This document shows positions 1 to 64,000 of a DNA stretch of 64,000 nucleotides, in pieces. Numbering within the stretch: the stretch's first letter is position 1; every line of letters begins with the position of its first letter. Source of the DNA: Acidobacteriota bacterium (GTDB taxonomy: Bacteria; Acidobacteriota; UBA4820; DSQY01); NCBI GenBank assembly GCA_040752915.1, contig JBFMHB010000001.1, positions 78,532-142,531 of the forward strand, read 5' to 3'. The notes under the pieces were generated by a model. The model saw only the letters and a program-made list of their open reading frames with translations. It had not been told where the DNA came from and searched no databases. A program made the translations under genes and the position numbers.

Positions 1-284
1 TCCGGGCCGAAAGCTCCATTGGGGCTGTCCACCTCAGCGATCCTGGCCCCATCGGGATCGAAGGCCGACAACACCAAATCCACACCCTTCTGAAGGGCCA
101 CAACCTTTACGTACTCTCCCTTCTCCAGGACCGCCGCGAACCGGTGTGCCTCCCCGGGACCCAGAAGCCCCGTATGAGGCTCCCCCACCTCCAACGAAGG
201 ACCCGGCGCCTCCTGCGCCCCCAAAAGCAGGGTCAAGAGAGTCAGACACGCCGCAACGAACCACCTGAATCGTCCCAGCCTCAT
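1..284 (-). CDS. Exported protein, N-terminal fragment (gene continues beyond window start); signal peptide then conserved region
   Basis: Reverse-strand translation from ATG at 284..282 preceded by an AGGAGG RBS: MRLGRFRWFVAACLTLLTLLLGAQEAPG... (Sec signal peptide) then GEAHRFAAVLEKGEYVKVVALQKGVDLVLSAFDPDGARIAEVDSPNG. The frame is open to window edge, so it is absent from the ORF track. Confidence 0.5.
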   Translation of the reverse strand, partial: MRLGRFRWFVAACLTLLTLLLGAQEAPGPSLEVGEPHTGLLGPGEAHRFAAVLEKGEYVKVVALQKGVDLVLSAFDPDGARIAEVDSPNGAFGP

Positions 285-882
285 ACCCCGCCTCCTCTCT
301 GTCCCCGCTGAAGGTGATACGGGAGGAGGGAGTTCCAGGTTTAGCGCGCAGGGGAAACGCACTCCATTCGCGCGAAACGCCTCATCTGGACGCACCACCG
401 CCCGCCTTCGGAGGTCGGTTTCGCGCTCGGCCTCGAGGCCCGCCGGCAACCTTGCGGAGGGGCTTTGCGTATAGCCATTCTCGCGCGCCGTCGCTCGGCG
501 CAGGGAGGCGGTTTTGGACGGCAGGCGGCCCCGGGTGGAAGAGTTCAGCGTCTCCGGCCTTCAAGTGCGCGGATGGCTCGTTGCAGGCTGGCAGGCCGTC
601 TTTTCCCGCCGCGTCGTCCTGAAATCTCGCTCCGGGAGGAACCTTCTCTGGATCCCCCTCTTCCTGCTCGCTCCTCTGGTCCTCCTGGAGCCTTTCTGGG
701 TCTTGGTGACCGCCATGCTCCTCCTGGCCCTCGGAGGGCGCCTCTCCCTGGAACGATCCGAAGCCGCGCCCGATGACCTCCCACCGGCCGCGGCTTCCTC
801 CTCGGCTTGAGGGAAAATGGCCCCGCCCGCCAGGGGGATCCACCGAGGGTGTAGACTGGCAGATAGCTGAAAGGGGGTTCCG

Positions 883-2103
883 ATGGCCCGTCGACCGTAT
901 CGCAGCCTTCCCTCCGACGCCGGGGTGGACCGGCGCCTCTTCCTGAAATCCCTGGGCGCCGCCTCGGCGGCGGTCACGGGCGGAATCGTCTTGGGCGTCC
1001 CCGCCGACGCAGAGGAGACCCCCAAGCCGCCGCCCCCCGCGGAAATCGAGACCAACCTCGAGGACTTTCTCAAGGTCCCAAGGGGACCCCATGCCATCCC
1101 GGGTCCTTTTCCAGGGAAGGTCGTGCGCCTTTCCAACGAGAAGTGCCTCCGGGGTGATAAGGTGGACCCGGCCGTCGTCGCCGAAATGGTGGAGGCGGGT
1201 ATCTGCCGCCTCACCGGGAAACGCCTTCGGAAAAGTTTCGACCTCTTCTTCACCAAATCGGACGTGGTCGGCATCAAGGTCAACCCGGTGGGAGCCCCGC
1301 TCATCAGCACCAAACCCGAACTCGTCGAGGCGGTCATCGCCTGGCTGGAGCGCTGCGGCCTCCCGCGGAGAAACATCGTGATCTGGGACAGGTTTGACGA
1401 CATGCTCCGGGAGGCCGGCTTCACGCCCCAGCGCTTCCCGGGCGTCCAGATCGAGGCCATGCAGACCATCGCCGAGGAGGGAAAGTCCTGGAAAAACGAG
1501 AAGGGCGAGCATGTCAGCGCCCAGAACTTCGACCTCGGGGCCTACTACTACGCGAAAGGGGTCCTGGGAAAATCGGTCCCGGGGTACGGCAGCGACGACG
1601 CCTACCTGAACCAGCACGTCTTCGACGGGGAGTACAGCTACTTCGGAAAGCTCGTAACCCAGAAACTGACGAAGATCATCAACCTACCCGTATTCAAGAA
1701 TACCGGGAACGGCATATCCATCGCCACCAAGAACCTCGGCTACGGGGTCACGTGCAACACCGGGCGCCTCCACCAACCCCTGTTTTTCAGGGTGTGCACA
1801 GAGGTCGTGGCGGCCCCGTGGGTGCGGGACAAGCTGGTCCTCAACATCGCCGACGGAATCCGGGGTCAGTACGATGGGGGGCCCATGGGAAACGAGCAGT
1901 TCCAGTTCCCGCACCACACGCTCTACTTCGCCACCGATCCCTTCGCCCTGGACTCGGTCTGCCATGGGGAGATGGTGGCCAAGAGGAAGGCCATGGGGGT
2001 CAAGGTCAACGAGGCTCCCCGGTTCACCGATTACCTAAGGCAGGCCGAAAGGCTTGGGCTCGGCGTGGTGGATCCGGCCAAACTTGAGGTTGTTCGGGCA
2101 TGA
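883..2103 (+). CDS. DUF362-like domain protein with twin-arginine (TAT) signal peptide
   Basis: N-terminus DRRLFLKSLGAASAAVTGG is a TAT motif (RRxFLK); the body matches DUF362-type proteins (VGIKVNPVG..., KIINLPVFKNTGNGISIATKNLGYG). 406 aa with uniform coding statistics. Confidence 0.65.
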   Translation: MARRPYRSLPSDAGVDRRLFLKSLGAASAAVTGGIVLGVPADAEETPKPPPPAEIETNLEDFLKVPRGPHAIPGPFPGKVVRLSNEKCLRGDKVDPAVVAEMVEAGICRLTGKRLRKSFDLFFTKSDVVGIKVNPVGAPLISTKPELVEAVIAWLERCGLPRRNIVIWDRFDDMLREAGFTPQRFPGVQIEAMQTIAEEGKSWKNEKGEHVSAQNFDLGAYYYAKGVLGKSVPGYGSDDAYLNQHVFDGEYSYFGKLVTQKLTKIINLPVFKNTGNGISIATKNLGYGVTCNTGRLHQPLFFRVCTEVVAAPWVRDKLVLNIADGIRGQYDGGPMGNEQFQFPHHTLYFATDPFALDSVCHGEMVAKRKAMGVKVNEAPRFTDYLRQAERLGLGVVDPAKLEVVRA

Positions 2104-2981
2104 GGCGGACCCAGGCGCTCGAGGCGCTCCTGCTCGCCGCCAGCGTCCTGTCGGCGGCCATCCCGTCCCTCTGCGGTGCGCCTGCCCAGGAAAACCCTCC
2201 CCGCGACGCCCCCCCCGCGGGCTGGGTTCGATCCGCGTCCCCCCGGATCTTCTCCGGTGAGGCGCTCTACGACCACATCGACGGGGGAGCCGAGACCTTC
2301 CTGGAGCTGGGTTTCCGGACCTGCACCGTCTCGCGCTTCGAGAGCCCAGGCGACGCCGAACTGGTCCTCGAATCGTACGAAATGCAGGATCCGGCGGCGG
2401 CCCTGGGAATCTACCTCATGCAATGCGGCCGGGAGACACCCGACCCCTCCCTCTCCGAGCGAAACACGGCGGGGAAGACGCAGGTTCGTGCCGTGAAGGG
2501 CCGTTTTTATTTTGTTGCGACGACCGGAGACGCGGGCGGCGAGGCTCGGGCCGCCCTCCTTGGCTCCATGCGCGCCGCCCTGGCCGGCACGCCCGCGGAA
2601 CCGGCCCCCGACTGCCTTTCGTGGATCCCTGAGGACGGGCGCAAGGAAGGATCCCTGCGAATCGCGCGGGGGGGCCTGGGGCTCCAGGCGTCGCTGCCTT
2701 TTGCGGATTCGGATATCCTCTTGCTGGCCGCCGGGCGGGCCACGGCCGTGTCGGCGGACTACCCGTCCGACTCCGGGTGGGTCATCCGGCTGGCCGCCGT
2801 ATACGAAACGCCCCAGGCGGCCCGGTCCGGGGCGCGGCGGCTTGCGGAGGCCCTTGGATGGGAGCCTCCGGCCTCGGAGGCCTCGGTCTGGACGGGGCAG
2901 ACGCCGGACCATCGGGTTTGCCGGGTCGCGGTTGCGGGCCCGCGCCTCGACCTCGAGGCCGGACCGCCCGCGGCGCCCTGA
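2100..2981 (+). CDS. Hypothetical exported protein
   Basis: ATGA overlap with the upstream gene stop. N-terminal hydrophobic signal MRRTQALEALLLAASVLSAAIPSLCGAPAQ. No recognisable catalytic motif. Confidence 0.5.
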   Translation: MRRTQALEALLLAASVLSAAIPSLCGAPAQENPPRDAPPAGWVRSASPRIFSGEALYDHIDGGAETFLELGFRTCTVSRFESPGDAELVLESYEMQDPAAALGIYLMQCGRETPDPSLSERNTAGKTQVRAVKGRFYFVATTGDAGGEARAALLGSMRAALAGTPAEPAPDCLSWIPEDGRKEGSLRIARGGLGLQASLPFADSDILLLAAGRATAVSADYPSDSGWVIRLAAVYETPQAARSGARRLAEALGWEPPASEASVWTGQTPDHRVCRVAVAGPRLDLEAGPPAAP

Positions 2982-3050
2982 TTCCGCCCTCTCCGACTTC
3001 CCGACTCCCCTCCAACCTGTGCTAGAATCGGCCCATTCGAGGATCGGGGC

Positions 3051-4499
3051 ATGCTGAAGGCGTACCGGTACCAATTCAACATCGTGTGCGCCCTGTCTGA
3101 TCTGGCCGCCCTCGCCGCGGCATTCCTGAGCGCCTACCTTCTCCGCCGCGACGTGCTTCCAATCCTCATTTCGGCGCTTGCCCAAAGACCCGTTTTCCCG
3201 CTCGGCGACTATCTCCCCGTTTTTCTCCTCTCCTCCCTGGTGATCCTGGGGTGCCTGTACGCGCTGAAGGGCTACGCCCTGAGCCCGAGCCTGCCCCTCA
3301 CCTCCGCGTTCCTCCTCAACGCGCGGGCCATGGTCACCGCCTTCCTGGTGACCCTCGCCCTGGCCTACCTGCTCAAGCTGACCTTTCTGAGCCGGCTCTT
3401 TCTGGTCTCGTTCCTGCTCCTCTTCATGGCTCTTTCCACATCGCTCCGGTACGCCGCCGCCCTCTGGTTCCGGAGAGCCGCTCAGAAGGGACGCTACGTC
3501 AAGCGGGTTCTCCTGGTGGGAGCCGGCCCCCAGGCCAGGATCCTGGCCCGGCGGATCCAGGAACGGCCGGAGCTCGGCGTCCAGGTCCGCGGCTTCCTGA
3601 GCGTTCCGGGCGTGGACTCCGTCGAAGACGTCTCCCAGATGACCGGATTCGGCATTCAGAACCTGGGCGAGGTCACCGCCCTCCCCGCCCTCCTCGAAGC
3701 CGAAGTGGTGGACGGAGTCATCTTCTGCGTCACCGCGGGGAGCCTTGGGGCCTTCGAGGACCTCTTCCTCATGTGCGAGGACCAGGGTGTGGATACGCTC
3801 GTCGCCGCGAACCTCTTCCCGCACCTCGTGGCCCAGGTCCACCTCGAGCGTCTGGAGGAGCTTCCCCTACTCCGCTTCACGACGATCCCCCACAACTACA
3901 TCGCCCTTTTCCTCAAGAGGACCCTCGACCTGGCCGCCTCGGCCCTGGGCCTCCTCGTCCTGTCGCCCCTTCTGGTTGTCGTGGCCGCCCTCATCAAGGC
4001 CACCTCCCGGGGACCCGTTCTCTTCAGCCAGGAAAGGGTGGGCCTCCACGGGCGCCGCTTCATGTGCCACAAATTCAGAACCATGGTGCAGAACGCGGAG
4101 GAGCTGAAGGCCCACCTCACCCACCTGAACGAAGCCGACGGCCCCGTCTTCAAGATCCGCCAGGATCCCCGCGTCACCCCCGTGGGCAGGTTCCTCCGCA
4201 AGTTCTCCCTGGATGAGCTTCCCCAGCTCTGGAACGTCCTGGTTGGCGACATGTCCCTCGTGGGTCCCCGGCCGCCCATTCCGTCGGAAGTGGACAAGTA
4301 TGCCCGCTGGCAGAGGAGGCGGCTGTCCATGCGCCCTGGAATCACTTGCCTGTGGCAGATTTCCGGCCGGAGCGAACTGGACTTCGACACGTGGATGCGG
4401 CTGGACCTCCAGTACATCGACCACTGGTCTCTGACCCTGGATTTCGTCATTCTCGCCAAGACCCTTCCCGCCGTCCTCTCCACGCGCGGGGCCGCCTGA
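3051..4499 (+). CDS. Polyprenyl glycosylphosphotransferase (bacterial sugar transferase, WcaJ/EpsB/WbaP family)
   Basis: N-terminal multi-TM region, a central linker, and a C-terminal Bac_transf domain: LVLSPLLVVVAALIKATSRGPVLFSQERVG, RPGITCLWQISGRSELDFDTWMRLDLQYIDHWS, DELPQLWNVLVGDMSLVGPRP. Confidence 0.9.
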   Translation: MLKAYRYQFNIVCALSDLAALAAAFLSAYLLRRDVLPILISALAQRPVFPLGDYLPVFLLSSLVILGCLYALKGYALSPSLPLTSAFLLNARAMVTAFLVTLALAYLLKLTFLSRLFLVSFLLLFMALSTSLRYAAALWFRRAAQKGRYVKRVLLVGAGPQARILARRIQERPELGVQVRGFLSVPGVDSVEDVSQMTGFGIQNLGEVTALPALLEAEVVDGVIFCVTAGSLGAFEDLFLMCEDQGVDTLVAANLFPHLVAQVHLERLEELPLLRFTTIPHNYIALFLKRTLDLAASALGLLVLSPLLVVVAALIKATSRGPVLFSQERVGLHGRRFMCHKFRTMVQNAEELKAHLTHLNEADGPVFKIRQDPRVTPVGRFLRKFSLDELPQLWNVLVGDMSLVGPRPPIPSEVDKYARWQRRRLSMRPGITCLWQISGRSELDFDTWMRLDLQYIDHWSLTLDFVILAKTLPAVLSTRGAA

Positions 4500-4544
4500 C
4501 CTTTCTCGCCCGGGGACGCTGGGCTACAATGCCCCAGGAGAGGA

Positions 4545-5621
4545 ATGACCTTGCCCTGGTACAAGAACGTGCTCGGACTCAGGGGCCCCCAGTCGAAGCG
4601 GCGGGGACGCTACGAACTCCCCGACGAGGCCCGCCTGAGCGAGATCCGCAAACACCCGGTCGGCCCCGAGGGAAAGGAAGCCCCCGACCTGAAGGCCCGC
4701 GCGGGAGAAGCCCCGCCTGGACCCATCGCAGGCCTTCGGGTGGAGGTCCGCACGGCCGCGGGAATGGAGCGCCTCCCCTTCCTGCTCCGCGTTCTGGAGG
4801 AGGAGGGGGCTAGGGCGACCTTCTACATGGGGTTTGGCCCGTGCCGGGCCCACCTCGCGGCGCGCGCCTTTCTGGCCGAGCCTTCCCTCGCTTGGAGGGC
4901 CTGGCGGAGCGGCCTTGTCGGCGCCTACGGGTGGAGGACCGCGGGATCGGGGCTCTTCTCGGCTCCTCCCCTGGCCCTTTCGGCCAGAATCAACGCGGTC
5001 GCCGTGCGGGACGCGGGCCACGAACCTGGCGCCATGCCGTGGGACCACTTTCTGTGGCAGGCGCGGGTCGCGGACATGGATCCGGAGCGGATCGCGCTGG
5101 AACTTGCCCGCGGGGAGGAGGCCTTCATCCAGGTCTTCGGCGCCCCGCCCCACACCATCGGCGCACCCGGATGGATGTGCAGCGACGAAAGCCTCCGGCT
5201 CCAGGACCGCCTTCATCTCCTTTTCGGATCGGACTGCCGGGGCACGGACCCGTTCCTGCCCGTCATCCAGGCTCGGGTGCTGCAGACACCGCAGGTGCCG
5301 GTCACGCTGCCCACGGCGCGGGAGCTCCTTCTGTCGGAGGGCATGGCGCCGGCCTCGGCCTTCGCGCGCCTGGCGGACGAGGCCGCCTCCTCAACCTGGC
5401 CCGTTTACGGAGCCTCCGCCGAACTGGAAGGTGGCCCTTATCTCGAGGACTTTCGCGGCTTTCTCTCCCGCCTTCGGGCCTCCGGAAGGACGGTGGTCGC
5501 TCTTCGCCAGGTTCTCGCGGGGCGCCTGGCCGACGGATCCCCCCTTCCCCGGTGCACCATGGCCTACGGTTGCATGGAAGGTCGCCCCGGGGTCGTGTCC
5601 CTCCAACTCCTCGAGGTGTAG
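4545..5621 (+). CDS. ArnD-like polysaccharide deacetylase (4-deoxy-4-formamido-L-arabinose-phosphoundecaprenol deformylase family); start codon uncertain
   Basis: Blocks shared with E. coli ArnD as I recall it: GLRVEVRT (GLRIDVDT), ATFYMGFGP (ASIFFSVGP), YGWRTAGSG (YGWDILLAG), PWDHFLWQAR (AWDHHAWQAR), APGWMCSDE (AAGWRADQ), FGSDCRGTDPF (YNSDCRGAMPF), QVPVTLPT (QIPVTLPT), ELEGG (EVEG). Confidence 0.65.
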   Translation: MTLPWYKNVLGLRGPQSKRRGRYELPDEARLSEIRKHPVGPEGKEAPDLKARAGEAPPGPIAGLRVEVRTAAGMERLPFLLRVLEEEGARATFYMGFGPCRAHLAARAFLAEPSLAWRAWRSGLVGAYGWRTAGSGLFSAPPLALSARINAVAVRDAGHEPGAMPWDHFLWQARVADMDPERIALELARGEEAFIQVFGAPPHTIGAPGWMCSDESLRLQDRLHLLFGSDCRGTDPFLPVIQARVLQTPQVPVTLPTARELLLSEGMAPASAFARLADEAASSTWPVYGASAELEGGPYLEDFRGFLSRLRASGRTVVALRQVLAGRLADGSPLPRCTMAYGCMEGRPGVVSLQLLEV

Positions 5622-5700
5622 CTGAACGCGCGGACATGGCACGGTCCGGAGACTCCTTCTCCGGCCCAAGGGGCGGTAGGACCGCCGGACGGGGCTGTCG

Positions 5701-8700
5701 ATGGCTGAACCCATGAAAGCAGGACTCCGAGGATACTTCAGAGGGTCACGCCTCCCCGCCTCCTTGGCGGGCCTTGCGGCAGGCGTCTTCCTCCTCGGAG
5801 CCTGCGGGCTCCTATGGGTCGGGTACCTGTCTCCTCGCGTGGAACGGCACCACGCCCAGACCCCACCCGCCTCGCCGGAACACCCGCCGGAGGGAGCCAG
5901 GCTCGAGCGTGCGGCCTTCCTCGCCATCGGATTTCTCCTCTCGGTGACGGGAGGACTCGCCGCGTACCTTCTCGTGAACCGCCAGCGAAGGCTGGAGGCG
6001 CACATCGCGATGGCCGTGCGCGACGCCCGAGAACTGAACGAGAAGCTGGAGGCTCAGCTCGCGGCACGGCGCGAGATGGAGGCGCGCTTCACGGCGTTCA
6101 TGAACCACCTGCCCGGAATGGCCTTCATCCGGGACCCTCAGGGCCGCTATGTTTGGACCAGCGGTGGCTGGTCCCGGGAAACGGGCCTTTCTTCGGAGGA
6201 GGTCTCGGGGCTCTCACCTTCGGCGGTCTTTCCGGACGTGGTGGCCCGGGACTTCCTCGATCTCGACCGGAGGGTCCTGGAGGAGCGCAGGGTGCTCCGA
6301 CAGGAGTTCGCCCTCCCGGGACCGGACGGGTACAAGTTCTGGACGGAGACCGTCTTTCCCATCCCCGTGCCCGGCGGAACCGGACCCCTCGTGGGCGGGA
6401 TCGCTCTCGACATCACGGTCCTCAAGCGAGCCCAGACCGAGCTGAAGGAATCCGAGCGCCGCCACCGCGAGCTCTTCGAAGGAAGCCTCGCGGGCGTCTT
6501 CTCCACCACCGTCGAAGGGGAGATCCTCGCCTGCAACGACGCCCTGGCACGCATGTTCGGCTTGTCCTCGGCGGAGGAAGTAAAAAAGCACTCGGCCTGG
6601 GAAGGGTACTTCGACCTCGACGCGCGCCGGGCCTTCCTCGACGTTCTGCGCGCCTCCGGTTCCGTGGAAGGCCACGAAATGGCCGTCCGCAAGGTGGACG
6701 GCACCAACCTCTGGATCCTCGTGAGCGCCAAACTGGAAAGAGACGCGAGGGATCGCTTGGTCGTGTCCGGAACCGCGGTGGACATCACGGAGCGCAAGCG
6801 CGCCGAGAAGGCGCTTCAGGAATCCGAGGCGTGCTTTCAGGCTTTCCTGGCCCGGGTTCCCGGCGTTGTCTTCATTCGCGACGCGGACGGGCGTTACGTA
6901 TATGTGAACGAAGCCTGGGAGGTCCTGAGCGGACGGCGCGCCGAGGAGGTCCTGGGGAAGACGCCCGCGGACCTCTTCCCCAGTGAAGTGGCTGACCGAA
7001 TCCTCGAGGAGGACGCGCAGACCCTGGCGGGCCGGGTCCAGGTCTGGGAGGAGGAGCCCGAAGAGATCAACGGTCGAACCCGGTACTTCTTCTGCTCCAA
7101 ATTCCCGCTTCCCTGCGGCGAAGGACGCCCCCCGAGGGTGGCGGGCATCAGCATCGACATCACCGACCGCAAGGAGGCCCAGGAGGCCCTCCGCGCCTTC
7201 GTGGACCATATCCCGGGCCCCGCATTCCTCCGCGACGCCGAAGGAAGGTACGTCTACGTGAACGAGGCATGGGAGCGTCTCATGCACCTGGAGAGGTCAC
7301 AAGTATTGGGCAGGACTCCCAGGGACCTCTTCCCGCCCAGCCTGGCGGAACCGATCGAAGAAGAAGATCGAGACGCCCTCGCGGGCCGCCTCCTTGAATG
7401 GCAGGAGGAAGCCCAGGAATTCGATGGCGAGATCCGGTACTTCTCCTGCGCCAAATTTCCCCTCGGAGAGGTCCGCGGTGGAAACCCCCTCGTCGGCGGC
7501 ATTTCGGTGGATGTGACCGACCGGCGGCGGGCCCTGGACGCCCTCCGAGAATCGGAACGCTACTTCCGCGACCTCTTCGAGTGCGCCCACGACCCCATCT
7601 TGATCTTCGATCCCGACACGGAGGTCATCCTGGACGCGAACCAGCGCGCCGTCGAAGTCTACGGCTTCTCCAGGGAAGAGCTGGTGGGGCTTTCCCTGGA
7701 GACGATCACCCTGGACGTTCCTCGGGGGAAGGACGCCATCCGGCGGACCATGGCCGCGGGGGCCTATCTGGATTACCAGACGACGCACAGGCGAAAGGAC
7801 GGCCGTCTTCTGCACATCGAGGCCAACGCGGCGGTCATCTCCTTTCGGGGGCGTCCCGCCATCCTCTCCATCGCCCGGGACGTGACCCGCCGGCGCGAAG
7901 TCGAGCGGGCGCTGGCGGACTCGGAGAGGAGGTACCGCCTCCTCTTCGAAAGGAACCTGGCCGGGGTATACCGGGCGCGCCTGGATGGTTCCCTCATCGA
8001 GTGCAACCAGGCCTTTGCCCGCCTCTTCGGATTCGACTCACCGGAGGAAGCGGTGGCCGCCTCGAATCACCAGTTCACGGCCCGGAGGGAGGATTTCGAG
8101 GCCTTCCGGACGAGGCTCCTTCAGGACGGCGCCGTCACCGACCACGAAGTGCGGACTCGCCGCAAGGACGGCGCCCTCTTCCGCATCCTGGAAAACGCCG
8201 TCCTGGTGCGCGAGCCGGACCAGGAGCCCTACTTCGAGGGCACCCTCATCGACATTACGGGCCAGAGGCGGCGGGCGCAGCTGGAAGCACGCGCCCGGCA
8301 GCTCGAGGCCCTCGGCAAGATCGCCCAGGGACTCGCTCACGAGGTCCGGAATCCTCTCTTCGCCATCCAGGTGAACCTTTCGGCCCTCCGTCGGCTCATC
8401 CAGGCCTCGCCCGAAGGCGAACGGCACGCGGATCTGATGAACGAGAACGTCCAGCGTCTGGACCGCCTCATGCGGACCATGATGGAGTTGAGCCTCTCGG
8501 TGGCGCCCGAGGAGATTGAATCCATTTCCCTCGGCCCCCTCGTGCAACAGGCCGTCCAGGACGCGCGCTCCCAGGAACCCGAGAAGGCCGCGCGGGTGCA
8601 CGTCCACGTGGATCTCCCCCAACCTTCCCCTGCCTTCTGGGCGGCACCCAAGAAGGTCGCCCTGGCCCTATCCCACGTGGTCGCCAATGCGTTGGCCGCC

Positions 8701-8988
8701 TCCCCGGACGGCGATCCGGTGGACCTCCAGGCGCGAGTGAAGGACGGGCAGGTCCACTTTCGCGTCGAAGACAGCGGTCATGGAATCCCGACCTCGGATA
8801 TGGAGCGGATATTCGAGCCCTTCTTTACGACCCGGCAGGGACGTTCCGGCCTGGGGCTGACCCTGGCCCGCCACTACGCTCACATCCACGGGGGATCGCT
8901 CACCGGGCGGAACAACGGCGGCCGCGGGGCCACTTTCGTCCTTCAGATCCCCTTGGATTGCCGCCCTTCCCCGCCGCTGGACGCCTAA
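5701..8988 (+). CDS. Membrane-anchored multi-PAS sensor histidine kinase (about six PAS/PAC repeats, HisKA, HATPase_c); no adjacent response regulator
   Basis: Two N-terminal TM segments. Repeated PAS cores (GMAFIRDPQGRYVWTSGGW, GVVFIRDADGRYVYVNEAWE, GPAFLRDAEGRYVYVNEAWE, etc.) separated by ITERKRAE/ITDRKEA PAC linkers. H-box LAHEVRNPLFAIQ and ATP-lid G-boxes DSGHGIP...GLGLTLA at the C-terminus. Confidence 0.9.
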   Translation: MAEPMKAGLRGYFRGSRLPASLAGLAAGVFLLGACGLLWVGYLSPRVERHHAQTPPASPEHPPEGARLERAAFLAIGFLLSVTGGLAAYLLVNRQRRLEAHIAMAVRDARELNEKLEAQLAARREMEARFTAFMNHLPGMAFIRDPQGRYVWTSGGWSRETGLSSEEVSGLSPSAVFPDVVARDFLDLDRRVLEERRVLRQEFALPGPDGYKFWTETVFPIPVPGGTGPLVGGIALDITVLKRAQTELKESERRHRELFEGSLAGVFSTTVEGEILACNDALARMFGLSSAEEVKKHSAWEGYFDLDARRAFLDVLRASGSVEGHEMAVRKVDGTNLWILVSAKLERDARDRLVVSGTAVDITERKRAEKALQESEACFQAFLARVPGVVFIRDADGRYVYVNEAWEVLSGRRAEEVLGKTPADLFPSEVADRILEEDAQTLAGRVQVWEEEPEEINGRTRYFFCSKFPLPCGEGRPPRVAGISIDITDRKEAQEALRAFVDHIPGPAFLRDAEGRYVYVNEAWERLMHLERSQVLGRTPRDLFPPSLAEPIEEEDRDALAGRLLEWQEEAQEFDGEIRYFSCAKFPLGEVRGGNPLVGGISVDVTDRRRALDALRESERYFRDLFECAHDPILIFDPDTEVILDANQRAVEVYGFSREELVGLSLETITLDVPRGKDAIRRTMAAGAYLDYQTTHRRKDGRLLHIEANAAVISFRGRPAILSIARDVTRRREVERALADSERRYRLLFERNLAGVYRARLDGSLIECNQAFARLFGFDSPEEAVAASNHQFTARREDFEAFRTRLLQDGAVTDHEVRTRRKDGALFRILENAVLVREPDQEPYFEGTLIDITGQRRRAQLEARARQLEALGKIAQGLAHEVRNPLFAIQVNLSALRRLIQASPEGERHADLMNENVQRLDRLMRTMMELSLSVAPEEIESISLGPLVQQAVQDARSQEPEKAARVHVHVDLPQPSPAFWAAPKKVALALSHVVANALAASPDGDPVDLQARVKDGQVHFRVEDSGHGIPTSDMERIFEPFFTTRQGRSGLGLTLARHYAHIHGGSLTGRNNGGRGATFVLQIPLDCRPSPPLDA

Positions 8989-11891
8989 GGGGGCGTCATT
9001 CGCGTGTCCTCCAATCCCCATCCGTTCACGGGGATGCGGAGCAGGCTGCCGGAGCGGTCGCGGACGAGGACGTACCCATCCTGAAGGCCCTTCAGGAAGA
9101 GGCGCCCCGTCAGCGCGACGTCCTGTCTGCAATAGGCTTCGATGAGGTCGAAGCGGCCCTCCCTGAACCAGGCCACCGACTGCACGCCGTCGGCGCTCTT
9201 GCCCTCGCCGAAGTTGGCCTCTCCAAGGGAGGCGAGGGAAACCCGGAAGCCCATCTTCTTCCTCAGAGCCTTCAACAGGTCCAGGGTCTTGACCTTGTGA
9301 AGATCTTGTTCCGTGTAGGGCTGGAGGACCGCCAGGTCGAATCCGTCCACATTGAAGCCCACCACCAGCGGCGCCGCGAGCAGGTCTTCCACGAGCGCGT
9401 CGGCCTCTTCCTCGAAATAGGTCCGCCAACGGTCTCGGTCCAGGTCCCAGGTTACCGCCAGGGCCAGGCGCATGGCCGCTATGTGCCCCCACCCGCCCAC
9501 TTCGGCGGCGAGGCGCTGGGTTTCGAGATCGAAGACCAGTCGCCCGGGAGCTGGGCCAGGGGGGCTCCCCTGCCTTGTCGCGCCGGCCGAGGTGGGGGGC
9601 GTGGTGGGGTGTCCCTCCCCAGGATCCAGGTCCTCCTTCCCCAGGAGGATGGAGCAGACGAGACGCGCCCCTTCCTTGTCGAGCGGCTTGTTGCCGGACC
9701 CGCACTTGGGCGATTGGATGCACCCAGGGCACCCGGTTTCGCAAGGACAATCCCGAAGGAGGTCGGCGGTCGTCTGAAGGAGTTCCTCGAAGACGCCGAA
9801 CCCCTTTCTGCACAGGCCCACCCCGCCCGGATACCCGTCGTAGACAAATACGGCGGGTCCGCCCGTCTGGGGGTGAAGAGGGTAGGATATGCCTCCGAGG
9901 TCCCACCGGTCCGAAAGGGCCCTTAGGGGGAAGATGCCGATGAGGGCATGCTCGAAGGCGTGGATGCCTCCCATGAAATGGAGACCTCTCCCCGCCGCGG
10001 CGGGCTCCGACCCGGGGGGAAGGACCACCCAGAATCCCTCGGTCTCGAAGACGATGGGGGGGGCTTGGAGGGGATGTTCCGACAGGGTCTCCCCTCCACT
10101 CAGGCTCTTCTTCACGTACGAAGTGATGTGCTCCGTGACCTTGAGGCGCCCCAGGAACAGCTCCGCCGGCCCCGTCGTCCGGCGATCCCGGACCTCCAGG
10201 ATTTCGGTTTCCTTGTCTCCCCGAGCCTCGGTGTAGTAGTCCGCATCGGAGATTTTGGCCACCGCCTTCAAGTCCTTGTGCGAGAGGGCCACGATTTCGT
10301 AGCTCTGGCCCTGGTGGAGGTACACCGCTCCGACGTGGCACTCCCGGTGGACTCGAACTCCGTCCACCGTTCCGATGGCCTTTCCCGAGGGATCGACGAT
10401 CCGGTAACTCTCTCCGATTCCCCTGAGGCTCAAGTCGCGGTGGGGCGAGCGATGGAGCGTGTGCCAGGACGTACCCTCCGCATCCAGGACGAGGTCGCCC
10501 GCTTCAGCCAGGTCCTCCAGGACGTGCCGGCGGAGTCCCCCGGCGGCGAACTCCTCCTCCCTCAGGGGTGCCTCGCGCGCCGCGCAGAGGAAGTGGGGAG
10601 GCCAGAGCAAGGGGTTCTCGGGATCGAGAACGGCCTCCTCCAGGGGCCGGTTCAGCAGGCGGTCCGGGTGCGTCACGAAGTACTGGTCCAAGGCGTCGGG
10701 CATGGCGATGAGGAAGACCGCCGCCTCTTCCCCCCCGCGTCCCGCCCGGCCCATGCGCTGAAAAAGGGAGACGAGGGACCCTGGGTACCCCACGAGGACG
10801 CACGCATCGAGCCCGCCCACGTCAATGCCCACCTCCATGGCGGAGGTGCTCACAACCCCTCGGAGGGAGCCGTCGAAAAAGGCGGCCTCGATGCGCCTCC
10901 TTTCGGAGGGGAGGAATCCGGCGCGGTAGGAGGAGACCGTCTTCCGGTAGGACCGGTCTCTCTGGCAGAGCCACGAATACAGAAGTTCGGTGACTCGTCG
11001 GGCCTTGGTGAAGGTGAGTGTCCTCCTCCCCTCCCGTAAAAGACGGTCCATGACCTCCACGGCCAGGGTGTAGGGGCTCCCTTCAGTGGCGAGCAGGTGA
11101 AGACGGCGGGGGGGACGCGGGGCCCCGCTCTCTTCCAGGACGAGGGCCTCCCGCCCGGTGAGGGTTCGAAAAAAGCCGGCGGAATCGGACAGCGTGGCGG
11201 AGGTGGCCACCCACCGTGCGTCGGCGCCCGCACGGTCCAGGACGCGGCCCAACCTCCACAGAAGGTGGTGGACGTTGGCCCCGAAGATGCCACGGTACAC
11301 GTGCGCCTCGTCGAGAACCACCAGAGCCAGGCGCCGGAACCATCCCTCCCAATTCTCCCGGAAGGCCAGGAACGCCAGGTGGAGCATGTCAGGATTCGTG
11401 ATGAGGACGGGCGGCGGGTCCTTTTGGAGGACCTTCCGTTGCGCGCTTCCCGTGTCCCCGTCGTAGACCGCGGCCCGAAACCCGGTCATGCCGAGCGTCT
11501 CCGCAAAGTCGTTGATCTTGGCGCACTGGTCCTGGGCGAGGGCTTTGTACGGGTATAGGAAGAGAAAGCGTCGCGCGGGATTCTCGAGCCAGGCGTGGAG
11601 GGCGTAGAGCTGATATACGAGGCTCTTTCCGCTGGCGGTGGGCGTGCTGACCATGAGATCCCGGCCGGCGAAGAGACCCTGAAGCCCCCGGACCTGGTGG
11701 GAGAAGAGGCTCTTCATCCCCGCACGGGCCAGACCGGCCCGCAGTTCCCCGCGCAAGGCGGCCGGAGGCTCCTCCATGCCCCCCGGTGAGGCGGGGAGGT
11801 CGAAGGTGGCCCTCACGTTCTCTCGAAACCGGGGATCCGAGGCGGGCTCCCAGAGGAAGGAGCGGCAACCGGCGCGGGGCTGGTCGGGCAT
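8985..11891 (-). CDS. Fusion protein: DEAH-box helicase (MrfA/YprA-like) + DUF1998-type Cys4 zinc finger + C-terminal DEDD-family 3'-5' exonuclease domain
   Basis: Helicase motifs I TPTASGKS, II DEAH, III SAT, VI QRMGRAGRGG. DUF1998 metal cluster CPCETGCPGCIQSPKCGSGNKP. The C-terminal ~185 aa carry DnaQ/RNase D-like Exo I (FDLET), Exo II (GFNVDGFDLAVL) and Exo III Y-x3-D (YCRQD) motifs. Convergent 4-nt overlap with the kinase gene. Confidence 0.9.
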   Translation of the reverse strand: MPDQPRAGCRSFLWEPASDPRFRENVRATFDLPASPGGMEEPPAALRGELRAGLARAGMKSLFSHQVRGLQGLFAGRDLMVSTPTASGKSLVYQLYALHAWLENPARRFLFLYPYKALAQDQCAKINDFAETLGMTGFRAAVYDGDTGSAQRKVLQKDPPPVLITNPDMLHLAFLAFRENWEGWFRRLALVVLDEAHVYRGIFGANVHHLLWRLGRVLDRAGADARWVATSATLSDSAGFFRTLTGREALVLEESGAPRPPRRLHLLATEGSPYTLAVEVMDRLLREGRRTLTFTKARRVTELLYSWLCQRDRSYRKTVSSYRAGFLPSERRRIEAAFFDGSLRGVVSTSAMEVGIDVGGLDACVLVGYPGSLVSLFQRMGRAGRGGEEAAVFLIAMPDALDQYFVTHPDRLLNRPLEEAVLDPENPLLWPPHFLCAAREAPLREEEFAAGGLRRHVLEDLAEAGDLVLDAEGTSWHTLHRSPHRDLSLRGIGESYRIVDPSGKAIGTVDGVRVHRECHVGAVYLHQGQSYEIVALSHKDLKAVAKISDADYYTEARGDKETEILEVRDRRTTGPAELFLGRLKVTEHITSYVKKSLSGGETLSEHPLQAPPIVFETEGFWVVLPPGSEPAAAGRGLHFMGGIHAFEHALIGIFPLRALSDRWDLGGISYPLHPQTGGPAVFVYDGYPGGVGLCRKGFGVFEELLQTTADLLRDCPCETGCPGCIQSPKCGSGNKPLDKEGARLVCSILLGKEDLDPGEGHPTTPPTSAGATRQGSPPGPAPGRLVFDLETQRLAAEVGGWGHIAAMRLALAVTWDLDRDRWRTYFEEEADALVEDLLAAPLVVGFNVDGFDLAVLQPYTEQDLHKVKTLDLLKALRKKMGFRVSLASLGEANFGEGKSADGVQSVAWFREGRFDLIEAYCRQDVALTGRLFLKGLQDGYVLVRDRSGSLLRIPVNGWGLEDTRMTPP

Positions 11892-11912
11892 CGGGTTTCC
11901 CGGCCCGAGGGC

Positions 11913-12356
11913 CTACCAGGCCTCTCCGGCCCGGACCTTTCGGAGGTAGAAGATGTCCTTGCGGAGAACGTACCCTTCGCGCTGAAACAGGGCGAGGCTG
12001 GGGCCGTTCCAATCTTCGATCAGGCAGGCGACGATGCCGCGCCCCCGGCTTTCGAAGACCTCCTCGCAGGCGGCGATGAGGCGCGCTCCGAGGCCCATCC
12101 TCCGGAAGGGCGGGGCCACGGCGAGGCGGTTGATCCACCCTTTCCTCCCATCGTCGGTCGCCAGAACCACCCCGGCCAGCGACGCCCCCACAAAGGCCCC
12201 AAGAAGAAGCGTCCCTCCCGAGGCCAGTTCCTCCGCCATCCTCTCGGCCGAATCTCGCCCCTCGGGATGATAGGGCAGCCCCGCCTCGGTCCACAGCCGG
12301 TGGACCGCCGGCACGTCCTTGGGGCCCAGACTCCTGATGACGGGTTCTTCGATCAC
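11913..12356 (-). CDS. GNAT family N-acetyltransferase
   Basis: Acetyl-CoA binding motif RRMGLGARLI and the GNAT fold signature WINRLAV...; 147 aa. 21-nt spacing to the downstream helicase gene. Confidence 0.8.
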   Translation of the reverse strand: MIEEPVIRSLGPKDVPAVHRLWTEAGLPYHPEGRDSAERMAEELASGGTLLLGAFVGASLAGVVLATDDGRKGWINRLAVAPPFRRMGLGARLIAACEEVFESRGRGIVACLIEDWNGPSLALFQREGYVLRKDIFYLRKVRAGEAW

Positions 12357-12372
12357 CGTCCAGCCCTCACGA

Positions 12373-12633
12373 TCACCGCTTCTTCCGGATAAAGGACCGG
12401 ATCGCGCGGCCCTCCTGGAGGAACCCTTCCCACTCGTGCCCCGCGCCCCTGCAAAAAGCCGGGAAATCCGCCTTGACGCCCTGATCGTCCGCCAGAACTT
12501 CGAGCAGCTGGCCCGGCGCCAGGGCCTTCAACGCCTCCGCGGCCCGGACAACGGGGAGAGGGCAAAGAAGGCCCAGGCAATCGAGAAGCGCGTCACCAGA
12601 GCCTGGGTTGGGGATCGGCGCCCCCTTCGTCAT
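12373..12633 (-). CDS. TusA/SirA-like sulfurtransferase family protein
   Basis: DCLGLLCPLPVVRAAEAL contains the conserved CPxP active-site motif of the TusA family; 86 aa. Confidence 0.7.
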   Translation of the reverse strand: MTKGAPIPNPGSGDALLDCLGLLCPLPVVRAAEALKALAPGQLLEVLADDQGVKADFPAFCRGAGHEWEGFLQEGRAIRSFIRKKR

Positions 12634-13693
12634 CGCTCCGGCCCACCTTTCTCTTCGGTCCGGAGGTGTCCTCCTCCTCGGAGGCGCCCGCCGGCCGGAT
12701 GCGGTAGTAGCTTTTTCTCAGGGGGTTGTCCCGCCCCGAAGTGAACGGACCCCCGTTCTCCCCCGCGCGATCCAGCACCGTCAGGCAGTTCTGGACCTTG
12801 GCGTCGAGGTTGTCCAGGTGATGGAAAAAGACGGCCTCCGGGGTCTGCGGGTCCACGGGACTCCCGAATCCCTCGGAGCGTTCCCCCTGGTGGCTCAGGA
12901 CCACGTGAACGAGGTGCCTCCTCTTCTCCGAGGAGAAGCCCGGCAGGGAATCGCAGAGCCGCTCCGCCAGGCGAGCGCCCATGTGAATGTGGCCGAGGAG
13001 CTTTCCGTCTGTGGTGTAATCGAACCCCGGGTCGCTGGAGATTTCCAGGGCTTTCCCCGCATCGTGAAGGAAGCAGGCGCAGAGCAGGAAGTCCACATCC
13101 AGGCCGGGGTAGTTCGGCGCAAGGGCTCTCACGCCCCGGGCGAGGCTCAGGGAGTGCTCCATCAAGCCGCCCACCCAGGCATGGTGGATGGACTTGGCGG
13201 CGGGCGCCCGCCGAAAGGCGGCGAAAATCGGATCCGCCCGGAAAGCCTTCAGGAGCCTGCCCCAATCCCGGTCCTTCATGCGGGAGAGGATCTTGTCGAA
13301 CTCCTCGTCCATCTCGGCGTCGGAGCGACGGCTTCGGGGTGAAAAGAGCCCCGGGTCCGCCTCTTCTCCTTCCAGGGGCTCTACCGCGCCGATGGTGAGC
13401 TGAAGGGCCCCTTGAAACGCGTCCACCCGGGCCCACACCTTCAGGGCGCGCCCGGGCCGGAGAAGGTCCAGGTATTTCTGGACGCGGCCCTTCTTTCCCT
13501 CGAAGCTGTCCCACAGCTTCGAAGGCAGGCTCCCCGATGCGTCTTGAAAAACGCCCTCCCAGTAGGGATCCCCGGATTTCGTTTGGCGGACCTGCCCTGA
13601 GACGAGCCAGAGGACCCCGCGGAACTCGCTTCCTTCGGTGAGCTGGGCCAGGCGCATGGCGTCCATCGGGTCCTCCTCGGGCAGTCTATCCAA
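12593..13693 (-). CDS. OB-fold + HD-domain protein, YhaM-like 3'-5' exoribonuclease family
   Basis: N-terminal OB-fold region (LWLVSGQVRQTKSGDPYWEGVFQDASG...ALKVWARVDAFQGALQL). HD domain with H...HD metal motif (HHAWVGGLMEHSL...CFLHDAGK...GHIHMG). Low-complexity C-terminal tail. Confidence 0.7.
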   Translation of the reverse strand: MDRLPEEDPMDAMRLAQLTEGSEFRGVLWLVSGQVRQTKSGDPYWEGVFQDASGSLPSKLWDSFEGKKGRVQKYLDLLRPGRALKVWARVDAFQGALQLTIGAVEPLEGEEADPGLFSPRSRRSDAEMDEEFDKILSRMKDRDWGRLLKAFRADPIFAAFRRAPAAKSIHHAWVGGLMEHSLSLARGVRALAPNYPGLDVDFLLCACFLHDAGKALEISSDPGFDYTTDGKLLGHIHMGARLAERLCDSLPGFSSEKRRHLVHVVLSHQGERSEGFGSPVDPQTPEAVFFHHLDNLDAKVQNCLTVLDRAGENGGPFTSGRDNPLRKSYYRIRPAGASEEEDTSGPKRKVGRSDDEGGADPQPRLW

Positions 13694-13915
13694 GGGACGC
13701 CGGACGTGGCAAGGAGAGCCAGAGGCTTTCGAGGGAAATCACCGAGAACGGGGAGCCGCGTGGGGCCGGTCCCTATTTCGCGATCTGGTTCCCCATTTCC
13801 CGTTCCCTCGGCCACCTGGACTCGCGGTTTCACGGGTCCTTCTCCTTCCTCCCCCCTCCCGAGAAGGGCCGCTTCTTCTGTTGCCAGTCCCGCCGTGCCG
13901 ACCCATAATGACCCC

Positions 13916-14530
13916 ATGGGCGAGAAGGTGGACCGTGCCGGGTTTCTCCGCCGGCTCTTCTTCGTGGATTCGGGGACCCAGGCGGCCAGAGCCCTTCGCG
14001 GCGAGGGGTCCTATCCCACCGGGCGCATTCCCTTCACATTCCTCCGCCCCCCCGGAGCCCCGCTCGAGCCCCAGTTTCTCTCTCGATGCACCCGCTGCGA
14101 CTTGTGCCGCGAAGCCTGCCCGGAGAAGATCCTCGTACCCGCCCAGGAGCCGCTCATGGGGAGAGGCACGCCCGTCATCGATCCGGACCTCGGGCCCTGC
14201 ACGCTCTGCCTCAAGTGCGTGGAGGCCTGCCCCGACGGGGCGCTTCTCCTCGACGAGGACCGCCGCATGGGAAAGGCGGTCTGGCATGCCGAGACGTGCC
14301 TATCCTCCCGAATCGTCGCGTGCGTGAAATGCGTCGAGGCCTGTCCCGTGGGTCCTTCGGCCATCCAGATCCTTCCCGGAAAGGGCGTGGAGATCTACCC
14401 CGACGGCTGCACCGGCTGCGGTTTCTGCGTCCGGGCCTGTCCCACGGAGCCCAGGAGCCTTCACCTTCAAGGCCGCCCGCCCATGCCGCTCCGCGGCCAT
14501 CCTCCGGTTCCGACGAGGCGCCATGGCTGA
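13916..14530 (+). CDS. 4Fe-4S ferredoxin-type protein with four CxxCxxCxxxCP motifs (NapF-like)
   Basis: CTRCDLCREACP, CTLCLKCVEACP, CVKCVEACP, CTGCGFCVRACP. Start chosen at ATG 13916 (MGEKVDRAG) rather than the ORF-track start 13706, whose first 70 residues are low-complexity. Confidence 0.7.
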   Translation: MGEKVDRAGFLRRLFFVDSGTQAARALRGEGSYPTGRIPFTFLRPPGAPLEPQFLSRCTRCDLCREACPEKILVPAQEPLMGRGTPVIDPDLGPCTLCLKCVEACPDGALLLDEDRRMGKAVWHAETCLSSRIVACVKCVEACPVGPSAIQILPGKGVEIYPDGCTGCGFCVRACPTEPRSLHLQGRPPMPLRGHPPVPTRRHG

Positions 14531-15293
14531 GACCCCCGCCCTCGCCATCGAGAACTTGAAGAAGTCCTATGGTCGCCTGGAGGCCGTGTCCGACCTGACC
14601 CTCGAGGTGGCCGCGGGCGAAATCTACGCCTTTCTCGGTCCCAACGGAGCCGGCAAGACCACCACGCTTCGCACCGCGGCGGGGCTGCTCCTGCCGGACG
14701 GGGGCTCCATCCGGATCTGCGGAGAGCCGGTGGAGGCCGACGCCCTCCCGTTCCGCCGCCTCATGGCCTACGTTCCGGACCGGCCCTACTTGTACGAAAG
14801 GCTCACCGCCTGGGAATACCTCGATTTCCTGGCCCGTGTTCGGGGCCTTCGGGAATGGCAGGACAGGGCCCGGTCTCTTCTGGAGCGGTTTCGTCTCGAG
14901 GCCTGGGCCCACCAGCTCGTGGAGGGTTTCTCTCACGGGATGCGTCAGAAACTCGTCCTCGTCGGAGCCCTGCTTCACCGGCCGCGTCTGCTCATGGTGG
15001 ACGAGCCCATGGTCGGGCTCGACCCGCGCTCCTCGAGGGACGTACGGGACCTCTTCGGGGAACTCGCCTCCGAGGGGACGGGCCTCTTCCTCTCCACCCA
15101 CTCCCTTGACATGGCGGCGGAGGTGGCCCACCGCATCGGGATCCTGCACCGAGGCCGACTGGTGGCCGAGGGCGCCTTCGGCGAGCTCCAAACCTTGGCC
15201 AGCCGGCCGGGAAGCTCCCTGGAGGATATTTTTCTCACCCTCACGGAGGAGAAATGGGAGGAAGAATCACGAGCCGGATTCGGGGCCTCCTGA
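14523..15293 (+). CDS. ABC transporter ATP-binding protein (ABC-2 type), no permease gene adjacent on this strand
   Basis: Walker A GPNGAGKTT, Q-loop, ABC signature FSHGMRQKL, Walker B LLMVDEP, H-loop STHS. 8-nt overlap with the ferredoxin gene. Confidence 0.9.
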   Translation: MAETPALAIENLKKSYGRLEAVSDLTLEVAAGEIYAFLGPNGAGKTTTLRTAAGLLLPDGGSIRICGEPVEADALPFRRLMAYVPDRPYLYERLTAWEYLDFLARVRGLREWQDRARSLLERFRLEAWAHQLVEGFSHGMRQKLVLVGALLHRPRLLMVDEPMVGLDPRSSRDVRDLFGELASEGTGLFLSTHSLDMAAEVAHRIGILHRGRLVAEGAFGELQTLASRPGSSLEDIFLTLTEEKWEEESRAGFGAS

Positions 15294-16357
15294 AGCCCCG
15301 CGTGGCCCTCGTCCTCGGCGGAGGAGGAGCCCGCGGCTTCGCCCACCTCGGCGTGCTCAAGGTGCTCGAGCAGGAGAAGGTCCCCGTGGACCTCATCGTG
15401 GGATGCAGCGCCGGAGCGCTCATCGGCACGCTGTACGCCTTCTCGGGCTCCACCGAGGCCGCCGAACGGGGGCTGGTGGAGTTCTCCCATTCACCTGGCT
15501 TTTCCGACGGACACTACCGGGACATCCAGGCCATCGTCCCGCTGGCCGGGGGCGAAAAGCGCGGCCTCTTCAGCCGACTCCACAGGGCCTACAAGATGGC
15601 CTCCTTCTTCGCCTCCACCCTCCTCAAGGAATCCTTCGTCCATCCGAAGGAGTTCGAGCGAAATGTGGCCGCGGTCATTCCCGACAGGCGCCTGGAGGAG
15701 TCCCCCATACCCCTCGCCATCGTCGCGACGGACCTGAAGACGGGTGAGGAGGTCGTCCTCCGGGAGGGTCCGGCGCGTCTGGCGGTCCAGGCCTCCTCGG
15801 CCATCGCGGGCGTCTTCCCGCCCGTCCAGGTCGGTCGCCGCGACCTCGTGGACGGCGGCTTCGTCGACAAGGTCCCCGTGGAGGTCGCCATCCGCCTGGG
15901 CGCCGACGTGGTCCTCGCGGTCAACGTGGGCCTGGATGTGGATCGAAACGGGGACGTTCAGAAGCGCGGGGCGACCATTTCGGCCCGGGCCAACGCCATC
16001 ATGTCCGAGGCGCTTACGGAGATTCAGACTCGCTTCGCCGACGTGCTCATCTGCCCCGACGTCCAGTCCGTCCACTGGGCGGATTTTCGCTCCGTCGAAC
16101 GCGCGGTCCCCCTTGGGGAGGCCGCCGCCCGGAAAGCCATGCCTCAGGTCCGAAAGGCCCTTCGACGAGGCTGGCGAAGGAAGTTGGTTCGAATCGTTGG
16201 CCGCTGGCCGAGGCGCACCGTCGTCTTTCGACCCCTCTCCCCTTCCTTCACACCCGCCCTTCCGGAGGCGCCTCCGGCGCCGGCAGAGACGGATCGGGCC
16301 CCACACGCCGAGGCGGCCCCTGCGGCGGCGCCGAACTCCCCTCCGAAGGCACGCTGA
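15254..16357 (+). CDS. Patatin-like phospholipase family protein
   Basis: Oxyanion-hole GGGGARG, nucleophile elbow GCSAG (GxSxG) and catalytic DGG(F) block (DLVDGGFVDKVPV). GGAGGA RBS 4 nt upstream. The 3' end of the ORF is low-complexity and Pro-rich, so the true stop is uncertain. Confidence 0.85.
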   Translation: MGGRITSRIRGLLKPRVALVLGGGGARGFAHLGVLKVLEQEKVPVDLIVGCSAGALIGTLYAFSGSTEAAERGLVEFSHSPGFSDGHYRDIQAIVPLAGGEKRGLFSRLHRAYKMASFFASTLLKESFVHPKEFERNVAAVIPDRRLEESPIPLAIVATDLKTGEEVVLREGPARLAVQASSAIAGVFPPVQVGRRDLVDGGFVDKVPVEVAIRLGADVVLAVNVGLDVDRNGDVQKRGATISARANAIMSEALTEIQTRFADVLICPDVQSVHWADFRSVERAVPLGEAAARKAMPQVRKALRRGWRRKLVRIVGRWPRRTVVFRPLSPSFTPALPEAPPAPAETDRAPHAEAAPAAAPNSPPKAR

Positions 16358-16637
16358 GGACGAGGGCCGTCCAGGTGGGGAAGAGAGAGAGAACGGGGAC
16401 CACCTCGGCGCCCAGAGCCAGGACGAATCGCCAACGGAATCCGAGGATCCCCACAAGAATTGCCGCCGTTCCGAGGTCGAGCACGAGGTCAAAGGGCGAG
16501 GCCGCTCCCTCAAAGAAGAGGGGGAACAGCGCCATCTCCACGAGGTCCGCTACGCCCGCCACGAAGAGCGCAACCAGCTTCCGGCTCCTGGAAACCCCGG
16601 GAAGCGTTCCGGGCCGCAAGTTCCTCATGCCGATCAC
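16248..16637 (-). CDS. Possible small membrane protein (two hydrophobic helices); low confidence
   Basis: 129-aa ORF with two clear TM-like segments (LVALFVAGVADLVEMALFPLFF; LGTAAILVGILGFRWRFVLALGAEVVPVLSLF). Its 3' end overlaps the low-complexity tail of the convergent patatin ORF. Confidence 0.25.
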   Translation of the reverse strand: MIGMRNLRPGTLPGVSRSRKLVALFVAGVADLVEMALFPLFFEGAASPFDLVLDLGTAAILVGILGFRWRFVLALGAEVVPVLSLFPTWTALVLSVPSEGSSAPPQGPPRRVGPDPSLPAPEAPPEGRV

Positions 16638-16796
16638 GGCGCCCTCCTGTGAATCTCAGGCGCGCGGCGCCGTGCGTGGAACCGGCGCGCGCCCGCCCTA
16701 CGGGTGGTGCCGATGGAACCGGTTGGAGGGGCCTTCCCGCAGAACCCCGCGTTCGGGCATGGCCCTTTTCGACGCCGGGGTCTCACCGGGCTACCC

Positions 16797-18104
16797 TCAC
16801 TTTTCCCTCATCCACCGAAGGACCTCCGGGATCGTGGGGCGCTTGCCCGTCATGAGGATGCCCACCCGGTAGATTTTGGCCGCCATCCAGGCCACCGCCA
16901 ACGTCCCCAGGGCAAGGAGAACCAGGCTCGCGGCGATTTGCCAGTGCGGAACGTCCACGGCTCCCACCCTCAGGAGCATCGTGATGGGCGACGTCACGGG
17001 AAACAGGCTCAACCCCACGACCCAGCCGGCGTTCGGGCTCTGCAGGGTCGGCATCATGAGAACGAAGGGAATCACCAGACCGAAGGTGACGGGCGTCTGC
17101 CACTGCTGCGCCTCCTGCTGGGTCGTGCAGGTGGCCCCCACGGCGGCATAGATGCTCGCGTAGAAAACGAACCCGAACAGGAAGTACAGAACGAGGACCA
17201 CCATCTCCAGGGGCTTCATCCATCCCCCTTCGGAGGAGGAGGCCACGTTCATGGGGTTGGCAAGGTACAGCCCAGCGCCCAGGAGAAACCAGATGCCGTA
17301 CTGGAGGAGGCCGACGGAGGCGATTCCCACGATCTTGCCCATCATCAGCTCGAAGGGACGCACGGCCGAGAGGATGACCTCCACCACCTTTCCGCTCTTC
17401 TCTTCCAACACCCCGTTGGACAGGGCCACCCCGTACATGATGATCATGATGTAAATCACCATGGCGAGCAGGATGGGCCGGATGAGGTCCGTCAAGATGC
17501 TCCCTTTCCGCGTCTTTCCGCCCTTCTGGACCTTCACGGTCTGAAGGTCCACCCGCCCCCTCAGTTGATCCGCCACGGCCGGATCCAGCCCGAGCTTCTG
17601 CAGTTTCTGCTGGAGCCGGGCCTGGTTCAGCCGACCCGTCATGAGCCCGAAAAGTTGGGTGTTCGACAGGCTCTGGGCGTAGAACGTGGCCTTGATTTCC
17701 TGCTCCGGATCGGGCTCCACCAGTAGGATTCCGTCCAGCTTCCCGTCGCCCACTTCCAGTTTCAGGGCCTCCAGGTCCGCATCGGGGGGGGCGAGTTGAA
17801 ATTCCGAGGCGGCCTCGGCGCGCCGGTCGGCCTCCTCCTCGATGCGGTCCCCGGGATCCCCCGACCTCTCTTTGGCCCCTCTGCTCTCGAGGATCATGGG
17901 GCCGGCCCAGCCCGTCCTGTCCACCACCGAAATCCTCACTTCTTCGTGCCGCATGATGGACAGGGCCGCCGGCAGGATCATGAGTGCGCCGAAGATCACG
18001 GGCGTGAGGATCGTGCTGATCAGAAAGGACTTCTTCCGCACGCGCTCGAGGAACTCCCTTCGAACGATGGCGAGAATGTTCAGCCAGTTAGTTCGCATGG
18101 CCAT
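16797..18104 (-). CDS. ABC-2 family transporter permease (NatB-like)
   Basis: 435 aa. One N-terminal TM, a large extracytoplasmic loop, then five C-terminal TM helices typical of ABC-2 permeases. 17-nt overlap with the upstream ATPase gene. Confidence 0.8.
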   Translation of the reverse strand: MAMRTNWLNILAIVRREFLERVRKKSFLISTILTPVIFGALMILPAALSIMRHEEVRISVVDRTGWAGPMILESRGAKERSGDPGDRIEEEADRRAEAASEFQLAPPDADLEALKLEVGDGKLDGILLVEPDPEQEIKATFYAQSLSNTQLFGLMTGRLNQARLQQKLQKLGLDPAVADQLRGRVDLQTVKVQKGGKTRKGSILTDLIRPILLAMVIYIMIIMYGVALSNGVLEEKSGKVVEVILSAVRPFELMMGKIVGIASVGLLQYGIWFLLGAGLYLANPMNVASSSEGGWMKPLEMVVLVLYFLFGFVFYASIYAAVGATCTTQQEAQQWQTPVTFGLVIPFVLMMPTLQSPNAGWVVGLSLFPVTSPITMLLRVGAVDVPHWQIAASLVLLALGTLAVAWMAAKIYRVGILMTGKRPTIPEVLRWMREK

Positions 18105-19008
18105 CCTCCCCCGTCACGACCTTCACGAAGATGTCGTGCATGGAGGCCTGGGCCTCCTCGAACCTGGATACCTTGACCCCCATCTCCAGCAGGCGCTTGA
18201 GCACCTTGCCCGCGTGGGCCTCGGGGCGCAGGAAGAAGCGCGCCTCGTTGGGTAGGAGCGCCGTGCTCTCGGACAGGTCCTCGAACTTCTCGGGCGACAG
18301 GTCCGCCCCGTCCGAGAACTCCACCTTCACGGCGCGCGTTCCGTATTGCTTTCGAATCTCGCCCACGTCCCCCCTCAAGACCACCCTTCCCTGATGGATC
18401 AGAGCGATGGACTGGCAGAGCTTTTCCACCTGCTCCATCTGGTGGGTGGAAAGCACCACCGTGGTTCCCTGGGTAATGGCCTCGTCGAGAACCTCCATGA
18501 ACAGCTCCGCGTTCACGGGGTCGAGGCCCGAAAAGGGTTCGTCCAGGATGGCCACTTTGGGCCGGTGCTGGATGGCGACGAGAAGTTGAATCTTCTGCTG
18601 CATGCCCTTGGAGAGTTCATCCAGGCGGTTGGCTTCCCATTTCTCCAGGCCCAATCGCTTGAGGCCCTCCGTGGCCCTGCGGGAAGATTCGGCGGCGGAG
18701 AGCCCGCGCAGGCGGCCGAAGAAACGAAGGAGCTCCCCCACCTTCATCTTGACGTAGAGGCCCCTCTCCTCCGGCAGGTAGCCGAGGGCCGAGGCGGCCA
18801 CCCTCTCCCTCGGACGCCCCATCACGTGGACCGTCCCCGCGTCCGGAAGAAGGATGCCCAGAGTCATGCGGATGAGGGTCGTCTTTCCCGCCCCGTTGGG
18901 ACCCAGAAGCCCGAAGATCCTTCCCTCCGGAATCTCCAGATCCAGAGGCTTCACCGCTTCGACTTTTCCAAAGGACTTGCGCACACTCCGATACTCGAGC
19001 GCGTTCAT
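18088..19008 (-). CDS. ABC transporter ATP-binding protein (NatA-like)
   Basis: Walker A GPNGAGKTT, signature LSKGMQQKI, Walker B AILDEPFSGLD, H-loop STHQ. Forms an operon with the permease. Confidence 0.9.
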   Translation of the reverse strand: MNALEYRSVRKSFGKVEAVKPLDLEIPEGRIFGLLGPNGAGKTTLIRMTLGILLPDAGTVHVMGRPRERVAASALGYLPEERGLYVKMKVGELLRFFGRLRGLSAAESSRRATEGLKRLGLEKWEANRLDELSKGMQQKIQLLVAIQHRPKVAILDEPFSGLDPVNAELFMEVLDEAITQGTTVVLSTHQMEQVEKLCQSIALIHQGRVVLRGDVGEIRKQYGTRAVKVEFSDGADLSPEKFEDLSESTALLPNEARFFLRPEAHAGKVLKRLLEMGVKVSRFEEAQASMHDIFVKVVTGEDGHAN

Positions 19009-19155
19009 GGCGCCTCCCCGGTCATTCTACTCGGTTCCCCCGCGCCTTTCGCCCCACCTTTTTCCTTTCGAATCTCCCATCGCACCTTCCGGGTCCCTCG
19101 ACCTTCCTTCACGCCCCACGTCTCTCGTCTCGCCTTTCTCATCCCGCTCCTGGTC

Positions 19156-20085
19156 TCACGCCCTTTTCCTCTGGTATACGTCCGTGCTGAGGTACTTGAG
19201 GCCCGAGTCGCACAGGAGGGTCACAACTCGGGAGCCCGGGCCGAGTCTTCGAGCCACACGGAGGGCCGCTACAACGTTGGCTCCCGAGGAGGTGCCCGCG
19301 AAGAGGCCCTCCTCCCGCGCCAGGCGACGCGCCATTTCCTTGGCCTCGGCCGTCGCCACGGGAACGATTTCGTCTACGAGAGAGGGCTCCCACAGCGGCG
19401 GCGTGAAGCCGATGCCCACCCCTTCGATCTTGTGGGGCCCCGGCGGGCCGCCGGACAGGACCGCCGATTCGGCGGGCTCCACGGCGGCGACCCGCAAATT
19501 CGCCTTGCGCGCCTTCAGCGCCGTCGCCACCCCCCGCGAGGAGGCCCCGGTGCCCACGCTTTGGACGAAGGCATCCACCTTCCCATTCGTTTGCTCCCAG
19601 ATCTCTTCTCCCAGCGAAACGTAGCCCGAAACGCTGTCCAGGTTGGTCAATTGGTCCGTCCAGTAGGTGTTCGGCTCTCCGCTCAAGGCCCGCGCCGCTT
19701 CGATCATGTCCAGGATCAATTTCTTCGTCGTGAGCCCGCCCTCGCTCGGCACGAGGGTCAGTTCCGCCCCGAGGGCCGCCATGTGGTCCAGCTTCTCTGC
19801 GCTGAAGGCATCGGAGGTTACGATTCGAAGTCGGTAGCCTTTCGCCGCGCACACCAGGGCGAGGGACGCCCCCGTACTGCCGCCCGTGTACTCCACGACC
19901 GTTCCTCCCGCCCTTAGACGCCCGTCCGCCTCGGCCCGCTCGATCACCGCACGGGCCATGCGGTCCTTCATGCTCCCCGTGGGGTTCTCCCACTCCAGCT
20001 TCACCCAGATTTCCCCACAGCCTTCGGGCACGACTTTCCGGAGCCCCACCAGGGACGTGTTCCCGATGGAATCCAGCACGCTCAT
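19156..20085 (-). CDS. Cysteine synthase family PLP-dependent enzyme (CysK/CysM-like), paralog 1
   Basis: Start set at MSVLDSIGNTSLVGL (reverse ATG 20085..20083), not the ORF-track start 20427 whose first 114 residues are Arg/Pro-rich. PLP-lysine block NPTGSMKDR, Gly loop GTGAS, and the C-terminal TSSGAN block. Confidence 0.85.
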   Translation of the reverse strand: MSVLDSIGNTSLVGLRKVVPEGCGEIWVKLEWENPTGSMKDRMARAVIERAEADGRLRAGGTVVEYTGGSTGASLALVCAAKGYRLRIVTSDAFSAEKLDHMAALGAELTLVPSEGGLTTKKLILDMIEAARALSGEPNTYWTDQLTNLDSVSGYVSLGEEIWEQTNGKVDAFVQSVGTGASSRGVATALKARKANLRVAAVEPAESAVLSGGPPGPHKIEGVGIGFTPPLWEPSLVDEIVPVATAEAKEMARRLAREEGLFAGTSSGANVVAALRVARRLGPGSRVVTLLCDSGLKYLSTDVYQRKRA

Positions 20086-20417
20086 CGCCACCTCCCTCCC
20101 GCCGGTCCATTCCACCACGCGGCGCGTAAACGCCTCAAGCCCGAATGGGAAGACGAAGGGCCGGCCCAGTCTCGCTCCGGGGAAGGCTGTCATCGCGTCC
20201 CATGAGGCGGGTCGTTTGGGAAGGCGGCGCGTGGGGCGCAACAGGCCCCCTCCAGGCCGGAGGAGAGCGCCGCCGCGAAGGGGGGGCTTCCACCGAGCCC
20301 GCCACCGGGATGACCCTCGGGAAACGGCTCGCCGGTCCGTTGGACGCGACCGCTCCGGCCTGCCCGCTCCGTTGAAAACCGAACACGCCTGGGGCATACT
20401 GGGCCGCGGGAGTCGGG

Positions 20418-21071
20418 ATGGCGACAACTCCGGAACTGCGGTACCCCTATCTGGCCGTGGAAGGCCCCATCGGGGTCGGCAAGACGACTCTCGCGCGTCT
20501 CCTGGCCCGCCGCCTGGGCGCCACCCTCCTTCTCGAGGATGTGCAGAACCCCTTCCTTTCGGATTTTTATTCCGGCAAGAAGGGCTCCGCCTTTCAGTGC
20601 CAGCTGTTCTTCCTCCTGACCCGGTACCAGCAGCAGCAGCACCTCGTCCAGCGCAGTCTCTTCGACTCCCGAATGGTGGCGGACTATCTTCCCCGCAAGG
20701 ACAAGATCTTCGCGTACCTGAACCTCGACGACTCAGAGCTGGTCCTGTACGAGAAGCTTTACGGCCTCCTGATGGAGAACCTCCCCAAGCCCGAGGCCGT
20801 CATCTACCTGCAGGCCACCACCCCCACGCTCCAGAAACGCATCCGCGCCCGGTCGCGCGACTTCGAAAAACGCATTTCGGACGAGTACATCGAAGAACTC
20901 AACCGCGCGTACAACCACTTCTTTTTTCACTACCGGGACACGCCCCTCTTGATTGTGAACACGAATGATGTAGATTTTGAGAGGGATCCCTCGGAGCTGG
21001 ATCACCTGATCGCCCAGGTGAACCGGTTGGAGAGGGAGGTCCTCTTTTACGCTCCGCCCGCATTCCGATAG
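20418..21071 (+). CDS. Deoxynucleoside kinase (dNK family)
   Basis: P-loop GPIGVGKTT, LLEDVQNPFL, and the ERS/DRY-like motif region; 217 aa, typical of dAK/dGK/dCK family members. Confidence 0.85.
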   Translation: MATTPELRYPYLAVEGPIGVGKTTLARLLARRLGATLLLEDVQNPFLSDFYSGKKGSAFQCQLFFLLTRYQQQQHLVQRSLFDSRMVADYLPRKDKIFAYLNLDDSELVLYEKLYGLLMENLPKPEAVIYLQATTPTLQKRIRARSRDFEKRISDEYIEELNRAYNHFFFHYRDTPLLIVNTNDVDFERDPSELDHLIAQVNRLEREVLFYAPPAFR

Positions 21072-21164
21072 TCGGGAGCGGGACGGGGTCGGAACGCCTG
21101 ACCGAGTGCTTTCCCTCAAGCCCAAGGGGCCGCCCCGAGGGATGGGGAGAAAGGAGAACCACCC

Positions 21165-22049
21165 ATGTCCAAGATCCGGGAAGCGATTCCCCAGGCCGTC
21201 ACCGTTCCTTCTCTGCGGGGGCGCAAGGGCCGGGACAAGATCGTCATGATGACGGCTTACGATTACCCCTCGGCACGGATCGCCGAGGACGCGGGAGCCG
21301 ACGTCCTCCTCGTGGGAGACTCCCTCGGGATGGTGGTCCAGGGCCAGGGGGATACCCTCTCGGTAACGCTGGACCAGATGGCCTACCACTGCTCCATGGT
21401 TTCGCGGGCGGCCCGCCGCGCTCTGGTGGTGGCGGACATGCCCTTTCTCACCTATCACACGGGCTGGCAGGATGCGGTCCGGAACTGCGGCCGGTGCTTC
21501 CAGGAGGGCGGCGTTCAGGCGGTGAAGATCGAGGGAGGCCGGCGCCGGGCCGCCTTGATCCGGCGGCTCGTGGCCAGCGACATGCCCGTTCTGGGCCACA
21601 TCGGCCTGACGCCCCAAAGCCTCCACCACCTCGGCGGGTTCAAGGTGCAGGGAAAGAGCCTGGAGGCCGCCCGGGGCTTGGTGGACGACGCCCGGGCCGT
21701 CGAGGAAGCGGGGGCTTTCGCCGTGGTGTTGGAATGCATCCCCATGGAGGTGGCCGCGGAAATCACCGCCGCCGTCTCCATCCCGACGGTGGGCATCGGC
21801 GCGGGCCCGAACTGCGACGGCCAGGTCCTGGTCTTTCACGATCTCCTGGGCTTGTACGACGGCAGGCTGCCGCGATTCGTCCGGCGGTACGGAGATTTCG
21901 GCCGGCAGATGCGGGAGGCCCTCGCTCGCTTCCGCGAGGATGTACGTTCGGGCGCCTTTCCAGCGGAAGCCGAGTCCTTCCACCTCCCCGAGGAGGTGGC
22001 CGTCCACTTCGAGGAGGGGAACCGCCGTGCGGATCCTGCGTCTCGCTGA
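21165..22049 (+). CDS. panB: 3-methyl-2-oxobutanoate hydroxymethyltransferase
   Basis: IVMMTAYDY, LLVGDSLGMVVQG, VKIEGG, GHIGLTPQS, IPTVGIGAG — the canonical KPHMT blocks. Confidence 0.95.
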   Translation: MSKIREAIPQAVTVPSLRGRKGRDKIVMMTAYDYPSARIAEDAGADVLLVGDSLGMVVQGQGDTLSVTLDQMAYHCSMVSRAARRALVVADMPFLTYHTGWQDAVRNCGRCFQEGGVQAVKIEGGRRRAALIRRLVASDMPVLGHIGLTPQSLHHLGGFKVQGKSLEAARGLVDDARAVEEAGAFAVVLECIPMEVAAEITAAVSIPTVGIGAGPNCDGQVLVFHDLLGLYDGRLPRFVRRYGDFGRQMREALARFREDVRSGAFPAEAESFHLPEEVAVHFEEGNRRADPASR

Positions 22050-22887
22050 GGAGGCCCGTGCTTTCAGCCGGTCCGCGCGGGCGGGCGGCGAAACGGTGGC
22101 CCTGGTTCCCACCATGGGCTACCTGCACGAGGGACACCTGTCGCTCGTGCGCCTGGCCCGGCGTCGCGCCTCCCGGGTGATGGCGACGATCTTCGTGAAT
22201 CCCCTCCAGTTCGGTCCCCGGGAAGACCTTTCGCGCTATCCCCGGGACTTCGACCGGGACAGGTCCCTCCTCGAGCGGGAGGGCGTGGATGCCCTTTTCG
22301 CCCCCGAAGTGGAAGAGATGTACCCCGCCGGGGCCTGCACTCGAGTCGTGGTGGAAGGCCCTCTGACCGAAGGGCTTTGCGGCGCCCGCCGTCCGGGCCA
22401 CTTCGCCGGCGTGGCCACGGTCGTGGCCAAGCTCTTCGCCCTCTCCGAGCCGGACGTGGCCGTATTCGGACAAAAGGACGCCCAGCAAGCGGCCGTGATC
22501 CGCCGCATGACGCGGGACCTCAACTTGCCCGTGGAAATCGTGGTGGCCCCCATCGTGCGCGAAGCCGACGGCCTCGCCATGTCCAGCCGCAACGTGTATT
22601 TGAACGCCGAGGAACGCTCCCAGGCCGTGGTCCTGAGCCAGGCTCTCGCCTCCGCCCAGGCCTCCTTCGAAACGGGCGAACGCCGGACGGCGGCCCTCCT
22701 CGAAATCGCGCGGCGAGTCATCGCCTCGGCGCCGCTGGCGCGACTGGATTACGCCGAGATCGTAGACGCCGAGACCTTCTTGCCCGCAGAACAGGTCTCC
22801 TCCCCTTCCCTGCTCGCCCTGGCCGTCCATTTCGGCTCCACGCGGCTCATCGACAACACCGTGCTCCAACCCGATCGTGAGGCCTGA
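22028..22887 (+). CDS. panC: Pantoate--beta-alanine ligase
   Basis: GTG start at 22028 (VRILRLAEEAR), overlapping the panB 3' end. LVPTMGYLHEGHLSL (HIGH-type motif), FVNPLQFGP, GHFAGVATVVAKLF, MSSRN. Confidence 0.9.
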
Positions 22888-22890
22888 GCC

Positions 22891-23283
22891 ATGCTGTTGA
22901 ACGTACTGAAGGGAAAAATCCACCGCGCCACCGTCACGGACGCCGACCTCGCCTACGAAGGTTCCGTCACCCTCGACGCGGCTCTCATGGAAGCCGCCGG
23001 CATCGTCCCCCACGAAGCCGTGGAGATCTACGACGTGACCAACGGCTCACGGCTCCGCACCTATACGCTCTGGGCCCCCCCTGGCTCCGGAGTGGTGTGC
23101 ATCAACGGGGCCGCCGCCCACCTCGTGAAGAAGGGGGACGTCGTGATCCTGTGCGCCTACGCCCTCATGGATCCCGCGGAGGCCTCGCTTTTCCGACCCC
23201 GCGTGGTTCTCGTGGACGGCGAAAACCGCATCAAGAACGTCTCCCGCTATGACGGCGGGCGCCTTCAAGACGATGACCGGTAG
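22891..23283 (+). CDS. panD: Aspartate 1-decarboxylase
   Basis: [25 protein letters not shown] (pro-enzyme cleavage region G24-S25), NGAAAH, and CAY — near-colinear with E. coli PanD. Confidence 0.9.
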
Positions 23284-23782
23284 GGGAAGGCTGGGGCGGG
23301 CCCTTCTCGCGGCGGCGTTCGTTCTCGCCGGGGCCACAGCCCGCGCTCAGGCCGATCCGGCCTTTGACCTGTTTCTCAAGAGCGACTACGGGAGCGCCCG
23401 AGTCTGGATCAACACGGCCACGGGAGAGTTCCGGTGGCTGGACGCCGGTAAGGGCCTGGACCTGCGCGGACGGGGGTCCCTCGCCTTCCCCAACCTGGGC
23501 CCCGTGGTCTTCTCCGTGTCAGGCGAATTTCCCGGGTACGACTGGGTCAGCGCCACGCTGAAGATCTACGGGACCACGGCCACCGGGTACCTTGCGGCTT
23601 TTCCTGCCGGAGAAAGGGTCCGCAAGGTGACTTCGAACTTCTTCGACCGGAACACCCGGGACGACCTCCCCAAGCCCCGAAAAGCCGACCGGGGAGGTAC
23701 CTCGAAGCCTCCCACGCCTCCCCCGCCGCCGCCCTCGGTGGGGGAAATCCGAACGGCCCCCCCGGAGGTTCCGAAGGGATGA
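23249..23782 (+). CDS. Hypothetical secreted protein with Pro-rich C-terminus; true start probably the ATG at 23273
   Basis: Signal peptide [27 protein letters not shown], overlapping the panD 3' end. No known domain motif. Confidence 0.45.
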
Positions 23783-23948
23783 CGGCGATGCAGGCGGACC
23801 GACGGATGGGCGCGGGCGGGATGGTGGGCATCTCCCCCTGCCGGACCTCGGGTACAAGACGGCCGCCCGCCCCGGACCACGGCCCCTGCGGCCGGCTCGC
23901 CCTCGAGGCGGGCTGATTGGCGCCTTCCGCCTCGCCTCCGTCGCCCCT

Positions 23949-24686
23949 CTAAATCCCGTAGGCCTTCAAGTCGAAGGGAAAGGCGGCGCGCTGAGCGGCC
24001 ATGAGGCGGTCGATTCCCCCGGCCGCCACGGCGAGGAGCGCGTCGAGATCGGCTTTGGAAAAGGGCTCGTGCTCGGCGGTTCCTTGCACCTCGATGAACC
24101 GCCCGTCATCGGTCATGACGACGTTCATGTCCACCTCGGCGATGCTGTCCTCTTCGTAGTTGAGGTCCAGGATCTTCTCGCCCCGCAGAACGCCCACGCT
24201 GGTGGCCGCCACCATGTGTTTCACGGGAAAGGTCTTGATGAGCTTGGCCTCGGCGAGGTGATGGAAGGCCAGAACCATGGCCACGAAGGAGCCCGTGATG
24301 GCCGCCGTGCGGGTTCCGCCGTCGGCCTGAAGGACGTCGCAGTCGATCCAGACGGTGCGGTCCGGAAGGGCCGAGAGGTCGGCCACCGACCGGAGCGAGC
24401 GGCCGATGAGCCGCTGGATCTCCTGGGTGCGGCCCGACTGACGGCCGCGGGACGCCTCGCGCGGCGTCCTCTGCTGGGTGGACCCCGGGAGCATGCCGTA
24501 CTCGGCGGTGATCCAGCCCTGCCCCGTCCCTTTCATGAAGGGCGGAACCCTGTCCTCCACGGTGGCCGTGCAGAGAACCTTGGTGCGCCCGCACTCGACC
24601 AGGCAGGACCCTTCCGGGAAGGCCACGAAGCCCGGGTGGATGGCCACGGGTCTCATCTCGTTCGCGCTGCGTCCGTCGTTCCTCAT
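23949..24686 (-). CDS. rph: Ribonuclease PH
   Basis: Start at [13 protein letters not shown] (reverse ATG 24686..24684), with an ATGA overlap onto the murI stop. Blocks [39 protein letters not shown] match RNase PH. Confidence 0.9.
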
Positions 24687-25528
24687 GGAAGAACCAACCT
24701 TTCTTCGGATACGGGCCTCAATTCGGGAACGGGTTCGCCCAGGATCCTTTCGCCCACATCGCGAAAGTGCGTCCCCGCATCGGTGACGTAACAGGTGAGC
24801 CGGCCGCGCGGGGCCCCCGGAACGGCAGGCTTCAAGGAGGGCGCGAGGGCATCGGCGGCGGCGGCGGCCGAGGAGATCAACGCCACGCTCGGGCCTGCCA
24901 CCTCCGCCAGCACGGGGATGAGGACGGGGTAATGAGTGCAACCGAGAATGAGCGTGTCCACCCGGCGCTCGAGGAGGGGTGCGAGGTAGCGCGCCGCCAC
25001 CTCCCTGGCCACGGGATCCTCGGCCCAGCCTTCCTCCACCAGGGGGACAAAAAGGGGGCAGGGCTCGGAGAAGACCTCAATCGCGGGATCCAGTCTCGCC
25101 AGAGCGCTCGCGTAGGCCCCGCTCGCCACCGTGGCCCGCGTCCCGATGAGCCCCACGCGGCCATTCCTTGTAGCCTTCGCGGCGGCTTCGGCCCCTGGAC
25201 CGATCATGCCCAACACGGGCACCGGCAACTCCTCTTTCAGAACTTCCAAGGCAAGGGACGATGAGGTGTTGCAGGCCACCACGAGGTGGCGGATCCCCCG
25301 CCCCGTCAGAAAGCGTCCGATCTCCCGGGAATAGCGCACCACCGTCTCGGGCGACTTGTTTCCGTAGGGAACCCTAGCCGTGTCTCCGAAGTAGAGGATG
25401 TCCTCGCCGGGAAAGGCGCGGCGGATCTCCCGGACCACCGTGAGGCCGCCCACCCCCGAGTCGAAGACGCCGACGGGGCCCTTATTCACCCGCGACTCCT
25501 CCCAGCCCTTCGGATCGGCGCAACTCAA
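24683..25528 (-). CDS. murI: Glutamate racemase
   Basis: [22 protein letters not shown] and ILGCTHYP (both catalytic Cys regions). The start may be a downstream GTG. Confidence 0.9.
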
Positions 25529-26075
25529 GGCCCAGAAGGCGGTTTTCGGGGCAGATGGGCTTGGAGAGGTCCAGGTGGCCGAGGAGGGTGTCCGTCTCGC
25601 GGCCTTCGATGAGGACCTGCACGGATCGGATCTCGGGGAAATTCCAGACGAGCGTGTTGACGATGCCGTAAATGCGATGGACCTCCGTGTGAACGCCGCC
25701 TCCGGAGGTCACGGGTCCTCCCAGGTCCACCACGGCCCTGGCTCCCGAAACAAGGTACAGGGCCCGAAGGGTGCAGTGCTCGGGAAAAGGGGAAAAGCGC
25801 CCCTCCCCGGCGGGCCCCTGAATGTACCTCGACACGAGGAGGGCCATGGACTCCTCGGGCGTGGCGCCGGCGGCCATGCGGACCTTCTCCGCGTGAAGCA
25901 GGCCGTCCTCCGCGGACGGGTAGAGGAGGGTCCTTTCCGCTTCGTCCCCCTCCGGCACGGCGACGGAGGGCCCGCCCTCCGGTGAGGGTGTGGGCGCCCC
26001 GCCTCCTCCGCAGCCGAGCAGATAGACCAGGGGGAGGACAAGCAGGAAGGCGAATGCCCGCCGGTCAGGGGACAT
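25482..26075 (-). CDS. GerMN-domain lipoprotein
   Basis: Lipobox LLGC after a signal peptide. GerMN-like blocks LYLVSGARAVVDLGG, IYGIVNTLVWNFPEIRSVQVLIEG, GHLDLSKP. Confidence 0.6.
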   Translation of the reverse strand: MSPDRRAFAFLLVLPLVYLLGCGGGGAPTPSPEGGPSVAVPEGDEAERTLLYPSAEDGLLHAEKVRMAAGATPEESMALLVSRYIQGPAGEGRFSPFPEHCTLRALYLVSGARAVVDLGGPVTSGGGVHTEVHRIYGIVNTLVWNFPEIRSVQVLIEGRETDTLLGHLDLSKPICPENRLLGLELRRSEGLGGVAGE

Positions 26076-27615
26076 CGGCCGGCGCCGCGGGGTTTTCATA
26101 CCGCTCCTTGAAGGCCGCCACGGCCTCGGCGAGGCCGCGGGCCACCTGCTCTTGGAAGGATGGATCGTTCACTTTTCGGAGGTCATCACCGTGGGTCAAG
26201 AAGGCCACCTCCACGAGCACCGCGGGCATGCGCGCCCCTTCGAGCACCGCGAAAGGGGCCTGGCGGACGGACCGGCTGGCGGTTCCAAGGATGGAGTTCA
26301 GGTTCTGCTGGATGGTCTCGGCGAGAAAGGCGCTCTCCACAAGGAAGGCTGTCTGGGCCATTTCCCAAAGGACGAGATGGAGGCCGGACCCGGTATCGGT
26401 TCCCTGTCCCTCCAAATTTTCCTTGGAAGCCAGTTCGCTGGCCCAGAGGTCCGTGGCATCCCGGCTCATGAAGTAGACCTCGGGGCCCCTCGCGCCGGGC
26501 GCGGGGGAAGCGTTGAGGTGGATGGAGAGGAACAGGTCGGCCTGATTGAAGTTGGCGATGGCGGTCCTCTGCATCAAGGAAACAGTGGAGTCCTCCGTAC
26601 GCGTCAGGACGACCTTGAGTCCCTGCGCCTCCAGCAGAGGAACCAACCTCTGGCTCAGCTCGAGGGCGATGTCCTTCTCGGTCCGCCCACCGGGAGCGAC
26701 GGCTCCTGTGTCCCCTCCCCCGTGGCCGGGATCGAGGACGACGACGTCCAGGGCAGGCGTCTTCACGGGCATTTCCTTGGCGAATGATGTCCCAGGTGAC
26801 TCGGGAGCCGACGCTGCCGGCTCCGGCGGTAGCCCTGGCCCTGCATTCCCGGATGGAGGCGGGGCGGGGACCTGCTGACTCTCCCCCTTCACGGCCAGGA
26901 CAAGCCGTTCAGGGTTTCTGAGTTTGAGGATGTCCAGCTTCTTGAACCGGTCCCCCAGGTCGACCCGAAGGACCTTCCCTTCGCGGTCCGGGGCCACCCG
27001 CTCCACGATGCCCCTCCCGAGTTCGTGGGCCGGCGCGGAGAAGGCGCCGCTCCTGAGCCGCACCAGGACCTCTCGTCCCGACCGAGTCACCTCCGCCCCC
27101 GTCACCCCCTCCCCGGCCAGGGTGATGCGAACGAAGTCCGCGCTCACCGCCGTGTCCACGGTGACAGCCTGTCCGGAGCCGGCAACGCTCTTCACCGGAG
27201 GAACGACCTGGACCATGGGTTTGGCCTCTTCGCCGAGGATTCGAACCGGGCCTCCGAGCGCTTTCGGGAGCACGTTCGTCAGGAATTCCTCGGGGAGCCA
27301 CAAGCAGCCCTCGGCCTCCCTCGGCACGTGGGCCATCTTCACGATCTGGCCGTCCAGGGAAACCATCGGAGAGGCCGTGGACACGAGAATGCGCCGCCCG
27401 CCGAGGAGAAGCGCCGGGTAGGAGGAGACCGAGTCCTTCCCCACGGAGCCCTTCAGATGACGGGCGAGCTCGTCGGCGCAAACCCAACGGACCCCCTGAT
27501 AGACCCTCTCCCGCACCGAAAACAGGCCCGTCGGGGCCGAAACGTCCATCGCACGAAAACCGACGGCAAGGAGGAGGGCCGCCCCCGCCGACAGCGCGCC
27601 TCGATTCAGCTTCAT
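26065..27615 (-). CDS. N-acetylmuramoyl-L-alanine amidase (AmiC-like: AMIN domain + Amidase_3)
   Basis: Signal peptide, then an N-terminal AMIN-like beta domain, a Pro-rich linker, and an Amidase_3 catalytic domain with LDPGHGGGDTGAV, Zn-ligand E (KDIALE) and H (SIHLNA). Confidence 0.85.
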   Translation of the reverse strand: MKLNRGALSAGAALLLAVGFRAMDVSAPTGLFSVRERVYQGVRWVCADELARHLKGSVGKDSVSSYPALLLGGRRILVSTASPMVSLDGQIVKMAHVPREAEGCLWLPEEFLTNVLPKALGGPVRILGEEAKPMVQVVPPVKSVAGSGQAVTVDTAVSADFVRITLAGEGVTGAEVTRSGREVLVRLRSGAFSAPAHELGRGIVERVAPDREGKVLRVDLGDRFKKLDILKLRNPERLVLAVKGESQQVPAPPPSGNAGPGLPPEPAASAPESPGTSFAKEMPVKTPALDVVVLDPGHGGGDTGAVAPGGRTEKDIALELSQRLVPLLEAQGLKVVLTRTEDSTVSLMQRTAIANFNQADLFLSIHLNASPAPGARGPEVYFMSRDATDLWASELASKENLEGQGTDTGSGLHLVLWEMAQTAFLVESAFLAETIQQNLNSILGTASRSVRQAPFAVLEGARMPAVLVEVAFLTHGDDLRKVNDPSFQEQVARGLAEAVAAFKERYENPAAPADVP

Positions 27616-27755
27616 TCGGGCTCCCCGTCCCGCCTTGCGGGACACCAGCGCATTGTACCGATCCCCGCCCTCCCTCGCAATGGAGGCGCGCCCCTCGGGG
27701 GGGTCTCCGGCGGCCTTGACCCTGGCTCCGCTTCTGCGCTATCGTTCTGGTCGGC

Positions 27756-27831
27756 GCGGGCGTAGCTCAGTCGGTAGAGCGCGAGCTTCCCAAGCTTGAG
27801 GTCGCGGGTTCGAGACCCGTCGCCCGCTCCA
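27756..27831 (+). tRNA. tRNA-Gly (anticodon CCC)
   Basis: Manually folded cloverleaf: acceptor GCGGGCG/CGCCCGC, D-arm GCTC-AGTCGGT-AGAGC, anticodon stem CGAGC/GCTTG with loop TTCCCAA (U33-CCC-A37), T-arm GCGGG-TTCGAGA-CCCGT, discriminator U73, encoded CCA. Confidence 0.85.
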
Positions 27832-27842
27832 GAGAATCCGAA

Positions 27843-27874
27843 GAGGGAGGCTGTGCCTCCCTTTCTTGTTTCTG
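27843..27874 (+). terminator. Rho-independent terminator-like hairpin after tRNA-Gly
   Basis: GGGAGGC-tgt-GCCTCCC stem-loop followed by a TTTCTTGTTTCT U-rich tract. Confidence 0.5.
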
Positions 27875-28058
27875 CGGATTCGAAGGCAAAAGGGTCGAGA
27901 AGGGCGGGACACGCCGAGGCGTTGCCGCGAGAACGCGACCGAGGAGGGAGCGTTCGCAGCGCAACAACGCCCGGCGAGAGACCCGCCCCGGGAACCGTAG
28001 GCGCCGTTGCGCGCGCAAGCGGCCGGACTCCGACGGCCGCGAGCACGCTACGGCGCGT

Positions 28059-28085
28059 AGGTTCGAGACCCGTCGCCCGCTCCAG
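28059..28085 (+). repeat. 27-nt direct repeat of the tRNA-Gly 3' end (T-arm + acceptor 3' strand); putative att-site remnant
   Basis: GGTTCGAGACCCGTCGCCCGCTCCAGA occurs at 27807..27833 (inside the tRNA) and again identically at 28059..28085, with no 5' half of a tRNA upstream of the second copy. Confidence 0.7.
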
Positions 28086-28094
28086 AATACCCAA

Positions 28095-28124
28095 AGAGGG
28101 AGGCCCAGCCTCCTTCTTTTTTTT
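28095..28124 (+). terminator. Strong Rho-independent terminator after the duplicated tRNA 3' end
   Basis: GGAGGC-cca-GCCTCC hairpin followed by TTCTTTTTTTTT; near-identical in sequence to the hairpin at 27843..27874. Confidence 0.55.
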
Positions 28125-28353
28125 TGGCTCTCCTGAAGAATCTGTGCAGACCCCCGAGGGGAACCGCCGTCCGCAGCAGGCGAATGGCGACCTTCCGGCG
28201 CATTGAGGAAAAGTCGATCCGCAAGGCCCCGCCTCCATTGCGCCCTCCGCCCCGATGGCATACCCTTGCTCCTTGCCATCCTGGAGGGAGGGCGGGGGGC
28301 CGCGGAAATCAAGAACTCGGCGCCCGCGGGACTCCGAACCCGCCGGAGGAGAC

Positions 28354-31077
28354 ATGGAAGGTCTGGTCATCTTGCTCCTGGCGGCCGTTCTCCTGGGAGG
28401 CCCCGTGGTGGCCCTCACCCTTGCGATTGTGGCTCTGGTCCGAGGCAACCGGCTCCGACGCAACCTTCTCGATGCCCTGGATGACCAGCGCCGGGAATTG
28501 CAACACCTTCGAGCCCAGCTTGCGAAACTCCACTCCGATCTCGCGAGGAGCGATGGTCCCCCAGTTGAAAGGAGCCCCGGTCCCGCCTTGCCCCTTGAGG
28601 CTCCAACGGAACTCCCCCCGTTGGCGCCGGAGCCCCTGACCCAGACCGCTTCAGATTCGATTCAGGCTCCGACGCAACCGATTCCTGACCGGACCGCCCC
28701 ACCTGCTCCACCCGTCGAGCCGCCCACGGCCTCCAGCGCACCGCCTGGGGCCGGACCGCCTCCCCAACCACCCGTCCGACCCGCCATGGGCCTGGAGGAG
28801 AAACTGGGGGCCAGGCTTTTCGTGTGGGTGGGAGCCGTCGCTCTGGCCCTGGCCGGAACCCTGTTCGTGAAGTATTCCATCGACCAGGGCTGGATCAGCC
28901 CGCCCGTGCGCATCGCATTGGGGGTCCTCTTCGGCGCGGCCCTCCTGGTGACGGGGGAGCTTCTCCGAAAGGGCTACCGACTCCTCGCCCAGGCGTGCTC
29001 GGCGGCCGGCATCGCCGACCTCTTCGCGTGCTTCCTTGCGGCGAGCAACCTGTACCACCTCATTCCGAACCTGGTGGCCTTCGCCCTCATGGGACTCACG
29101 GCCGCCGTGGGCGTGGCGCTCTCTCTTCGGCAGGGGCCACTGGTGGCCGTGGTGGGGCTCATCGGCGGCTTTTTCACGCCCTACTGGCTCAGCACGGGTT
29201 CCCACCGTCCGGGCCCGCTCTTCGGCTACCTGCTTCTGCTCCAGGTAGGCCTCCTGGCCGTCACGCGCCTGCGCAGGTGGTGGCCCCTGGCGGGTCTCAC
29301 CCTCCTTGCGGGAATGGGCTGGGCGGCCCTCTGGCTCGCGTTCCCGTTCCGGCCCGAGGACGGCCTCTGGGTGGGACTTTTCCTCCTCGCAAGCGTGGGG
29401 GCTTTCCTGGCCAGCGGTTTCGCCGGTCGGGCCGCGGCGGCCTGGGGAGACGCGCGGATCCCCCTGGGCCTCGGGTGGGCCGCCCTGGGCTCCGGCCTCG
29501 GGCTCCTCGCCGCACTGGCGGGCCGTGGCGGATTCGGCACCACGGAGTGGGTCTTCCTGGGCATCCTCGGCGCCGCCTGCCTGGCCATGGGGCGCCTGGA
29601 CGAGGCCTTCGAGGGGACGGCCTGGCTCGCGGTGATCCTCACGACGATCTTGCTCGGTCTTTGGGGGGCCGGCCTGGCTCCCGACGCCCTGGGCCTTTAC
29701 CTCGCGACGGCGGGTTCGCTGGGCGCCCTCTTCGCCTTTGGGGCCTACGCTTGCCTGTGGGGCTCCGCGTCGCCCGGCCGATGGGCCGCCCTCTCGGCCC
29801 TCTCGGCGCTGGGCGCGTTTCTGATGGCATGGCGGACCCACCTGGGACTCGTCCATGGGGGCCATTGGGGTCCTCCGGCCCTTGTGATGGCTTTCCTTTT
29901 CCTCGCGGGCGCCGTTCCCCTGGCCTCCCGCCGGAACACCTTGAAGGGCGGCGAGGAGGCCCTGGCGGCCATGGCGGCGGCCGCGACGGCTTTCGTGAGC
30001 CTGGCCGTGCCTCTGGAACTCCATCGCGAGTGGATGGCGGTGGCCTGGGCTCTGGAGGTGGCGGCGCTGTGCTGGCTGTCCGAACGCCTTCGGGTGGGCG
30101 CCCTGGCCAAGCTGGCCTGGGCCCTCGCGGCTGGCGTCGCGGCTCGCCTCCTCCTCAACCCCTTCGTCCTCGCCTACCCCACGGGGTCCACTCCTGTGCT
30201 GAACTGGATCCTCTACGGCTACGGCTTGCCATTGCTGGCCTTCGCCGCGGGCGCCTGGTTCGTCCACCGCGACCGCAAGGCACTTTCGGAGGCCCTCCAG
30301 TGGGGGGCCCTGGCCTTCGGCGGGGCCCTTCTGGCCCTCGAAGTTCGCCACTATTTTCACCCAGGGCGCCTGGACTCACCCCGGGTGGACCTGGCCGAGT
30401 GGGGCGGTTGGGTCGTGGCATGGATGGCGCTGGGGCTTGGCCTCCTTGCGGCCTCCCGCCGCTGGCCCCTTCGGTCCCTGGACTGGGGCGGGCGCCTGCT
30501 CCTTCTCGCGGCTCTCGCCCTGGCGGCGTTGGGCCCGTGCCTCGTCGCCAATCCTGCCTGGACCCGCCACCCCGTTGGGGACACGCCGGTTTTCAACGCC
30601 CTTCTCTTCGTTTACGGGGTTCCGGCCCTGCTGGTCCTGCTCGGAGCGGCGGAACTCCGGAGCCGTGGCGAAGAGAGGATCTCGCGCGTTCTGGGGGCCG
30701 GAGGCCTCATCCTCCTCTTCTGCCTTCTGACCCTGGAAATCCGCCAGGGCTTCCGGGGCAGTCTGCTTCAGGCGGGCCGCGCCACCAACATGGAGAATTA
30801 CGCGTATTCGGCGGGATGGATCCTCTTCGGGCTGGTCCTCCTGGGGGCAGGCATCGCCCGGCGATCGGCGGCCTTCCGGTACGCATCCCTCGCCGTGATG
30901 ATTCTCACCATCGGAAAGATCTTCCTCTACGACCTCGCCCACCTGAAGGACACCCTGCTTCGCGCCCTCTCGTTCCTGGGGCTGGGGACGAGCCTGCTGC
31001 TGATCGCCTACCTTTACATGCGTTTCGTTTTCCGCCGGAGGGACGAATGCGAATCCGCCGCTTCGCGGGAGTCCTGA
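28354..31077 (+). CDS. DUF2339-family polytopic membrane protein (N-terminal TM + coiled coil + Pro-rich linker + >20 TM helices)
   Basis: Start taken at ATG 28354 (MEGLVILLLAAVLLGG) with a GGAGGA RBS. Coiled-coil LRRNLLDALDDQRRELQHLRAQLAKLHSDL, a Pro-rich spacer, then ~600 aa of repeated hydrophobic helices — the architecture typical of DUF2339. Confidence 0.75.
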   Translation: MEGLVILLLAAVLLGGPVVALTLAIVALVRGNRLRRNLLDALDDQRRELQHLRAQLAKLHSDLARSDGPPVERSPGPALPLEAPTELPPLAPEPLTQTASDSIQAPTQPIPDRTAPPAPPVEPPTASSAPPGAGPPPQPPVRPAMGLEEKLGARLFVWVGAVALALAGTLFVKYSIDQGWISPPVRIALGVLFGAALLVTGELLRKGYRLLAQACSAAGIADLFACFLAASNLYHLIPNLVAFALMGLTAAVGVALSLRQGPLVAVVGLIGGFFTPYWLSTGSHRPGPLFGYLLLLQVGLLAVTRLRRWWPLAGLTLLAGMGWAALWLAFPFRPEDGLWVGLFLLASVGAFLASGFAGRAAAAWGDARIPLGLGWAALGSGLGLLAALAGRGGFGTTEWVFLGILGAACLAMGRLDEAFEGTAWLAVILTTILLGLWGAGLAPDALGLYLATAGSLGALFAFGAYACLWGSASPGRWAALSALSALGAFLMAWRTHLGLVHGGHWGPPALVMAFLFLAGAVPLASRRNTLKGGEEALAAMAAAATAFVSLAVPLELHREWMAVAWALEVAALCWLSERLRVGALAKLAWALAAGVAARLLLNPFVLAYPTGSTPVLNWILYGYGLPLLAFAAGAWFVHRDRKALSEALQWGALAFGGALLALEVRHYFHPGRLDSPRVDLAEWGGWVVAWMALGLGLLAASRRWPLRSLDWGGRLLLLAALALAALGPCLVANPAWTRHPVGDTPVFNALLFVYGVPALLVLLGAAELRSRGEERISRVLGAGGLILLFCLLTLEIRQGFRGSLLQAGRATNMENYAYSAGWILFGLVLLGAGIARRSAAFRYASLAVMILTIGKIFLYDLAHLKDTLLRALSFLGLGTSLLLIAYLYMRFVFRRRDECESAASRES

Positions 31078-32963
31078 TCCTCGCGGTCCTTCCCCTGGCC
31101 GCCCAGGTTCCGCCTGGCCGATTTGAGCGCATCGCCCAGGCCCCTTCGGAGGGCTGGTACCGTGTCAATCTGGATCCCGCCACGCGGGGGCGCATGACCC
31201 CCGACGCCCGGGACTTGAGGATTGTGGACGCTTCGGGCGCCGAAGTGCCCTACCGGCTCCTTCTACCCCCGAAGCCAGCCGAAGCCATACCAGCCGCAGC
31301 GCGCGCTGTCCGGGAATCCCCGGATGGGTGGGAACTGGTCTTCGACCTCGGTGCCTCGACGCCTCCCCATCATGCCTTCCGTTTCGAGTTCGCCAACCGC
31401 GCGGCGGTTTCCGACTGCCGGCTGGAGTCGGGCCGAGACGGCGCATCCTGGCGCCTTCTGGCCCGGGGGGACCTTTTCCGCCTCGGCGAAGGTGAGGGCC
31501 TGTCGAGAACTTCTCTGGCCTACCCGGCCACCTCGGATCGCTACCTCCGCCTGATCTGGCCCAAGGGGGGAGACTACCCCGACGTCCGGCGCGCCGAAGC
31601 CCTTCCCGCGCCGCCTTCGCCCGCCACGATCCTCGAGTTCGCTCTGAGCCTGACCCACGAGAGCGATCTACCCGCCGGCCGCGTTTATCTCGTGAGCCTG
31701 CCGGGTACCGGCGCCGGCCTGAAGGGACTCCGCCTCGCGGCACACGGCGCCGGGGCCCTTTCCTACCGGCTCTGCGCCGTCCGTCAGGGCCGCTGGGAGA
31801 CCGTCGCCGAGGGGACGTTGACCGCCGATCCAAAGGGCGCGTGGCCCGATGTGGCCGTTGAGGAGGGCCCCTTCGAGAGCCCCGTGCTCCGGCTCGAGGT
31901 CGCCTCGGGGGTTCTTCCCTCGCCCTCCGTTGCGGCGGTTTGGGGTTCTTTTCAGGTTCCCTCGATCTTCTTCCATGCCGGTGCGCCCGGCGCCTACCGC
32001 TTCACGTACGGCAGCCTTGGCATGGCGCCGCCTCAGTACCCTTCTTTCGCGGTCCCGTCCCCCCCCGAGTCCGTACCCCTCCTGGTCTTGGGGCCCGAGC
32101 GCGATGGAGCGCCCGCAGGCCTGCCCGCCGCCCGGGCGGGCCTGGGTGCCGCCCTGCCCGAGGCCTCCTTCTCCACCGCCTGGCCCGTGAATCCCGGGCT
32201 GAGACCCGGGGAATTGGCCCGATTGGAGTTGCCCGGGGCCGTCTACGCCCCGGCCCGGACGGACCTCGGGGACCTGCGCCTGGAGTCGGGCGGGCGTCAG
32301 GTACCGTACCTGCTCCATGCGGCCGCCGAGCCGGTCTCCGTGTGGCGGGTCACCGGGCTCATCCCGAGCCCGGGCCGCATCCGGGGTGAAAGCGAAATCC
32401 TCCTCCCCGAGGTTCCCAAGGGTATGCACCTGACGGCCCTGGAACTGCGGACCTCCGCCTCGGCTTTCCACCGGCCCCTCGCCGTCCATTTTGTGGCCGA
32501 TGGAAGCAGGCCTGGTCTCGAATCCCCACCGGCCGTCCACCACGGCGACTGGTCTTGCGCGGGCGCCTCGGCCCTGCCCTGCCGGCTCGTCGTGCCCCTA
32601 TGGGGCGCCAGCCCCGGCGGAAAGATCCGTGTGGTCTTTCAGGACGGCGACAACCCGGCCCTTTCCTCGGTGGACGCGCTCCTGTGGCGCCGTGGACATA
32701 CACTCTTTTTTCTGGCGCCCGAGGGGCCCGCGCGCCTCCTGGCCGGCTCGCCGAACCTGCAGCCGCCCCGCTATGACCTGGCCTCCCTGGCCTCCCAGAT
32801 CCTCGCCATGCCCAGCCAGGCTGCCGACCTGGGTCCCGCCGAGGAAGGGGGCTCCCTGGCGGGCTCCCGGACGGTCCGGCTCGTCCTCGTCGGCGCCCTC
32901 ATCCTCTGCGGTGCGGTCCTCCTCCTCATCCTCGCCCGCGCCTTGAAAAGGCCCGAGGGTTGA
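31047..32963 (+). CDS. DUF3999-like exported protein with C-terminal membrane anchor
   Basis: In-frame ATG at 31047 (MRIRRFAGVLILAVLPLAAQ, signal peptide) overlapping the DUF2339 3' end by 31 nt. C-terminal TM helix VRLVLVGALILCGAVLLLILA. This gene-pairing with DUF2339 is the arrangement recalled for DUF3999. Confidence 0.65.
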   Translation: MRIRRFAGVLILAVLPLAAQVPPGRFERIAQAPSEGWYRVNLDPATRGRMTPDARDLRIVDASGAEVPYRLLLPPKPAEAIPAAARAVRESPDGWELVFDLGASTPPHHAFRFEFANRAAVSDCRLESGRDGASWRLLARGDLFRLGEGEGLSRTSLAYPATSDRYLRLIWPKGGDYPDVRRAEALPAPPSPATILEFALSLTHESDLPAGRVYLVSLPGTGAGLKGLRLAAHGAGALSYRLCAVRQGRWETVAEGTLTADPKGAWPDVAVEEGPFESPVLRLEVASGVLPSPSVAAVWGSFQVPSIFFHAGAPGAYRFTYGSLGMAPPQYPSFAVPSPPESVPLLVLGPERDGAPAGLPAARAGLGAALPEASFSTAWPVNPGLRPGELARLELPGAVYAPARTDLGDLRLESGGRQVPYLLHAAAEPVSVWRVTGLIPSPGRIRGESEILLPEVPKGMHLTALELRTSASAFHRPLAVHFVADGSRPGLESPPAVHHGDWSCAGASALPCRLVVPLWGASPGGKIRVVFQDGDNPALSSVDALLWRRGHTLFFLAPEGPARLLAGSPNLQPPRYDLASLASQILAMPSQAADLGPAEEGGSLAGSRTVRLVLVGALILCGAVLLLILARALKRPEG

Positions 32964-33125
32964 CGCGCTCTCAGCCCGCCGGTGCCGGGATCTGCCCACC
33001 CACGCGGCAAGTGGTTTCCTGTTTTGCTCTCCTCCGGAATGGCTGATTCTCTCGTTCCCTGTTTCCTTCACCTTGCATCCCCGCCTTCCTTGCCCTAGAC
33101 TCCCTCTCCCGTCGTGGAGCATGCC

Positions 33126-33473
33126 ATGGCCTGGTTTAACAAGACGCCGCCGCCCCCCCCCAGGACGGTGCTCGCCCCAACGGCCCTCCTGGAGGGAGAC
33201 CTGGTCACACGCTCCGAGGTGGAGGTCCACGGGCGAGTGGCCGGCACCCTCAAGACCGATTCGACCCTTACAGTGGGGCGGGAAGGCTCCTTGGAGGGTG
33301 AAGCCCAATGCTCCGCCCTGGAAGCGGCCGGTCGGTTGAAAGGCCAATTCGCCACGGCCGGGCTCTCCTCCTTCGGGGAGTCCGCACGCTTCGAGGGGGA
33401 CCTCTCGACCAGACGCCTAAGAATCGCGGCCGGCGCCGTGCTGAGGGGCCGCATCCGGGAGTCCCAGGCTTGA
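33126..33473 (+). CDS. Bactofilin (DUF583) family polymer-forming protein
   Basis: Beta-helical repeat pattern LLEGDLVTRSEVEVHGRVAGTLKTDSTLTVGREGSLEGEA...FEGDLSTRRLRIAAGAVLRGRI with regularly spaced G/V/L, matching bactofilin repeats. Confidence 0.6.
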   Translation: MAWFNKTPPPPPRTVLAPTALLEGDLVTRSEVEVHGRVAGTLKTDSTLTVGREGSLEGEAQCSALEAAGRLKGQFATAGLSSFGESARFEGDLSTRRLRIAAGAVLRGRIRESQA

Positions 33474-34117
33474 TTCTCTACGCCATCACCGACCGCCGGC
33501 TCGCCTTCTCCGAGGAGGGCCTCCTGGGTCAGGCCTCCCGCCTGCTGCGGTCGGGAGTGGACTGGCTCCAGATCCGGGAGAAGGACCTCCCCGACGGGGC
33601 CCTGTGCGCGGTCCTCGGCGCTCTCCGGTTCGAAGCCCTCCGGTTCGAGACGCGGCTGCTGGTCAACGGGCGTCCGGATCTGGCCCTTGCGGCGGGCGCC
33701 TCGGGCGTTCATCTCCCCGCCTCCGGCCTTCCCACGGACGAGGTTCGCCGGTTGTGTCCGCCTCCCATGTTCGTGGTCCGGTCCTGTCACTCCGTGAAGG
33801 AGGTGCGAACCGCGGCGGACCTGGGCGCCGACGCGGTCACCCTGGGTCCCGTTTTCGATACGCCCTCCAAGCGCGCCTTCGGAGCGCCGCTGGGCCTGGG
33901 AACGCTTGAAGAGGCGTGTCGGGCGGTCTCCATCCCCGTTCTCGCCATAGGAGGCGTTGGAATCCCTGACATCCCCCGGATTCGCGCCGCCGGCGCCGCC
34001 GGCCTGGCGGCCATCCGCCTCTTCGCCGAGACGCCCAACCCGTCGGCGACGGTGGCCGATATCCGGAGGCAGTGCCCTGATGGGCCCCCCGCTCCCCCAG
34101 GGCCTCGAATTTTTTGA
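33470..34117 (+). CDS. thiE: Thiamine-phosphate synthase
   Basis: TTG start overlapping the bactofilin stop (cTTGa). LYAITDRR, VDWLQIREKD, LLVNGRPDLALAAGASGVHL, AVTLGPVF.T.SK, and IPVLAIGGV are the canonical ThiE blocks. Confidence 0.85.
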   Translation: MILYAITDRRLAFSEEGLLGQASRLLRSGVDWLQIREKDLPDGALCAVLGALRFEALRFETRLLVNGRPDLALAAGASGVHLPASGLPTDEVRRLCPPPMFVVRSCHSVKEVRTAADLGADAVTLGPVFDTPSKRAFGAPLGLGTLEEACRAVSIPVLAIGGVGIPDIPRIRAAGAAGLAAIRLFAETPNPSATVADIRRQCPDGPPAPPGPRIF

Positions 34118-34187
34118 CGGGGGAGGCGTTCCATTTTAAATTGTTAGGCGCCGGGGACTCCCGGGCCCTTCGGCTGGAGGTGCCGTA

Positions 34188-34586
34188 ATGAAGGTCAAAC
34201 TGACCGTCGCCCTCATCATCGTGGCAGGCGCGGTGGGGCTCTTCTTTCTGTCCAACGCGGGAACGGGTAAGACCGTCTATTACTACAGTCCGACCCAGTA
34301 CATGGCGAACCCCGCCGTGCAATCCGACCGGCTCAAACTCAAAGGGATCATCGAACCCGGTAGCGTCCGTCTATCGGCGGACCGGCTCGACCTCTGGTTC
34401 GAGGTCTCGGACGGTGAGAGGAAGATCCCGGTTCATTACCGCGGGGCCGTCCCCGACGCCTTCAAGGAAGGTCTCGAGGTGGTGGTGGACGGCCGCATGA
34501 GCGGGAGCGGAACCTTCGAGGGGCGAGAGCTCATCGTCAAGTGTCCTTCGAAGTACGAATCCACAGACGGTCTTCCCAAGGCCTGA
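34188..34586 (+). CDS. ccmE: Cytochrome c-type biogenesis heme chaperone CcmE, CxxxY variant
   Basis: N-terminal TM anchor, OB-fold body (VYYYSPTQ..., LKGIIEPGSV..., LEVVVDGRM), and a C-terminal motif VKCPSKYES in which the canonical heme-binding His of HxxxY is replaced by Cys. Confidence 0.8.
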   Translation: MKVKLTVALIIVAGAVGLFFLSNAGTGKTVYYYSPTQYMANPAVQSDRLKLKGIIEPGSVRLSADRLDLWFEVSDGERKIPVHYRGAVPDAFKEGLEVVVDGRMSGSGTFEGRELIVKCPSKYESTDGLPKA

Positions 34587-34589
34587 CCC

Positions 34590-36662
34590 ATGGGGACCAT
34601 CGGGACTTACGCGCTCTTCATCGCCCTGGCCCTGGCCCTCTGGGGAGCCGTGGCGGCCTTCGTGGCCTATCGAACCAACGACCTTCGGTACCTCCGCAGC
34701 GCTGTGCGCTCCATCCACGGAATCACGGCCTTGTCCCTCCTGGCCGTGGCGGCGCTGTGGATCGCCCTCTTGAAAAACGACTTCACGATCAAGTACGTCT
34801 GGGAGTACTCCCGCTCCTCCCAGCCCATCATCTACAAGTTGTCCGCGCTCTGGGGGGGAATGAACGGGTCCATCCTCTTCTGGTGCGCGCTGCTGGCCGT
34901 TTTCTGCTCCTTGGCCGTGGTCCTGAACCGGACCAACAACTTGAGGCTGTTGCCCTTCACCAGCTTCGTGCTGCTCCTGACCCTTCTCTTTTTCCTCGTC
35001 CTCCTGAACTTCAAGACGAGCCCCTTTGAGCCCCTCATGGACTCCGAGGGCCTGGCCGTCAAGGCCTATGCCCCTGAAATGCTGGCCCGAATCGAGGGGA
35101 ACGGCCTCAACCCCCTCCTTCAGAACGTCTACATGGCCATCCACCCGCCCATGCTCTACCAGGGCTACGTGGGCTTCGCCATCCCCTTCGCCTTCATCCT
35201 GGGCGCGCTGGCCCACAGGGAGCGCAACACCTTCTGGATGCGGTCGGCCAGAAACTGGGCCATGTACTCGTGGCTCACTCTGGGCATCGGAATCCTCCTG
35301 GGCGGATACTGGGCCTACATCGAACTCGGGTGGGGAGGCTACTGGGCCTGGGATCCCGTGGAGAACGCCTCCTTCCTGCCCTGGGTGACGGGGACGGCCT
35401 TTCTTCACTCCTTCTTGATGCAGGAGAAACGCGGGATTTACCGGTTCTGGAACGTCTTCTTCATCATGGCCACCTTCCTGCTGTGCATCTACGGGACCTT
35501 CCTCACCCGCTCGGGCATCCTGCAATCGGTCCACGCCTTCGGACAGGAGGACCCGACGATCCCCTGGTACTTCAAGATCGGGAACATCTTCATCGCCTTC
35601 ATGCTGGGCATGCTGGCCCTCGGCGTGGTTCTCATCCTGAGAAGGCAGGGCCTTCTGAAAAGCGGGCAGAGGCTCGAATCCGCCGGGAGCCGCGAGAGCC
35701 TCTTCCTGTACGGGAACCTGCTCCTGGGCCTGATGACGTTGATCGTCCTTTTCGGCGTGACGAGCCCGATTTTCGTCCGGATGGTCACGGGCAAGGAGGT
35801 GAGCCACGGCCCCGAGTTTTACAACCCGAGGATCCTGCCGGTGGCCCTCGCCATTCTCCTCGTCATGGGCATCGCATCCATCGCCCCCTGGCGGCGCGGC
35901 GGCTGGGCGGGCTACCGCCGGCACCTTCTCTTTCCCTCCTTGGCCGGCGGCTCGGCCCTGGCCGTCTCGATCGCGGCCTTCCTATACGGCGGAGCCGCCT
36001 CCCGAGCGGACTTCGCCTCCCGGCCCCTCACCTACGCCTACCTCTTCGCCTGCATCGCGCTCTCTTTCTTTGTGGCCGCCATCCTGGTAGAGGAGTACAT
36101 CCGCTCGGTCAAGACATCCGTGGCCCACGGGCGGGCGACCATGCCAAGGGCCCTCCTTTCGCCCTTCCGCGACAACCCGCGTCGATACGGGGGATACCTC
36201 GTCCACCTGGGCATGGTCTGCCTCTTTCTCGGCGTGGCCTTTTCCGGGACGTTTCAAAAGGAGTACCAGGAGACCATGCGCCCCGGGGACGCCGTGCGCT
36301 TCGGGCCCTACACGGTCCGAATGGCGGGGCTCAACCATGACGATCTGAACGCCGACCTGACGAAGGTCAACGAGGCCCGGGTGTGGGCCGACCTTCACGT
36401 GTTCAAGGGGGACCGATTCGTGGCCCACCTGAGGCCCCAGCGGGTCTTCTACGCCGCGAACCCTCAGCAGCCCACCTACGAGGTCGCGATTCACTCCCGC
36501 CTCATGAACGACTTTTACACCCTCCTGGCGGGCTTCGACCCCAAGGACGGCACGGCCGTGATCGGGGCCTTCGTGAACCCCATGGTGGCATGGCTGTGGC
36601 TCGGCGGCCTGCTCGTCCTCATTGGCGGCACCACGGCCCTCGTGCCGATGAGGAGATACTGA
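34590..36662 (+). CDS. ccmF: Cytochrome c-type biogenesis protein CcmF (heme lyase subunit)
   Basis: 690 aa polytopic protein. WWD-domain GGYWAYIELGWGGYWAWDPVENASFLPW, with conserved His in the flanking TM helices. Confidence 0.9.
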   Translation: MGTIGTYALFIALALALWGAVAAFVAYRTNDLRYLRSAVRSIHGITALSLLAVAALWIALLKNDFTIKYVWEYSRSSQPIIYKLSALWGGMNGSILFWCALLAVFCSLAVVLNRTNNLRLLPFTSFVLLLTLLFFLVLLNFKTSPFEPLMDSEGLAVKAYAPEMLARIEGNGLNPLLQNVYMAIHPPMLYQGYVGFAIPFAFILGALAHRERNTFWMRSARNWAMYSWLTLGIGILLGGYWAYIELGWGGYWAWDPVENASFLPWVTGTAFLHSFLMQEKRGIYRFWNVFFIMATFLLCIYGTFLTRSGILQSVHAFGQEDPTIPWYFKIGNIFIAFMLGMLALGVVLILRRQGLLKSGQRLESAGSRESLFLYGNLLLGLMTLIVLFGVTSPIFVRMVTGKEVSHGPEFYNPRILPVALAILLVMGIASIAPWRRGGWAGYRRHLLFPSLAGGSALAVSIAAFLYGGAASRADFASRPLTYAYLFACIALSFFVAAILVEEYIRSVKTSVAHGRATMPRALLSPFRDNPRRYGGYLVHLGMVCLFLGVAFSGTFQKEYQETMRPGDAVRFGPYTVRMAGLNHDDLNADLTKVNEARVWADLHVFKGDRFVAHLRPQRVFYAANPQQPTYEVAIHSRLMNDFYTLLAGFDPKDGTAVIGAFVNPMVAWLWLGGLLVLIGGTTALVPMRRY

Positions 36663-36892
36663 TGGCGCCCCTTCTCGCGACCCTCGTCCTGGCCGTCGCC
36701 GCCTTCGTCTGGGTCCTTCGGCCCCTATTCGAGGAGGCGCAGGCGATTCCGCAGGAGCGGGCGGCCGGCCTTTTGGCCGACGCCGTGACACGGTCCGTCC
36801 AGGAACTGGAGACGGACCTTCGCCTCCAGAAGATCGAGCCCGCAGATTTGGACATGATCCAGGAACACTTGAAACGGGAATCCGCGTCTTGA
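36662..36892 (+). CDS. Small membrane-anchored protein, translationally coupled to ccmF (possible Ccm accessory)
   Basis: ATG 36662 overlaps the ccmF TGA. A single TM helix (LLATLVLAVAAFVWVL) followed by a charged helix. No Cys, so it is not a CcmH-type protein. Confidence 0.4.
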   Translation: MAPLLATLVLAVAAFVWVLRPLFEEAQAIPQERAAGLLADAVTRSVQELETDLRLQKIEPADLDMIQEHLKRESAS

Positions 36893-36901
36893 GGGGGGCC
36901 G

Positions 36902-37963
36902 ATGCGCGCTCACATCCGGTGGACGGGGAGGGGCAGCCTCGAGCTTCTCGACCAGAGGCTCCTGCCTTCCGAAGTCGTTTTCAGGGAATGTCGCACGGCC
37001 GCCGAGGTAGCAACCGCCATCCGTGACATGGTTGTGAGGGGCGCGCCCGCCATCGGAATCTCCGCCGCGTATGGCATGGCGCTGGCCGCCCGAGCGGCCA
37101 GCGTGTCCTGCGCGAACCGCCGCGACTTCCGGCGCCAGATGAACTCCGAGGCCGAGGTGCTGGCCTCCGCGCGGCCCACGGCGGTCAACCTTCGATGGGC
37201 CGTGGACCGCCTCCTCCGCCTGGCGACGGATCTCGCCAAGAGCGGCGCGGATCCAGAGGACGTGGCCGCCTCCGTGGAGGAGGAGGCCATCCAGATCCAT
37301 CGGGACGACGTCAACGCGTGCAAGTCCATCGGCAAGGTCGGCGCGGCCTTCGTGCCCAAGAAGGCTTCCATCCTCACCCACTGCAACGCCGGGGCACTGG
37401 CCACCGGCGGCTTCGGGACGGCGCTGGGCGTCATCCGCGCGGCTCGGGAGGCGGGCAAGGCTCCCCGGGTTTTCGCTGACGAGACTAGGCCCTTCCTCCA
37501 GGGAGCCCGTCTCACGGCCTGGGAGTTGATGGAGGACAACATCCCCGTGACCGTCATCTGCGAGTCCGCGGCGGCTTCCCTCCTGGCCTCCGGTAGGATC
37601 GACCTCGTCCTGGTGGGCGCCGACCGGATCGCGGCCAACGGCGACACCGCCAACAAGGTCGGGACTTACCCCTTGGCGGTCCTGGCCCATCGGCACGGCG
37701 TGCCCTTTTACGTGGCCGCCCCCCTGAGCACCTTCGATCCTGACCTGCCGGACGGCTCCGGAATTCCCATCGAATTGCGGCCCTCCCAGGAGATTCTCCG
37801 ATGGGGCGAACAGGCCGTTGCTCCTCCCGGAGCCGAGGCCTTCAACCCCGCCTTTGACGTGACCCCGCACGATCTTATCACGGCCCTGTTCACCGAGGCG
37901 GGGGCGGTAAAGCCCGTGGACGCCGGCACGGTGGGGGATCTCCTTGGCCGCCTGAGGCCATGA
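36902..37963 (+). CDS. mtnA: S-methyl-5-thioribose-1-phosphate isomerase (eIF-2B alpha/beta/delta family)
   Basis: RGAPAIGISAAYGMALA, THCNAGALAT, GADRIAANGDTANKVGTY. Confidence 0.85.
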   Translation: MRAHIRWTGRGSLELLDQRLLPSEVVFRECRTAAEVATAIRDMVVRGAPAIGISAAYGMALAARAASVSCANRRDFRRQMNSEAEVLASARPTAVNLRWAVDRLLRLATDLAKSGADPEDVAASVEEEAIQIHRDDVNACKSIGKVGAAFVPKKASILTHCNAGALATGGFGTALGVIRAAREAGKAPRVFADETRPFLQGARLTAWELMEDNIPVTVICESAAASLLASGRIDLVLVGADRIAANGDTANKVGTYPLAVLAHRHGVPFYVAAPLSTFDPDLPDGSGIPIELRPSQEILRWGEQAVAPPGAEAFNPAFDVTPHDLITALFTEAGAVKPVDAGTVGDLLGRLRP

Positions 37964-39003
37964 GCCTCATCCTCGGGATCGAGACTTCCTGCGACGACTC
38001 CTCGGCGGCCCTCCTGCACCGGGACGGCCGGGTGGTTTCGTGTCGCGTCGCGGGTCAGGACGAGGTGCACGCTCCTTATGGAGGCGTCGTTCCCGAACTG
38101 GCGAGCCGGGCGCATCTCCAGAAGCTCCCCGGAACGGTGGAGGGGGTGTTGGCCGACGCGGGATGCACCCTCGCCGACGTGGAGGAGATCGCCGTCTCGT
38201 GCGGGCCTGGACTCCTTGGCAGCCTCCTGGTGGGGGTGGCGTACGCCAATGCCCTCGGGTGGGCCAAGAACCTCCCGGTTCGAGGCGTAAACCACATCGA
38301 AGCGCACCTCCGGTCGCCGTGGATCGAGCGTCCGGATCTTCCCTATCCCGCCCTTGGCCTTGTGGTCTCCGGGGGGCACACCCATCTCTTTTGGTGCCGA
38401 ACCGCAAGCGAAATCCAGCGGATCTGCGCAACGCGCGACGACGCCGCGGGCGAGGCCCTGGACAAACTGGCCAAGCACCTCGGACTGCCCTACCCGGGAG
38501 GTCCGGTGATTGACCGCCTGGCTGAGCGCGGGAATCCCCGGGCCGTGCTCTTCCCCCTTCCGCGGATGTCCTCCGGAGACCCTCTGGACTTTTCCTTCTC
38601 GGGGCTCAAGTCGGCGGCTCTCCACTGGCTGAGGAGCCATGGGTACGGTCCACCTTTCGAGACGGACACTCATGCCCTCCCCGGATGGGAATACGACCTG
38701 CTGGCATCCTTCCAGAAGCGTGTCGTGGACCACCTGATCCAGAGGATGCGTGTGGCGGCCATCCGCAGAAAGCCCGCTTGCCTCACCATGGCGGGCGGGG
38801 TCGCCTGCAACCGCCTCCTTCGCCGCAGACTCCTGGCCCTCGGCGAGGAGCTGGGGGTTCCCGCGGCCTTCCCTTCTCCACGATACTGCACCGACAACGC
38901 GGCCATGGTGGCCTTCCGAGCGCTCGACGGGTGCGGACCAGCCCGACCGGGAGTGGCCCCACTGGACGCCTTTCCAACGGCTCACTGGACCCCCTCGGGT
39001 TGA
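37960..39003 (+). CDS. tsaD: tRNA N6-adenosine threonylcarbamoyltransferase TsaD
   Basis: ATGA overlap with mtnA. LILGIETSCDDSSAAL, GVNHIEAH, and VSGGHTHL are the Kae1/TsaD motifs. Confidence 0.9.
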   Translation: MSLILGIETSCDDSSAALLHRDGRVVSCRVAGQDEVHAPYGGVVPELASRAHLQKLPGTVEGVLADAGCTLADVEEIAVSCGPGLLGSLLVGVAYANALGWAKNLPVRGVNHIEAHLRSPWIERPDLPYPALGLVVSGGHTHLFWCRTASEIQRICATRDDAAGEALDKLAKHLGLPYPGGPVIDRLAERGNPRAVLFPLPRMSSGDPLDFSFSGLKSAALHWLRSHGYGPPFETDTHALPGWEYDLLASFQKRVVDHLIQRMRVAAIRRKPACLTMAGGVACNRLLRRRLLALGEELGVPAAFPSPRYCTDNAAMVAFRALDGCGPARPGVAPLDAFPTAHWTPSG

Positions 39004-39041
39004 CTTCGAAGCCGTTTTCGGGCAAACTGCCCCGGCTGGAT

Positions 39042-39117
39042 GGGCCATTAGCTCAACCGGTAGAGCAGGGGACTCTTAATCCCAAGGTTGTAGGTTCGAG
39101 TCCTACATGGCCCACCA
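39042..39117 (+). tRNA. tRNA-Lys (anticodon CTT)
   Basis: Manually folded: acceptor GGGCCAT/ATGGCCC, D-arm GCTC-AACCGGTA-GAGC, anticodon loop CTCTTAA (U33-CUU-A37), T-arm GTAGG-TTCGAGT-CCTAC, discriminator A73, encoded CCA. Confidence 0.85.
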
Positions 39118-39339
39118 CCCATCCCCCCTTCACCAACCGGAATCGTGAGCGAAGGCGCCAGGATCACGGCGCCTTCGCCGCCTCTTTGCGCAAGCGGCGG
39201 CTTCGGTCGCACATCGGTGGGTCCATCCGGCGAGCCCCGGTCCACGCCTCCGGTCCCGCCCGCCGTCCCGAGGGCGCATCGGCTTGCGGCAGGCGCCCCG
39301 CCCGTTCTAAAATGAGAGGCCTATGACGGGGTTGAGCCC

Positions 39340-39837
39340 ATGAAGTCGGCATGGAATCTGCTCTGGAGGTACACACTCGGGGCGGCCGTGTCGGTTCTTC
39401 TTTCGCTCCTGCTCCTGCTCGGTTTCTTCCGGCCCTTTCGAGTGTCCGGTCAGAGCATGGCGCCCACCCTCGGAGACCGGGACCTGATCCTCGTGGACCG
39501 TTGGGCCTTTCGCCTGGGGGGGCCCCAGCGAGGCGACCTCGTCATTCTGACGGACCCTTCCGGAAGCGGGTTCCTCGTCAAGCGCGTGGCCGGGCTTCCG
39601 GGGGATCACCCCGAGGCGCTTCCCGCCTCCGCCGGGGGAGTCCCCGACGGATTCCTCTATTGCGTCGGAGACAATGCCGCGGAAAGCCTGGACAGCCGGC
39701 ACCTGGGGCCATTTCCCATGGACCGGGTTTATGGGCGGGTTCTCGTCCGCATTCCGGAGCGCCATGCCGCCCGCGTCACCACAGGGGGCCTCGCCCAGGC
39801 CATCGGGCCCGCGGCCCCTCGGAAAGAGCCGCCATGA
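39340..39837 (+). CDS. lepB: Signal peptidase I (S26 family)
   Basis: N-terminal TM, Ser box VSGQSMAPTL, Lys box VKRVAGLPGD, and a GDN box (CVGDNAAESLDSRHLGP). Confidence 0.85.
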   Translation: MKSAWNLLWRYTLGAAVSVLLSLLLLLGFFRPFRVSGQSMAPTLGDRDLILVDRWAFRLGGPQRGDLVILTDPSGSGFLVKRVAGLPGDHPEALPASAGGVPDGFLYCVGDNAAESLDSRHLGPFPMDRVYGRVLVRIPERHAARVTTGGLAQAIGPAAPRKEPP

Positions 39838-40952
39838 GCCTCGGAGCTGTTCCCCTCCAAGGCGACTACTCCCAGCTCGGCCTCCCCGAGATCCTGGACT
39901 TTCTCAAGACCACCGGGAAGACCGGCGTCCTCCTCGTCCGGAACGGGACCGTGACGAAGACCCTTCACTTCAAGAACGGCGTCGTCACCTTCGCCACCTC
40001 CAATGTGCCCGAAGAACGCTTCGGGGACATGCTCCTGCGCCAAGGCCGGATCAGCCAGGCCCAATTCGACGAGGCCAGCCGCCACGTGACCCGAGGCAAG
40101 CGGCTGGGCAAGATTCTCGTGGAAATGAAAGCGCTCACCCCCAAGGACCTCTGGAACGAGGTCCGGCGCCAGGTGCAGGAGATCGCCTTTTCCATCCTCC
40201 GTTGGGATTCGGGGTCGTTCCAGTTTTTCGAAGGGGAGGAGAAGGCGGGCGAGAACATCACGACGGCCATTTCCGTCCCGGAGCTTCTCCTGGAAGGTCT
40301 CCGACGCATCGAGGACCCGGCTCTTTTCGAACGCTACATGCCCAACAAGGACGTGGTCTTCGAGCGGGTGCTTCCGGCCCACCGCCCCCAGGGCCTCCAC
40401 TTCGAGGAATACGAGAAGCACGTCTTCCGCCTGGTGGACGGGGCACGCAGCGTCCAGGAAGTGTGCGACCTGAGCGAAATCGGGGAGTTCGAGACGCTCA
40501 AGACACTGTATATCTTCTTCTCCATCGGGTTCCTCCACGTCAAGGGCCGGAAGGACCGGTTCGAGGAGGAGCGCCGCGAGTTGAAAGAACTGGGCGGCCT
40601 CATCCGCAATTACAACGAAATGTTCTCCTTCCTGTACCACTACCTTCTGCGTGAAGTCGGGCCCATCGCGGAGAACATCCTGGAGAAGTACCTCGGACGC
40701 CTCAAGACCGTTCAACCGGAGGTTTTCGGGAGAGTCACCATCCGGAGCAACGGATCCCTCTCCGAGGAACGGCTGATCGAGAACCTGCGGGCCCTTCAAG
40801 GGGATCGCCAGGCCCTCCTGGTGCAGTCCCTCAACGAGTTCCTCTACAGCGTGCTCCTGGCCATTCGAAGGACCCTCGGGCCGGACCACGAGACCCGGGT
40901 CCTGGAGACCCTCCGCCACACGCGAAAAGACCTTTTCCGTGAGCCCTCCTGA
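39834..40952 (+). CDS. DUF4388-domain protein
   Basis: ATGA overlap with lepB. N-terminal DUF4388-like block GDYSQLGLPEILDFLKTTGKTGVLLVRNGTVTKTLHFKNGVVTFATSN, followed by ~300 aa of alpha-helical sequence with no enzymatic motif. Confidence 0.6.
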   Translation: MSLGAVPLQGDYSQLGLPEILDFLKTTGKTGVLLVRNGTVTKTLHFKNGVVTFATSNVPEERFGDMLLRQGRISQAQFDEASRHVTRGKRLGKILVEMKALTPKDLWNEVRRQVQEIAFSILRWDSGSFQFFEGEEKAGENITTAISVPELLLEGLRRIEDPALFERYMPNKDVVFERVLPAHRPQGLHFEEYEKHVFRLVDGARSVQEVCDLSEIGEFETLKTLYIFFSIGFLHVKGRKDRFEEERRELKELGGLIRNYNEMFSFLYHYLLREVGPIAENILEKYLGRLKTVQPEVFGRVTIRSNGSLSEERLIENLRALQGDRQALLVQSLNEFLYSVLLAIRRTLGPDHETRVLETLRHTRKDLFREPS

Positions 40953-41904
40953 CGGCGCCCTCTTCCCGGAGGGCCCTCTCCTCGCCTTCGTCGGTCCCAC
41001 CGCCACGGGCAAGACCCGCCTGGCGGTGGAAGCGGCGCTCCTCCTCGGGGGAGAGATCGTCTCCTGCGATTCGATGGCCGTGTACAAGGGCTTCGACATC
41101 GGGACGGACAAGCCCTCCCCAGCGGAGCGCCGGGGGGTCCCCCACCACCTCATCGACGTCGCCGAGCCGGGGAGCTTCTACTCCGCGGGCTCGTTCCGGG
41201 CGGACGCGCTGAAGGCCCTTTTGGACATCTGGTCCCGGGGGCGGACGGCCATCCTCGTGGGTGGAACGGGCCTCTACTACCGGTCCCTAACGCGCGGGCT
41301 CGTCTCCGCGCCAGGACGGCACGGAGAAATAAGGGAAAGGCTCAGCCGCCGCGCCCTGGCGCGGGGCCCCGAAGGACTGCACCGGATCCTTTCCCGGCTG
41401 GACCCCGACCGCGCCCGCGAGGTGGGCCCCCGCGACACCCTGCGGATCGTACGGGCGCTCGAGGTGCGACTGCTGACCGGGAGGCCCTTTTCCAGGTGGA
41501 TCCGGCAGGACCCGGCCCAAAAAGGAGTCACCCCGGGGCTCACGGTGGGTTTGACGGCACCCAAGCCCTTCCTCTACCATAGAATCGAGCGCCGGGTCGA
41601 GGAGATGATGGCCGCGGGCCTGCTGGATGAAGTCCGGCGGCTGAGGGAAGCGGGCCACCTTTCCGGACCCGCCTCCAAGGCCATCGGCTACGGGGAATTG
41701 GCGTCCTTCCTCGAAGGTTCCTTGGACCTGGAGGAGGCGGTCCGGCGAATCAAGCAGCGGACCCGGAACCTGGCCAAGCGCCAGCAAGCGTGGTTCAAGA
41801 AAGAAGAAGGAATTCATTGGTTCGATATCCAAGAGGAGGAATGGCGCGATGATGCCCTCGAACTCATCCAGAGATGGCGCGAAAAAGCCGGCGCCCAACC
41901 GTGA
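40939..41904 (+). CDS. miaA: tRNA dimethylallyltransferase
   Basis: P-loop GPTATGKT, SCDSMAVYKGFDIGTDKP, GGTGLYYRSL. Confidence 0.9.
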   Translation: MSPPDGALFPEGPLLAFVGPTATGKTRLAVEAALLLGGEIVSCDSMAVYKGFDIGTDKPSPAERRGVPHHLIDVAEPGSFYSAGSFRADALKALLDIWSRGRTAILVGGTGLYYRSLTRGLVSAPGRHGEIRERLSRRALARGPEGLHRILSRLDPDRAREVGPRDTLRIVRALEVRLLTGRPFSRWIRQDPAQKGVTPGLTVGLTAPKPFLYHRIERRVEEMMAAGLLDEVRRLREAGHLSGPASKAIGYGELASFLEGSLDLEEAVRRIKQRTRNLAKRQQAWFKKEEGIHWFDIQEEEWRDDALELIQRWREKAGAQP

Positions 41905-42202
41905 AATCAACATCCAGAACCAGATCCTCAATTTCGTCCGCAAGGATCGTTCCCTCATCACGATCTTCCTCGTCAGCGGGAAGAAGTTCGTCGGTCAGGT
42001 CCTTGGCTTCGACCGCTACACGATCCACATCCGCGGGCGCGACTACGACCAGATCGTCTTCAAGCACGCCATCACCAACGTGTCGGTTCCCCGCCACGTG
42101 ATGCAGAAGATGACCGGTGGAGAGGGCGACGAGCCCATGGACGGGGCCCTTCCCTCCTCGGAGGGGGAGGACCCGATTCCCGAGGACGACGAGTCCCAAT
42201 GA
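41849..42202 (+). CDS. hfq: RNA chaperone Hfq with extended acidic C-terminal tail
   Basis: Sm1 ITIFLVSGKKFVGQVLGFD, Sm2 FKHAI. Classic miaA-hfq synteny. The start overlaps the miaA 3' end, so the exact start is uncertain. Confidence 0.8.
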   Translation: MMPSNSSRDGAKKPAPNREINIQNQILNFVRKDRSLITIFLVSGKKFVGQVLGFDRYTIHIRGRDYDQIVFKHAITNVSVPRHVMQKMTGGEGDEPMDGALPSSEGEDPIPEDDESQ

Positions 42203-42284
42203 ACCGCATGGGGAAGGGGGGCCGGGCGGCCCCCCTTCCCGCCTTGCGCGGGCCGGCCCTCGTCCCGGCCGCTTGGGGTGAGCG

Positions 42285-42950
42285 TTGGACCAGACGGAAC
42301 TGCTGAAACGGATCACCTGCTTCAGCGGGCTGGATGAAGCCCATCTGGAGGAGGTTCTCCGCTTTTCGGAACGTCGCACCTTCAGCCGCGGGGAAGTCCT
42401 GTTCGAGTTGGGCGATCCGGGCGAGGCGCTTTACATCCTCCTCTCGGGGCGGGTCAAGTGTTACATCAACGGCAAGGACGGACGTCAGGTGACGCTCGCA
42501 TTCCTGGGTCCCGGAGAACTGGTCGGCGAACTGGCCCTGTTCGATCCGGCGGAACGCCGCTCGGCATCCGTCCAGGCGGTGGAAGAGACGGACTGCGTGT
42601 GGCTTTCCCGGGAACGCTTCCTGGAGGCCCTCGCCTCCAATCCTTCCCTTGCCCTCTCCGTCATCCGGACCCTTTCCCAGAGGCTTCGGGAAACCTCCCA
42701 GCGCGTGGGCAGCCTGGTTCTGATGGACACCTTCGGCCGCCTCGCGCGCTTCATCACAGAACTGGCGGAGCGCGAAGGGCGCCAGCTGGCCGACGGCTCC
42801 ATCCTGATCACGCGGCCGACCCAGGAGGAGATCGCCCATTTCATCGGAACCAGCCGCGAGACCGTGAACCGCCTGCTGAAGGAACTGGAGACCCAGGGGT
42901 TCTTGCGCCTTCTCGGCCGGAAGATCCTCCTGTTCAAGACCCCCTCCTGA
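42285..42950 (+). CDS. Crp/Fnr family transcriptional regulator (cNMP-binding domain + HTH)
   Basis: TTG start. cNMP-binding beta-roll (GEVLFELGDPGEALYILLSGRVK...GPGELVGELAL) and C-terminal HTH TQEEIAHFIGTSRETVNRLLKEL. Confidence 0.85.
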   Translation: MDQTELLKRITCFSGLDEAHLEEVLRFSERRTFSRGEVLFELGDPGEALYILLSGRVKCYINGKDGRQVTLAFLGPGELVGELALFDPAERRSASVQAVEETDCVWLSRERFLEALASNPSLALSVIRTLSQRLRETSQRVGSLVLMDTFGRLARFITELAEREGRQLADGSILITRPTQEEIAHFIGTSRETVNRLLKELETQGFLRLLGRKILLFKTPS

Positions 42951-43000
42951 GGAGGACCCAAAGCCCCCGCGTGGTACACTCCCACCGCATGGAGGGATGC

Positions 43001-44044
43001 ATGAACGACGCGTCCTGGAAGAGGGTGCTCCTCGTTGCCTGCACCGTCACCTTCGCCGCTCTGGGCGGTGTGGACCCCGAAGCCCCCTATCGAGAAACCG
43101 TTTCCGGAGGGAGCGTGGATTGGGACGCGGGGTGGATCCGGGCCGAAGCGGAGGTCCCCCTTCCTGCCGCGGGACCTTCCACCGCCCAGGCCCGTGTGGA
43201 TGCCCGGAGAGTCGCCGTTCTCAAAGCCCAGGCCGCGGCGCTTCGAATCGCCATGCGCCTTCCTGTCGACTCCGAGCGTCGGCTCGAATCCTTTGAGGCG
43301 CTCCGGACCCGGGTCCGGGGCATCGTCTCGGGAGGCCGGGTCGTTTCGGAGGGGGACCGGGACGGACGCTACGTTCTGACCCTCGAGGTGCCCATCAACG
43401 GCGTCCAGGGCCTCGCTTCGGAGGTGGCCCTGGTCACTCTCCCCGCGCCCCCGCCCGAACCCGCGCCCCCCCGGAGAACGCCCTCGGACCCGCCTGCTCC
43501 GCGGGCCGAGCCGACTCCCCCGCCGAGTCGCGAGCTCTCCTCCTTCGCCACGGTCACCGTGGATGCCCGGGAGGCGGGAGTGAGGCCCGCCCTGCAGCCG
43601 AGGATTCTGGATCCCGCCGGGAGGGAAGTCTACGGCATCAAGACCATCAAACCCCTGCGCGCCCGGGAAGGGATGCTCGCCCGCTACGTAACCCGGCCGG
43701 CCGCCTCCCAGGGGCGCTTCCGCCTCACGGACCCGCACCTCTCCCCCGCCCTCCCCCTCGCCCTCGCCGCCCTGCCCCGGATCGAAAGGGCGCAGCGGCC
43801 GCCCTCCACCCGTCCGCGGGGGGAGGAGGCGGCCATCGAGGTGAAGGCAATGGGAGCCTCCGGCTCCCTCGGGGCCGACATCCTCGTCACCGAGGAGGAG
43901 GCCCGCCGCCTGCGCGAGGCCGAAGCCGCAACGGGGGCCCTCTCGGAGGGGCGGGTCCGAATCGTGGTTCGTCCCGACGTGGGCGGAGTGGAGGGTCGCG
44001 GCCTCCGCCCGAAACCCTCGGACCTCTGGCTCGCCGAACGCTGA
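43001..44044 (+). CDS. Lipoprotein with N-terminal LPP20/FlgP-like domain
   Basis: Lipobox LLVAC; RBS GGAGGGA. LPP20-like block GWIRAEAEVP...AQARVDARRVAVLKAQAAALRIAM...RVRGIVSGGRVVSEGDRDGRYVLTLEV, a Pro-rich linker, then a C-terminal region of unknown fold. Confidence 0.5.
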   Translation: MNDASWKRVLLVACTVTFAALGGVDPEAPYRETVSGGSVDWDAGWIRAEAEVPLPAAGPSTAQARVDARRVAVLKAQAAALRIAMRLPVDSERRLESFEALRTRVRGIVSGGRVVSEGDRDGRYVLTLEVPINGVQGLASEVALVTLPAPPPEPAPPRRTPSDPPAPRAEPTPPPSRELSSFATVTVDAREAGVRPALQPRILDPAGREVYGIKTIKPLRAREGMLARYVTRPAASQGRFRLTDPHLSPALPLALAALPRIERAQRPPSTRPRGEEAAIEVKAMGASGSLGADILVTEEEARRLREAEAATGALSEGRVRIVVRPDVGGVEGRGLRPKPSDLWLAER

Positions 44045-44054
44045 AGGGGGTACC

Positions 44055-45917
44055 GTGGCGCTGGCCTGGCCCCGCTTTCGCCGGGGCGGACTCATTCTCG
44101 GCGGGATTCTGACCGTCCTCGGGGCGCTCCCCCTCGCTCTGGGGATCGCCTCGCCCGGCGAGGGAAGGCTGTACGATCTCCTGCTCCGAACGCGGAGGCA
44201 CCCTCCCTCCGGCCGGGTGGTGCTCGTTGCGGTGGACGATGCCGCGTTTCAGGCCTTGGGGGGACGCAATCCCAGCCGCGCCGACATCGCCGCTGTCGTG
44301 GATCGCCTCTGGGCTTCGGGCGCCGCCCTGGTGGCGCTGGATTTTTTGTTCCTCGAGCCAAGAACGGAAGCCGAAGACGCGCTCCTGGAAGGCGCTCTCG
44401 CGCGCGCGGATTGCCTCCTGGCCTGCAGCCCCGGCAACGGTCTCTATCCCTTGGACCGGTTTCGGCGCCAGGCCGTCGGACTCGGCTCCATCGACCTCCT
44501 CTCCGATCCGGACGGCATCTTCCGCAAAATCCCCGCTCCGTACGTGGAGGCGCAGGAGGGCCGATTCAAGATCCGGCACCCGCCTCTCGCCCTGGCAAGC
44601 GCTCTTCTTTACTGGTTTCCCGAGGGACCGCCGGAGGTGAGGCTGGAAGGGAACACCCTGCACCTGGGAGAGAGGCGGTTCGCCACCGATGGCACGGGAT
44701 GGTGGATCCCTTACCTCGGCGGTGAAGGAACCCTGCCGCGGATCCCCTTTCTGGAGGCGTTGAAGGGGTCAGGGCCCCTCCCCGCCTTGAAGGGCCGCAT
44801 CGTCCTCGTGGGTTCCGCCCGCCCCAGCCAGCACGACTTTTTCTCCGTCCCCCTCCCCAGGCTTGCGGACCCGGGACAGACCTCCCTTTCGAGCCACACC
44901 ATGGCGGGGGTCGAGGTCCATGGCCAGGCTCTGGAGGCCCTACTGGCCGGCCGGGAAATCGTACCCGTCCGCGGGCCATGGGCCTGGGCCCTTTTCGCCC
45001 TTCTGGCCGCCCTGGGCACGGTGCTCACATCCCTTGCCCTCCGGCCCGGCCCGGCCCTGGCCGTCTGGTTCCTGGTTTTCGCCTCCCTGGCGTGGGGCGC
45101 CATCGCCGCCGTGCGGGCGGGAAGGCCCCTTCCGATCTTGGGCCTGGCGCTTTGCGCGCTTCTCTTCGCGGGGGGGTCCTTCGCCTACCACCGGGCCCGC
45201 GACTACAGCGAGCGCCGGGCGGTGGAAGGCCTTTTCAGCCGGTACGTCTCGCCGAACATCGCCAGGACGCTCCTTCGGAACCCGGGTGTCGTCCAGCTCG
45301 GAGGCCGAAGGAAGGACCTGACCATTCTCTTTTCCGACATCCGCGGGTTCACGCGCCTCTCCGAAGACCTTCCGCCGGAGCGCGTCTGCCTCCTGCTCAG
45401 CGAGTACTTCAACGAGATGACGGAGGTTCTTTTCGCCTTCGACGGCACCCTGGACAAGTTCATCGGAGACGCAATCCTGGCCTTCTTCGGCGATCCCCTG
45501 ACGCAACCCGACCACCCCGCCCGCGCTCTGGCCTGCGCCGTCGCCATGCAGGAACGCGCCAGGGCCCTCCGGGAGCGGTTCTCCAGGGAGGGGAAACCGC
45601 CGCTGCACATCGGAATCGCCGTTACGTCGGGGCCCGTGGTGGTGGGGAACAACGGCTCCAGGAACAACTTCGCCTACACGGTGATCGGGGACACGGTGAA
45701 CCTGGCCTCCCGGCTCCAGGGCCTCGCCGTTTCCGACGACGTGATCGTGCCGGCCGGCTTGGCGGCCCGCATCCCCGAGTTGTACGAGACTTACGAGGTC
45801 GAACCCCTCGATCCGGTCCGGGTCAAGGGCAAGAGCGAAGAGATCCCCATCCTGCGCGTTCGGGGGAGGCGGTCCTCCGGCTCCGACCCGGCGCAGACGC
45901 ACGGAGGTGTTCCATGA
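44055..45917 (+). CDS. CHASE2-sensor adenylate/guanylate cyclase (class III nucleotidyl cyclase)
   Basis: N-terminal TM, a periplasmic CHASE2-like domain (VVLVAVDDAAF...ALDFLFLEP), three TM helices, then cyclase motifs LTILFSDIRGFTRLSE, KFIGDAILAFFGDP, VVVGNNGSRNNFAYTVIGDTVNLASRLQG. Confidence 0.85.
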   Translation: MALAWPRFRRGGLILGGILTVLGALPLALGIASPGEGRLYDLLLRTRRHPPSGRVVLVAVDDAAFQALGGRNPSRADIAAVVDRLWASGAALVALDFLFLEPRTEAEDALLEGALARADCLLACSPGNGLYPLDRFRRQAVGLGSIDLLSDPDGIFRKIPAPYVEAQEGRFKIRHPPLALASALLYWFPEGPPEVRLEGNTLHLGERRFATDGTGWWIPYLGGEGTLPRIPFLEALKGSGPLPALKGRIVLVGSARPSQHDFFSVPLPRLADPGQTSLSSHTMAGVEVHGQALEALLAGREIVPVRGPWAWALFALLAALGTVLTSLALRPGPALAVWFLVFASLAWGAIAAVRAGRPLPILGLALCALLFAGGSFAYHRARDYSERRAVEGLFSRYVSPNIARTLLRNPGVVQLGGRRKDLTILFSDIRGFTRLSEDLPPERVCLLLSEYFNEMTEVLFAFDGTLDKFIGDAILAFFGDPLTQPDHPARALACAVAMQERARALRERFSREGKPPLHIGIAVTSGPVVVGNNGSRNNFAYTVIGDTVNLASRLQGLAVSDDVIVPAGLAARIPELYETYEVEPLDPVRVKGKSEEIPILRVRGRRSSGSDPAQTHGGVP

Positions 45918-46993
45918 AGCGATCGGCTGGACTCTTGGCGTTCCTTCTCTTGCTTTTGGGAGGCGGCGCCGCCTCCGCCCAGTCCCGGGTGACGGCCACG
46001 GGAACGGCCGCCATCCTGTCCGGAGACGCCGCGCGGGCGCGCGACCGCGCGGTGGAGGCCGCTCTCCGCACGGCCGTCGAGCAGGTCATCGGGACGCTCG
46101 TGGACTCGGAGACCCTGGTTCAGAACAACCAGCTCCTGGCGGACCGCATCTACACGCAAACCAGGGGCTACGTCTCCAACTACTCGATTCTCTCCGAGAA
46201 CGCCGACCGGGACTCCAATATCTACACGGTTCAGGTGGAGGCGGAGGTGCGGGAGGGCAGCCTGGCGGACGACCTCGGTGGTCTCGGGCTCCTTCTGAGG
46301 CGGATGAAGATGCCCCGCGTCGCGGTGGTGCTCAAGAACGACGACGGGACCGTCGCGGCCTTCGTTCAGAAGGTGCTGAGGGAAAAGGGCTTCCTCCTTG
46401 TGGAGACTCCGGACGAGGCGGGAGGCGCAGGGTTCTGGTCCATGGATCAGGGCGCCCAGTCCGACCTCCTTCGACGCTACGGAGCGGAGGTGGCCATCCT
46501 CGGTGCCGCTTCCGGTGGGGCCGGCGGAAGCGTGAGGGGCTCCAACTTGACCTCCTACCAGGCGTCGGTCAACCTGAAGGCGGTAAAGGCCGATACCCGG
46601 GAGATTCTGGCCACCGCCTCGGGACATGGCACCTCCGTCCACGTGGGCGAGGCCGGATACCAGGAGGCGGCCCGCCAGGCGGCCACCGTGGCGGGAGGCG
46701 ACCTGGTCCGCCAGATCACGTCCCAGTGGGCCCGCGAATCCTCCTCGTCCCGGGCCCTTCTGCTTGATATCGATGGCGTGACGCCCGAGCGGGCCGCGGA
46801 GGTGGCGGCCCGGCTGGAGCGGGAAGCCCGCGGCGTTCAGGAGGCGATCCTTCGAAGCTCGGAAGGGGCCCGCGCCACGCTCCACGTGTCCATGCAAGGA
46901 GACGCCTCCGATCTGGCGCAGGAGATTCGAAAGCTCTGGCCCAGGGCCAAGGTCACTTCCCAGAGCGCCAACCGTTTGACAGTGGCTTTCTAG
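45914..46993 (+). CDS. Periplasmic protein with LPP20-like repeats
   Basis: ATGA overlap with the cyclase stop. Signal peptide MKRSAGLLAFLLLLLGGGAASAQS. Two blocks resembling the LPP20/FlgP fold (ATGTAAILSGDAARARDRAVEAALRTAVEQVIGTLV...; GYQEAARQAATVAGGDLVRQIT) flanking a central domain. Confidence 0.5.
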   Translation: MKRSAGLLAFLLLLLGGGAASAQSRVTATGTAAILSGDAARARDRAVEAALRTAVEQVIGTLVDSETLVQNNQLLADRIYTQTRGYVSNYSILSENADRDSNIYTVQVEAEVREGSLADDLGGLGLLLRRMKMPRVAVVLKNDDGTVAAFVQKVLREKGFLLVETPDEAGGAGFWSMDQGAQSDLLRRYGAEVAILGAASGGAGGSVRGSNLTSYQASVNLKAVKADTREILATASGHGTSVHVGEAGYQEAARQAATVAGGDLVRQITSQWARESSSSRALLLDIDGVTPERAAEVAARLEREARGVQEAILRSSEGARATLHVSMQGDASDLAQEIRKLWPRAKVTSQSANRLTVAF

Positions 46994-47026
46994 GACCGCT
47001 ATCCTGGGCCCTTAGGAGGAATCCCG

Positions 47027-47911
47027 ATGAAACGCCTCGTAGCCCTGTCGCTCGTCCTCGCCTTCTCGGCCGCATCCCTGGCGACCTTCGCCCAGAAGCC
47101 CCGCATCGCCGTGCTGAAGATCAGGAACGAGTCCCAATACGGCCACGGGCGTCTGGGGCCCGCCATCGAGGACTGGCTGGTGGAGAAGCTCGTCCAGTCC
47201 GGCCAGTTCCGAGTCATCGAGCGAAAAGAGCTGGAATCGGTCCTCGCCGAGCAGGAGCTCTCCTTGAGCGGAGCCATCGACGACAAGACCGCCGTCAAGG
47301 TGGGCAAACTCCTGGGCTGCCAGCTCGTGGTGATGGGCGCCGTCACCGATTTTTCCATCCGCAAGGCCGGAGGGGAAGCCTTCTTCAGGCTCGGCGTCGA
47401 CGCCAGCAAGACGACCGCCGAAGGCACCCTCAGCCTCCGCCTGGTCAACACGACCACGGCCGAGATCCTCTTTACGGGCAGCGAATCGGGCAAGGACTCC
47501 TTCGGGAAACTCCGGATCGCCGGTATCGGCGGCGGCACGGACTGGGACGAGTCCCAGGCGCGTAAGATCTTCCAGCCGGCGGTGGACCGCCTGGCCCAGC
47601 AGATCGTCAACAGCGCGTCGAGCCTCAAAGAGGGGCTCGGCGCCGCGGCCCTGGTCTCCGGAAAAGTGGCCAAGGTGAGCGACGGCAAGGCCTACGTCAA
47701 TCTGGGCAGTACGGACGGAATCCGCGAAGGACAGCAGTTCGGCCTCTTCCGGGTGGGGGAGACCATCACCGATCCCGACACGGGAAAGGTCCTCGGCCAG
47801 GAGAAGTCTCGAATCGGAACGCTGACCATCACCAAGATCGTGGGCGAGCACCTGTCCATCGGGGTGGTGGACGGAGGCGGCCAGGCCCAGGTCGGAGACG
47901 TCCTGGAATAG
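47027..47911 (+). CDS. CsgG-like (curli production assembly/transport component family) periplasmic protein
   Basis: Signal peptide. Family-like blocks PRIAVLKIRNESQYGHG, LVQSGQFRVIERKELESVLAEQELSLSGAIDDKTAVKVGKLLGCQLVVMGAVTDF. Confidence 0.6.
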   Translation: MKRLVALSLVLAFSAASLATFAQKPRIAVLKIRNESQYGHGRLGPAIEDWLVEKLVQSGQFRVIERKELESVLAEQELSLSGAIDDKTAVKVGKLLGCQLVVMGAVTDFSIRKAGGEAFFRLGVDASKTTAEGTLSLRLVNTTTAEILFTGSESGKDSFGKLRIAGIGGGTDWDESQARKIFQPAVDRLAQQIVNSASSLKEGLGAAALVSGKVAKVSDGKAYVNLGSTDGIREGQQFGLFRVGETITDPDTGKVLGQEKSRIGTLTITKIVGEHLSIGVVDGGGQAQVGDVLE

Positions 47912-47947
47912 TCCGAGGGAGCCGGCCATCCGGGCCGGGGCGAGCGC

Positions 47948-48496
47948 ATGACCGTTCCCAACATGCTCTCCATCCTGCGCATCGCGCTCATCCCCGTGTT
48001 CATCCTCGCGGTGGCCTACGGGCATCCGCGCCTCGCCCTCTGGGTCTTTCTTGGATCGGGAATCACGGACTCCCTGGACGGGTTTATCGCGCGCTTCTTC
48101 AACCAGCGGTCGGAGCTCGGGGCCTTCCTGGACCCCATGGCCGACAAACTCATGCTCACGGCCACCTACGTCGCCCTCGCCCTTCCGGAGACGGGCATCA
48201 GCCATCCCATTCCCGCCTGGGTCCCCATCCTCACCATCGCCAGGGACGTGGTGATCGTCACCCTGGCCCTGATCTTGAACCTGACCCACGGGATCAAGAG
48301 TTTTCCGCCCTCGCTCCCGGGAAAGTGCACCACCGTCGTCCAGATCTCCTACGCCGTGGCGGTTCTGATCCAGAACGCCTTCTGGTTCGACCCTCGTTTT
48401 GTGGCCGCGCTCAAGTGGGGTGTCGCCTGTTTCACGGTGTACTCGGGCGTTCACTACTTCTGGAGAATGCGCTCGTGGACACGCACCCAGCCTTGA
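47948..48496 (+). CDS. pgsA: CDP-diacylglycerol--glycerol-3-phosphate 3-phosphatidyltransferase (CDP-alcohol phosphatidyltransferase family)
   Basis: Signature DSLDGFIARFFNQRSELGAFLDPMADK (D-G-x2-A-R...G-x3-D-x3-D) and 4-5 TM helices. Confidence 0.85.
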   Translation: MTVPNMLSILRIALIPVFILAVAYGHPRLALWVFLGSGITDSLDGFIARFFNQRSELGAFLDPMADKLMLTATYVALALPETGISHPIPAWVPILTIARDVVIVTLALILNLTHGIKSFPPSLPGKCTTVVQISYAVAVLIQNAFWFDPRFVAALKWGVACFTVYSGVHYFWRMRSWTRTQP

Positions 48497-48510
48497 GCCG
48501 CCTGGGGGCG

Positions 48511-48987
48511 ATGATCGCCATCGCCACCCTCGGGCTCGCCTGCGCGGGGGGACCGCCCGCGTCCCCGCCTCCGCCCTCCCCCGCCCCGACCACGGTGGTC
48601 CTCCCCAACGGATTCACGGTCCGGGTGGAGCCCGCCCTGAACCCCCTGGAGCAGGCGAGAGGATTGATGTTCGTGGAGTTTCTCGCCCCCGACGAGGGCA
48701 TGCTTTTCCTGTTCGACACGGAGGAGGCGCGACCCTTCTGGATGAAGAACTGCAAGATCCCTCTCGACCTGGTGTGGCTGGACGCGGGGTTTCGCGTCGT
48801 CGAGATTTCTCCCGACGTGCCCCCCTGTCCCGGCGACCCCTGTCCGAGCTACGCCCCTTCCGTCCCCATTCGCCACGTGCTCGAGGTGAACGGAGGCTTC
48901 TGCGCCCTGCACGGCCTCCGTCCGGGGGACCAGCTCCTCGTGGTCGGGCTCCCGCCCCATCCAAGGGGGGAAGGGATGCCTGGGTGA
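48511..48987 (+). CDS. DUF192-domain lipoprotein
   Basis: Lipobox LGLACAGG. DUF192 blocks ARGLMFVEFLAPDEGMLFLF and FWMKNCKIPLDLVWLD. Confidence 0.65.
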   Translation: MIAIATLGLACAGGPPASPPPPSPAPTTVVLPNGFTVRVEPALNPLEQARGLMFVEFLAPDEGMLFLFDTEEARPFWMKNCKIPLDLVWLDAGFRVVEISPDVPPCPGDPCPSYAPSVPIRHVLEVNGGFCALHGLRPGDQLLVVGLPPHPRGEGMPG

Positions 48988-49032
48988 GATGAGCGGGCCC
49001 CCGTTCGCCCCTCCACCAGAAGGAGGCCCGAC

Positions 49033-49611
49033 ATGGCGCCTGGCCCCGTTTCCAGTGACCCCTTCGCGCCTCGCCTCCACGTGTACACGGGCGACGGCAA
49101 GGGAAAGACCACGGCCTGCATCGGCCTCGCGGTCCGCGCTGTCGGAGCGGGGCGAAGGGTCTGGATGATCCAGTTCGACAAGGGGTACGACGGCACGAAC
49201 GAACACTACGCCGAGCGGAAGGTACTCCGTACCCTGCCCCGCCTGAGACTCGACCCCACCGGCTGCGAACGGATACGGCCCGACGGGACCTTCCGCTTCG
49301 GCGTGACGCCTCCCGACCTCGAGGAGGCGTCACGCGGGCTCTCCTTGGCGAGGGAAGCCGTGCGATCGCGGGACCACGACCTGGTGATCCTGGACGAGGT
49401 CCTCTCGGCCCAGCAGTACCGGCTCATCCGGGAGGAGGACATCCTGGACCTTCTGAATGCGTGGCGAAGCGATGGGCAGGCGGAACTCGTCCTTTCGGGC
49501 CGGACCCGACTCCAGTCCGTCCTGGACGCCGCGGATCTGGTCACCGAGATGAGGAAGGTGAAACACTACTTCGATGCGGGCGTCCCGGCCCGCGAGGGCA
49601 TCGAGTATTGA
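49033..49611 (+). CDS. cobO: Cob(I)yrinic acid a,c-diamide adenosyltransferase (CobA/CobO/BtuR family)
   Basis: HVYTGDGKGKTTACIGLAVRA P-loop, LVILDEV, and GRT blocks typical of BtuR/CobO. Confidence 0.85.
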   Translation: MAPGPVSSDPFAPRLHVYTGDGKGKTTACIGLAVRAVGAGRRVWMIQFDKGYDGTNEHYAERKVLRTLPRLRLDPTGCERIRPDGTFRFGVTPPDLEEASRGLSLAREAVRSRDHDLVILDEVLSAQQYRLIREEDILDLLNAWRSDGQAELVLSGRTRLQSVLDAADLVTEMRKVKHYFDAGVPAREGIEY

Positions 49612-49805
49612 CGGGGCCTGCGGCCTCGGATTCCCCCCTCGTAAACCCCTGGAAGGCCCCGGGCCCGGCCGGCCCCGGACAGGGGCCTCCCGGCCTGCCC
49701 CCGCCGGCGACCCCATCTCATTGACAGCAGGTGGGTTCCGGGATACAATCGGTTCAGATTTCGTCTTCGGGCGGGATCAAATCCAAGATCGGGAGGTACA
49801 CGTAC

Positions 49806-51584
49806 ATGTCGGTTACGGAAGAACGGGACCATCAGGGTCCAGGTGCGCCCTTTGAGGTGCCCCAGGAGTGGCTCGACCTGAACTCCGACAACATCGGGGA
49901 AGAGAGCCAGGTGGATATGGGGGCGCTCCTCAAGGCCCAGGTGGCCGATCATAGCGAACGGCACCTCATCCGCGGCCGGGTGGTCGCCATCACGCCCACC
50001 GACGTCCTCATCGACGTGGGTCTCAAGAGCGAAGGCGTGGTGCCCAAGGAGGAGTTCCTCAACGCGCGCGGCGAACTCGCCGTGGCGCCGGGGGACGAGG
50101 TGGAGGTCTTCCTGGAGCGCTTGGAGGACCAGAACGGGCACGTGGTTCTGAGCAAGGTCAAGGCCCAGAAGATGAAGGCCTGGGAAGAGGTGGAGCGCGC
50201 CTACAAGGAAGGGCGTCCCATCAAGGGCATCATCCTGGACCGGGTGAAGGGCGGCCTGGCGGTGGACGTGGGCGTTCGCGCCTTCCTCCCCGGCTCCCTG
50301 GTGGATCTTCAGCCCATCCGCAACCTCCGCGCCCTCAAGGGCCAGGAGGTCGAAATGCGGGTCATCAAGGTGAACCGCAAGCGCGGAAACATCGTTCTCT
50401 CCCGCAAAGCCTACCTGGAAGAAAAGGTCTCGGTCCAGAAGGAAAGGATCCTCGAGGCCGTCCAGCAGGGCGTCCCCCTCCGCGGCACCATCAAGAACCT
50501 CACGAACTTCGGCGCCTTCGTGGACCTGGGCGGCATCGACGGCCTGCTTCACGTGACGGACATGTCCTGGAAGCGGGTGAACCACCCCTCCGAGATGTTC
50601 CAGGTCGGCGATCAGATCGACGTCCTCGTTCTGAACTTCGACGAAGAGACGGGGAAACTCCAGCTGGGCTTCAAGCAGCTCGAGCCCTCCCCGTGGACGA
50701 ACGTGGGCGACAAGTATCCCATCGGGATGAAGGTCCGGGGCCAGGTCATCTCCCTGACGAACTACGGCGCCTTCGTGGAACTGGAGCCCGGCATCGAAGG
50801 CATGATCCACGTTTCCGAAATGTCCTGGACCAAGAAGGTCAAGCATCCCTCCGCCGTCCTCAACGTGGGCGACATGGTCGAGGTGGTGATCCTGGACGTG
50901 GACGTGGAGGCCCAGCGCATCTCCCTCGGCCTCAAGCAGGCCGAACCCAATCCCTGGGACATCATCACGGAGACCTTCCGTGAGGGCGATCGGGTGACCG
51001 GCAAGGTGCGCAACATCACCGATTTCGGGGTCTTCGTGGAGGTCCTCGACGGAGTGGACGGCCTCGTCCACATTTCCGACCTCTCCTGGAAGCGGATCAA
51101 CCATCCCAGCGAAGTGCTGAAGAAGGGGGACGACGTCTCGGCGGTCATCACCAACATCGACGCCGTGAACCAGCGCCTTTCCTTGAGCATCAAAGCCCTC
51201 CTGCCCGACATCTGGGAGCAGTTCTTCCAGAATCACTACGTGGGCGACGTGGTTCCCGGCGCCGTCACGAAGATCGTGGACTTCGGCGCCTTCGTGGACC
51301 TGGGCGACGGTGTCGAGGGGCTCGTCCACATTTCCGAGCTATCCGACAAGCACATCACGAGCTGTTCGGAGGTGGTGGAAGTCGGACAGAGCTACCCCTT
51401 CAAGATCATTCGTCTCGAGCCCCACGAAAAGCGCATCGGCCTCTCTCTCAAGGAAGGCCAGAGGCGCGAGCGCCAGGCGAGGGAGCGTGAGGACGACCCG
51501 CAGTACCGTCCGGCCGAGGACGGTCGGGTGAGCCTCGGGGACGTCCTGGATTTCAGCGGGTTCCAGAAGAACGGAGAGGAGTGA
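49806..51584 (+). CDS. rpsA: 30S ribosomal protein S1
   Basis: Start at ATG 49806 (MSVTEERD) with a GGGAGG RBS. Six S1 repeats (GRVVAITP.., GIILDRVKGG.., GTIKNLTNFGAFVDLGG.., GQVISLTNYGAFVEL.., GKVRNITDFGVFVEV.., GAVTKIVDFGAFVDLG..). Confidence 0.95.
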   Translation: MSVTEERDHQGPGAPFEVPQEWLDLNSDNIGEESQVDMGALLKAQVADHSERHLIRGRVVAITPTDVLIDVGLKSEGVVPKEEFLNARGELAVAPGDEVEVFLERLEDQNGHVVLSKVKAQKMKAWEEVERAYKEGRPIKGIILDRVKGGLAVDVGVRAFLPGSLVDLQPIRNLRALKGQEVEMRVIKVNRKRGNIVLSRKAYLEEKVSVQKERILEAVQQGVPLRGTIKNLTNFGAFVDLGGIDGLLHVTDMSWKRVNHPSEMFQVGDQIDVLVLNFDEETGKLQLGFKQLEPSPWTNVGDKYPIGMKVRGQVISLTNYGAFVELEPGIEGMIHVSEMSWTKKVKHPSAVLNVGDMVEVVILDVDVEAQRISLGLKQAEPNPWDIITETFREGDRVTGKVRNITDFGVFVEVLDGVDGLVHISDLSWKRINHPSEVLKKGDDVSAVITNIDAVNQRLSLSIKALLPDIWEQFFQNHYVGDVVPGAVTKIVDFGAFVDLGDGVEGLVHISELSDKHITSCSEVVEVGQSYPFKIIRLEPHEKRIGLSLKEGQRRERQAREREDDPQYRPAEDGRVSLGDVLDFSGFQKNGEE

Positions 51585-51588
51585 GGTC

Positions 51589-51867
51589 ATGACGAAGGCT
51601 GACCTGATCGAACTGGTGGCCAAGCAGTCCACCCTGCCGAAGAAACCGGCGGAGATCATCGTCAACACCATCTTCAAGGCCGTGACCGACGCCCTCGAAA
51701 GCGGAGAGAAGGTCGAACTCCGCGGCTTCGGGAGTTTCCGCATGAAGGTGCGGGAGGCCCGCACGGCCCGCAACCCCAAGACCGGCGAAAAGGTCCAGGT
51801 CTCACGGAAGAAGGTCCCCTACTTCCGGGCTGGCAAGGAACTCAAGGAAGCGGTGAACCGTCACTGA
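51589..51867 (+). CDS. ihfB: Integration host factor beta subunit / HU-family DNA-binding protein
   Basis: MTKADLIE, GFGSF, RTARNPKTGE (HU arm). rpsA-ihfB synteny as in E. coli. Confidence 0.85.
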   Translation: MTKADLIELVAKQSTLPKKPAEIIVNTIFKAVTDALESGEKVELRGFGSFRMKVREARTARNPKTGEKVQVSRKKVPYFRAGKELKEAVNRH

Positions 51868-51969
51868 ACCCGCGCGGGGCGGGGGCCCCAGCGGGCTCCC
51901 CGCCCCCACCGCCGCTCGGCCGCCCCGGGTCCCGGCGGGGCCCGGGGCCATTTCTGCGGGGGCGCGACC

Positions 51970-52464
51970 ATGGAGATCGTCTTTTCGCCCTGGCGCCTTC
52001 AATACGTGAAGGATCCCGACAAGCAGGCCGGCGGGTGCGTGTTCTGCAAGGCCTTTACCGATCCGCCTTCGTTGGACAACCTGGTGGTGTACCGCGACGG
52101 CGCGACGGCCGTTCTCCTGAACAAGTTCCCGTACACGAACGGCCATCTCCTCGTGGTCCCCAGGGCCCACGTGGACACCCTCACCGGCCTGGACACCGCG
52201 GCCCGGGCTTCAGCCATCGAGACCGTCGCGTATTGCGAGCACCTCCTCAGGCGGGTTTACAACCCGCACGGATTCAACGTGGGCCTCAACCTGGGCGAGG
52301 CGGCCGGGGCCGGAATCATCGACCACCTGCACTTCCACATCGTGCCCAGGTGGACCGGAGACACGAACTTCACGACGCTCTTCGGCAAGCTCCGGGTCAT
52401 CCCCGAGGATCTCCAAGGCCTTTTCGAGCGCCTCCGCGTCGAATTTCCGGAGAAGATCGGGTAA
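51970..52464 (+). CDS. HIT (histidine triad) family hydrolase
   Basis: CVFCK zinc-binding motif and the histidine triad HLHFHIVPR. Confidence 0.9.
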   Translation: MEIVFSPWRLQYVKDPDKQAGGCVFCKAFTDPPSLDNLVVYRDGATAVLLNKFPYTNGHLLVVPRAHVDTLTGLDTAARASAIETVAYCEHLLRRVYNPHGFNVGLNLGEAAGAGIIDHLHFHIVPRWTGDTNFTTLFGKLRVIPEDLQGLFERLRVEFPEKIG

Positions 52465-52470
52465 CCCCCC

Positions 52471-52875
52471 GTGCGCGAGAGCCGTACCGCCGATCGCGTC
52501 GTTCAGTGGTTGGACCGGGCAACCGAGGCCCGCCGGGCGTGCCTCCGCTCGGCCTCCGAGGGCAGGGTTTACGACAGCGCCCTCTCGGCCTTCGACTCGG
52601 TGCGATTCGCCCTCCACGGCGCCGCCGAAGCTCACGGCATCGCCTCCCGTGAAGGAGACAGCCTGCTGGCCCTGGCCGAGTCCCTCTCGAAGGCCACGCA
52701 ATTCGGGTGCATCCCCTGCCGATTCTCCTCGCTCCTCGTGCTCGGGCAGGACCTCCGGGCCGCCGGATATCCCCCGGACCGCGTGCGGCGGATGCTGCCG
52801 AAGGCCCTGGAGGTATCAGAGAACCTGGCCCACCTGGCCCTGGCAAGGGTCCCCGAGGCCTCCCGGCAGGACTAG
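52471..52875 (+). CDS. Hypothetical alpha-helical protein (GTG start); low confidence
   Basis: 134-aa ORF immediately after the HIT gene on the same strand. No motif recognised. Confidence 0.3.
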   Translation: MRESRTADRVVQWLDRATEARRACLRSASEGRVYDSALSAFDSVRFALHGAAEAHGIASREGDSLLALAESLSKATQFGCIPCRFSSLLVLGQDLRAAGYPPDRVRRMLPKALEVSENLAHLALARVPEASRQD

Positions 52876-53381
52876 TCCCTCCCCTTCCGATCTCTGCCCC
52901 TCCCATCCTCCAAGGGATTCTCCGGCGCGGAGAACCCCCCTCGGACCTCCGGGTGGCGGATCTGCCCTCCCAGGTTCGCGGCCCAGGTCACCAGGCCGGC
53001 GGCGGCCAGGAGCAGGACGAGGCAGAGGGCGGTGGCCCTCCGGCCCGGCGATTCCGCTTTCCGTTGAAGGAGGAGAACCGCCCCCGCGGCGAGGCCCGCG
53101 ACGGCCATCGCCAGAAGCGCGGCAAGGGCCGCCTCCTCGTGAGCCTCCAAGATCGCGTGGGGCATTTCCGGAAAATCTTCCACAACCTCCTCCGCCTCCC
53201 GTCCGGAAAAGAAGGCGAGGAGGGCGGCGGGCGCCAGCAGGAAACTGCCAAGAAGCGAGGCTCGCCGTAGCTCGGCGCTTCGCCTGACGAAGGCCCACGC
53301 GCCCAGGGCCAGCACGAAGAACGCGCCCATGACGGGCGCGTGGTTCACGATAAGGTGCAGGTGGGCCCAGTTCATCGCCAT
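52872..53381 (-). CDS. Hypothetical membrane protein (3-4 TM helices)
   Basis: Hydrophobic helices (APVMGAFFVLALGAWAFV; LLGSFLLAPAALLAFF; ALLAMAVAGLAAGAVLLL; LCLVLLLAAAGLVTWAA). Divergent from pfk. Confidence 0.5.
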   Translation of the reverse strand: MAMNWAHLHLIVNHAPVMGAFFVLALGAWAFVRRSAELRRASLLGSFLLAPAALLAFFSGREAEEVVEDFPEMPHAILEAHEEAALAALLAMAVAGLAAGAVLLLQRKAESPGRRATALCLVLLLAAAGLVTWAANLGGQIRHPEVRGGFSAPENPLEDGRGRDRKGRD

Positions 53382-53516
53382 CTCCTCGAAAAAAATATGC
53401 CGTTAGAATACTCCAAACGCTCCTTCGCCGCAGTCCATTGCCGGAGGCCTGCTCCCGCCGTATACTCGGGTCTCAGGCATCAGCGGCGTGCGTTTCGCCT
53501 TTTTGGAGGTGCGTCC

Positions 53517-54725
53517 ATGGTCGGCTCCTCGTTCACCGGTCCCGCCGGTGGCCCGAAGGTGGGGATGGTCTTTTCCGGCGGCCCCGCGCCTGCCGCCAAC
53601 GCCGTCATCTCGGCGGCCGCTCTCGGTTTCCTGGACCACGGAATCGGAGTCCTGGGGTTCCTCGACGGGTTCTCCCGCCTGGAGAGGTGGGATGGGTCCG
53701 AGGGGTCCCGGCTCGAGCCCGGCCGTGACTACCTCGTCCTCGACGACTCGATCTCCACGATCCGGAACCACCGGGGCATCTTCCTCCGGTCCTCGCGGGC
53801 CAATCCCGGCAAGTCCGTTCGAAGCCGCGGCGACCTTGAGGACGCGTCCAAATCCTCCAAGCTGCGCGCCATCGTCAGCGGGCTGAAGGCCCACGGCGTT
53901 GGCGCCCTTCTCACCATGGGCGGCGACGACACGCTGAAGACGGCCAACTTCCTCCACCTTCTCGGGATGCCCACCATCCACATCCCCAAGACCATCGACA
54001 ACGACTACTATGGAATCGCCTGGACCTTCGGATTCTGGACGGCGGTGGACTCCGCCCAGAAGGCCCTTCTCAACCTGAAGGCCGACGCCGACTCCACCAA
54101 CGCCTACTTCCTGGTGGAGCTCATGGGGCGCAAAGCCGGCTGGATCACCTACGCCGCGGGGGTGGCGGGCGAAGCGTGCGACATCCTCGCCGCCGAGGAC
54201 GTGGACGGAGACGTGGACCCGGATGCCCTCGCCTCCCGTTTCGCGGACCTGATCATCCGGAGGGAGAAGGCCGGGCGCACGGCTGGACTCATCTGCATCG
54301 CGGAGGGCCTCGCGGACCGCCTCGGCGAATCCCACCGTCCCCGGGAGGTGGACGCCCACGGGAACGTGTACTTTGGCAAAGCCGAACTCTGCAGAAGCCT
54401 CGCGGAAAAGACCGCGGCCCTTTATACGGAGCGGACGGGACGGATCAAGAAAGTCAATCCGAAGCAAATCGGATACGAGACGCGCACGGCCCCACCCATC
54501 TCCTTCGACGTGGTCCTGGGTTCCATGCTGGGCCACGGGGCTTTCCGGCTTTATCAGGAAGGCCGCTTCGGGTGCATGGTGAGCGTGGAGGACCAGTTCC
54601 AGATTCGCGCGGTGCCCTTCGCCGACCTCATCGATCCGGAAACCCTGCTCACGAAGATCCGCCTCGTGGACCGGGACAGCGACCTCTTCCGATTGAAGGA
54701 CGCCCTCTCCTACCCGAGGGGCTGA
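53517..54725 (+). CDS. 6-phosphofructokinase (PfkA family; possibly PPi-dependent)
   Basis: Start at ATG 53517 with a GGAGGT RBS. GGPAPAAN (variant of the GGPAPGMN ATP-site motif; the Gly-to-Ala change is sometimes associated with PPi-PFKs), MGGDDTL, IPKTIDNDY, and MGRKAGW. Confidence 0.85.
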   Translation: MVGSSFTGPAGGPKVGMVFSGGPAPAANAVISAAALGFLDHGIGVLGFLDGFSRLERWDGSEGSRLEPGRDYLVLDDSISTIRNHRGIFLRSSRANPGKSVRSRGDLEDASKSSKLRAIVSGLKAHGVGALLTMGGDDTLKTANFLHLLGMPTIHIPKTIDNDYYGIAWTFGFWTAVDSAQKALLNLKADADSTNAYFLVELMGRKAGWITYAAGVAGEACDILAAEDVDGDVDPDALASRFADLIIRREKAGRTAGLICIAEGLADRLGESHRPREVDAHGNVYFGKAELCRSLAEKTAALYTERTGRIKKVNPKQIGYETRTAPPISFDVVLGSMLGHGAFRLYQEGRFGCMVSVEDQFQIRAVPFADLIDPETLLTKIRLVDRDSDLFRLKDALSYPRG

Positions 54726-54806
54726 GGGCGGCCCGGGGTTCTCGCCCCGTGACGCGGGAGGGGCCTTCCGTGATAAGATAGGCGCTGGTCTGAGGAGAGG
54801 GAACCC

Positions 54807-55559
54807 ATGTCCGGTCACAACAAATGGGCCAATATCAAGGCGCGCAAAGGCTCCCAGGACGCCAAGCGCGGTAAGATGTTCACCAAGATCGCCAAAGAGA
54901 TCATCGTGGCGGCCAAGCTCGGCGGAGGCGACCCCGATAACAACCCGCGGCTTCGGGCGGCCATCCAGGCGGGCCGGGCCATCAACATGCCCAACGACAA
55001 CATCAAGAGGGCCATCTCCCGCGGGACGGGTGGCGAGGGCGCCGAGGCCATCGAGGAAATCCTCTTCGAAGGATTCGGGCCCGCCGGCGTCGCCATCATG
55101 GTGGAGGTCCAGACCGACAACCGGAACCGTACCACCGGCGAGATCCGCCATCTGTTCAGCAAGTACGGGGGGAACATGGGCGTCCCCGGTTGCGCTGCCC
55201 GGAACTTCCAGCGGCAGGGGCAGATCACCGTGGCGGGCGAGGGGCTCACCGAGGAGAAGGTCTTCGAGGCCGCCATCGAGGCCGGGGCGGAGGATGTTCA
55301 GAGCGACGGCGATACCTACACGGTCGTCACAACCTTCGAATCCCTCAACAGCGTGAACGATGCGCTCGTCAAGGCCGGCCTCCCGGTCACCGGCTCCAGG
55401 CCCGCGTACGTCCCACTCCTGACCGTCCGCCTCCAGGGGGACCAGGTGAAGGGCCTCCTCAAGCTGGTGGACGCCCTGGAGGACAACGACGACGTGGCGG
55501 CCGTTTGGGCCAACTTCGACATCGACGACAAGGACCTGGAGGCTTTCGAGGCCGGATGA
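54807..55559 (+). CDS. yebC: YebC/PmpR family probable transcriptional regulator
   Basis: MSGHNKWANIKARKG, KIAKEI, and GFGPAGVAIMVE — a full-length DUF28/YebC family match. Confidence 0.9.
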   Translation: MSGHNKWANIKARKGSQDAKRGKMFTKIAKEIIVAAKLGGGDPDNNPRLRAAIQAGRAINMPNDNIKRAISRGTGGEGAEAIEEILFEGFGPAGVAIMVEVQTDNRNRTTGEIRHLFSKYGGNMGVPGCAARNFQRQGQITVAGEGLTEEKVFEAAIEAGAEDVQSDGDTYTVVTTFESLNSVNDALVKAGLPVTGSRPAYVPLLTVRLQGDQVKGLLKLVDALEDNDDVAAVWANFDIDDKDLEAFEAG

Positions 55560-56050
55560 TCGCGCTCGGGGTGGACTCGGGCTCCCGGTGCACCGGTTAC
55601 GGCGTCGTGGAAGGACGCGGGCCCGCCCACCGGGCGCTTGCCTTCGGGGCCGTGCGGTTGTCCCCGGATCTGCCCCACTCCGAACGGCTCGCCCTCATCG
55701 GCGAGAGGCTCCGCGCTCTCATCGGGGAATTCCACCCGGAAGTCCTGGCCCTCGAAGGGGTCTTCATGGCCGAGAACGCCCAGAGCGCGCTCAAACTGGG
55801 GCAGGTGCGAGGGGCCGTCATGTTGACCGCCGCCCAGGTGGGCGTGCCTGTCTTGGAGATTTCGCCGGCGGAAGTCAAGGCGGCCGTCACCGGCTACGGC
55901 CGGGCGGAAAAGGTTCAAGTCCAGAAAATGGTCCAGGCCATCCTCGGTTTGCCCAAGCCTCCGACGCCGCTCGACGCCTCCGATGCGCTCGCCCTGGCCA
56001 TCTGCGCCCTGGCCCGGAGCCGGCTTGGGTCCGTCGGAGCCCCAAGATGA
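55556..56050 (+). CDS. ruvC: Crossover junction endodeoxyribonuclease RuvC
   Basis: ATGA overlap with yebC. MIALGVDSGSRCTGYGVV, LEGVFMAENAQSALKLGQVRG, and DASDALALAICA are the RuvC catalytic blocks. Confidence 0.9.
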   Translation: MIALGVDSGSRCTGYGVVEGRGPAHRALAFGAVRLSPDLPHSERLALIGERLRALIGEFHPEVLALEGVFMAENAQSALKLGQVRGAVMLTAAQVGVPVLEISPAEVKAAVTGYGRAEKVQVQKMVQAILGLPKPPTPLDASDALALAICALARSRLGSVGAPR

Positions 56051-56634
56051 TCGGGCGCCTCCGGGGGAAACTCCTGGAGCGCGAGCCCTCCGGCCTGGTG
56101 GTGGAAGCGGGCGGCGTGGGCTACCAGGTCCAGGTGCCCCTGACCACCTTCACGCGGCTCCAAGAAGACACGGTGGACCTTTACATCCACACGGAGGTGA
56201 GGGCCGACGCCATCCTGCTCTTCGGCTTCCTCACCCGCCCCGAAAGGGAAACCTTCCGGAGACTCATGGCCGTTCAGGGCGTGGGTCCCATGACGGCTCT
56301 GGCCGTGCTCTCGGGACTCACGTTTGACGAGCTTCTGGCGGCCATCCGGGGTGGCGACACCCGAAGGCTCCAGTCCATCCCGCGCGTGGGCAAGAAGACC
56401 GCCGAGCGGATCTGCCTCGAACTGCGGGAGAAGATGTCCGATTTCGGCGGGATCTCCCTCCCGGGGACCCCAACCTCCACCCTCGGCGGCGAACTGACGG
56501 ACGCGCTGACGGCCCTGGAGAGCCTCGGATACAAGACCGCCCAAGCCGAAAAGGCCCTCGCCGACGCGCGCGCTCAGGCGCCCGCCGGACCCATCGAGAC
56601 GTGGATCCGCCTCGCCCTCAAGTCCTTGTCCTGA
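56047..56634 (+). CDS. ruvA: Holliday junction branch migration protein RuvA
   Basis: ATGA overlap with ruvC. MIGRLRGKL, GVGYQVQVP, VQGVGPMTALAVLS (HhH), IPRVGKKTAERI (HhH2), and a C-terminal domain III. Confidence 0.9.
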   Translation: MIGRLRGKLLEREPSGLVVEAGGVGYQVQVPLTTFTRLQEDTVDLYIHTEVRADAILLFGFLTRPERETFRRLMAVQGVGPMTALAVLSGLTFDELLAAIRGGDTRRLQSIPRVGKKTAERICLELREKMSDFGGISLPGTPTSTLGGELTDALTALESLGYKTAQAEKALADARAQAPAGPIETWIRLALKSLS

Positions 56635-56689
56635 ATCACGAGGAGCGCCCGGCCCCAGGGGCCTTGCACCGCCGGCCGCGGGCGGGAGG

Positions 56690-57370
56690 CTAAAGGCCGC
56701 CCCTCAATCCCGCGTCCACGAAAGCCTGGATACGGCGCCGGTCTTCGGGGCCGAGGTCCTCGAACTGGACCCCGTAGGCGTTGAGGCGCGAATCCACCTC
56801 CCGAGCCTCCCTCACCACCTTGCCCGAGACCCTCACCTTGTCCTTTTCGAGGGGGAGGGTGATTTGGAGTTGAATGGAGTCGCCCAGCTTCAATCGCCGG
56901 GCGGTCAAAATCAGGATGCCCGAGGCACTCAGGTTGAGGGAATTGCACAGGAACAGACTCGATTGCACGTACCCCTGCACCTGAACGTAGACCAGAAGGC
57001 GGGCGTCCTTGCGCACGGCGATCGAGAGGAGGCGGCGGCAGGCCTCGTTGAAATCGCCCCCCACGACGGGTTTTCGCAGGACGGTGTTGACCCCCTCCGG
57101 CTTCTCCGCCGACGGGCTCCCGCTCAGAAGGATCAGGGCGGCGTGGCGGCCCGCCGGGTTGAGCCGAACTTGCTTTACGAAATCCCGGACCTCCATGTCG
57201 GCCAGTCGGTCGTCCGTGATGATGAGGCTCGGGCTCACCTCCGAGATTTTTCGGAGGGCCTCCTCGCCCGTCGCGGCGCGTAGGACCTCGTGCTCCTTCC
57301 TCAGGAGGAGGCTCTGGTCAAACGGCACCACCGGAATTCCGCTCTCCAAGATCAGAATGCGATGTCCCAT
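56690..57370 (-). CDS. Response-regulator receiver domain fused to a PilZ (c-di-GMP-binding) domain
   Basis: Receiver fold with phospho-Asp candidate in LIITDD and conserved K (LRKP), but the N-terminal acidic pair is degenerate (ILILESG instead of DD). PilZ motifs RKDAR (RxxxR) and NLSASG (D/NxSxxG). Confidence 0.7.
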   Translation of the reverse strand: MGHRILILESGIPVVPFDQSLLLRKEHEVLRAATGEEALRKISEVSPSLIITDDRLADMEVRDFVKQVRLNPAGRHAALILLSGSPSAEKPEGVNTVLRKPVVGGDFNEACRRLLSIAVRKDARLLVYVQVQGYVQSSLFLCNSLNLSASGILILTARRLKLGDSIQLQITLPLEKDKVRVSGKVVREAREVDSRLNAYGVQFEDLGPEDRRRIQAFVDAGLRGGL

Positions 57371-57487
57371 GGGCCCCTCCGGGTCCGCACCCCCCTCGGC
57401 GGGGACGCGGGCCCATGATGACTCGATTGCGCCTAGCCCCGTAGCAAGTGTAGGCCCAGGCGGGAGCCCGATTCAAGAGCCCACGGG

Positions 57488-58441
57488 TCAGGGGGCGGCG
57501 GATTCCGGCTCCTCGTAGGGATAAAGCGGGGTGGAGAGATACCGTTCGCCGCTATCGCACACGACGCTCACGACGCGCTTCCCGGGCCCGAGCTCCCGGG
57601 CCACCCCGAGGGCGGCGTGAAGGATCGCCCCCGAGGAGATGCCCGCCAGGATGCCCTCTTCGAGTCCGAGGCGGCGGGCCGCCTCGAGGGCCTCGTCGAA
57701 CCCGACGCGCACGACCCGGTCCACCACCGAGGGGTCGTAGTTGTCCGGAACGAATCCGGCTCCGATTCCCTGGATCCGGTGCTTTCCTGGCTCTCCACCC
57801 GAGAGCACGGGCGAATCCGACGGTTCCACCGCCAGGACCATGACCGATGGCCCCAGGCTGGCCTTGAGCATTCTCCCGACGCCCGCCACCGTTCCACCCG
57901 TCCCGACCCCCGCCACGAAGGCGTCCAGTTTTCCCCCCGTGTCCCTCAGTACTTCCAGGGCCGTCGAGTTCCTGTGGATCCAGGGATTCGCCGGATTGTC
58001 GAACTGTGAGGGCACGAAGCACCCCGGCGTTTCGGAGGCGATGCGGAGGGCCACGGCGATGGCCCCCTTCATCCCCTTCTCTCCCGGAGTCAGAATCAGC
58101 CGGGCGCCGAAGGCCTGGAGCAGCCGCCTCCGTTCCAGACTCATGGTGTCCGGCATCACAAGGGTCAGCCGGTATCCCTTCTGCGCGGCCACCATGGCGA
58201 GACCGATCCCCGTGTTCCCGGAGGTCGGCTCGACGATGGACATCCCAGGCAGGAGGGTTCCCGCTTCCTCGGCGGCGGATATCATCGCGTGCGCGATGCG
58301 GTCCTTTACGCTGGCGCCGGGATTGAGGGATTCGAGTTTGACGCACACTTCGGCCATGTCCGCCGATGGAATCCGGTTCAGGCGCACGAGGGGCGTATCC
58401 CCTATGACCTGCGAGATGTTGTCGTAGATTCGTCCTCTCAT
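57488..58441 (-). CDS. cysK: Cysteine synthase A (O-acetylserine sulfhydrylase), paralog 2
   Basis: Start at MRGRIYDNISQVIGDTPLVRL (reverse ATG 58441..58439), with an ATGA overlap onto the nth stop. SVKDRIA PLP-lysine, PTSGNTGIGLA, GVGTGGT, and SSGA blocks. Confidence 0.9.
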   Translation of the reverse strand: MRGRIYDNISQVIGDTPLVRLNRIPSADMAEVCVKLESLNPGASVKDRIAHAMISAAEEAGTLLPGMSIVEPTSGNTGIGLAMVAAQKGYRLTLVMPDTMSLERRRLLQAFGARLILTPGEKGMKGAIAVALRIASETPGCFVPSQFDNPANPWIHRNSTALEVLRDTGGKLDAFVAGVGTGGTVAGVGRMLKASLGPSVMVLAVEPSDSPVLSGGEPGKHRIQGIGAGFVPDNYDPSVVDRVVRVGFDEALEAARRLGLEEGILAGISSGAILHAALGVARELGPGKRVVSVVCDSGERYLSTPLYPYEEPESAAP

Positions 58442-59163
58442 CTCTCTCGCTCCTGAGCCTCGGGACGGACCGCGCCCTCCCTGGCCCGCTCTCTCCCGAA
58501 GACAGGCCCGGCGGCAGGACGTTCCTGGCCGAGGCCGATTCGGGGACAATCGCTCATCAACAGGCATCCGCCGCACCTGGGCACCCGGGCCGTACAGATG
58601 GCCCGACCGTGCCGGATCAGCCGGTGGCCGAGGGCCGTCCATTCCCGCCTGGGAAACCGGGCCATGAGATCCGCCTCGATGGCTTCGGACCTTCGATGCG
58701 CCGTCAACCCGAGCCGCCTCGAAAGCCGCGCCACGTGCGTATCCACCACGAACCCCTCTTGGATTCCAAATCCCGTTCCCAGAACCACGTTGGCCGTCTT
58801 CCTGGCCACTCCGGGGAGCCGAAGCAGTTCTTCCATGGTCCCTGGCACCGCTCCTCCGTGCCTTTCGGCGATGAGGCGGCTGACCTGCCTCAGGAAACGG
58901 GCCTTGTTCCGGAAAAACCCCGTGGGACGAACGATCTCTTCCAGTTCCTGGGGCTCGGCCTCCGCCAGCTCCCCGGGTCCAGGCCATCTCCCGAACAGGG
59001 CCGGCGTGACCTGGTTCACACGCTCATCGCGGCATCGGGCCGACAGGATCGTCGCCACGAGGAGCTCAAAGGGCGTCCGGAAGGACAGGGTGCAGGATGC
59101 GTCCGGATAGAGAGCCCTCAAGCCTTCCGCGACGCGTTTGGCCCGTCCAGACTCCTCCCGCAT
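58438..59163 (-). CDS. nth: Endonuclease III (DNA glycosylase/AP lyase)
   Basis: HhH-GPD with LPGVARKTANVVL, catalytic K/D, and the C-terminal 4Fe-4S cluster loop CTARVPRCGGCLLMSDC. Confidence 0.9.
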   Translation of the reverse strand: MREESGRAKRVAEGLRALYPDASCTLSFRTPFELLVATILSARCRDERVNQVTPALFGRWPGPGELAEAEPQELEEIVRPTGFFRNKARFLRQVSRLIAERHGGAVPGTMEELLRLPGVARKTANVVLGTGFGIQEGFVVDTHVARLSRRLGLTAHRRSEAIEADLMARFPRREWTALGHRLIRHGRAICTARVPRCGGCLLMSDCPRIGLGQERPAAGPVFGRERAREGAVRPEAQERER

Positions 59164-59805
59164 GCCAACCCCCTTCCGGACCTCTCCGGAAAACGATGAC
59201 GGTAAAGGGAAAAACCGTCCCCTTCACCCGGCCTATTCCCGCAGGCGGCCGGACAAACCGGGTCCGGAGGAGGGTGGATCGCCCTTATAGGGTGCGTCCT
59301 TCCTTTTCGCCCGACGATCTTCCGGCGAACCCGCCGACCCCTTGAACCCGAATTTGGGTCGGACGTGCCCCCGGAAACCTACTAACCTGAAGCGGCCCGA
59401 TTCAAACGGCCCTGCGGGCGACCCTTTCCTGCGCCCAAGAGAACACCGACTCGGGCTGGTCTAGGAATGCGCCTCGACCGGGTGGACTCCCGGAATTCGA
59501 CTTATCTCACGCCACACTCGCCAAACATCTCAACAATGAGGTGATTTCGATATATAAAATATAGCCAGTAGCCAAGTTCCAACACCCGTTTCAGCGCACC
59601 CCAGACAAGGCCAAATGGGGGTTCTTTTCTTCCCACTGTGATGGTTGACCCGCAACCATTCTACTGTAGAAATTGGTGCCCAAGTCTGGAATGCTCTCTC
59701 CGGACCATTCGAAGAACCCAAAGGAACCCGGCGATCTCCGGTGTTTCTTCATGAGGTTTCCTTCAACGACCCAGGCGCTCTTGGTCCCCCTCCCCCTCCC
59801 TCCGC

Positions 59806-61380
59806 TCAGGGGCTCTCGATCTCCGCGGCGGGCGCGTCCAATCGTCTTCCCCCGAGTCTTGGCCAGGGCACGGCGGCCAGGAAAAGCAGAACCAGGGGCG
59901 CCACCAACCAGAGGGCCCCCACTTTCACCCAGAGAGTCTCCGTCTTCCTTGGGGCGACGATGCCCCAGAACGAAGCCGGTTCCCCCGGCGTGGCCGCGGA
60001 TTGCAGCCGGCCGCGGGGATCCACGATTCCGCTGATCCCGCCGTTGGCGCTCCGGATCAGGAACCGGTCCGTCTCCACGGCGCGGACGCGTTCCATGAGG
60101 AAATGCTGGGCGGGACCGGGGGTCCCTTCGTACCATGCATCGTTCGTGAGATTCACGAGAATCTCGCCCCCCTCCCTCACCTGCCTTCTCACTAGACCGG
60201 GGAAGATGGCCTCATAACAGATGGTTACGGAGGCCGCGCCGGCGGGAGTGGACAGGGGTCGGAGGGAGTCTCCTGGAACGAAGTCCCCCACCGCCTCCAC
60301 GAGGGGTCGGGCAAAGAAGAGAAGGCGGCGCAGCGGCACGTATTCCCCGAAGGGGACAAGGTGGGTCTTGGCGTAGCGACCGCCCTCCCCACCCTCCGGC
60401 GGCACCAGCACGGCGCCGTTCTGGAACCCCCCTGGACCCTTGAAGGTCGTACCGAGCAGGATGGGAGCGGACAGCTCCCGAGCAATGGAGGCCACCCCCG
60501 ATCGGTAGGCCTCGTCCCCGTCCCATGCCACGGGTGTGCAGGACTCGGGCCAGACGAGCAACCGCAGGCCGAACTTGCGGAAAGCGAGGCTCAGGGTCTC
60601 CAGCCTGGTCCAGGTGCGATCCGCCTCCTCGGGGTCCCATTTCTCATCCTGACGGATGTTCGGCTGAAGGTATCCGACGGCGAGGCGGGGCATGGGAGAC
60701 ACGGGGCGCCCGGCCTGGACGGTCCCCCAGGCGAAGGCGCCCCCATACAGGAGCACCGATAGAAGGACGCCCGCCAAGGTGGACGGGGCCCCGCGCTCCC
60801 GGATCCAGAGGGCCACGGCCGCGGCGCCCAGCACGGCCAGGAAGGAGAGGCCGATGACTCCGAGGAACCTGGCGTTCTGGAGCAAGGCGGAGTAGAGGCT
60901 GAGGGAATAGCCGGGGCCCCACCACGGAAACCCCGTGAGGAGATGGCCCCTCAGCCATTCCCAGACCACCCAAGCGCAGGGCGCGAGGAGAAGCGCTCCC
61001 TCTCCCCGGCGCTTCACGGCCCAGGCCACCGTTGCGTAGAAACCCGCCCAGTAAAGCCCGAGGAGCACGGACAGCCCCGCCACGAGGGGAATGGCCATCC
61101 ATGGAGCGATCCCCCCGTACCGGACCATGGTGGGAACGAGCCACCAGAGGGTGACGGCTTCGCAAAGGGCTCCGCCCGCCCACCCCCACGACGCCGCCCG
61201 GCGGGGTGTCTCTTCCGGCAGAAAGAGAAGGCCCGGAACGAAGGCGGCCACCGCGAGGATGCCCACGCCGTACGGAGGGAGCGAAAGACCCCACAGGACG
61301 GCCCCCGCGACCAGGGCCAGGGGGAACCTCAACCGATCTGAGCCAAGCCGCTCGAAAAGACGCCCGACCGTTCCAGCCAC
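59806..61380 (-). CDS. lnt: Apolipoprotein N-acyltransferase
   Basis: N-terminal 6-7 TM helices. A C-terminal CN-hydrolase domain with catalytic E (LVWPES), K (YAKTHLVPFGEYVP), and C (VTICYE). Confidence 0.85.
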   Translation of the reverse strand: MAGTVGRLFERLGSDRLRFPLALVAGAVLWGLSLPPYGVGILAVAAFVPGLLFLPEETPRRAASWGWAGGALCEAVTLWWLVPTMVRYGGIAPWMAIPLVAGLSVLLGLYWAGFYATVAWAVKRRGEGALLLAPCAWVVWEWLRGHLLTGFPWWGPGYSLSLYSALLQNARFLGVIGLSFLAVLGAAAVALWIRERGAPSTLAGVLLSVLLYGGAFAWGTVQAGRPVSPMPRLAVGYLQPNIRQDEKWDPEEADRTWTRLETLSLAFRKFGLRLLVWPESCTPVAWDGDEAYRSGVASIARELSAPILLGTTFKGPGGFQNGAVLVPPEGGEGGRYAKTHLVPFGEYVPLRRLLFFARPLVEAVGDFVPGDSLRPLSTPAGAASVTICYEAIFPGLVRRQVREGGEILVNLTNDAWYEGTPGPAQHFLMERVRAVETDRFLIRSANGGISGIVDPRGRLQSAATPGEPASFWGIVAPRKTETLWVKVGALWLVAPLVLLFLAAVPWPRLGGRRLDAPAAEIESP

Positions 61381-63476
61381 TCCAGGTACCTCTCCCTTTC
61401 ACCGGTCCCCCATTTTCGGCCGGGATCCGAGAGTCGCGCCGCCCAGAGGCGCGCCCGCACCAGCGTATCATGATCTCTTACCGGGTCCGCCACGCGAAAG
61501 CCCGCACCGCCCCACTGCCGGACGCCCGCCAGATCCCCTCCCCCCCGAAGACGGAGATCCGCCTCCGCGATCTCGAACCCGTCCTGAGTCCTTTCCAGGA
61601 CCCTCAGCCGCTCGATGGACTCGGGCGCGGCGGCGGGGGAAACCATGAGCACGCAATAGCCCTTCTGCCCTCCGCGCCCGACCCGCCCGCGAAGCTGGTG
61701 CAACTGCGCGAGTCCAAACCGTTCCGCGTGTTCCACCACCATCACGCTGGCCCCGGGCAGATCCACCCCCACCTCCACCACCGTCGTGGCCACCAGAAGC
61801 CGAACCTCTCCGGACCGCACCCTCGCCATGACGGATTCCTTCTCCTCGGGCCTCATGCGCCCGTGGAGAAGGGCCGACGGGTACCCGCGGAACGCGCCGG
61901 TGGAGAGCCGCTTGAATGCCTCGCTCGCGGCCTGCAGGTCCAGAGCCTCGGACTCCTCCACCAAGGGGAACACCACGAACACCTGGCGCCCCGCATCCAT
62001 CTCCTTCCTCATGAAGGCTTCCGCCTTTCGCCGGGCCCCTTCTTCGCGGATGGCCGTCACCACTGGGGACCGTCCGGGAGGCATCTCGTCCAGCACGGAG
62101 AGGTCCAGGTCTCCGTACAGGGTCAGCGCAAGGCTCCTGGGAATAGGCGTCGCCGTCATGACGAGCACGTTGGGCCGTCTGCCCTTTTCCACGAGGTGGG
62201 CCCTCTGAAGCACCCCGAATCGGTGCTGTTCGTCGATGACGACGAGGCCCAGCTCTCGGTACGTCACATGTTCCTGGAAGAGACTCTGGGTCCCGACGAG
62301 GATCTGGATGTTCCCCGCGGCCACCTGGGCGAGGATCTCCTTTCGCCCTTTCCCCTTGACGCCGGACGTGAGGAAGGCGGCCCGCAGACCCGTCCCATCG
62401 AGCATGGCCTCGAGTTTGAGGTACTGCTGGCGCGCCAGGACTTCCGTGGGCGCCATGAAGGCGGCCTGCAGGCCCTTGTGGGCCGCAAAGATCATGGCCA
62501 GAAAAGCGACGACGGTCTTGCCGCTTCCCACGTCCCCGTGAAGGAGCCGGTACATGGGCCGCGGCGAGGCAAGGTCCTCGAACACCTCCCGCAGGACCCG
62601 CCGCTGGGCCCCCGTGAGGCGGAAGGGAAGAACACGGCGCAGCAAGTCGCCCGCATCGGGCGACGGGGCGATGACCGGTCCCGGCTTCAAGTCCCGGTCG
62701 CGCCGAACCAGAGCGAGGGACCACTGGAATCGCAGGAGTTCCTCGAAGGCCAGCCGCTTGTGGGCCTCGGGCGGCGGCCCCACGGGAACGCCCTCCCCGG
62801 GCGCGGGGGGAAAGTGGGCGGTCCTGAAGGCATCGGCCCGTGGAAGCAGGGACTCCTCCCGGAAGAGGTCCCCCGGGAGGATCTCCTGGATCTCCACCGA
62901 CCCCTTGTCCAGGAGCAGGCCCATGAAAATCCGTCGCAGGGTGCGCGGATGCACCTCTCCTTCCCGGCGGTAGACGGGGACCAGGCGATCTGAGAGGAGG
63001 GCCTGGTCCGGACCGTCCGCGGCCTTCTCGACCTCCGGGTTTTCGAGCTGAAGCCGCAGTCCTCCCCGGACCGAGTAAAGTCCCACCTTTCCGTAGAGGA
63101 ACACCTCGGTTCCAGCGGGCAGGCTCTTCGACAGCCACGGCTGGTTGAACCACACCGCGTGGAGACTGCCCGAGTCGTCCTGAACGATGGCCTCGGTGAC
63201 GTGAACCCCGCCTCGGAAGCTACGCCTCGGATGGATGGCCGCGATCCGCGCCCGGAAGCATGCGACGGTGCCCGGCTTGGCGGCCCCAAGGCGGGAGGGC
63301 CTACGTCGGTCCTCGTATCGGAAGGGAAGCCTCCACAGGAGTCCCTCCAGATCACGCACTCCCGCGGCGGCCAGGCGGCGTGCCGTGGCCGCCGTGATCC
63401 CGGGCAGGAGTGCGAGCCCCTCGGTGGACCGCTGGGCGTTCGAAGGACCGCCGGGCCGACTAGTCCGCCTTTCCAT
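61329..63476 (-). CDS. recG: ATP-dependent DNA helicase RecG
   Basis: N-terminal wedge region (LPGITAATARRLAAAGV...RLPFRYED). Helicase motifs GDVGSGKTVVA, DEQHRFGV, and QLRGRVGRG, plus the C-terminal TRG region. Confidence 0.9.
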   Translation of the reverse strand: MERRTSRPGGPSNAQRSTEGLALLPGITAATARRLAAAGVRDLEGLLWRLPFRYEDRRRPSRLGAAKPGTVACFRARIAAIHPRRSFRGGVHVTEAIVQDDSGSLHAVWFNQPWLSKSLPAGTEVFLYGKVGLYSVRGGLRLQLENPEVEKAADGPDQALLSDRLVPVYRREGEVHPRTLRRIFMGLLLDKGSVEIQEILPGDLFREESLLPRADAFRTAHFPPAPGEGVPVGPPPEAHKRLAFEELLRFQWSLALVRRDRDLKPGPVIAPSPDAGDLLRRVLPFRLTGAQRRVLREVFEDLASPRPMYRLLHGDVGSGKTVVAFLAMIFAAHKGLQAAFMAPTEVLARQQYLKLEAMLDGTGLRAAFLTSGVKGKGRKEILAQVAAGNIQILVGTQSLFQEHVTYRELGLVVIDEQHRFGVLQRAHLVEKGRRPNVLVMTATPIPRSLALTLYGDLDLSVLDEMPPGRSPVVTAIREEGARRKAEAFMRKEMDAGRQVFVVFPLVEESEALDLQAASEAFKRLSTGAFRGYPSALLHGRMRPEEKESVMARVRSGEVRLLVATTVVEVGVDLPGASVMVVEHAERFGLAQLHQLRGRVGRGGQKGYCVLMVSPAAAPESIERLRVLERTQDGFEIAEADLRLRGGGDLAGVRQWGGAGFRVADPVRDHDTLVRARLWAARLSDPGRKWGTGERERYLEWLERSGVFSSGLAQIG

Positions 63477-64000
63477 TGCCGTTGGAGGCGTACATCTCTT
63501 CGATCAGGTGGCCGAACTTCTGGTTGATGACGCGCCGCTTCACCTTCATGGTGGGGGTCAGCTCGCCCTCCTCGGCGGTCAGTTCCTTGGGCAGAAGGCG
63601 GCACTTCTTGACCTGCTCGAAGCGGCTCAAGTTCGCGTTCACCCTCTCGAGGACGTTTTCGAAGAGGTGGGCGACGACGGCCTCCCTGCACAGGTCCCGC
63701 GGGTCGATCTTGTTCACGCCCTTGCTCTTGGCGTAGTCGATCACGTTGTCCCAGTTGGGAACGATGAGGGCCGTGATGAACGGGCGTCGGTCTCCGATGA
63801 GGACGGCCTGGGAGACGTACTTGTTGCGCTTCAGCTCGTTCTCGATGGGCTGGGGAGCCACGTTCTTGCCGCCCGAGGTGACGATGATCTCCTTCTTGCG
63901 GTCCGTGATGTAGAGGTACCCGTCCTCGTCCATGGTGGCGATGTCCCCCGTGGCGAACCAGCCGTCCGGAGTCAGGACCTCGGCCGTCTCCTTTTCCATC
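63460..64000 (-). CDS. Long-chain-fatty-acid--CoA ligase (AMP-binding enzyme), C-terminal part only; gene runs off window end
   Basis: WFATGDIATMDEDGYLYITDRKKEIIVTSGGKNVAPQPIEN and the hinge/A8-A10 motifs of adenylate-forming enzymes, ending in LTPTMKVKRR. The ORF is open at the window boundary. Confidence 0.8.
   Translation of the reverse strand, partial: MEKETAEVLTPDGWFATGDIATMDEDGYLYITDRKKEIIVTSGGKNVAPQPIENELKRNKYVSQAVLIGDRRPFITALIVPNWDNVIDYAKSKGVNKIDPRDLCREAVVAHLFENVLERVNANLSRFEQVKKCRLLPKELTAEEGELTPTMKVKRRVINQKFGHLIEEMYASNGNGKAD

Follow-up and report, generated by a model that had tools for sequence, protein, structure and literature searches.

A cysteine-type ccmE-ccmF locus with a candidate CcmI-1-like small partner of CcmF in a Thermoanaerobaculia-type Acidobacteriota

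How the CcmH-less cytochrome c synthase of System I* acts and which role is played by the membrane segment of CcmI are open questions of cytochrome c biogenesis, and a review published in 2011 stated that bioinformatics had yielded no compensatory features in System I* (PMC3601427). A locus that bears on them lies on the window studied here, by which we mean the whole 64-kb stretch of DNA that was analyzed and that stems from a Thermoanaerobaculia-type Acidobacteriota. In this locus, ccmE is followed by ccmF and by a small open reading frame (ORF) (Table 1). Which part of the maturation machinery is encoded here, and what might the small protein contribute? We read the locus, with a probability of about 0.68, as the heme-delivery and heme-ligation half of System I*, complemented by a small CcmI-1-like partner of CcmF. 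Cysteine-type CcmE has already been described and the variant in itself only extends the known System I* to a new phylum-level host range. The main addition is the small ORF, which is conserved directly downstream of ccmF and resembles the N-terminal part of CcmI.

Table 1. Coordinates of features in the ccmE-ccmF region, numbered from the first letter of the window
Feature	Position	Strand	Description
ccmE	34188..34586	+	132 aa, System I*-type heme chaperone; PF03100
CPSKY motif, Cys119...Tyr123, replaces HxxxY	34542..34556	+	aligned to H130...Y134 of E. coli CcmE
ccmF	34590..36662	+	690 aa, holocytochrome c synthase / heme-handling; PF01578 + PF16327
Small ORF ("mini-CcmI")	36662..36892	+	76 aa; TIGR03142 match 20.1 bits
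Shine-Dalgarno GAGGAG of small ORF, within ccmF 3' end	36650..36655	+	read from sequence
Promoter-like TTGACG-17-TAAATT, thiE/ccmE gap	34114..34142	+	sigma-70 consensus match only

The CcmE and CcmF proteins

The product of the first gene was called CcmE in the original prediction, in agreement with its match to PF03100 over residues 30-125 (99.2 bits, E = 1.8e-28, cut-off 24.6). Eight NCBIfam CcmE models, which are equivalog models built on His-type CcmE, also match, with 45-87 bits and thus all below their cut-offs of 126-310. A hydrophobic N-terminus (LTVALIIVAGAVGLFFL) with the membrane anchor at about residues 5-22 precedes the OB-fold domain, and the short tail at the C-terminus contains KCPSKYES and is of the [H/C]xxxY type. 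It is 32% identical to E. coli CcmE (tblastn), and phmmer retrieved the PDB entries 8ce8_E, 1sr3_A, 2kct_A and 1j6q_A (best E = 3e-11).

The tail had been predicted to read LIVKCPSKYES, with the cysteine at the heme-binding position, and both statements hold. This tail is encoded by the ORF at 34188-34586, and in the phmmer alignments with 8ce8_E and 1sr3_A residues C119 (codon TGT, 34542-34544) and Y123 (codon TAC, 34554-34556) fall on H130 and Y134 of E. coli CcmE. Aligned to 2kct, a structure of D. vulgaris CcmE, the cysteine falls on the KCP of that protein, and a MAFFT multiple alignment of 28 homologues plus E. coli CcmE gave the identical register. The tail is devoid of histidine at any position. 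The cysteine is invariant in all 29 homologues as well as in all 80 genome loci examined and can thus be neither a chance substitution nor a sequencing error; in a single scan, relatives of the window CcmE were found to be encoded in 285 species-representative genomes. With a cysteine replacing the heme-binding histidine in the typical motif CPSKY, the protein is a further member of System I*, here from a Thermoanaerobaculia-type Acidobacteriota.

Experiments on Desulfovibrio desulfuricans and Methanosarcina acetivorans established that heme is bound covalently by the cysteine of CxxxY CcmE and that this residue is required (PMC9084895, PMC3601427). By analogy, Cys119 is predicted to be the covalent heme attachment site. 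CcmE would then serve as a membrane-anchored periplasmic OB-fold chaperone that carries heme on the cysteine of its CPSKY tail instead of on the canonical histidine, and Tyr123 would probably serve as the ligand of the iron. In the 2011 review, CPSKY is listed as the commonest System I* motif, and delta-proteobacteria, Chloroflexi and Firmicutes are given as hosts (PMC3601427). The variant had originally been presented as a rarer one from archaea and some sulfate reducers; it has indeed been described in archaea and Desulfovibrio, but this wording understates both how well it is known and how widely it occurs.

CcmF exceeds the cut-offs of both PF01578 (116 bits) and PF16327 (154 bits) and shares 30% identity with E. 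coli CcmF (tblastn). It possesses the WWD domain, with the motif WGGYWAWD at residue 248 (35331-35354), the four histidines and the C-terminal domain of the CcmF/NrfE family; H185, H273, H315 and H539 (codons at 35142, 35406, 35532 and 36204) align to H173, H261, H303 and H491 of the E. coli protein. Judged from these residues, CcmF would be a complete synthase that attaches heme delivered by CcmE to CXXCH apocytochromes. Two periplasmic histidines would ligate the incoming heme at the heme-handling WWD domain, while two transmembrane histidines would hold the protein's own b-heme.

NCBIfam models for CcmF/NrfE subfamilies match CcmF with 354-355 bits, below their cut-offs, and the top match is TIGR03145 for the NrfE subfamily (355 bits). 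From this, ccmE-ccmF could be taken for a specialized second, NrfE-like lyase set dedicated to an unusual heme motif, with a canonical His-type ccm operon located elsewhere in the genome, beyond the stretch covered here. We consider this quite improbable. The NrfE model has a cut-off of 927, which is missed by far, and its score equals that for the generic CcmF/NrfE model TIGR00353 (353.8 bits, cut-off 569); Nrf lyase sets are not known to carry a CcmE of their own; neither nrfA, nrfF, nrfG nor any cytochrome gene is present nearby; and the housekeeping genes thiE, mtnA and tsaD form a neighborhood that is kept across many species.

Gene content of the locus and its relatives

A gap of 70 bp separates thiE from ccmE and contains the promoter-like TTGACG-17-TAAATT. 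Between 33000 and 39500 there is one sigma-70-like match, compared with 0.5 in shuffled sequences. On the basis of this consensus match, it is possible that a transcription unit made up of ccmE, ccmF and the small ORF, and maybe extending to mtnA and tsaD, starts here. A Shine-Dalgarno sequence, GGAGG, is found 7 nt upstream of the ccmE start codon.

According to the original prediction, ccmE, ccmF and the small ORF are the only genes of this kind present locally, and homology search, motif search and Pfam annotation of the window agree on this point. When the eight E. coli Ccm proteins were compared with the 64-kb window by tblastn, the matches were confined to CcmE, CcmF and to ABC ATPases of a generic kind. 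There is one WWD motif in the window, and neither LRCxxC nor CXXCH occurs in its ORFs of at least 60 aa. None of CcmA, B, C, D, G and H turned up in Pfam annotation, either precomputed or made for this analysis, of the whole window and a few kb past its right end. As ccm genes are often split over several loci and ccmABC(D) is found downstream in relatives, the absence of ccmABCD and ccmH is limited to the window. Of the non-canonical System I arrangement that had been proposed, the local part stands, as the order ccmE-ccmF-small ORF without ccmABCD or ccmH is kept in about 20 related Acidobacteriota species, whereas on the rest of the genome a 64-kb window is uninformative. In the relative loci L049, L090 and L094, ccmABC and a CcmD-like ORF are situated just downstream of the small ORF. 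A CcmC search seeded with the protein from L049 gave 4,828 matches, and among the 120 listed, none of which could be linked to the genome of the window by accession or source pattern, were P0105 and P0132, both from other organisms and both with complete ccmE-F-small-ABC(D) loci. For heme loading, the window CcmE would rely on CcmABC(D) from another part of the genome. Not all System I* bacteria are without CcmH and CcmG, which are missing in roughly two thirds of them (PMC3601427).

The lack of ccmABCD in the window could also be viewed as a sign of decay, the locus being a remnant in which ccmEF and the small ORF are non-functional. The neighbors thiE and PatA_N are shared with L090, which suggests that ccmABCD once adjoined the small ORF and was then removed. 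Still, decay appears extremely improbable, given that the three ORFs are intact, the catalytic residues are all conserved, purifying selection acts on the small ORF and the same arrangement is found in about 20 species with CcmE identities down to 46%.

The small ORF downstream of ccmF

The start codon of the small ORF shares its A with the TGA stop codon of ccmF, resulting in the overlap that had been predicted (1 nt, at 36662), and GAGGAG is located 6 nt upstream. The gene resides directly 3' of ccmF in about 20 related species. Wherever the sequence covers the 3' end of ccmF and the region downstream, all related Acidobacteriota/Aminicenantes loci, and L049 as well, have an orthologue with its start at -7 to +2 nt relative to the stop of ccmF. 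An HMM built locally for the small ORF found a match in 25 of the 29 loci that contain the ccmF 3' end, including sequences that were not part of the training set. The ORF matched in L035, L041, L042 and L072 lies immediately 3' of a gene of the CcmH family, i.e., at the usual site of ccmI. The dN/dS values of 0.08-0.43, the closest pair giving 0.08, show that selection on the small ORF is purifying. Independent public assemblies include a gene call for it, labelled hypothetical; MAGs that encode the protein are represented by the NCBI entries MEW5763431.1 and MFZ5983845.1 (locus tag ACOYXN_05720) and by the Logan assembly of SRR7539573. Compared with 1.84 billion representatives by phmmer, it retrieved 11 clusters only, all of 76-79 aa, without a bridge to longer proteins, and a word-indexed search returned just two clusters. 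Two further explanations were rejected: a spurious ORF is incompatible with conservation and dN/dS, and a split-off C-terminus of CcmF does not fit the orientation of the transmembrane helix, which is predicted by homology to be N-out as opposed to the cytoplasmic end of CcmF.

In the small protein, a predicted transmembrane helix (residues 2-23) with a conserved W/F-V-L-x-P-L-F is connected by a loop to a helical hairpin (residues 35-54 and 60-75) that carries ELETDLxLxKIxxxDL. Its AF2 model features three helices at a mean pLDDT of 80.5. Residues 5-72 match positions 4-71 of TIGR03142, the profile for the N-terminal domain of CcmI, with 20.1 bits (E = 6e-4), which is below the curated cut-off of 29.3. 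The same profile is the top NCBIfam match for 10 of 14 orthologues, always over positions of about 4-71; the lowest E is 7.5e-7, and a single orthologue, that from L049, passes the cut-off with 29.5 bits. The alignment stops at position 71 of 118, in line with a single hydrophobic helix and no second transmembrane helix in the small protein; such a helix is present in the relative from L041. A Pfam match to a TPR domain was not found in the 76 residues. Lacking TPR and being this short, the protein cannot be a full CcmI and is at most a CcmI-1-like module. In CcmI, labor is divided between the CcmI-1 membrane segment and the CcmI-2 TPR segment (PMC7676999, PMC3884852). The original suggestion that the ORF encodes a candidate accessory subunit thus gains weight from its conservation under purifying selection, its coupling to ccmF and its similarity to the N-terminal module of CcmI, from which we infer that it belongs to the CcmF synthase as a "CcmI-1-only" subunit.

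In Pfam, no family was significant for the small ORF and weak GvpG-like matches were the only ones seen; among the orthologues, five of 14 gave weak GvpG matches (best E = 0.003). The hairpin may hence be a generic "transmembrane helix plus ELxxDxxxGxI" module rather than proof of an ancestry shared with CcmI. The small ORF could then encode a real CcmF-associated membrane protein that is not a homologue of CcmI, a generic SHOCT/GvpG-like hairpin having been recruited independently for oligomerization or docking, and the TIGR03142 match would reflect shared architecture only. The window copy stays below the TIGR03142 cut-off, and the pattern L..E...L[ED].D...G.I....[DEY] also follows the C-terminal transmembrane helix of an unrelated periplasmic protein (L045, L094). 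Furthermore, hhalign found no similarity between the small-ORF family and E. coli CcmH. The latter contains a fused CcmI part, which evidently lacks this N-terminal segment. We nevertheless hold independent recruitment to be rather unlikely. TIGR03142 is matched by twice as many orthologues as GvpG and at far better E values (7.5e-7 vs 0.003), the match is always collinear from the transmembrane helix through the hairpin, one orthologue exceeds the curated cut-off and relatives occupy the canonical ccmI position after ccmH. The combination of a transmembrane helix with an ELxxDxxxGxI hairpin recurs in other System I* loci after ccmH, on zinc-ribbon fusions and on a second accessory protein.

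By its size and its architecture of one transmembrane helix plus charged tail, the small protein is also reminiscent of CcmD, the small single-helix subunit that releases holo-CcmE from CcmABC, and the window itself yielded no ccmD. A displaced CcmD is highly improbable all the same: PF04995 was not matched by any of the 14 orthologues at E values up to 1, the gene to which the small ORF is coupled is ccmF and not ccmC, and L090 and L094 carry a separate CcmD-like ORF of 47-49 aa after ccmC in addition to the small ORF. A separate CcmD-like ORF follows ccmC in L034 as well.

Coming back to the CcmI-1-like partner of CcmF, we envisage that the 76-aa protein binds CcmF within the membrane, with its N-terminus outside and its helical hairpin on the cytoplasmic side. 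An argument for a cytoplasmic location of the C-terminal part comes from longer relatives, in which it terminates in a zinc ribbon (CPSCG...CSKCG). The protein may act as a stabilizing or assembly subunit of the synthase, as has been assigned to CcmI-1 within the CcmFHI complex of Rhodobacter. Tentatively, it might even be an obligate third subunit of the CcmH-less synthase, in which case the membrane/cytoplasmic segment of CcmI would represent the conserved core partner of CcmF, the TPR chaperone domain and CcmH would be dispensable additions and the hairpin module would be a docking element of System I* that faces the cytoplasm and has so far gone unrecognized. A small, ccmF-coupled protein with just the CcmI-1-like part would offer a simple natural "minimal" system for probing CcmI-1 function, and reading the ORF in this way corrects the label "hypothetical protein" in many Acidobacteriota genomes.

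Comparison with known systems

CcmE and CcmF from E. coli (ccmABCDEFGH; 8CE8, 1SR3) share folds, families, the WWD motif and the four histidines with the proteins studied here, and the window CcmE keeps the tyrosine four residues past the heme-binding position. Differences lie in the exchange of His130 for cysteine and in the window operon, which is not contiguous and has no adjacent CcmG or CcmH.

System I* of Desulfovibrio has reportedly been dealt with by Allen et al. in 2006 and by Goddard et al. in 2010. In D. desulfuricans and D. vulgaris, as in the window, KCPSKY replaces HxxxY in CcmE, ccmF is located directly 3' of ccmE and the locus is free of CcmH and CcmG. The Desulfovibrio arrangement is ccmEFABCD plus a TPR "CcmI" (reviewed in PMC3601427). 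There, ccmA overlaps the ccmF stop without a small ORF in between, ccmABCD come immediately next and a CcmI-like gene located after ccmD encodes a protein with transmembrane helix and TPR (L034), whereas in our case ccmABCD are outside the locus and the sole CcmI-like element is the 76-aa fragment of the N-terminal type without TPR. As Desulfovibrio has no such ORF after ccmF, the small ORF is not universal in System I*.

CcmABCEF from M. acetivorans also comprises a CxxxY CcmE, the cysteine of which is required for heme binding in the archaeon (PMC9084895). Neither CcmH nor CcmI is recognized there, and the ccm genes are spread across several loci (PMC9084895). In contrast to the single CcmF of the window, the archaeal protein is split into CcmF1 and CcmF2, and while archaea have been reported to be without a CcmI-like protein (PMC9084895), ccmF of the window is coupled to an ORF that resembles CcmI-1.

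CcmI/CycH from Rhodobacter capsulatus and Pseudomonas aeruginosa measures several hundred residues compared with 76 and has a second transmembrane helix and periplasmic TPR that the small protein does without. What both have in common is an N-terminal transmembrane helix followed by a charged helical segment, predicted to be cytoplasmic in the small protein, and a gene that adjoins those for the synthase; the match to TIGR03142 is collinear over positions 4-71, though below the cut-off for the window copy.

A cysteine-type CcmE and its CcmF partner

Three closely packed genes on the forward strand encode CcmE, CcmF and a protein of 76 residues (see the table). CcmE scores 99 bits against Pfam PF03100 (cut-off 24.6) and matches the solved CcmE chains from Escherichia coli (8ce8_E, 1sr3_A), Desulfovibrio vulgaris (2kct_A) and Shewanella (1j6q_A), so it is not an unrelated OB-fold protein. 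Its tail reads LIVKCPSKYES and offers no alternative histidine. In HMMER alignments, Cys119 and Tyr123 fall on His130 and Tyr134 when E. coli CcmE is the partner, and on the KCP when it is the D. vulgaris protein; MAFFT gave the same register for 28 homologues plus E. coli CcmE, so that the cysteine occupies the position of the heme-binding histidine. Across 29 homologues the motif keeps its Cys, Pro, Ser and Tyr without exception, and KC[PA]SKY occurs in all 80 retrieved genome loci. At the level of alignment, the original prediction of a Cys-type CcmE is confirmed and the locus falls to System I*, the cytochrome c maturation variant with Cys instead of His.

Allen and co-workers reportedly described this variant in 2006, and Goddard and co-workers are said to have found in 2010 that it works without CcmH, CcmG or the histidine. 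Since System I* is already established, the CcmE is not of a new kind; the window adds a member from a phylum unnamed in the cited surveys. CPSKY is the majority motif of Cys-type CcmE, carriers are found among delta-proteobacteria, Chloroflexi and Firmicutes, and CcmH is still present in about one third of the bacteria with the variant (PMC3601427).

CcmF is complete, with a WWD motif (WGGYWAWD, residue 248) and with His185, 273, 315 and 539, which align with the histidines of E. coli CcmF (periplasmic pair H173 and H303, transmembrane pair H261 and H491). Its score of about 354 bits against the NCBIfam CcmF/NrfE subfamily models lies under their strict cut-offs, which we read as divergence from proteobacterial training sets.

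Gene content and gene order

No ccmABCD or ccmH accompanies the three genes in the window, as had been noted: tblastn with all eight E. coli Ccm proteins against the window matched CcmE, CcmF and generic ABC ATPase similarity only, the window holds a single WWD motif and no LRCxxC, and Pfam annotation (precomputed or run here), covering the window in full plus a few kb past its right end, gave no CcmA, B, C, D, G or H. CXXCH is absent from window ORFs of at least 60 aa in any frame, so these 64 kb encode none of the substrates of the maturation system. The neighbors are housekeeping genes, with DUF2339, DUF3999, bactofilin and thiE upstream and an IF-2B/MtnA-family gene, tsaD, signal peptidase, PatA_N, miaA and hfq downstream. 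The 70-bp gap preceding ccmE contains one sigma-70-like site, a consensus match alone. The gene for the large DUF2339 membrane protein (some 760-940 aa, according to the start codon taken) is followed by the overlapping DUF3999 gene (638 aa), and related contigs keep this pair 5' of bactofilin-thiE-ccmE.

Scanning species-representative genomes with a Cys-type CcmE profile yielded 285 loci with a relative of the query, 80 of which were kept. Among these, the closest (46-95% identity) belong to Acidobacteriota labelled Thermoanaerobaculia, Thermoanaerobaculaceae or Aminicenantes, and more remote ones to Dehalococcoidia/Chloroflexota, Desulfovibrio, Myxococcota and others. The order of the genes depends on the lineage. 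Thermoanaerobaculia-type loci show ccmE-ccmF-small ORF-mtnA-like and no ccmABC within 10 kb, Dehalococcoidia ccmC-ccmE, a Desulfovibrio locus (L034) ccmE-F-A-B-C-D followed by a TM plus TPR protein, and an acidobacterial locus (L049) ccmE-F-small ORF-A-B-C. A CcmC search led to other bacteria, two of which were followed up. Of their loci, L094 (GC 63%) reads ccmE-F-95 aa-386 aa-A-B-C-47 aa and L090 (GC 33%) PatA_N ... ccmE-F-33 aa-A-B-C-49 aa-thiE; in both, a short TM ORF with a Y/W-V/I-L/F-x-P motif directly follows ccmF. The window reads thiE-ccmE-F-small ORF-mtnA-tsaD-lepB-PatA_N. Because thiE and PatA_N are common to L090 and the window, the comparison suggests that ccmABCD was moved or cut out of this position in the window's lineage.

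In some System I* loci with KCASKY or KCPSKY, a CcmH-family gene lies directly 3' of ccmF (PF03918, 63-64 bits for the two scanned, L035 and L041). The redox motif is non-canonical, with a single Cys in the L035 type (ELRCPSxxYSQPL in place of LRCxxC) and LMCDCGCGDVLVNCTCD in the L041 type. CcmH alongside Cys-type CcmE has been mentioned (PMC3601427); we saw no description of the altered Cys motif. In several System I* loci, a further conserved gene separates the small or CcmI-like ORF from ccmA; the window lacks this gene. Its product combines a signal/TM segment, a beta-rich periplasmic domain (faint CarboxypepD_reg match) and a C-terminal TM helix, followed in L094 and L045 by a cytoplasmic "L..E...L[ED].D...G.I" motif.

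Coordinates of features in the window and in related loci from other organisms (L handles)
Feature	Location	Coordinates	Strand	Remarks
DUF2339 and DUF3999 gene pair	window	28255-32963
thiE	window	33308-34117
ccmE	window	34188-34586	+	132 aa; PF03100
ccmF	window	34590-36662	+	690 aa; PF01578, PF16327
Small ORF	window	36662-36892	+	76 aa; ATG overlaps ccmF TGA
PatA_N gene	window	39834-40952
Shortened ORF	L029	12461-12565
Shortened ORF	L031	9047-9226
Shortened ORF	L090	4556-4657
CcmH family	L035	5343-5834
CcmH family	L042	12578-13069
CcmH family	L072	12531-13064
CcmH family	L041	12394-12879
CcmH family	L051	4244-4729
Longer relative	L035	5835-6443
Longer relative	L042	13091-13678
Longer relative	L072	13007-13669
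Longer relative	L041	12880-13425
Gene before ccmA	L094	2454-3614
Gene before ccmA	L045	4527-5372
Gene before ccmA	L042	13703-15211
Gene before ccmA	L037	13196-13885

The small ORF downstream of ccmF

Several observations mark the 76-aa ORF as a true gene. Its ATG takes its A from the final base of the ccmF TGA, an overlap originally noted, and a Shine-Dalgarno sequence (GAGGAG) lies 6 nt 5' of the start. Wherever the sequence of a related locus runs through the end of ccmF and beyond, an orthologue starts -7 to +2 nt from the ccmF stop. The protein is present in NCBI, and the gene has been called in several independent assemblies. Paired with the closest orthologue (dS 0.48), it has an NG86 dN/dS of 0.076; for more remote pairs the ratio is mostly 0.13-0.43 where computable. 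In the alignment, the N-terminal helix is hydrophobic and closes with W/F-V-L-x-P-L-F, and S-V-x-E-L-x-T-D-L-x-L-x-K-I-x-x-x-D-L stands farther along. In the AlphaFold2 prediction (12-sequence alignment, mean pLDDT 80.5), residues 2-23 form a helix, which a loop separates from a helical hairpin (35-54, 60-75). In some lineages the ORF after ccmF is shortened to 33-59 aa, and all that is left is the TM helix with the (W/Y)-V/I-(L/F)-x-P-(F/Y)-F-E motif, suggesting a conserved core made up of the TM segment and a hairpin that can be dispensed with.

An identity as CcmD was rejected, since PF04995 gave no match and separate CcmD-like ORFs of 47-49 aa follow ccmC where the small ORF follows ccmF.

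Relationship to CcmI

The top match of the small protein is NCBIfam TIGR03142, the CcmI N-terminal domain model (118 positions; cut-off 29.3 bits), with residues 5-72 on profile positions 4-71 (E=6e-4, 20.1 bits, below cut-off). Ten of 14 orthologues scanned singly match it in the same register, and the L049 orthologue (101 aa) barely passes the cut-off (29.5 bits, E=7.5e-7). An HMM trained on 12 orthologues finds members outside its training set (L025, L029, L031) and also matches the ORF right after the CcmH-family gene in L035, L042, L072 and L041; directly after ccmH is the usual position of ccmI. These longer relatives (181-196 aa) share the TM helix and CcmI-like motif and match TIGR03142 weakly (E 0.0014-0.018). 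The L041 relative has an acidic stretch and closes with a second TM helix; the L035-type ones end in a zinc ribbon (CPSCG...CSKCG), which argues that the region past the first TM helix is probably cytoplasmic, in agreement with published CcmI.

The small protein is thus best identified as a putative N-terminal module of CcmI. Its main rival, a CcmI-like architecture without homology, seems unlikely to us in view of these matches; it draws on the sub-cut-off score of the window copy, on hhalign, which gave no match between the small-ORF family and E. coli CcmH, on weak Pfam GvpG (gas vesicle protein G) matches in 5 of the 14 orthologues (best E=0.003), and on the hairpin motif. The latter (ELxxDLxLxKIxxxDL) resembles the GvpG/SHOCT-type "GxIxxEE" helical hairpin, and "ELxxDxxxGxI" recurs after the C-terminal TM helix of the unrelated periplasmic protein of L045 and L094. 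For the same reasons the hairpin may be a more generic module.

We propose that CcmABC(D), presumably encoded elsewhere in the genome, puts heme on Cys119 of membrane-anchored CcmE. Holo-CcmE would then dock on CcmF, where the WWD domain and the periplasmic His pair would hold the heme, and CcmF would join it to CXXCH apocytochromes. The 76-aa protein would be a membrane neighbor of CcmF, its hairpin facing the cytoplasm, and would stabilize or assemble the synthase, a CcmI-1 role without the TPR chaperone. Being conserved, coupled to ccmF and CcmI-1-like, it fits the accessory subunit originally proposed, an interpretation our comparisons support, and this unannotated mini-protein is the modest novelty of the locus. 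A CcmI boosts cytochrome production, yet is dispensable for it (PMC3601427). In Rhodobacter, CcmI-1 crosses the membrane by two TM helices and has a loop in the cytoplasm, CcmI-2 is a periplasmic TPR segment, and the two have separate functions within the CcmFHI complex (PMC3884852, PMC7676999). Compared with Rhodobacter CcmI, the window protein appears to match only the first helix and the loop of CcmI-1.

Follow-up and report, generated by a model that had tools for sequence, protein, structure and literature searches.

A CHASE2 Adenylate Cyclase Encoded with a CRP-Type Regulator and Three Secreted Proteins: A Candidate Envelope-to-cAMP Operon

Organization of the Locus

The window, that is, the whole stretch of 64,000 nucleotides analyzed here, carries downstream of hfq five genes that we named g1 to g5 (table 1). 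All five are genuine ORFs, and the description in the first-pass annotation, five co-directional genes with short spacers or a 4-nt overlap, holds: the intergenic spacers are of 50, 10, −4 (an ATGA overlap), and 33 nt. By itself co-directionality says little, as the + strand holds every gene from 37960 to ~52900. The phosphatidyltransferase gene pgsA starts 36 nt past g5 and is probably in one transcript with it. On the other side, the hairpin following hfq has a 13-bp inner stem (z −1.77) and lacks a U-tract. GC-rich palindromes of differing sequence occupy the same position after hfq in ortholog loci, and the hairpin is likely a terminator or an attenuator that sets hfq apart from the cassette.

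Table 1. Genes and regulatory features of the cassette (positions in the window).
Feature	Position	Strand	Description
GC-rich hairpin	42205..42248	+	directly 3' of the hfq stop codon; folding MFE −40.9 kcal/mol
g1	42285..42950	+	predicted CRP-family cAMP receptor/transcription factor; 221 aa, TTG start
possible −10 element (TGgTACACT)	42975..42980	+	inside the 50-nt g1-g2 spacer; read from sequence
g2	43001..44044	+	predicted secreted periplasmic protein, 347 aa
g3	44055..45917	+	predicted receptor adenylate cyclase, 620 aa; CHASE2 + Guanylate_cyc
g4	45914..46993	+	predicted secreted FlgT-like protein, 359 aa; 4-nt overlap with g3
predicted internal sigma-70-type promoter (TTGACA-18-TATCCT)	46976..47005	+	spans the last g4 codons and the g4-g5 spacer
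g5	47027..47911	+	predicted secreted, non-lipidated CsgG-family protein, 294 aa
pgsA	47948..48496	+	CDP-alcohol phosphatidyltransferase; PF01066 called in ortholog loci

A Receptor Cyclase and a cAMP-Receptor-Type Regulator

Pfam matches confirm that g3 encodes a membrane class III cyclase with CHASE2 as its periplasmic sensor, as first annotated: CHASE2 (PF05226, E 4.8e-39) covers residues 26–319 and is accompanied by Guanylate_cyc (PF00211, E 4.6e-20). A transmembrane helix, the periplasmic CHASE2 domain, three further transmembrane helices, and a cytoplasmic class IIIb catalytic domain succeed one another, with hydrophobic segments read from the sequence at about 11–33, 309–329, 334–353, and 359–378. 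The nearest solved relative is CyaB of Pseudomonas aeruginosa (3r5g), with which the metal-binding aspartates D428 (FSD428I) and D472 (IGD472A) and the transition-state residues N549 and R553 all align. Substrate choice in these enzymes was read from a residue pair, Lys with Asp or Thr indicating ATP and Glu with Cys or Gly indicating GTP. The pair in g3, K468 (DKFIGD) and T542 (YTVIGD), is of the adenylate type and identical to that of P. aeruginosa CyaB, whereas the guanylate cyclase Cya2 (2w01) has a Glu in place of the Lys. With these residues, g3 should be an adenylate-specific class III cyclase of the membrane receptor type, and we predict that it produces cAMP.

The product of g1 is, as previously proposed, a cNMP-binding transcription factor: a cNMP-binding β-barrel (PF00027, E 1.4e-25) precedes a C-terminal Crp-type HTH (HTH_Crp_2, PF13545, E 6.2e-15; Crp, PF00325, E 1.8e-8), the architecture of the CRP/FNR family. 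It scores 139 bits against the NCBIfam CRP model NF008732, below the equivalog cut-off of 266; on this comparison, g1 is a member of the CRP family and not an ortholog-grade equivalog of Escherichia coli CRP. Its nearest solved relatives are GlxR (4byy, E 6.5e-41), Mycobacterium tuberculosis CRP, and E. coli CAP, with Vfr also among the closest. In E. coli CRP numbering, the cAMP contacts are E72, R82, S83, T127, and S128 and the DNA contacts R180, E181, and R185. Contact residues for both ligands can be read in the g1 sequence (GE...RRSAS, ..ETSQRVG.., and TSRETVNR), and these motifs align with PRTSSA and SRETVNK of GlxR. We therefore classify g1, from its sequence, as a predicted CRP of the cAMP-receptor type.

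Three Secreted Proteins Built from Scaffold-Type Domains

The products of g2, g4, and g5 are all predicted to be secreted, and none has a conserved lipobox. The lipoprotein assignment initially made for g2 rested on an LVAC motif and is not supported, this motif being limited to g2 here and its close relatives; most orthologs lack a Cys in the signal peptide. In addition, the hydrophobic stretch of the g2 N-terminus continues through the Cys, so that a signal peptide of the signal-peptidase-I type is more likely. The LPP20/FlgP-like domain attributed to g2 is retained as a likeness of fold and lost as a profile match: PF02169 does not match g2 even at E ≤ 10, and the sole Pfam match, to FlgT_N, is below cut-off (E 0.014–0.09, 13.7–16.3 bits). 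Its best fold match is Treponema pallidum Tp0624 (5jir, E 6.6e-11), over about 300 columns corresponding to the D1-D2 tandem, and Lpp20 (5ok8) resembles it at the fold level only (E 0.014, TM 0.57). An N-terminal SHS2/LPP20-like domain, a Pro-rich linker, and a second β-rich domain make up the protein. The family to which it belongs comprises 1885 clusters at E ≤ 1e-3 and is without a Pfam model; a distant member, P0252, reaches LPP20 at 33.7 bits.

Instead of the two LPP20-like segments assigned to it at first, g4 contains one FlgT_N (SHS2) domain, a CsgG/LptE/GNA1162-like middle domain, and an α/β C-terminal domain. FlgT_N (PF16548) was matched at 35.2 bits, against a cut-off of 28.8, on scanning the N-terminal fragment (residues 21–135). 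Over the whole chain the best Foldseek match is FlgT (3w1e, E 9e-11, 381 columns), with a TM of merely 0.25 because the domain orientations differ; the LPHT ring (8z5n) is a further fold match. The N-terminus of LipL46 is matched as well, at E 2.5e-10. FlgT_C finds no match in g4, and it is g5 that carries an FlgT_C-like domain. The CsgG-family assignment of g5 is borne out (PF03783, E 4.5e-27, 95 bits, model positions 5–195 of 210). Further Pfam matches of g5 are to LpoB, TolB_N, and FlgT_C, the last sub-threshold at 24.4 bits, and its C-terminal β domain (FlgT_C/TsaP-like) matches TsaP (6ve2, E 8.2e-6). The signal peptide of g5 contains no Cys for a lipid anchor, and no curli genes were found nearby; on these two counts g5 departs from the CsgG curli secretion channel, a lipid-anchored nonameric barrel of transmembrane hairpins with csgE/F/A/B partners. 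The domain types of the three proteins (SHS2/LPP20/FlgT_N, CsgG/LptE-like, and FlgT_C/TsaP-like) are ones that elsewhere build periplasmic or outer-membrane-associated scaffolds.

Regulatory DNA

Among 33 distinct regions upstream of g2, 18 contain a CRP box, for 0.065 expected. The boxes are of the form CGTGA-N6-TCACA in the ortholog loci and have a −10 hexamer 19–21 or 39 nt downstream. They are present also in loci devoid of an adjoining crp gene (L013, L003, L018, and L037). The window itself has none: a PWM scan of 42100–43100 gave at most 3.8 bits and that of the whole 64 kb no site above 11.3 bits, where real boxes score 17–22 bits; the two nearest relatives (L004 and L005) likewise lack the box. 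The proposal that the adjoining Crp protein reads the output of the cyclase is supported by the adenylate-type residues of g3, by the kinship of g1 with cAMP receptors, and by the boxes of the relatives, and weakened by the missing box in the window. In the g1-g2 spacer, the hexamer at 42975..42980 might tentatively be taken for a −10 element, comparable hexamers being seen in orthologs.

A predicted internal sigma-70 promoter at the end of g4 would drive g5-pgsA. Its −35 hexamer falls within a run of rare codons, CGT-TTG-ACA (usage 6.3%, 6.6%, and 1.9%), and is kept at 24 of 25 distinct ortholog g4-g5 junctions, 23 of which have the full −35/−10 pair. The g4-g5 spacing is constant, at 32–40 nt across ortholog loci. 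All Thermoanaerobaculia-like loci, and the distant locus L025, have pgsA adjoining g5.

Conservation and Modularity of the Gene Block

The relatives compared all come from MAGs or metagenome contigs. The genes g2-g3-g4-g5 occur together, with tiny spacers, in some 35 ortholog loci. The gene g2 is always directly upstream of the cyclase gene, at −19 to +20 nt except for 126 nt in L021 and 584 nt in L001, where the gene calls are frameshifted. Between g3 and g4 the spacers range from −11 to +37 nt, the two genes overlapping or nearly touching in all but one ortholog locus; as this leaves no promoter-sized gap, g4 should be transcribed with the cyclase gene. The block survives a change of either flank (L013 and L003), a divergent gdh gene replacing the upstream flank in L013, and is kept in L060 at a cyclase identity of only 41%.

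Of the 32 observable loci, about 25 have crp between hfq and g2, and about 7 lack it. A g4-g5 pair without cyclase is found in Syntrophales, in Selenomonadaceae, and in another acidobacterium, and in L025 it is accompanied by pgsA. Conversely, in L059 the next gene after hfq-g2-g3 is on the opposite strand, g4-g5 being absent. Two Syntrophales loci (L026 and L032) cluster a g2-like gene with g4- and g5-like genes, the cyclase being absent, which indicates an independent link of g2 to g4/g5. In L061 and L062, paralogs of this class of CHASE2 cyclase have other secreted or membrane neighbors, suggesting that CHASE2 sensors tend to bring their own operon partners. These data divide the cassette into the modules g2-g3, g4-g5, and crp, and from the distribution of the genes g4-g5 appears to be an older pair than the cassette. 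The tight, self-contained five-gene linkage originally proposed thus stands for g2 to g5, which stay together in ~35 loci, and not for the whole, given the loss of crp, the separability of g2-g3 and g4-g5, and the association of g5 with pgsA and a promoter of its own.

Proposed Function and Alternatives

We propose a Thermoanaerobaculia-type envelope-to-cAMP operon, a reading to which we give about an even chance. The periplasmic proteins, g2 foremost, would act as partners or co-sensors of CHASE2, and the activity of the cyclase may be set by their state, whether this reflects assembly, a ligand, or the condition of the envelope. The cAMP produced would activate the CRP-family regulator which, in most lineages, would bind the CGTGA-N6-TCACA box before g2 and control g2-g3-g4, closing an autoregulatory cAMP/CRP loop; g5-pgsA would additionally be served by its own constitutive promoter. 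Such an operon may have arisen when a g2-g3 sensor pair came to lie ahead of g4-g5(-pgsA), an envelope pair of greater age. A more far-reaching and rather unlikely version of this proposal is that what CHASE2 senses is not a small molecule but the state of assembly of a periplasmic scaffold of g2, g4, and g5, H-ring-like and non-flagellar. On this view the cassette would be a circuit for envelope surveillance by way of cAMP, and the widespread g4-g5 pair and the g2 family of 1885 clusters would together represent an as yet undescribed structure in the periplasm of diderm bacteria.

The modularity of the block also fits two unrelated neighbors: a (crp)-g2-g3 sensor pair in which g2 is the sole partner of CHASE2, and a constitutive, cAMP-independent g4-g5-pgsA module for envelope or lipid housekeeping. 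The cyclase-free g4-g5 pairs, including that of L025 with pgsA, the arrangement in L059, and the conserved promoter ahead of g5 favor it. Against it stand the contact between g3 and g4 and the joint Syntrophales clusters of g2-, g4-, and g5-like genes, and we consider this separation possible but unlikely. Still less probable is that the gene order is mere inherited synteny within a narrow clade, with a cyclase, a Crp protein, and secreted proteins functionally unrelated to each other. The genes tsaD-lepB-DUF4388-miaA-hfq...pgsA-DUF192-cobO-rpsA-hu are indeed collinear on one strand in most loci, and in so strongly syntenic a housekeeping region adjacency by itself is weak evidence; however, the block outlasts changes of its flanks, its spacers are minimal or negative, and the CRP box is kept within an otherwise divergent spacer. 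As for flagellar H-ring or basal-disk parts (FlgT/FlgP/FlgO-like) or a curli-type CsgG channel, with the cyclase governing motility or curli, the likeness of folds and HMMs to FlgT, to the SHS2 domains of Lpp20/FlgP type, and to CsgG speaks for them. Yet a Pfam scan of the 20 largest other ORFs in the window turned up no flagellar or curli genes, nor were there any among the Pfam-annotated neighbors in related loci, the three proteins lack a conserved lipobox, the three domains of FlgT are split over two proteins, and g4 has an additional non-FlgT C-terminal domain. We regard this last explanation as very improbable.

Comparison with Known Systems

FlgT-, Lpp20-, and CsgG-type domains are mostly known from flagellar rings and curli, and here they make up a gene pair that is conserved, outside a flagellar setting, across at least three phyla. 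The SHS2 fold is common to Lpp20, FlgP, and FlgT_N (PMC12222027). Like FlgT of the Vibrio H-ring (with FlgP/FlgO) and FlgP of the Campylobacter basal disk, the cassette proteins include a FlgT-like chain with FlgT_N (g4), an SHS2 domain (g2), and FlgT_M-like and FlgT_C-like domains (g5). They differ in having no flagellar context, in not being lipoproteins, in the apportioning of the domains, and in their linkage to a cyclase. Tp0624, both of whose D1 and D2 domains were called previously uncharacterized by its authors (PMC5104382), shares the D1-D2 tandem with g2 and has an extra C-terminal OmpA-like domain. With the g2-like proteins, our search brings to light a large family for which Pfam has no model. 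The CsgG curli channel/LpoB/GNA1162 superfamily includes g5 and has the fold class of the g4 middle domain, but the cassette protein has neither lipid anchor nor curli partners.

The arrangement was initially not recognized as a described system, and two CHASE2 systems provide precedents. In the Burkholderia BiofilmReg operon, which encodes a response regulator, a LysM-FecR periplasmic protein, and a CHASE2 histidine kinase (PMC5192318), the CHASE2 sensor gene likewise directly follows a secreted-protein gene and adjoins its cognate transcription factor. Its output is by histidine kinase and response regulator instead of cAMP/CRP, and the partner is a LysM-FecR protein where g2 is LPP20/Tp0624-like. 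The signals of CHASE2 domains are largely unknown, and the present operon, conserved and with its CHASE2 cyclase amid three secreted proteins, provides concrete, clonable candidates for protein partners. In Sinorhizobium meliloti, as in the cassette, the cyclase gene lies near the regulator gene. The CHASE2 adenylate cyclases CyaD1, CyaD2, and CyaK of S. meliloti signal through cAMP to the Crp-like Clr and require the envelope protein NsrA, which relays a plant-protein signal, the only case of a CHASE2 signal traced here (PMC13001267). Both systems combine a CHASE2 receptor cyclase with a CRP-family regulator that reads, or in the cassette would read, cAMP. The partner in S. meliloti is an outer-membrane β-barrel and the signal a plant protein (PMC13001267), whereas the candidate partners in the acidobacterial cassette, from an uncultured host, are three soluble secreted proteins of SHS2/FlgT/CsgG type encoded in the same operon. 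By this analogy, the cassette is best read as a putative novel variant of the Sinorhizobium CyaD/Clr/NsrA type.

Organization of the Gene Block

The five ORFs that the first-pass annotation had grouped as a candidate envelope cyclic-nucleotide signaling cassette are real, with the short spacers it described (table). We refer to them as g1 (CRP-type regulator), g2 (secreted Tp0624/Lpp20-like protein), g3 (CHASE2 class III cyclase), g4 (secreted FlgT-like protein), and g5 (secreted CsgG-family protein). In this window of ~67% G+C, all genes lie on the + strand from tsaD to position ~52900. The 5' flank comprises tsaD, a tRNA gene, lepB, a DUF4388/PatA_N gene, miaA, and hfq, with a 13-bp GC hairpin directly 3' of hfq. 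At 36 nt after g5 begins pgsA, followed in order by DUF192, cobO, rpsA, and hu. An Rfam search of the window found no RNA elements beyond two tRNAs, and a terminator scan returned sites no more numerous than expected by chance.

Elsewhere, the window encodes a large cytoplasmic histidine kinase, a helicase, a 956-aa DUF2339 membrane protein, whose gene lies in a segment of unusually negative AT skew (28–34 kb), and a PilZ-domain protein, so that c-di-GMP signaling is also present in the region. An N-terminal PilZ domain is found in some CHASE2 cyclase homologs (P0159, P0221).

Features of the window and of related loci (L numbers: loci fetched for comparison)
Feature	Sequence	Position	Strand	Remark
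Histidine kinase	window	5680-8988		five or six PAS domains
Helicase	window	8985-11912	-	DEAD/Helicase_C, MZB (MrfA-type Zn-binding), HRQ1 winged-helix
tRNA gene	window	27756-27828		Rfam
DUF2339 protein	window	28207-31077
tsaD	window	37960	+
tRNA gene	window	39042-39114		between tsaD and lepB; Rfam
g1	window	42285-42950	+	CRP-family gene
g2	window	43001-44044	+	GGAGGG ribosome-binding site upstream
g3	window	44055-45917	+	CHASE2 cyclase gene
g4	window	45914-46993	+	ATGA overlap with g3
g5	window	47027-47911	+	CsgG-family gene
PilZ-domain protein	window	56690-57472	-
Stop-to-stop ORF	window	57488-59023	-	holds PALP-family enzyme gene
CRP-like site	window	59005-59020		CGTGACCTGGTTCACA
Syntrophales cluster	L026	9902-19453		also in L032
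Second CHASE2 context	L061	3546-11194
Second CHASE2 context	L062	3423-11058

A Predicted Adenylate Cyclase and a cAMP-Type Regulator

The product of g1 matches the cNMP_binding, HTH_Crp_2, and Crp domains, which confirms it as a CRP-family protein; it scores below the NCBIfam CRP equivalog cut-off (139 vs. 266 bits). Its best solved relatives, GlxR, Mycobacterium tuberculosis CRP, Escherichia coli CAP, and Vfr, are all cAMP receptors. The Arg-Ser, Thr-Ser, and Arg-Glu...Arg motifs, which in E. coli CRP contact cAMP and the TGTGA half-site, can be read in the g1 sequence. The g3 protein consists of a transmembrane helix, CHASE2, three transmembrane helices, and a class III cyclase domain. When it is aligned with Pseudomonas aeruginosa CyaB (3r5g), both metal-binding Asp and the Asn/Arg pair are present, and the specificity positions are Lys468/Thr542, as in CyaB; the Cya2 guanylate cyclase has a Glu in place of this Lys. 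On this basis, we predict g3 to be an adenylate cyclase of class IIIb. The sequence itself shows a cAMP-type CRP and a receptor adenylate cyclase whose CHASE2 domain is periplasmic.

Secreted Proteins Built from Scaffold-Type Domains

The first-pass annotation of g2 as an LPP20-like lipoprotein is not borne out in that form. No Pfam family was found above threshold, and the lipobox-like LVAC is not conserved; the N-terminal domain of the structural model does match Lpp20. This model (pLDDT 68) matches the D1–D2 tandem of Treponema Tp0624 (E 6.6e-11). The g2 family, which has no Pfam model (members P0226–P0372), is large, with 1885 clusters (50% identity) at E<=1e-3, and additional FlgT_N, LPP20, or FlgO-like domains occur in its longer members. 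Motifs common to the family include W..G close to the N-terminus, IDARG...PAL.P, a run of basic residues (KKKRRR), and VVVV....GG[IV]EG at the C-terminus. We considered the C-terminal DVGGVE of g2 as a cyclase-specific contact motif and rejected it, because it also occurs in distant members of the family.

The g4 protein is not the double LPP20 protein first proposed. Its isolated N-terminal fragment passes the FlgT_N threshold (35 bits), and its AlphaFold model (pLDDT 75) matches over the whole chain both Vibrio FlgT (3w1e, E 9e-11) and 8z5n, a structure of the LPHT ring. For the middle domain, the matches are CsgG, LptE, and GNA1162; the C-terminal domain is alpha/beta and not FlgT_C. FlgT_N was missed when hmmscan was run on full-length g4 and on full-length P0001 (99% identical), which we suspect to be a filter effect. 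In g5 the CsgG-family domain is clear (E 4.5e-27), the C-terminal beta domain is FlgT_C-like and matches the type IV pilus secretin-associated protein TsaP, and the signal peptide has no Cys.

FlgP, Lpp20, and FlgT_N have in common an SHS2-like fold used for building periplasmic rings (PMC12222027). The g2, g4, and g5 proteins are therefore all composed of domains of the scaffold type, and lipoprotein character is conserved in none of them. Readings of these proteins as a flagellar H-ring or a curli system were rejected because lipid anchors are missing and because a Pfam scan of the 20 largest other ORFs of the window, like the annotated neighbors in related loci, yielded no flagellar or curli genes.

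Conservation and Probable Ages of the Modules

The window proteins were searched by phmmer against 80 fetched loci; the relatives are Thermoanaerobaculia-like Acidobacteriota MAGs. In every ortholog locus with that side visible (~38 loci), g2 lies immediately 5' of g3, and g3–g4 linkage is retained in all loci except L059. The g2–g3 spacer is mostly −19 to +20 nt (outliers: 126 nt in L021 and 584 nt in the frameshifted L001), the g3–g4 spacer −11 to +37 nt, and the g4–g5 spacer 32–40 nt (27 nt in L060). By itself, this synteny is weak evidence, because most loci also retain the complete housekeeping backbone. Three loci tell more. In L013, the block begins at g2, next to a divergent glutamate dehydrogenase gene. 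L060, with a cyclase only 41% identical, retains hfq-crp-g2-g3-g4-g5, and L059 (38% identical) retains hfq-g2-g3, followed by an opposite-strand gene. A crp gene stands between hfq and g2 in ~25 of the 32 observable loci and is missing there in L013, L021, L059, L068, L069, L074, and L080.

Distant g4 relatives from Syntrophales, Selenomonadaceae, and another acidobacterium (27–31% identity) retain only the g4–g5 adjacency, with neither cyclase nor crp; L025 carries g4-g5-pgsA in that order. In Syntrophales L026, a cluster encoding large fusion proteins of CsgG-like and GNA1162-like type has a g4-like gene at its start and a g2-like gene at its end. Linkage of g2-g3-g4 is tight and conserved, and the five genes do not form a single inseparable unit. 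We conclude from these comparisons that g4-g5(-pgsA) is probably an old envelope pair with g2 in the same functional neighborhood, that the g2–g3 pair would be a clade-specific addition, and that crp appears to be a frequent but dispensable neighbor.

The Syntrophales cluster encodes a FlgT_N protein, three very large secreted proteins (TPR and CsgG-like, 670 aa; CsgG-like with three fn3 and Ig, 764 aa; GNA1162-like with a beta-helix, 925 aa), and the g2-like protein; it looks like an uncharacterized envelope or surface assembly cluster. A 338-aa protein upstream of the Selenomonadaceae g5/g4 pair was rejected as a g2-like third partner (hhalign probability 0.2%). Nor are CHASE2 cyclases generally linked to LPP20/FlgT/CsgG genes: Thermoanaerobaculia paralogs (33–35% identity) have other neighbors. 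A second conserved context (L061, L062) comprises three GT4 glycosyltransferases, the cyclase, a 250-aa protein overlapping it, an M48 peptidase, and a DUF4097 toast-rack protein.

CRP Boxes and a Probable Internal Promoter

Although the crp–g2 spacers of orthologs diverge in the rest of their sequence, they hold a CGTGA-N6-TCACA or TGTGC-N6-TCACA palindrome, and a −10-like hexamer follows 39 nt or 19–21 nt downstream of it. By our own count, these distances fit class I-like and class II-like sites. TGTGA-N6-TCACA is matched at >=9/10 positions in 18 of 33 distinct upstream regions (0.065 in shuffles) and at >=8/10 in 23 (1.2 in shuffles), and the box also occurs in loci without adjacent crp (L003, L013, L018, L037). 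On these counts, there is a good case that a CRP regulon in this family includes the g2-g3-g4 unit, with the window as an exception.

No CRP box was found in the crp–g2 spacer of the window or of its closest relatives, L004 and L005. The window spacer is only 50 nt long and holds a −10-like element, TGgTACACT. Over the 64-kb window, no site scored above 11.3 bits with a PWM derived from the ortholog boxes, and TGTGA-N6-TCACA with up to two mismatches occurs 4 times (8.7 expected). The top CRP-like site (one mismatch, 11.3 bits), at the upstream end of the ORF holding the PALP-family gene, is too weak to call. A subclade whose crp–g2 spacers have no CGTGA-N6-TCACA box (L002, L012, L015, L063) carries GATCGCTCGATCACC and GCTGAACC(C/A)CTTCA where the box would stand; these motifs may be a changed operator.

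The last g4 codons contain TTGACA, followed 18 nt further on by TATCCT. This −35 is written in CGT-TTG-ACA, codons with usages of 6.3%, 6.6%, and 1.9% in the window, and is retained in 24 of 25 distinct g4–g5 junctions (full promoter in 23). Retention of a −35 in rare codons indicates a constraint at the DNA level, and hence a putative internal promoter for g5-pgsA.

Proposed Mechanism and Comparison with Known Systems

Three secreted scaffold-type proteins, the tight conserved g2-g3-g4 linkage, and the CRP boxes of orthologs suggest a model in which the secreted proteins, g2 foremost, would modulate CHASE2, cAMP-CRP would feed back onto the operon, and g5-pgsA would additionally be expressed from its own promoter. 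Information may flow in both directions, from envelope proteins to cyclase and from cyclase to envelope proteins. The initial interpretation, an envelope complex coupled to cAMP/cGMP signaling, is supported in part, by the cyclase, the CRP protein, and the ortholog boxes; the window itself does not have the box, and the evidence for coupling is all comparative and drawn from uncultured organisms.

The operon supplies testable candidates for CHASE2 partners and brings to light a FlgT/CsgG-type pair that is non-flagellar and present in several phyla. In the literature library searched, no paper brings CsgG together with CHASE2 and adenylate cyclase. Among described systems, the Sinorhizobium meliloti CyaD1/CyaD2/CyaK-Clr pathway comes closest; its CHASE2 cyclases require the outer-membrane protein NsrA for perceiving a protein signal (PMC13001267). 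In Burkholderia, a secreted LysM-FecR protein is encoded in one operon with CHASE2 kinases (PMC5192318). The logic of the system is therefore known, whereas its Tp0624/Lpp20-like, FlgT-like, and CsgG-like partners, and the placement of their genes around the cyclase, are new.

Follow-up and report, generated by a model that had tools for sequence, protein, structure and literature searches.

RESULTS

An AT-rich gap between lnt and nth

The window (the whole 64-kb stretch of DNA analysed here) carries a 642-nt gap between the genes lnt and nth. Its best explanation, which we hold at slightly less than even confidence, is an inherited non-coding spacer in a recG-lnt-(X)-nth-cysK gene string, with a cis-acting module at the site of a lost gene, here called X. 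That the gap is a functional cis-regulatory spacer is, in our judgement, about an even chance or a little better. The conserved part of the gap is a short motif, present in three phased copies, and not the AT-rich core.

The gap occupies exactly positions 59164..59805. As the initial annotation had stated, both flanking genes are on the minus strand, which the ORF listing and the Pfam searches bear out. Upstream lies lnt (apolipoprotein N-acyltransferase; 59806..61380, −; Pfam LNT_N and CN_hydrolase). Downstream lie nth (58438..59163, −; Pfam HhH-GPD) and cysK (57488..58441, −; Pfam PALP), the latter with a 4-nt overlap with the nth stop; nth-cysK (57488..59163, −) are most likely the downstream genes on which the spacer would act. 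A second PALP-family enzyme besides cysK is encoded by a 423-aa ORF at 19156..20427 (−).

The GC content of the window is 66.9%, where ~68% had been given for the genome. The AT-rich core itself was borne out: 100-nt windows over 59500..59750 drop to 44-52% GC, and the 60-nt minimum, 33%, falls within 59494..59598 and is the lowest of the 64-kb window. GC contents of 42% or less were found at just two other sites in the window, each inside a long ORF read as coding. A low-GC patch at 41783..41853 corresponds to the coding overlap zone of a miaA-like ORF (40939..41904) and an hfq-like ORF directly after it (41849..42202, +), both identified by reading the translation. The description of the gap as the longest non-coding stretch is plausible, as a rough check with a crude gene caller found no longer one in the window and the other long uncovered stretches were mostly Pfam-positive or strongly codon-biased ORFs, with 42458..44095 as a possible exception. 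In that stretch, ~530-aa ORFs are open on both strands, neither with a Pfam match.

The smaller elements reported for the gap are all in place. The hairpin CCGGAC-aaaccgg-GTCCGG is at 59249..59267, and the 63-aa minus-strand ORF without coding character is at 59530..59721, with a TTG start only and no Pfam match. The two strings said to resemble RNase P RNA, CAAGGCCAAATGGGGGTTC (59606..59624) and GAACCCGGC, are both present as well.

The gap is inherited with its gene neighbourhood

Nine distinct related loci, all from metagenome assemblies of uncultured Acidobacteriota, were collected using Nth, Lnt, and CysK homologues. Nth, used to scan genome and metagenome collections, yielded a single syntenic relative; matches to the Lnt and CysK proteins supplied the useful ones. 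Three public assemblies have an identical gap, and identical contigs come from SRR29635778, SRR32167786, and SRR16893471. The order recG-lnt-gap is kept in all the relatives with at least 72% Lnt identity, and in 9/9 of the distinct ones lnt is followed by a gap of 447-663 nt. The gap is followed by nth-cysK in the window, L004, and L058/L070 (639-663 nt) and by cysK alone in L059, L062, L064, L068, L069, and L073 (447-456 nt).

Four-fold degenerate sites are 50-55% identical inside the subclade of the window and 41-45% identical between the two subclades. This is near saturation, so features still recognisable between the subclades would be under selection. The AT-rich dip is found at the homologous position in almost all nine distinct relatives, being weak in L064, and since it recurs there despite near-saturated synonymous sites, the gap is confirmed as a real observation, beyond chance. 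In the cysK-adjacent relatives most of the gap is ~60% identical, against 0.57-0.71 at four-fold sites, i.e., it diverges at approximately the synonymous rate. One close pair is available, L068/L073, with a four-fold identity of 85-90% and ~92% identical lnt genes.

Between the window and L004 and L058, Lnt is 83-89% identical at the amino acid level and CysK 88-93%, while Nth is 64-74% identical; moreover, nth is lost altogether in one subclade. Given the lower identity of Nth compared to the flanking Lnt and CysK, together with this loss, nth is fast-evolving or dispensable here.

Low-stringency blastn found no phage or plasmid similarity in the gap, and throughout the clade the region has been inherited in place; both results speak against the foreign DNA remnant that the initial annotation had considered. 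The conservation in relatives that it had proposed to examine was found: the gap is present in every relative of the clade, and its sequence is conserved at the motifs.

The gap is non-coding and is not a known repeat or replication element

The gap is non-coding. Its ORFs gave no Pfam match, and its GC content hardly varies with codon position (0.55-0.63 in every frame), unlike that of lnt (0.70/0.54/0.82). No start codon in a shared frame was found in L004, L058, L059, and L069; frames open in one relative have no start codon, or are shifted, in others. The frame also changes between the motifs, as most of their spacings (85-87 and 79-82 nt) are not divisible by 3. A small protein or a Cys-rich leader peptide, considered for the TGC TGC found in the motif of three relatives, was rejected on the absence of starts and the inconsistency of the frames, and the Cys codons are missing in the window, L058, and L069.

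Replication and recombination sites were also searched for. No GC-skew switch pointing to oriC or dif was found, the cumulative skew falling steadily over the window, and no XerCD-like palindrome was seen in the gap by eye. A CRISPR array, for which nearly identical repeats of 23 nt or more and strain-variable spacers would be expected, was rejected: the repeats of the gap are ~15 nt long, degenerate, and different between copies, L068 and L073 share 88-100% identity in the spacers, and a repeat search of the window found no CRISPR-like repeat family.

A 14-nt inverted repeat, I8 (59344..59357, GAACCCGAATTTGG; 59611..59624, CCAAATGGGGGTTC), brackets 253 nt including the AT-rich core. It was not seen in L004 or L058 and is therefore probably due to chance.

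Three motif copies with fixed spacing

The motif is 15 nt long and AT-rich, with the core CTRYWGYAG and the consensus AAACTGCTGAAGAAA. Three copies are present, and perhaps a fourth, all three on the lnt strand. The first one, m0 (AACCTCATGAAGAAA; 59744..59758, −), scores 14.1 bits with the leave-one-out PWM and lies 86 nt upstream of m1; in the relatives with cysK directly after the gap, it overlaps or abuts the lnt stop codon, which is the left boundary of the module. The second, m1 (TTTCTACAGTAGAAT; 59658..59672, −; PWM 12.7/17.0 bits), is the best-conserved element of the gap and contains a perfect 13-nt palindrome, TTCTACAGTAGAA (59659..59671), unique in the window at 0-1 mismatch. CTACWGTAG sits 136-137 nt past the lnt stop in the window, L004, and L058. 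The third, m2 (AAACGGGTGTTGGAA; 59577..59591, −), is found 81 nt after m1, and the AT-rich core begins directly after it. This copy is degenerate in the window (6.9 bits leave-one-out, 11.1 bits with the full model); its homologues in the relatives score 9.5-17.8 bits at +79 to +82 nt.

The motif comparison rests on nine independent sequences. With the leave-one-out 15-nt PWM, every relative shows the copies at spacings of 84-87 and 79-82 nt, also L073 and L067, whose sequences had no part in the PWM training. Scores of at least 10 bits are reached at just 9/128,000 positions of the window, and a paired-match test over 877,000 positions recovered essentially only these loci, including the two without training use. 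An nhmmer search and a PWM-pair scan, covering 64 kb of this genome and ~400 kb from related loci, found one array per locus. On this single copy in the DNA covered, and on a terminal inverted repeat that L004 and L058 do not show, a dispersed repeat of the REP/MITE type was rejected.

With 27-53% GC, the motif copies form AT-rich islands, and their cross-clade identity is 0.49-0.61. The spacers between them, with 57-78% GC, have a cross-clade identity of 0.28-0.32, which is the random level, while their length is held. Four-fold sites between the clades (0.41-0.45) fall below the motifs and above the spacers. By this comparison, the motifs appear to be under selection, with the spacing held to ±1-2 nt while the spacer sequences randomise. 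In the close pair L068 and L073, the first two units are 88-100% identical. Furthermore, the first motif copy overlaps the lnt stop in differing reading frames, or follows the stop, so the motif is a nucleic-acid signal and not a peptide.

The motif core is a dyad, CTG-N3-CAG or CTAC-N-GTAG, extended to 13-17 nt in the window and in L004. Dyad symmetry, fixed spacing, and conservation in relatives are together what a phased operator array would show. This introduces an alternative at the DNA level: the dyad motifs would be operators for a dimeric or tetrameric regulator bridging sites ~80-86 bp apart, with the AT tract as an easily bent or melted segment, or as a weak internal promoter for nth-cysK. 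Besides the dyad and a spacing kept between randomised spacers, this alternative draws on the motifs being AT-rich islands in GC-rich DNA and on the position of the array upstream of nth-cysK. Against it, 86 and 80 bp are not whole helical turns, and no regulator gene lies beside the locus in the window or in the relatives. With the promoter and strand-bias results given below, we regard it as possible, if on the unlikely side.

The palindrome gave no case for RNA pairing: the states observed (A-T 4, G-C 2, G-T 3, A-C 0) were not significantly different from independent change. Directly after m1 lies an 8-bp hairpin with an ATGGTTG/CAACCAT core (59640..59660, −), which is lineage-specific and not conserved in L004 and L058; the corresponding hairpin of L068 is disrupted in L073 by an uncompensated change.

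The AT-rich core keeps its composition and not its sequence

The composition of the AT-rich core is kept in nearly all the relatives, and its sequence is not. Between L068 and L073 the core is 48-65% identical, against 85-90% at four-fold sites, composition alone being kept. In position terms, the cores differ at about half their positions (L068 2590..2690 vs L073 3200..3300), and the L073 core is nearer in look to the more distant L059 than to L068. This suggests a local replacement or hypermutation in L068.

The initial annotation had also offered an AT-rich promoter or regulatory region for nth-cysK. A regulatory region is the best fit, but no convincing sigma-70 promoter was found in the AT core: a consensus scan gave 0 sites, and the best PWM scores were ~4-11 bits, at positions shifting among the relatives, compared to 12-18 bits for the cysK promoters of relatives. 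As for the core as a regulatory part, the conserved elements are the three phased motifs upstream of it and not the core sequence. Both the lack of a conserved sigma-70-like promoter in the core and the divergence of the core sequence between close relatives weigh against control at the DNA level.

Other promoter types were rejected. For sigma-54, the GG/GC spacing is wrong by eye in nearly all the sequences, which again weighs against the DNA-level alternative. A sigma-32 -10 box, CCCCATTT, is present in the window only. An invertible promoter was discarded, as a flanked segment of ~50 nt would be too short for it and neither of the L068 and L073 cores is an inversion of the other.

The relatives with cysK alone have a canonical TTGACA-N17-TAATCT promoter ~40 nt before cysK, and their AT-rich dip lies ~220 nt upstream of it. 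Since these relatives have their own promoter before cysK, the module is not needed there as the only promoter.

In all the relatives, the sense strand of the gap has a G/C ratio of 1.23-1.86 and 55-64% purines; the flanking genes have 1.05-1.27 and 47-54%. This G and purine bias persists despite the turnover of the gap sequence, which points to selection on a sense transcript. Such a strong bias would be unexpected for a purely DNA-level site.

No structured RNA in the gap

We searched positions 58900..60100 on both strands with cmscan against 4,227 families of Rfam 15 at E ≤ 10, the check proposed in the initial annotation. No RNase P or other bacterial family was found in the gap, and the only matches were three meaningless eukaryotic ones. 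Over the whole window at the Rfam gathering score, only two tRNAs were found, both far from the gap; other Rfam matches in the window were chance matches inside coding regions. No tRNA or tmRNA was found in the gap, and the homologous gaps of seven relatives gave no match to Rfam.

Structure predictions agree with these searches. The MFE z-scores are ~0 for 100-nt windows of eight homologous gaps, both strands included, and the exact unit folds gave z from −2.5 to +1.0 for unit B. For the six relatives that could be aligned, RNAalifold returned −12 kcal/mol across 468 columns; the covariation term was +0.09, i.e., no covariation support. With no Rfam match, stability at chance level, and no covariation, the structured ncRNA first proposed for the gap does not hold.

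The degenerate RNase P-like relic fares no better, with no match at E ≤ 10. The plus strand folds worse than its shuffles at 59560..59640 and 59590..59640 (z = +0.81 and +0.91), and the RNase P-like strings are not conserved. The string CAAGGCCAAATGGGGGTTC (59606..59624, +) is found in neither L004 nor L058, and its resemblance to RNase P is due to chance.

An independent small RNA or structured ncRNA gene, a degenerate RNase P-like RNA included, would find some encouragement in the hfq-like ORF seen by inspection in the window and in a weak plus-strand promoter-like sequence, TCAACA-N17-TATAAA (59530..59558), followed by a hairpin and T-run (59597..59633). However, this promoter/terminator pair is not conserved in L004 or L058, the terminator scan found no intrinsic terminator, and the plus-strand candidate at 59560..59640 was rejected as neither stable nor conserved. 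Considering also the Rfam, z-score, and covariation results above, we give such a gene hardly any credence, and its RNase P version is already largely refuted. The same scan found no intrinsic terminator for lnt in the gap; its sole site is inside lnt, at 59975..59989.

The only unusually stable part of the region is the nth leader (59136..59265, −), outside the AT core, with a predicted MFE of −64.3 kcal/mol (z = −3.0) and z of −3.3 and −3.6 in 100-nt windows. It includes the CCGGAC/GTCCGG stem and a 9-bp hairpin, UUUUCCGGA/UCCGGAAGG, which covers part of the nth Shine-Dalgarno; the hairpin that L004 has in this position is a different one. The predicted fold may exert translational or attenuation control on nth-cysK. 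Within the leader, GGGAATAGGCCGGGT (59226..59240, −), ~65 nt before the nth start, is conserved with L004 (3908..3925). Its GGAAT-N17-CGGTT arrangement could possibly be an ECF-sigma-type promoter for nth-cysK; in L058 the spacer at this site is longer.

Gene X and the origin of the gap

In the outgroup L072 (Lnt identity of 64%), lnt-X-nth-cysK are packed, with no gap. Gene X of L072 (939..4352) encodes 1,137 aa and matches no Pfam or NCBIfam family. In another outgroup, L067 (Lnt identity of 60%), X was matched at 4548..7551 in three pieces, with two frame changes needed, which come from sequencing errors or an early pseudogene; the C-terminal piece has a weak AsmA match. Between the pieces matching X residues 1-258 and 426-595, L067 carries the three-motif array, with spacings of 87 and 81, and the AT dip. 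A frame is open across the array, yet there is no codon periodicity, and the array-bearing segment is 497 nt long vs 504 nt of the X segment that it replaces.

The best explanation is that the gap marks the loss of the large envelope-type gene X. On the sequences compared, the simplest history would be that the module was already within or between parts of X and was retained as X, and nth in one subclade, was lost. Since a frame is open across the L067 array, the motifs could have a coding origin. A gap that is itself a pseudogene of the AsmA-like X was rejected: with X and the L067 ORF as tblastn queries, no residual similarity was found in any gap (E ≥ 0.1), and the L067 motif array is the only link.

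The same outgroups bear on whether the gap is a non-functional scar of the X deletion, with the AT core as unconstrained DNA decaying under AT-biased mutation. The presence of X at the gap position in the outgroups would fit it, as would an AT core far more diverged than four-fold sites in one close pair, spacers at random-level identity, and cysK-adjacent gaps changing mostly at about the synonymous rate, and the AT core could by itself be neutral DNA drifting to AT. A scar, however, would hardly explain why three motif copies and their spacing survive near-saturating divergence, why the spacers remain GC-rich and G-rich on one strand with no decay to AT, or why every lineage keeps the same fragment, and there is no detectable residual X similarity. 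We consider it distinctly improbable.

A small MITE- or REP-like element, mobile or dispersed, that inserted in X, disrupted it, and left a remnant as the X fragments were deleted would account for the L067 array lying between two homologous halves of X, with an array part devoid of codon periodicity, for the unusual composition, and for the inverted repeat I8 flanking the core in the window. Conversely, that repeat is not conserved in L004 or L058, and the near-equal lengths of the L067 segment and of the X segment replaced imply no simple insertion. Moreover, the array is single-copy in the 64 kb of this genome and the ~400 kb from related loci, has no phage or plasmid match, and is stable at one locus over long divergence. 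This makes the mobile element very unlikely.

DISCUSSION

A spacer that may set the lnt to nth-cysK ratio

In the preferred reading, the inherited spacer with its cis-acting module, the module would consist of three (perhaps four) motif copies ~86/80 nt apart, with G-rich spacers free to change between them, and would end with an AT-rich tract of ~50-100 nt after the third copy. The spacer would be part of the lnt transcript, in the sense direction. Rho prefers to load on untranslated RNA that is rich in C and poor in G; given this preference, the G-rich spacer would let transcription run from lnt into nth-cysK, the G>C bias shielding the spacer, which is not translated, from Rho-dependent termination. 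Accessible sites for binding or cutting of the transcript could then be offered by the A/U-rich motif islands and the core, and this processing or binding would uncouple lnt from nth-cysK, setting the upstream/downstream expression ratio.

We propose an RNA-level mechanism specifically only in a tentative way. The predictions gave no stable or covarying RNA structure, which would count against it, and the motif dyad and fixed spacing would suit a DNA-binding protein at least as well. The DNA-level reading is nearly as likely as the RNA-level one. A bolder version, which we judge unlikely, is that the motifs and the AT tract form an undescribed self-contained cis element, either an RNA processing or protein-docking platform or a DNA scaffold for a bridging regulator, which was already present within the AsmA-like X or between its halves and was kept as X was deleted around it, on account of gating the passage from lnt to nth-cysK. 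The fixed 86/80-nt phasing is the one unexplained feature of an otherwise ordinary-looking regulatory spacer.

The analysis removes a false lead, as no RNase P-like or other structured RNA was found in the gap, and indicates how relatives, once compared, can account for an unusual AT-rich island in a GC-rich genome. What selection appears to have kept are evenly spaced motifs and a base-composition pattern, and not the sequence or the fold. If the module does gate the passage from lnt to nth-cysK, it would be a small, testable case of regulatory DNA or RNA outliving gene loss, in a phylum, Acidobacteriota, that to our knowledge has almost no experimental genetics.

Comparison with known systems

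Bacterial RNase P RNA (RF00010/RF00011) shares with the gap only the two short strings that resemble parts of its 3' half. Unlike it, the gap has no covariance-model match at E ≤ 10, lacks the P4 element according to the initial annotation, and has a predicted stability at chance level, with strings not conserved in the relatives.

CsrB and RsmZ are protein-sponge RNAs with repeated short single-stranded motifs (GGA). The gap likewise repeats a short motif between GC-rich segments on one strand. However, its copies number only three or four, at intervals of ~80 nt, and are not GGA motifs; no promoter or terminator delimits a transcript, and there is no Rfam match.

Looping operators are found at 92 bp for lac O1-O3 and 113 bp for gal OE-OI. 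As in these regions, short dyad sites recur in the gap at a constant distance (~80-110 bp), and the sequence between them is free. In contrast, the flanks of its motifs are asymmetric, all the copies have the same orientation, and the sites are candidate operators for a putative regulator; the gap also has a strong strand bias and no promoter beside the sites.

The REP/BIME intercistronic elements, e.g., the REP of E. coli malE-malF, are non-coding, begin at a stop codon or just past it, have GC-rich, hairpin-prone segments, and lie in a same-direction gene string. REPs are dispersed in hundreds of copies as stable palindromes, and they are credited with setting the relative expression of the upstream and downstream cistrons. 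The module of the gap is similarly non-coding, begins at or just after a stop codon, has GC-rich, hairpin-prone segments, lies between same-direction genes, and may likewise set their relative expression. It differs in that only one copy was found across the 64-kb window and the ~400 kb from related loci, in having hairpins that are neither unusually stable nor conserved, and in that its conserved parts are AT-rich motifs and not hairpins. The finding is a modest one: the module resembles known intercistronic control regions, and nothing in it demands a new category.
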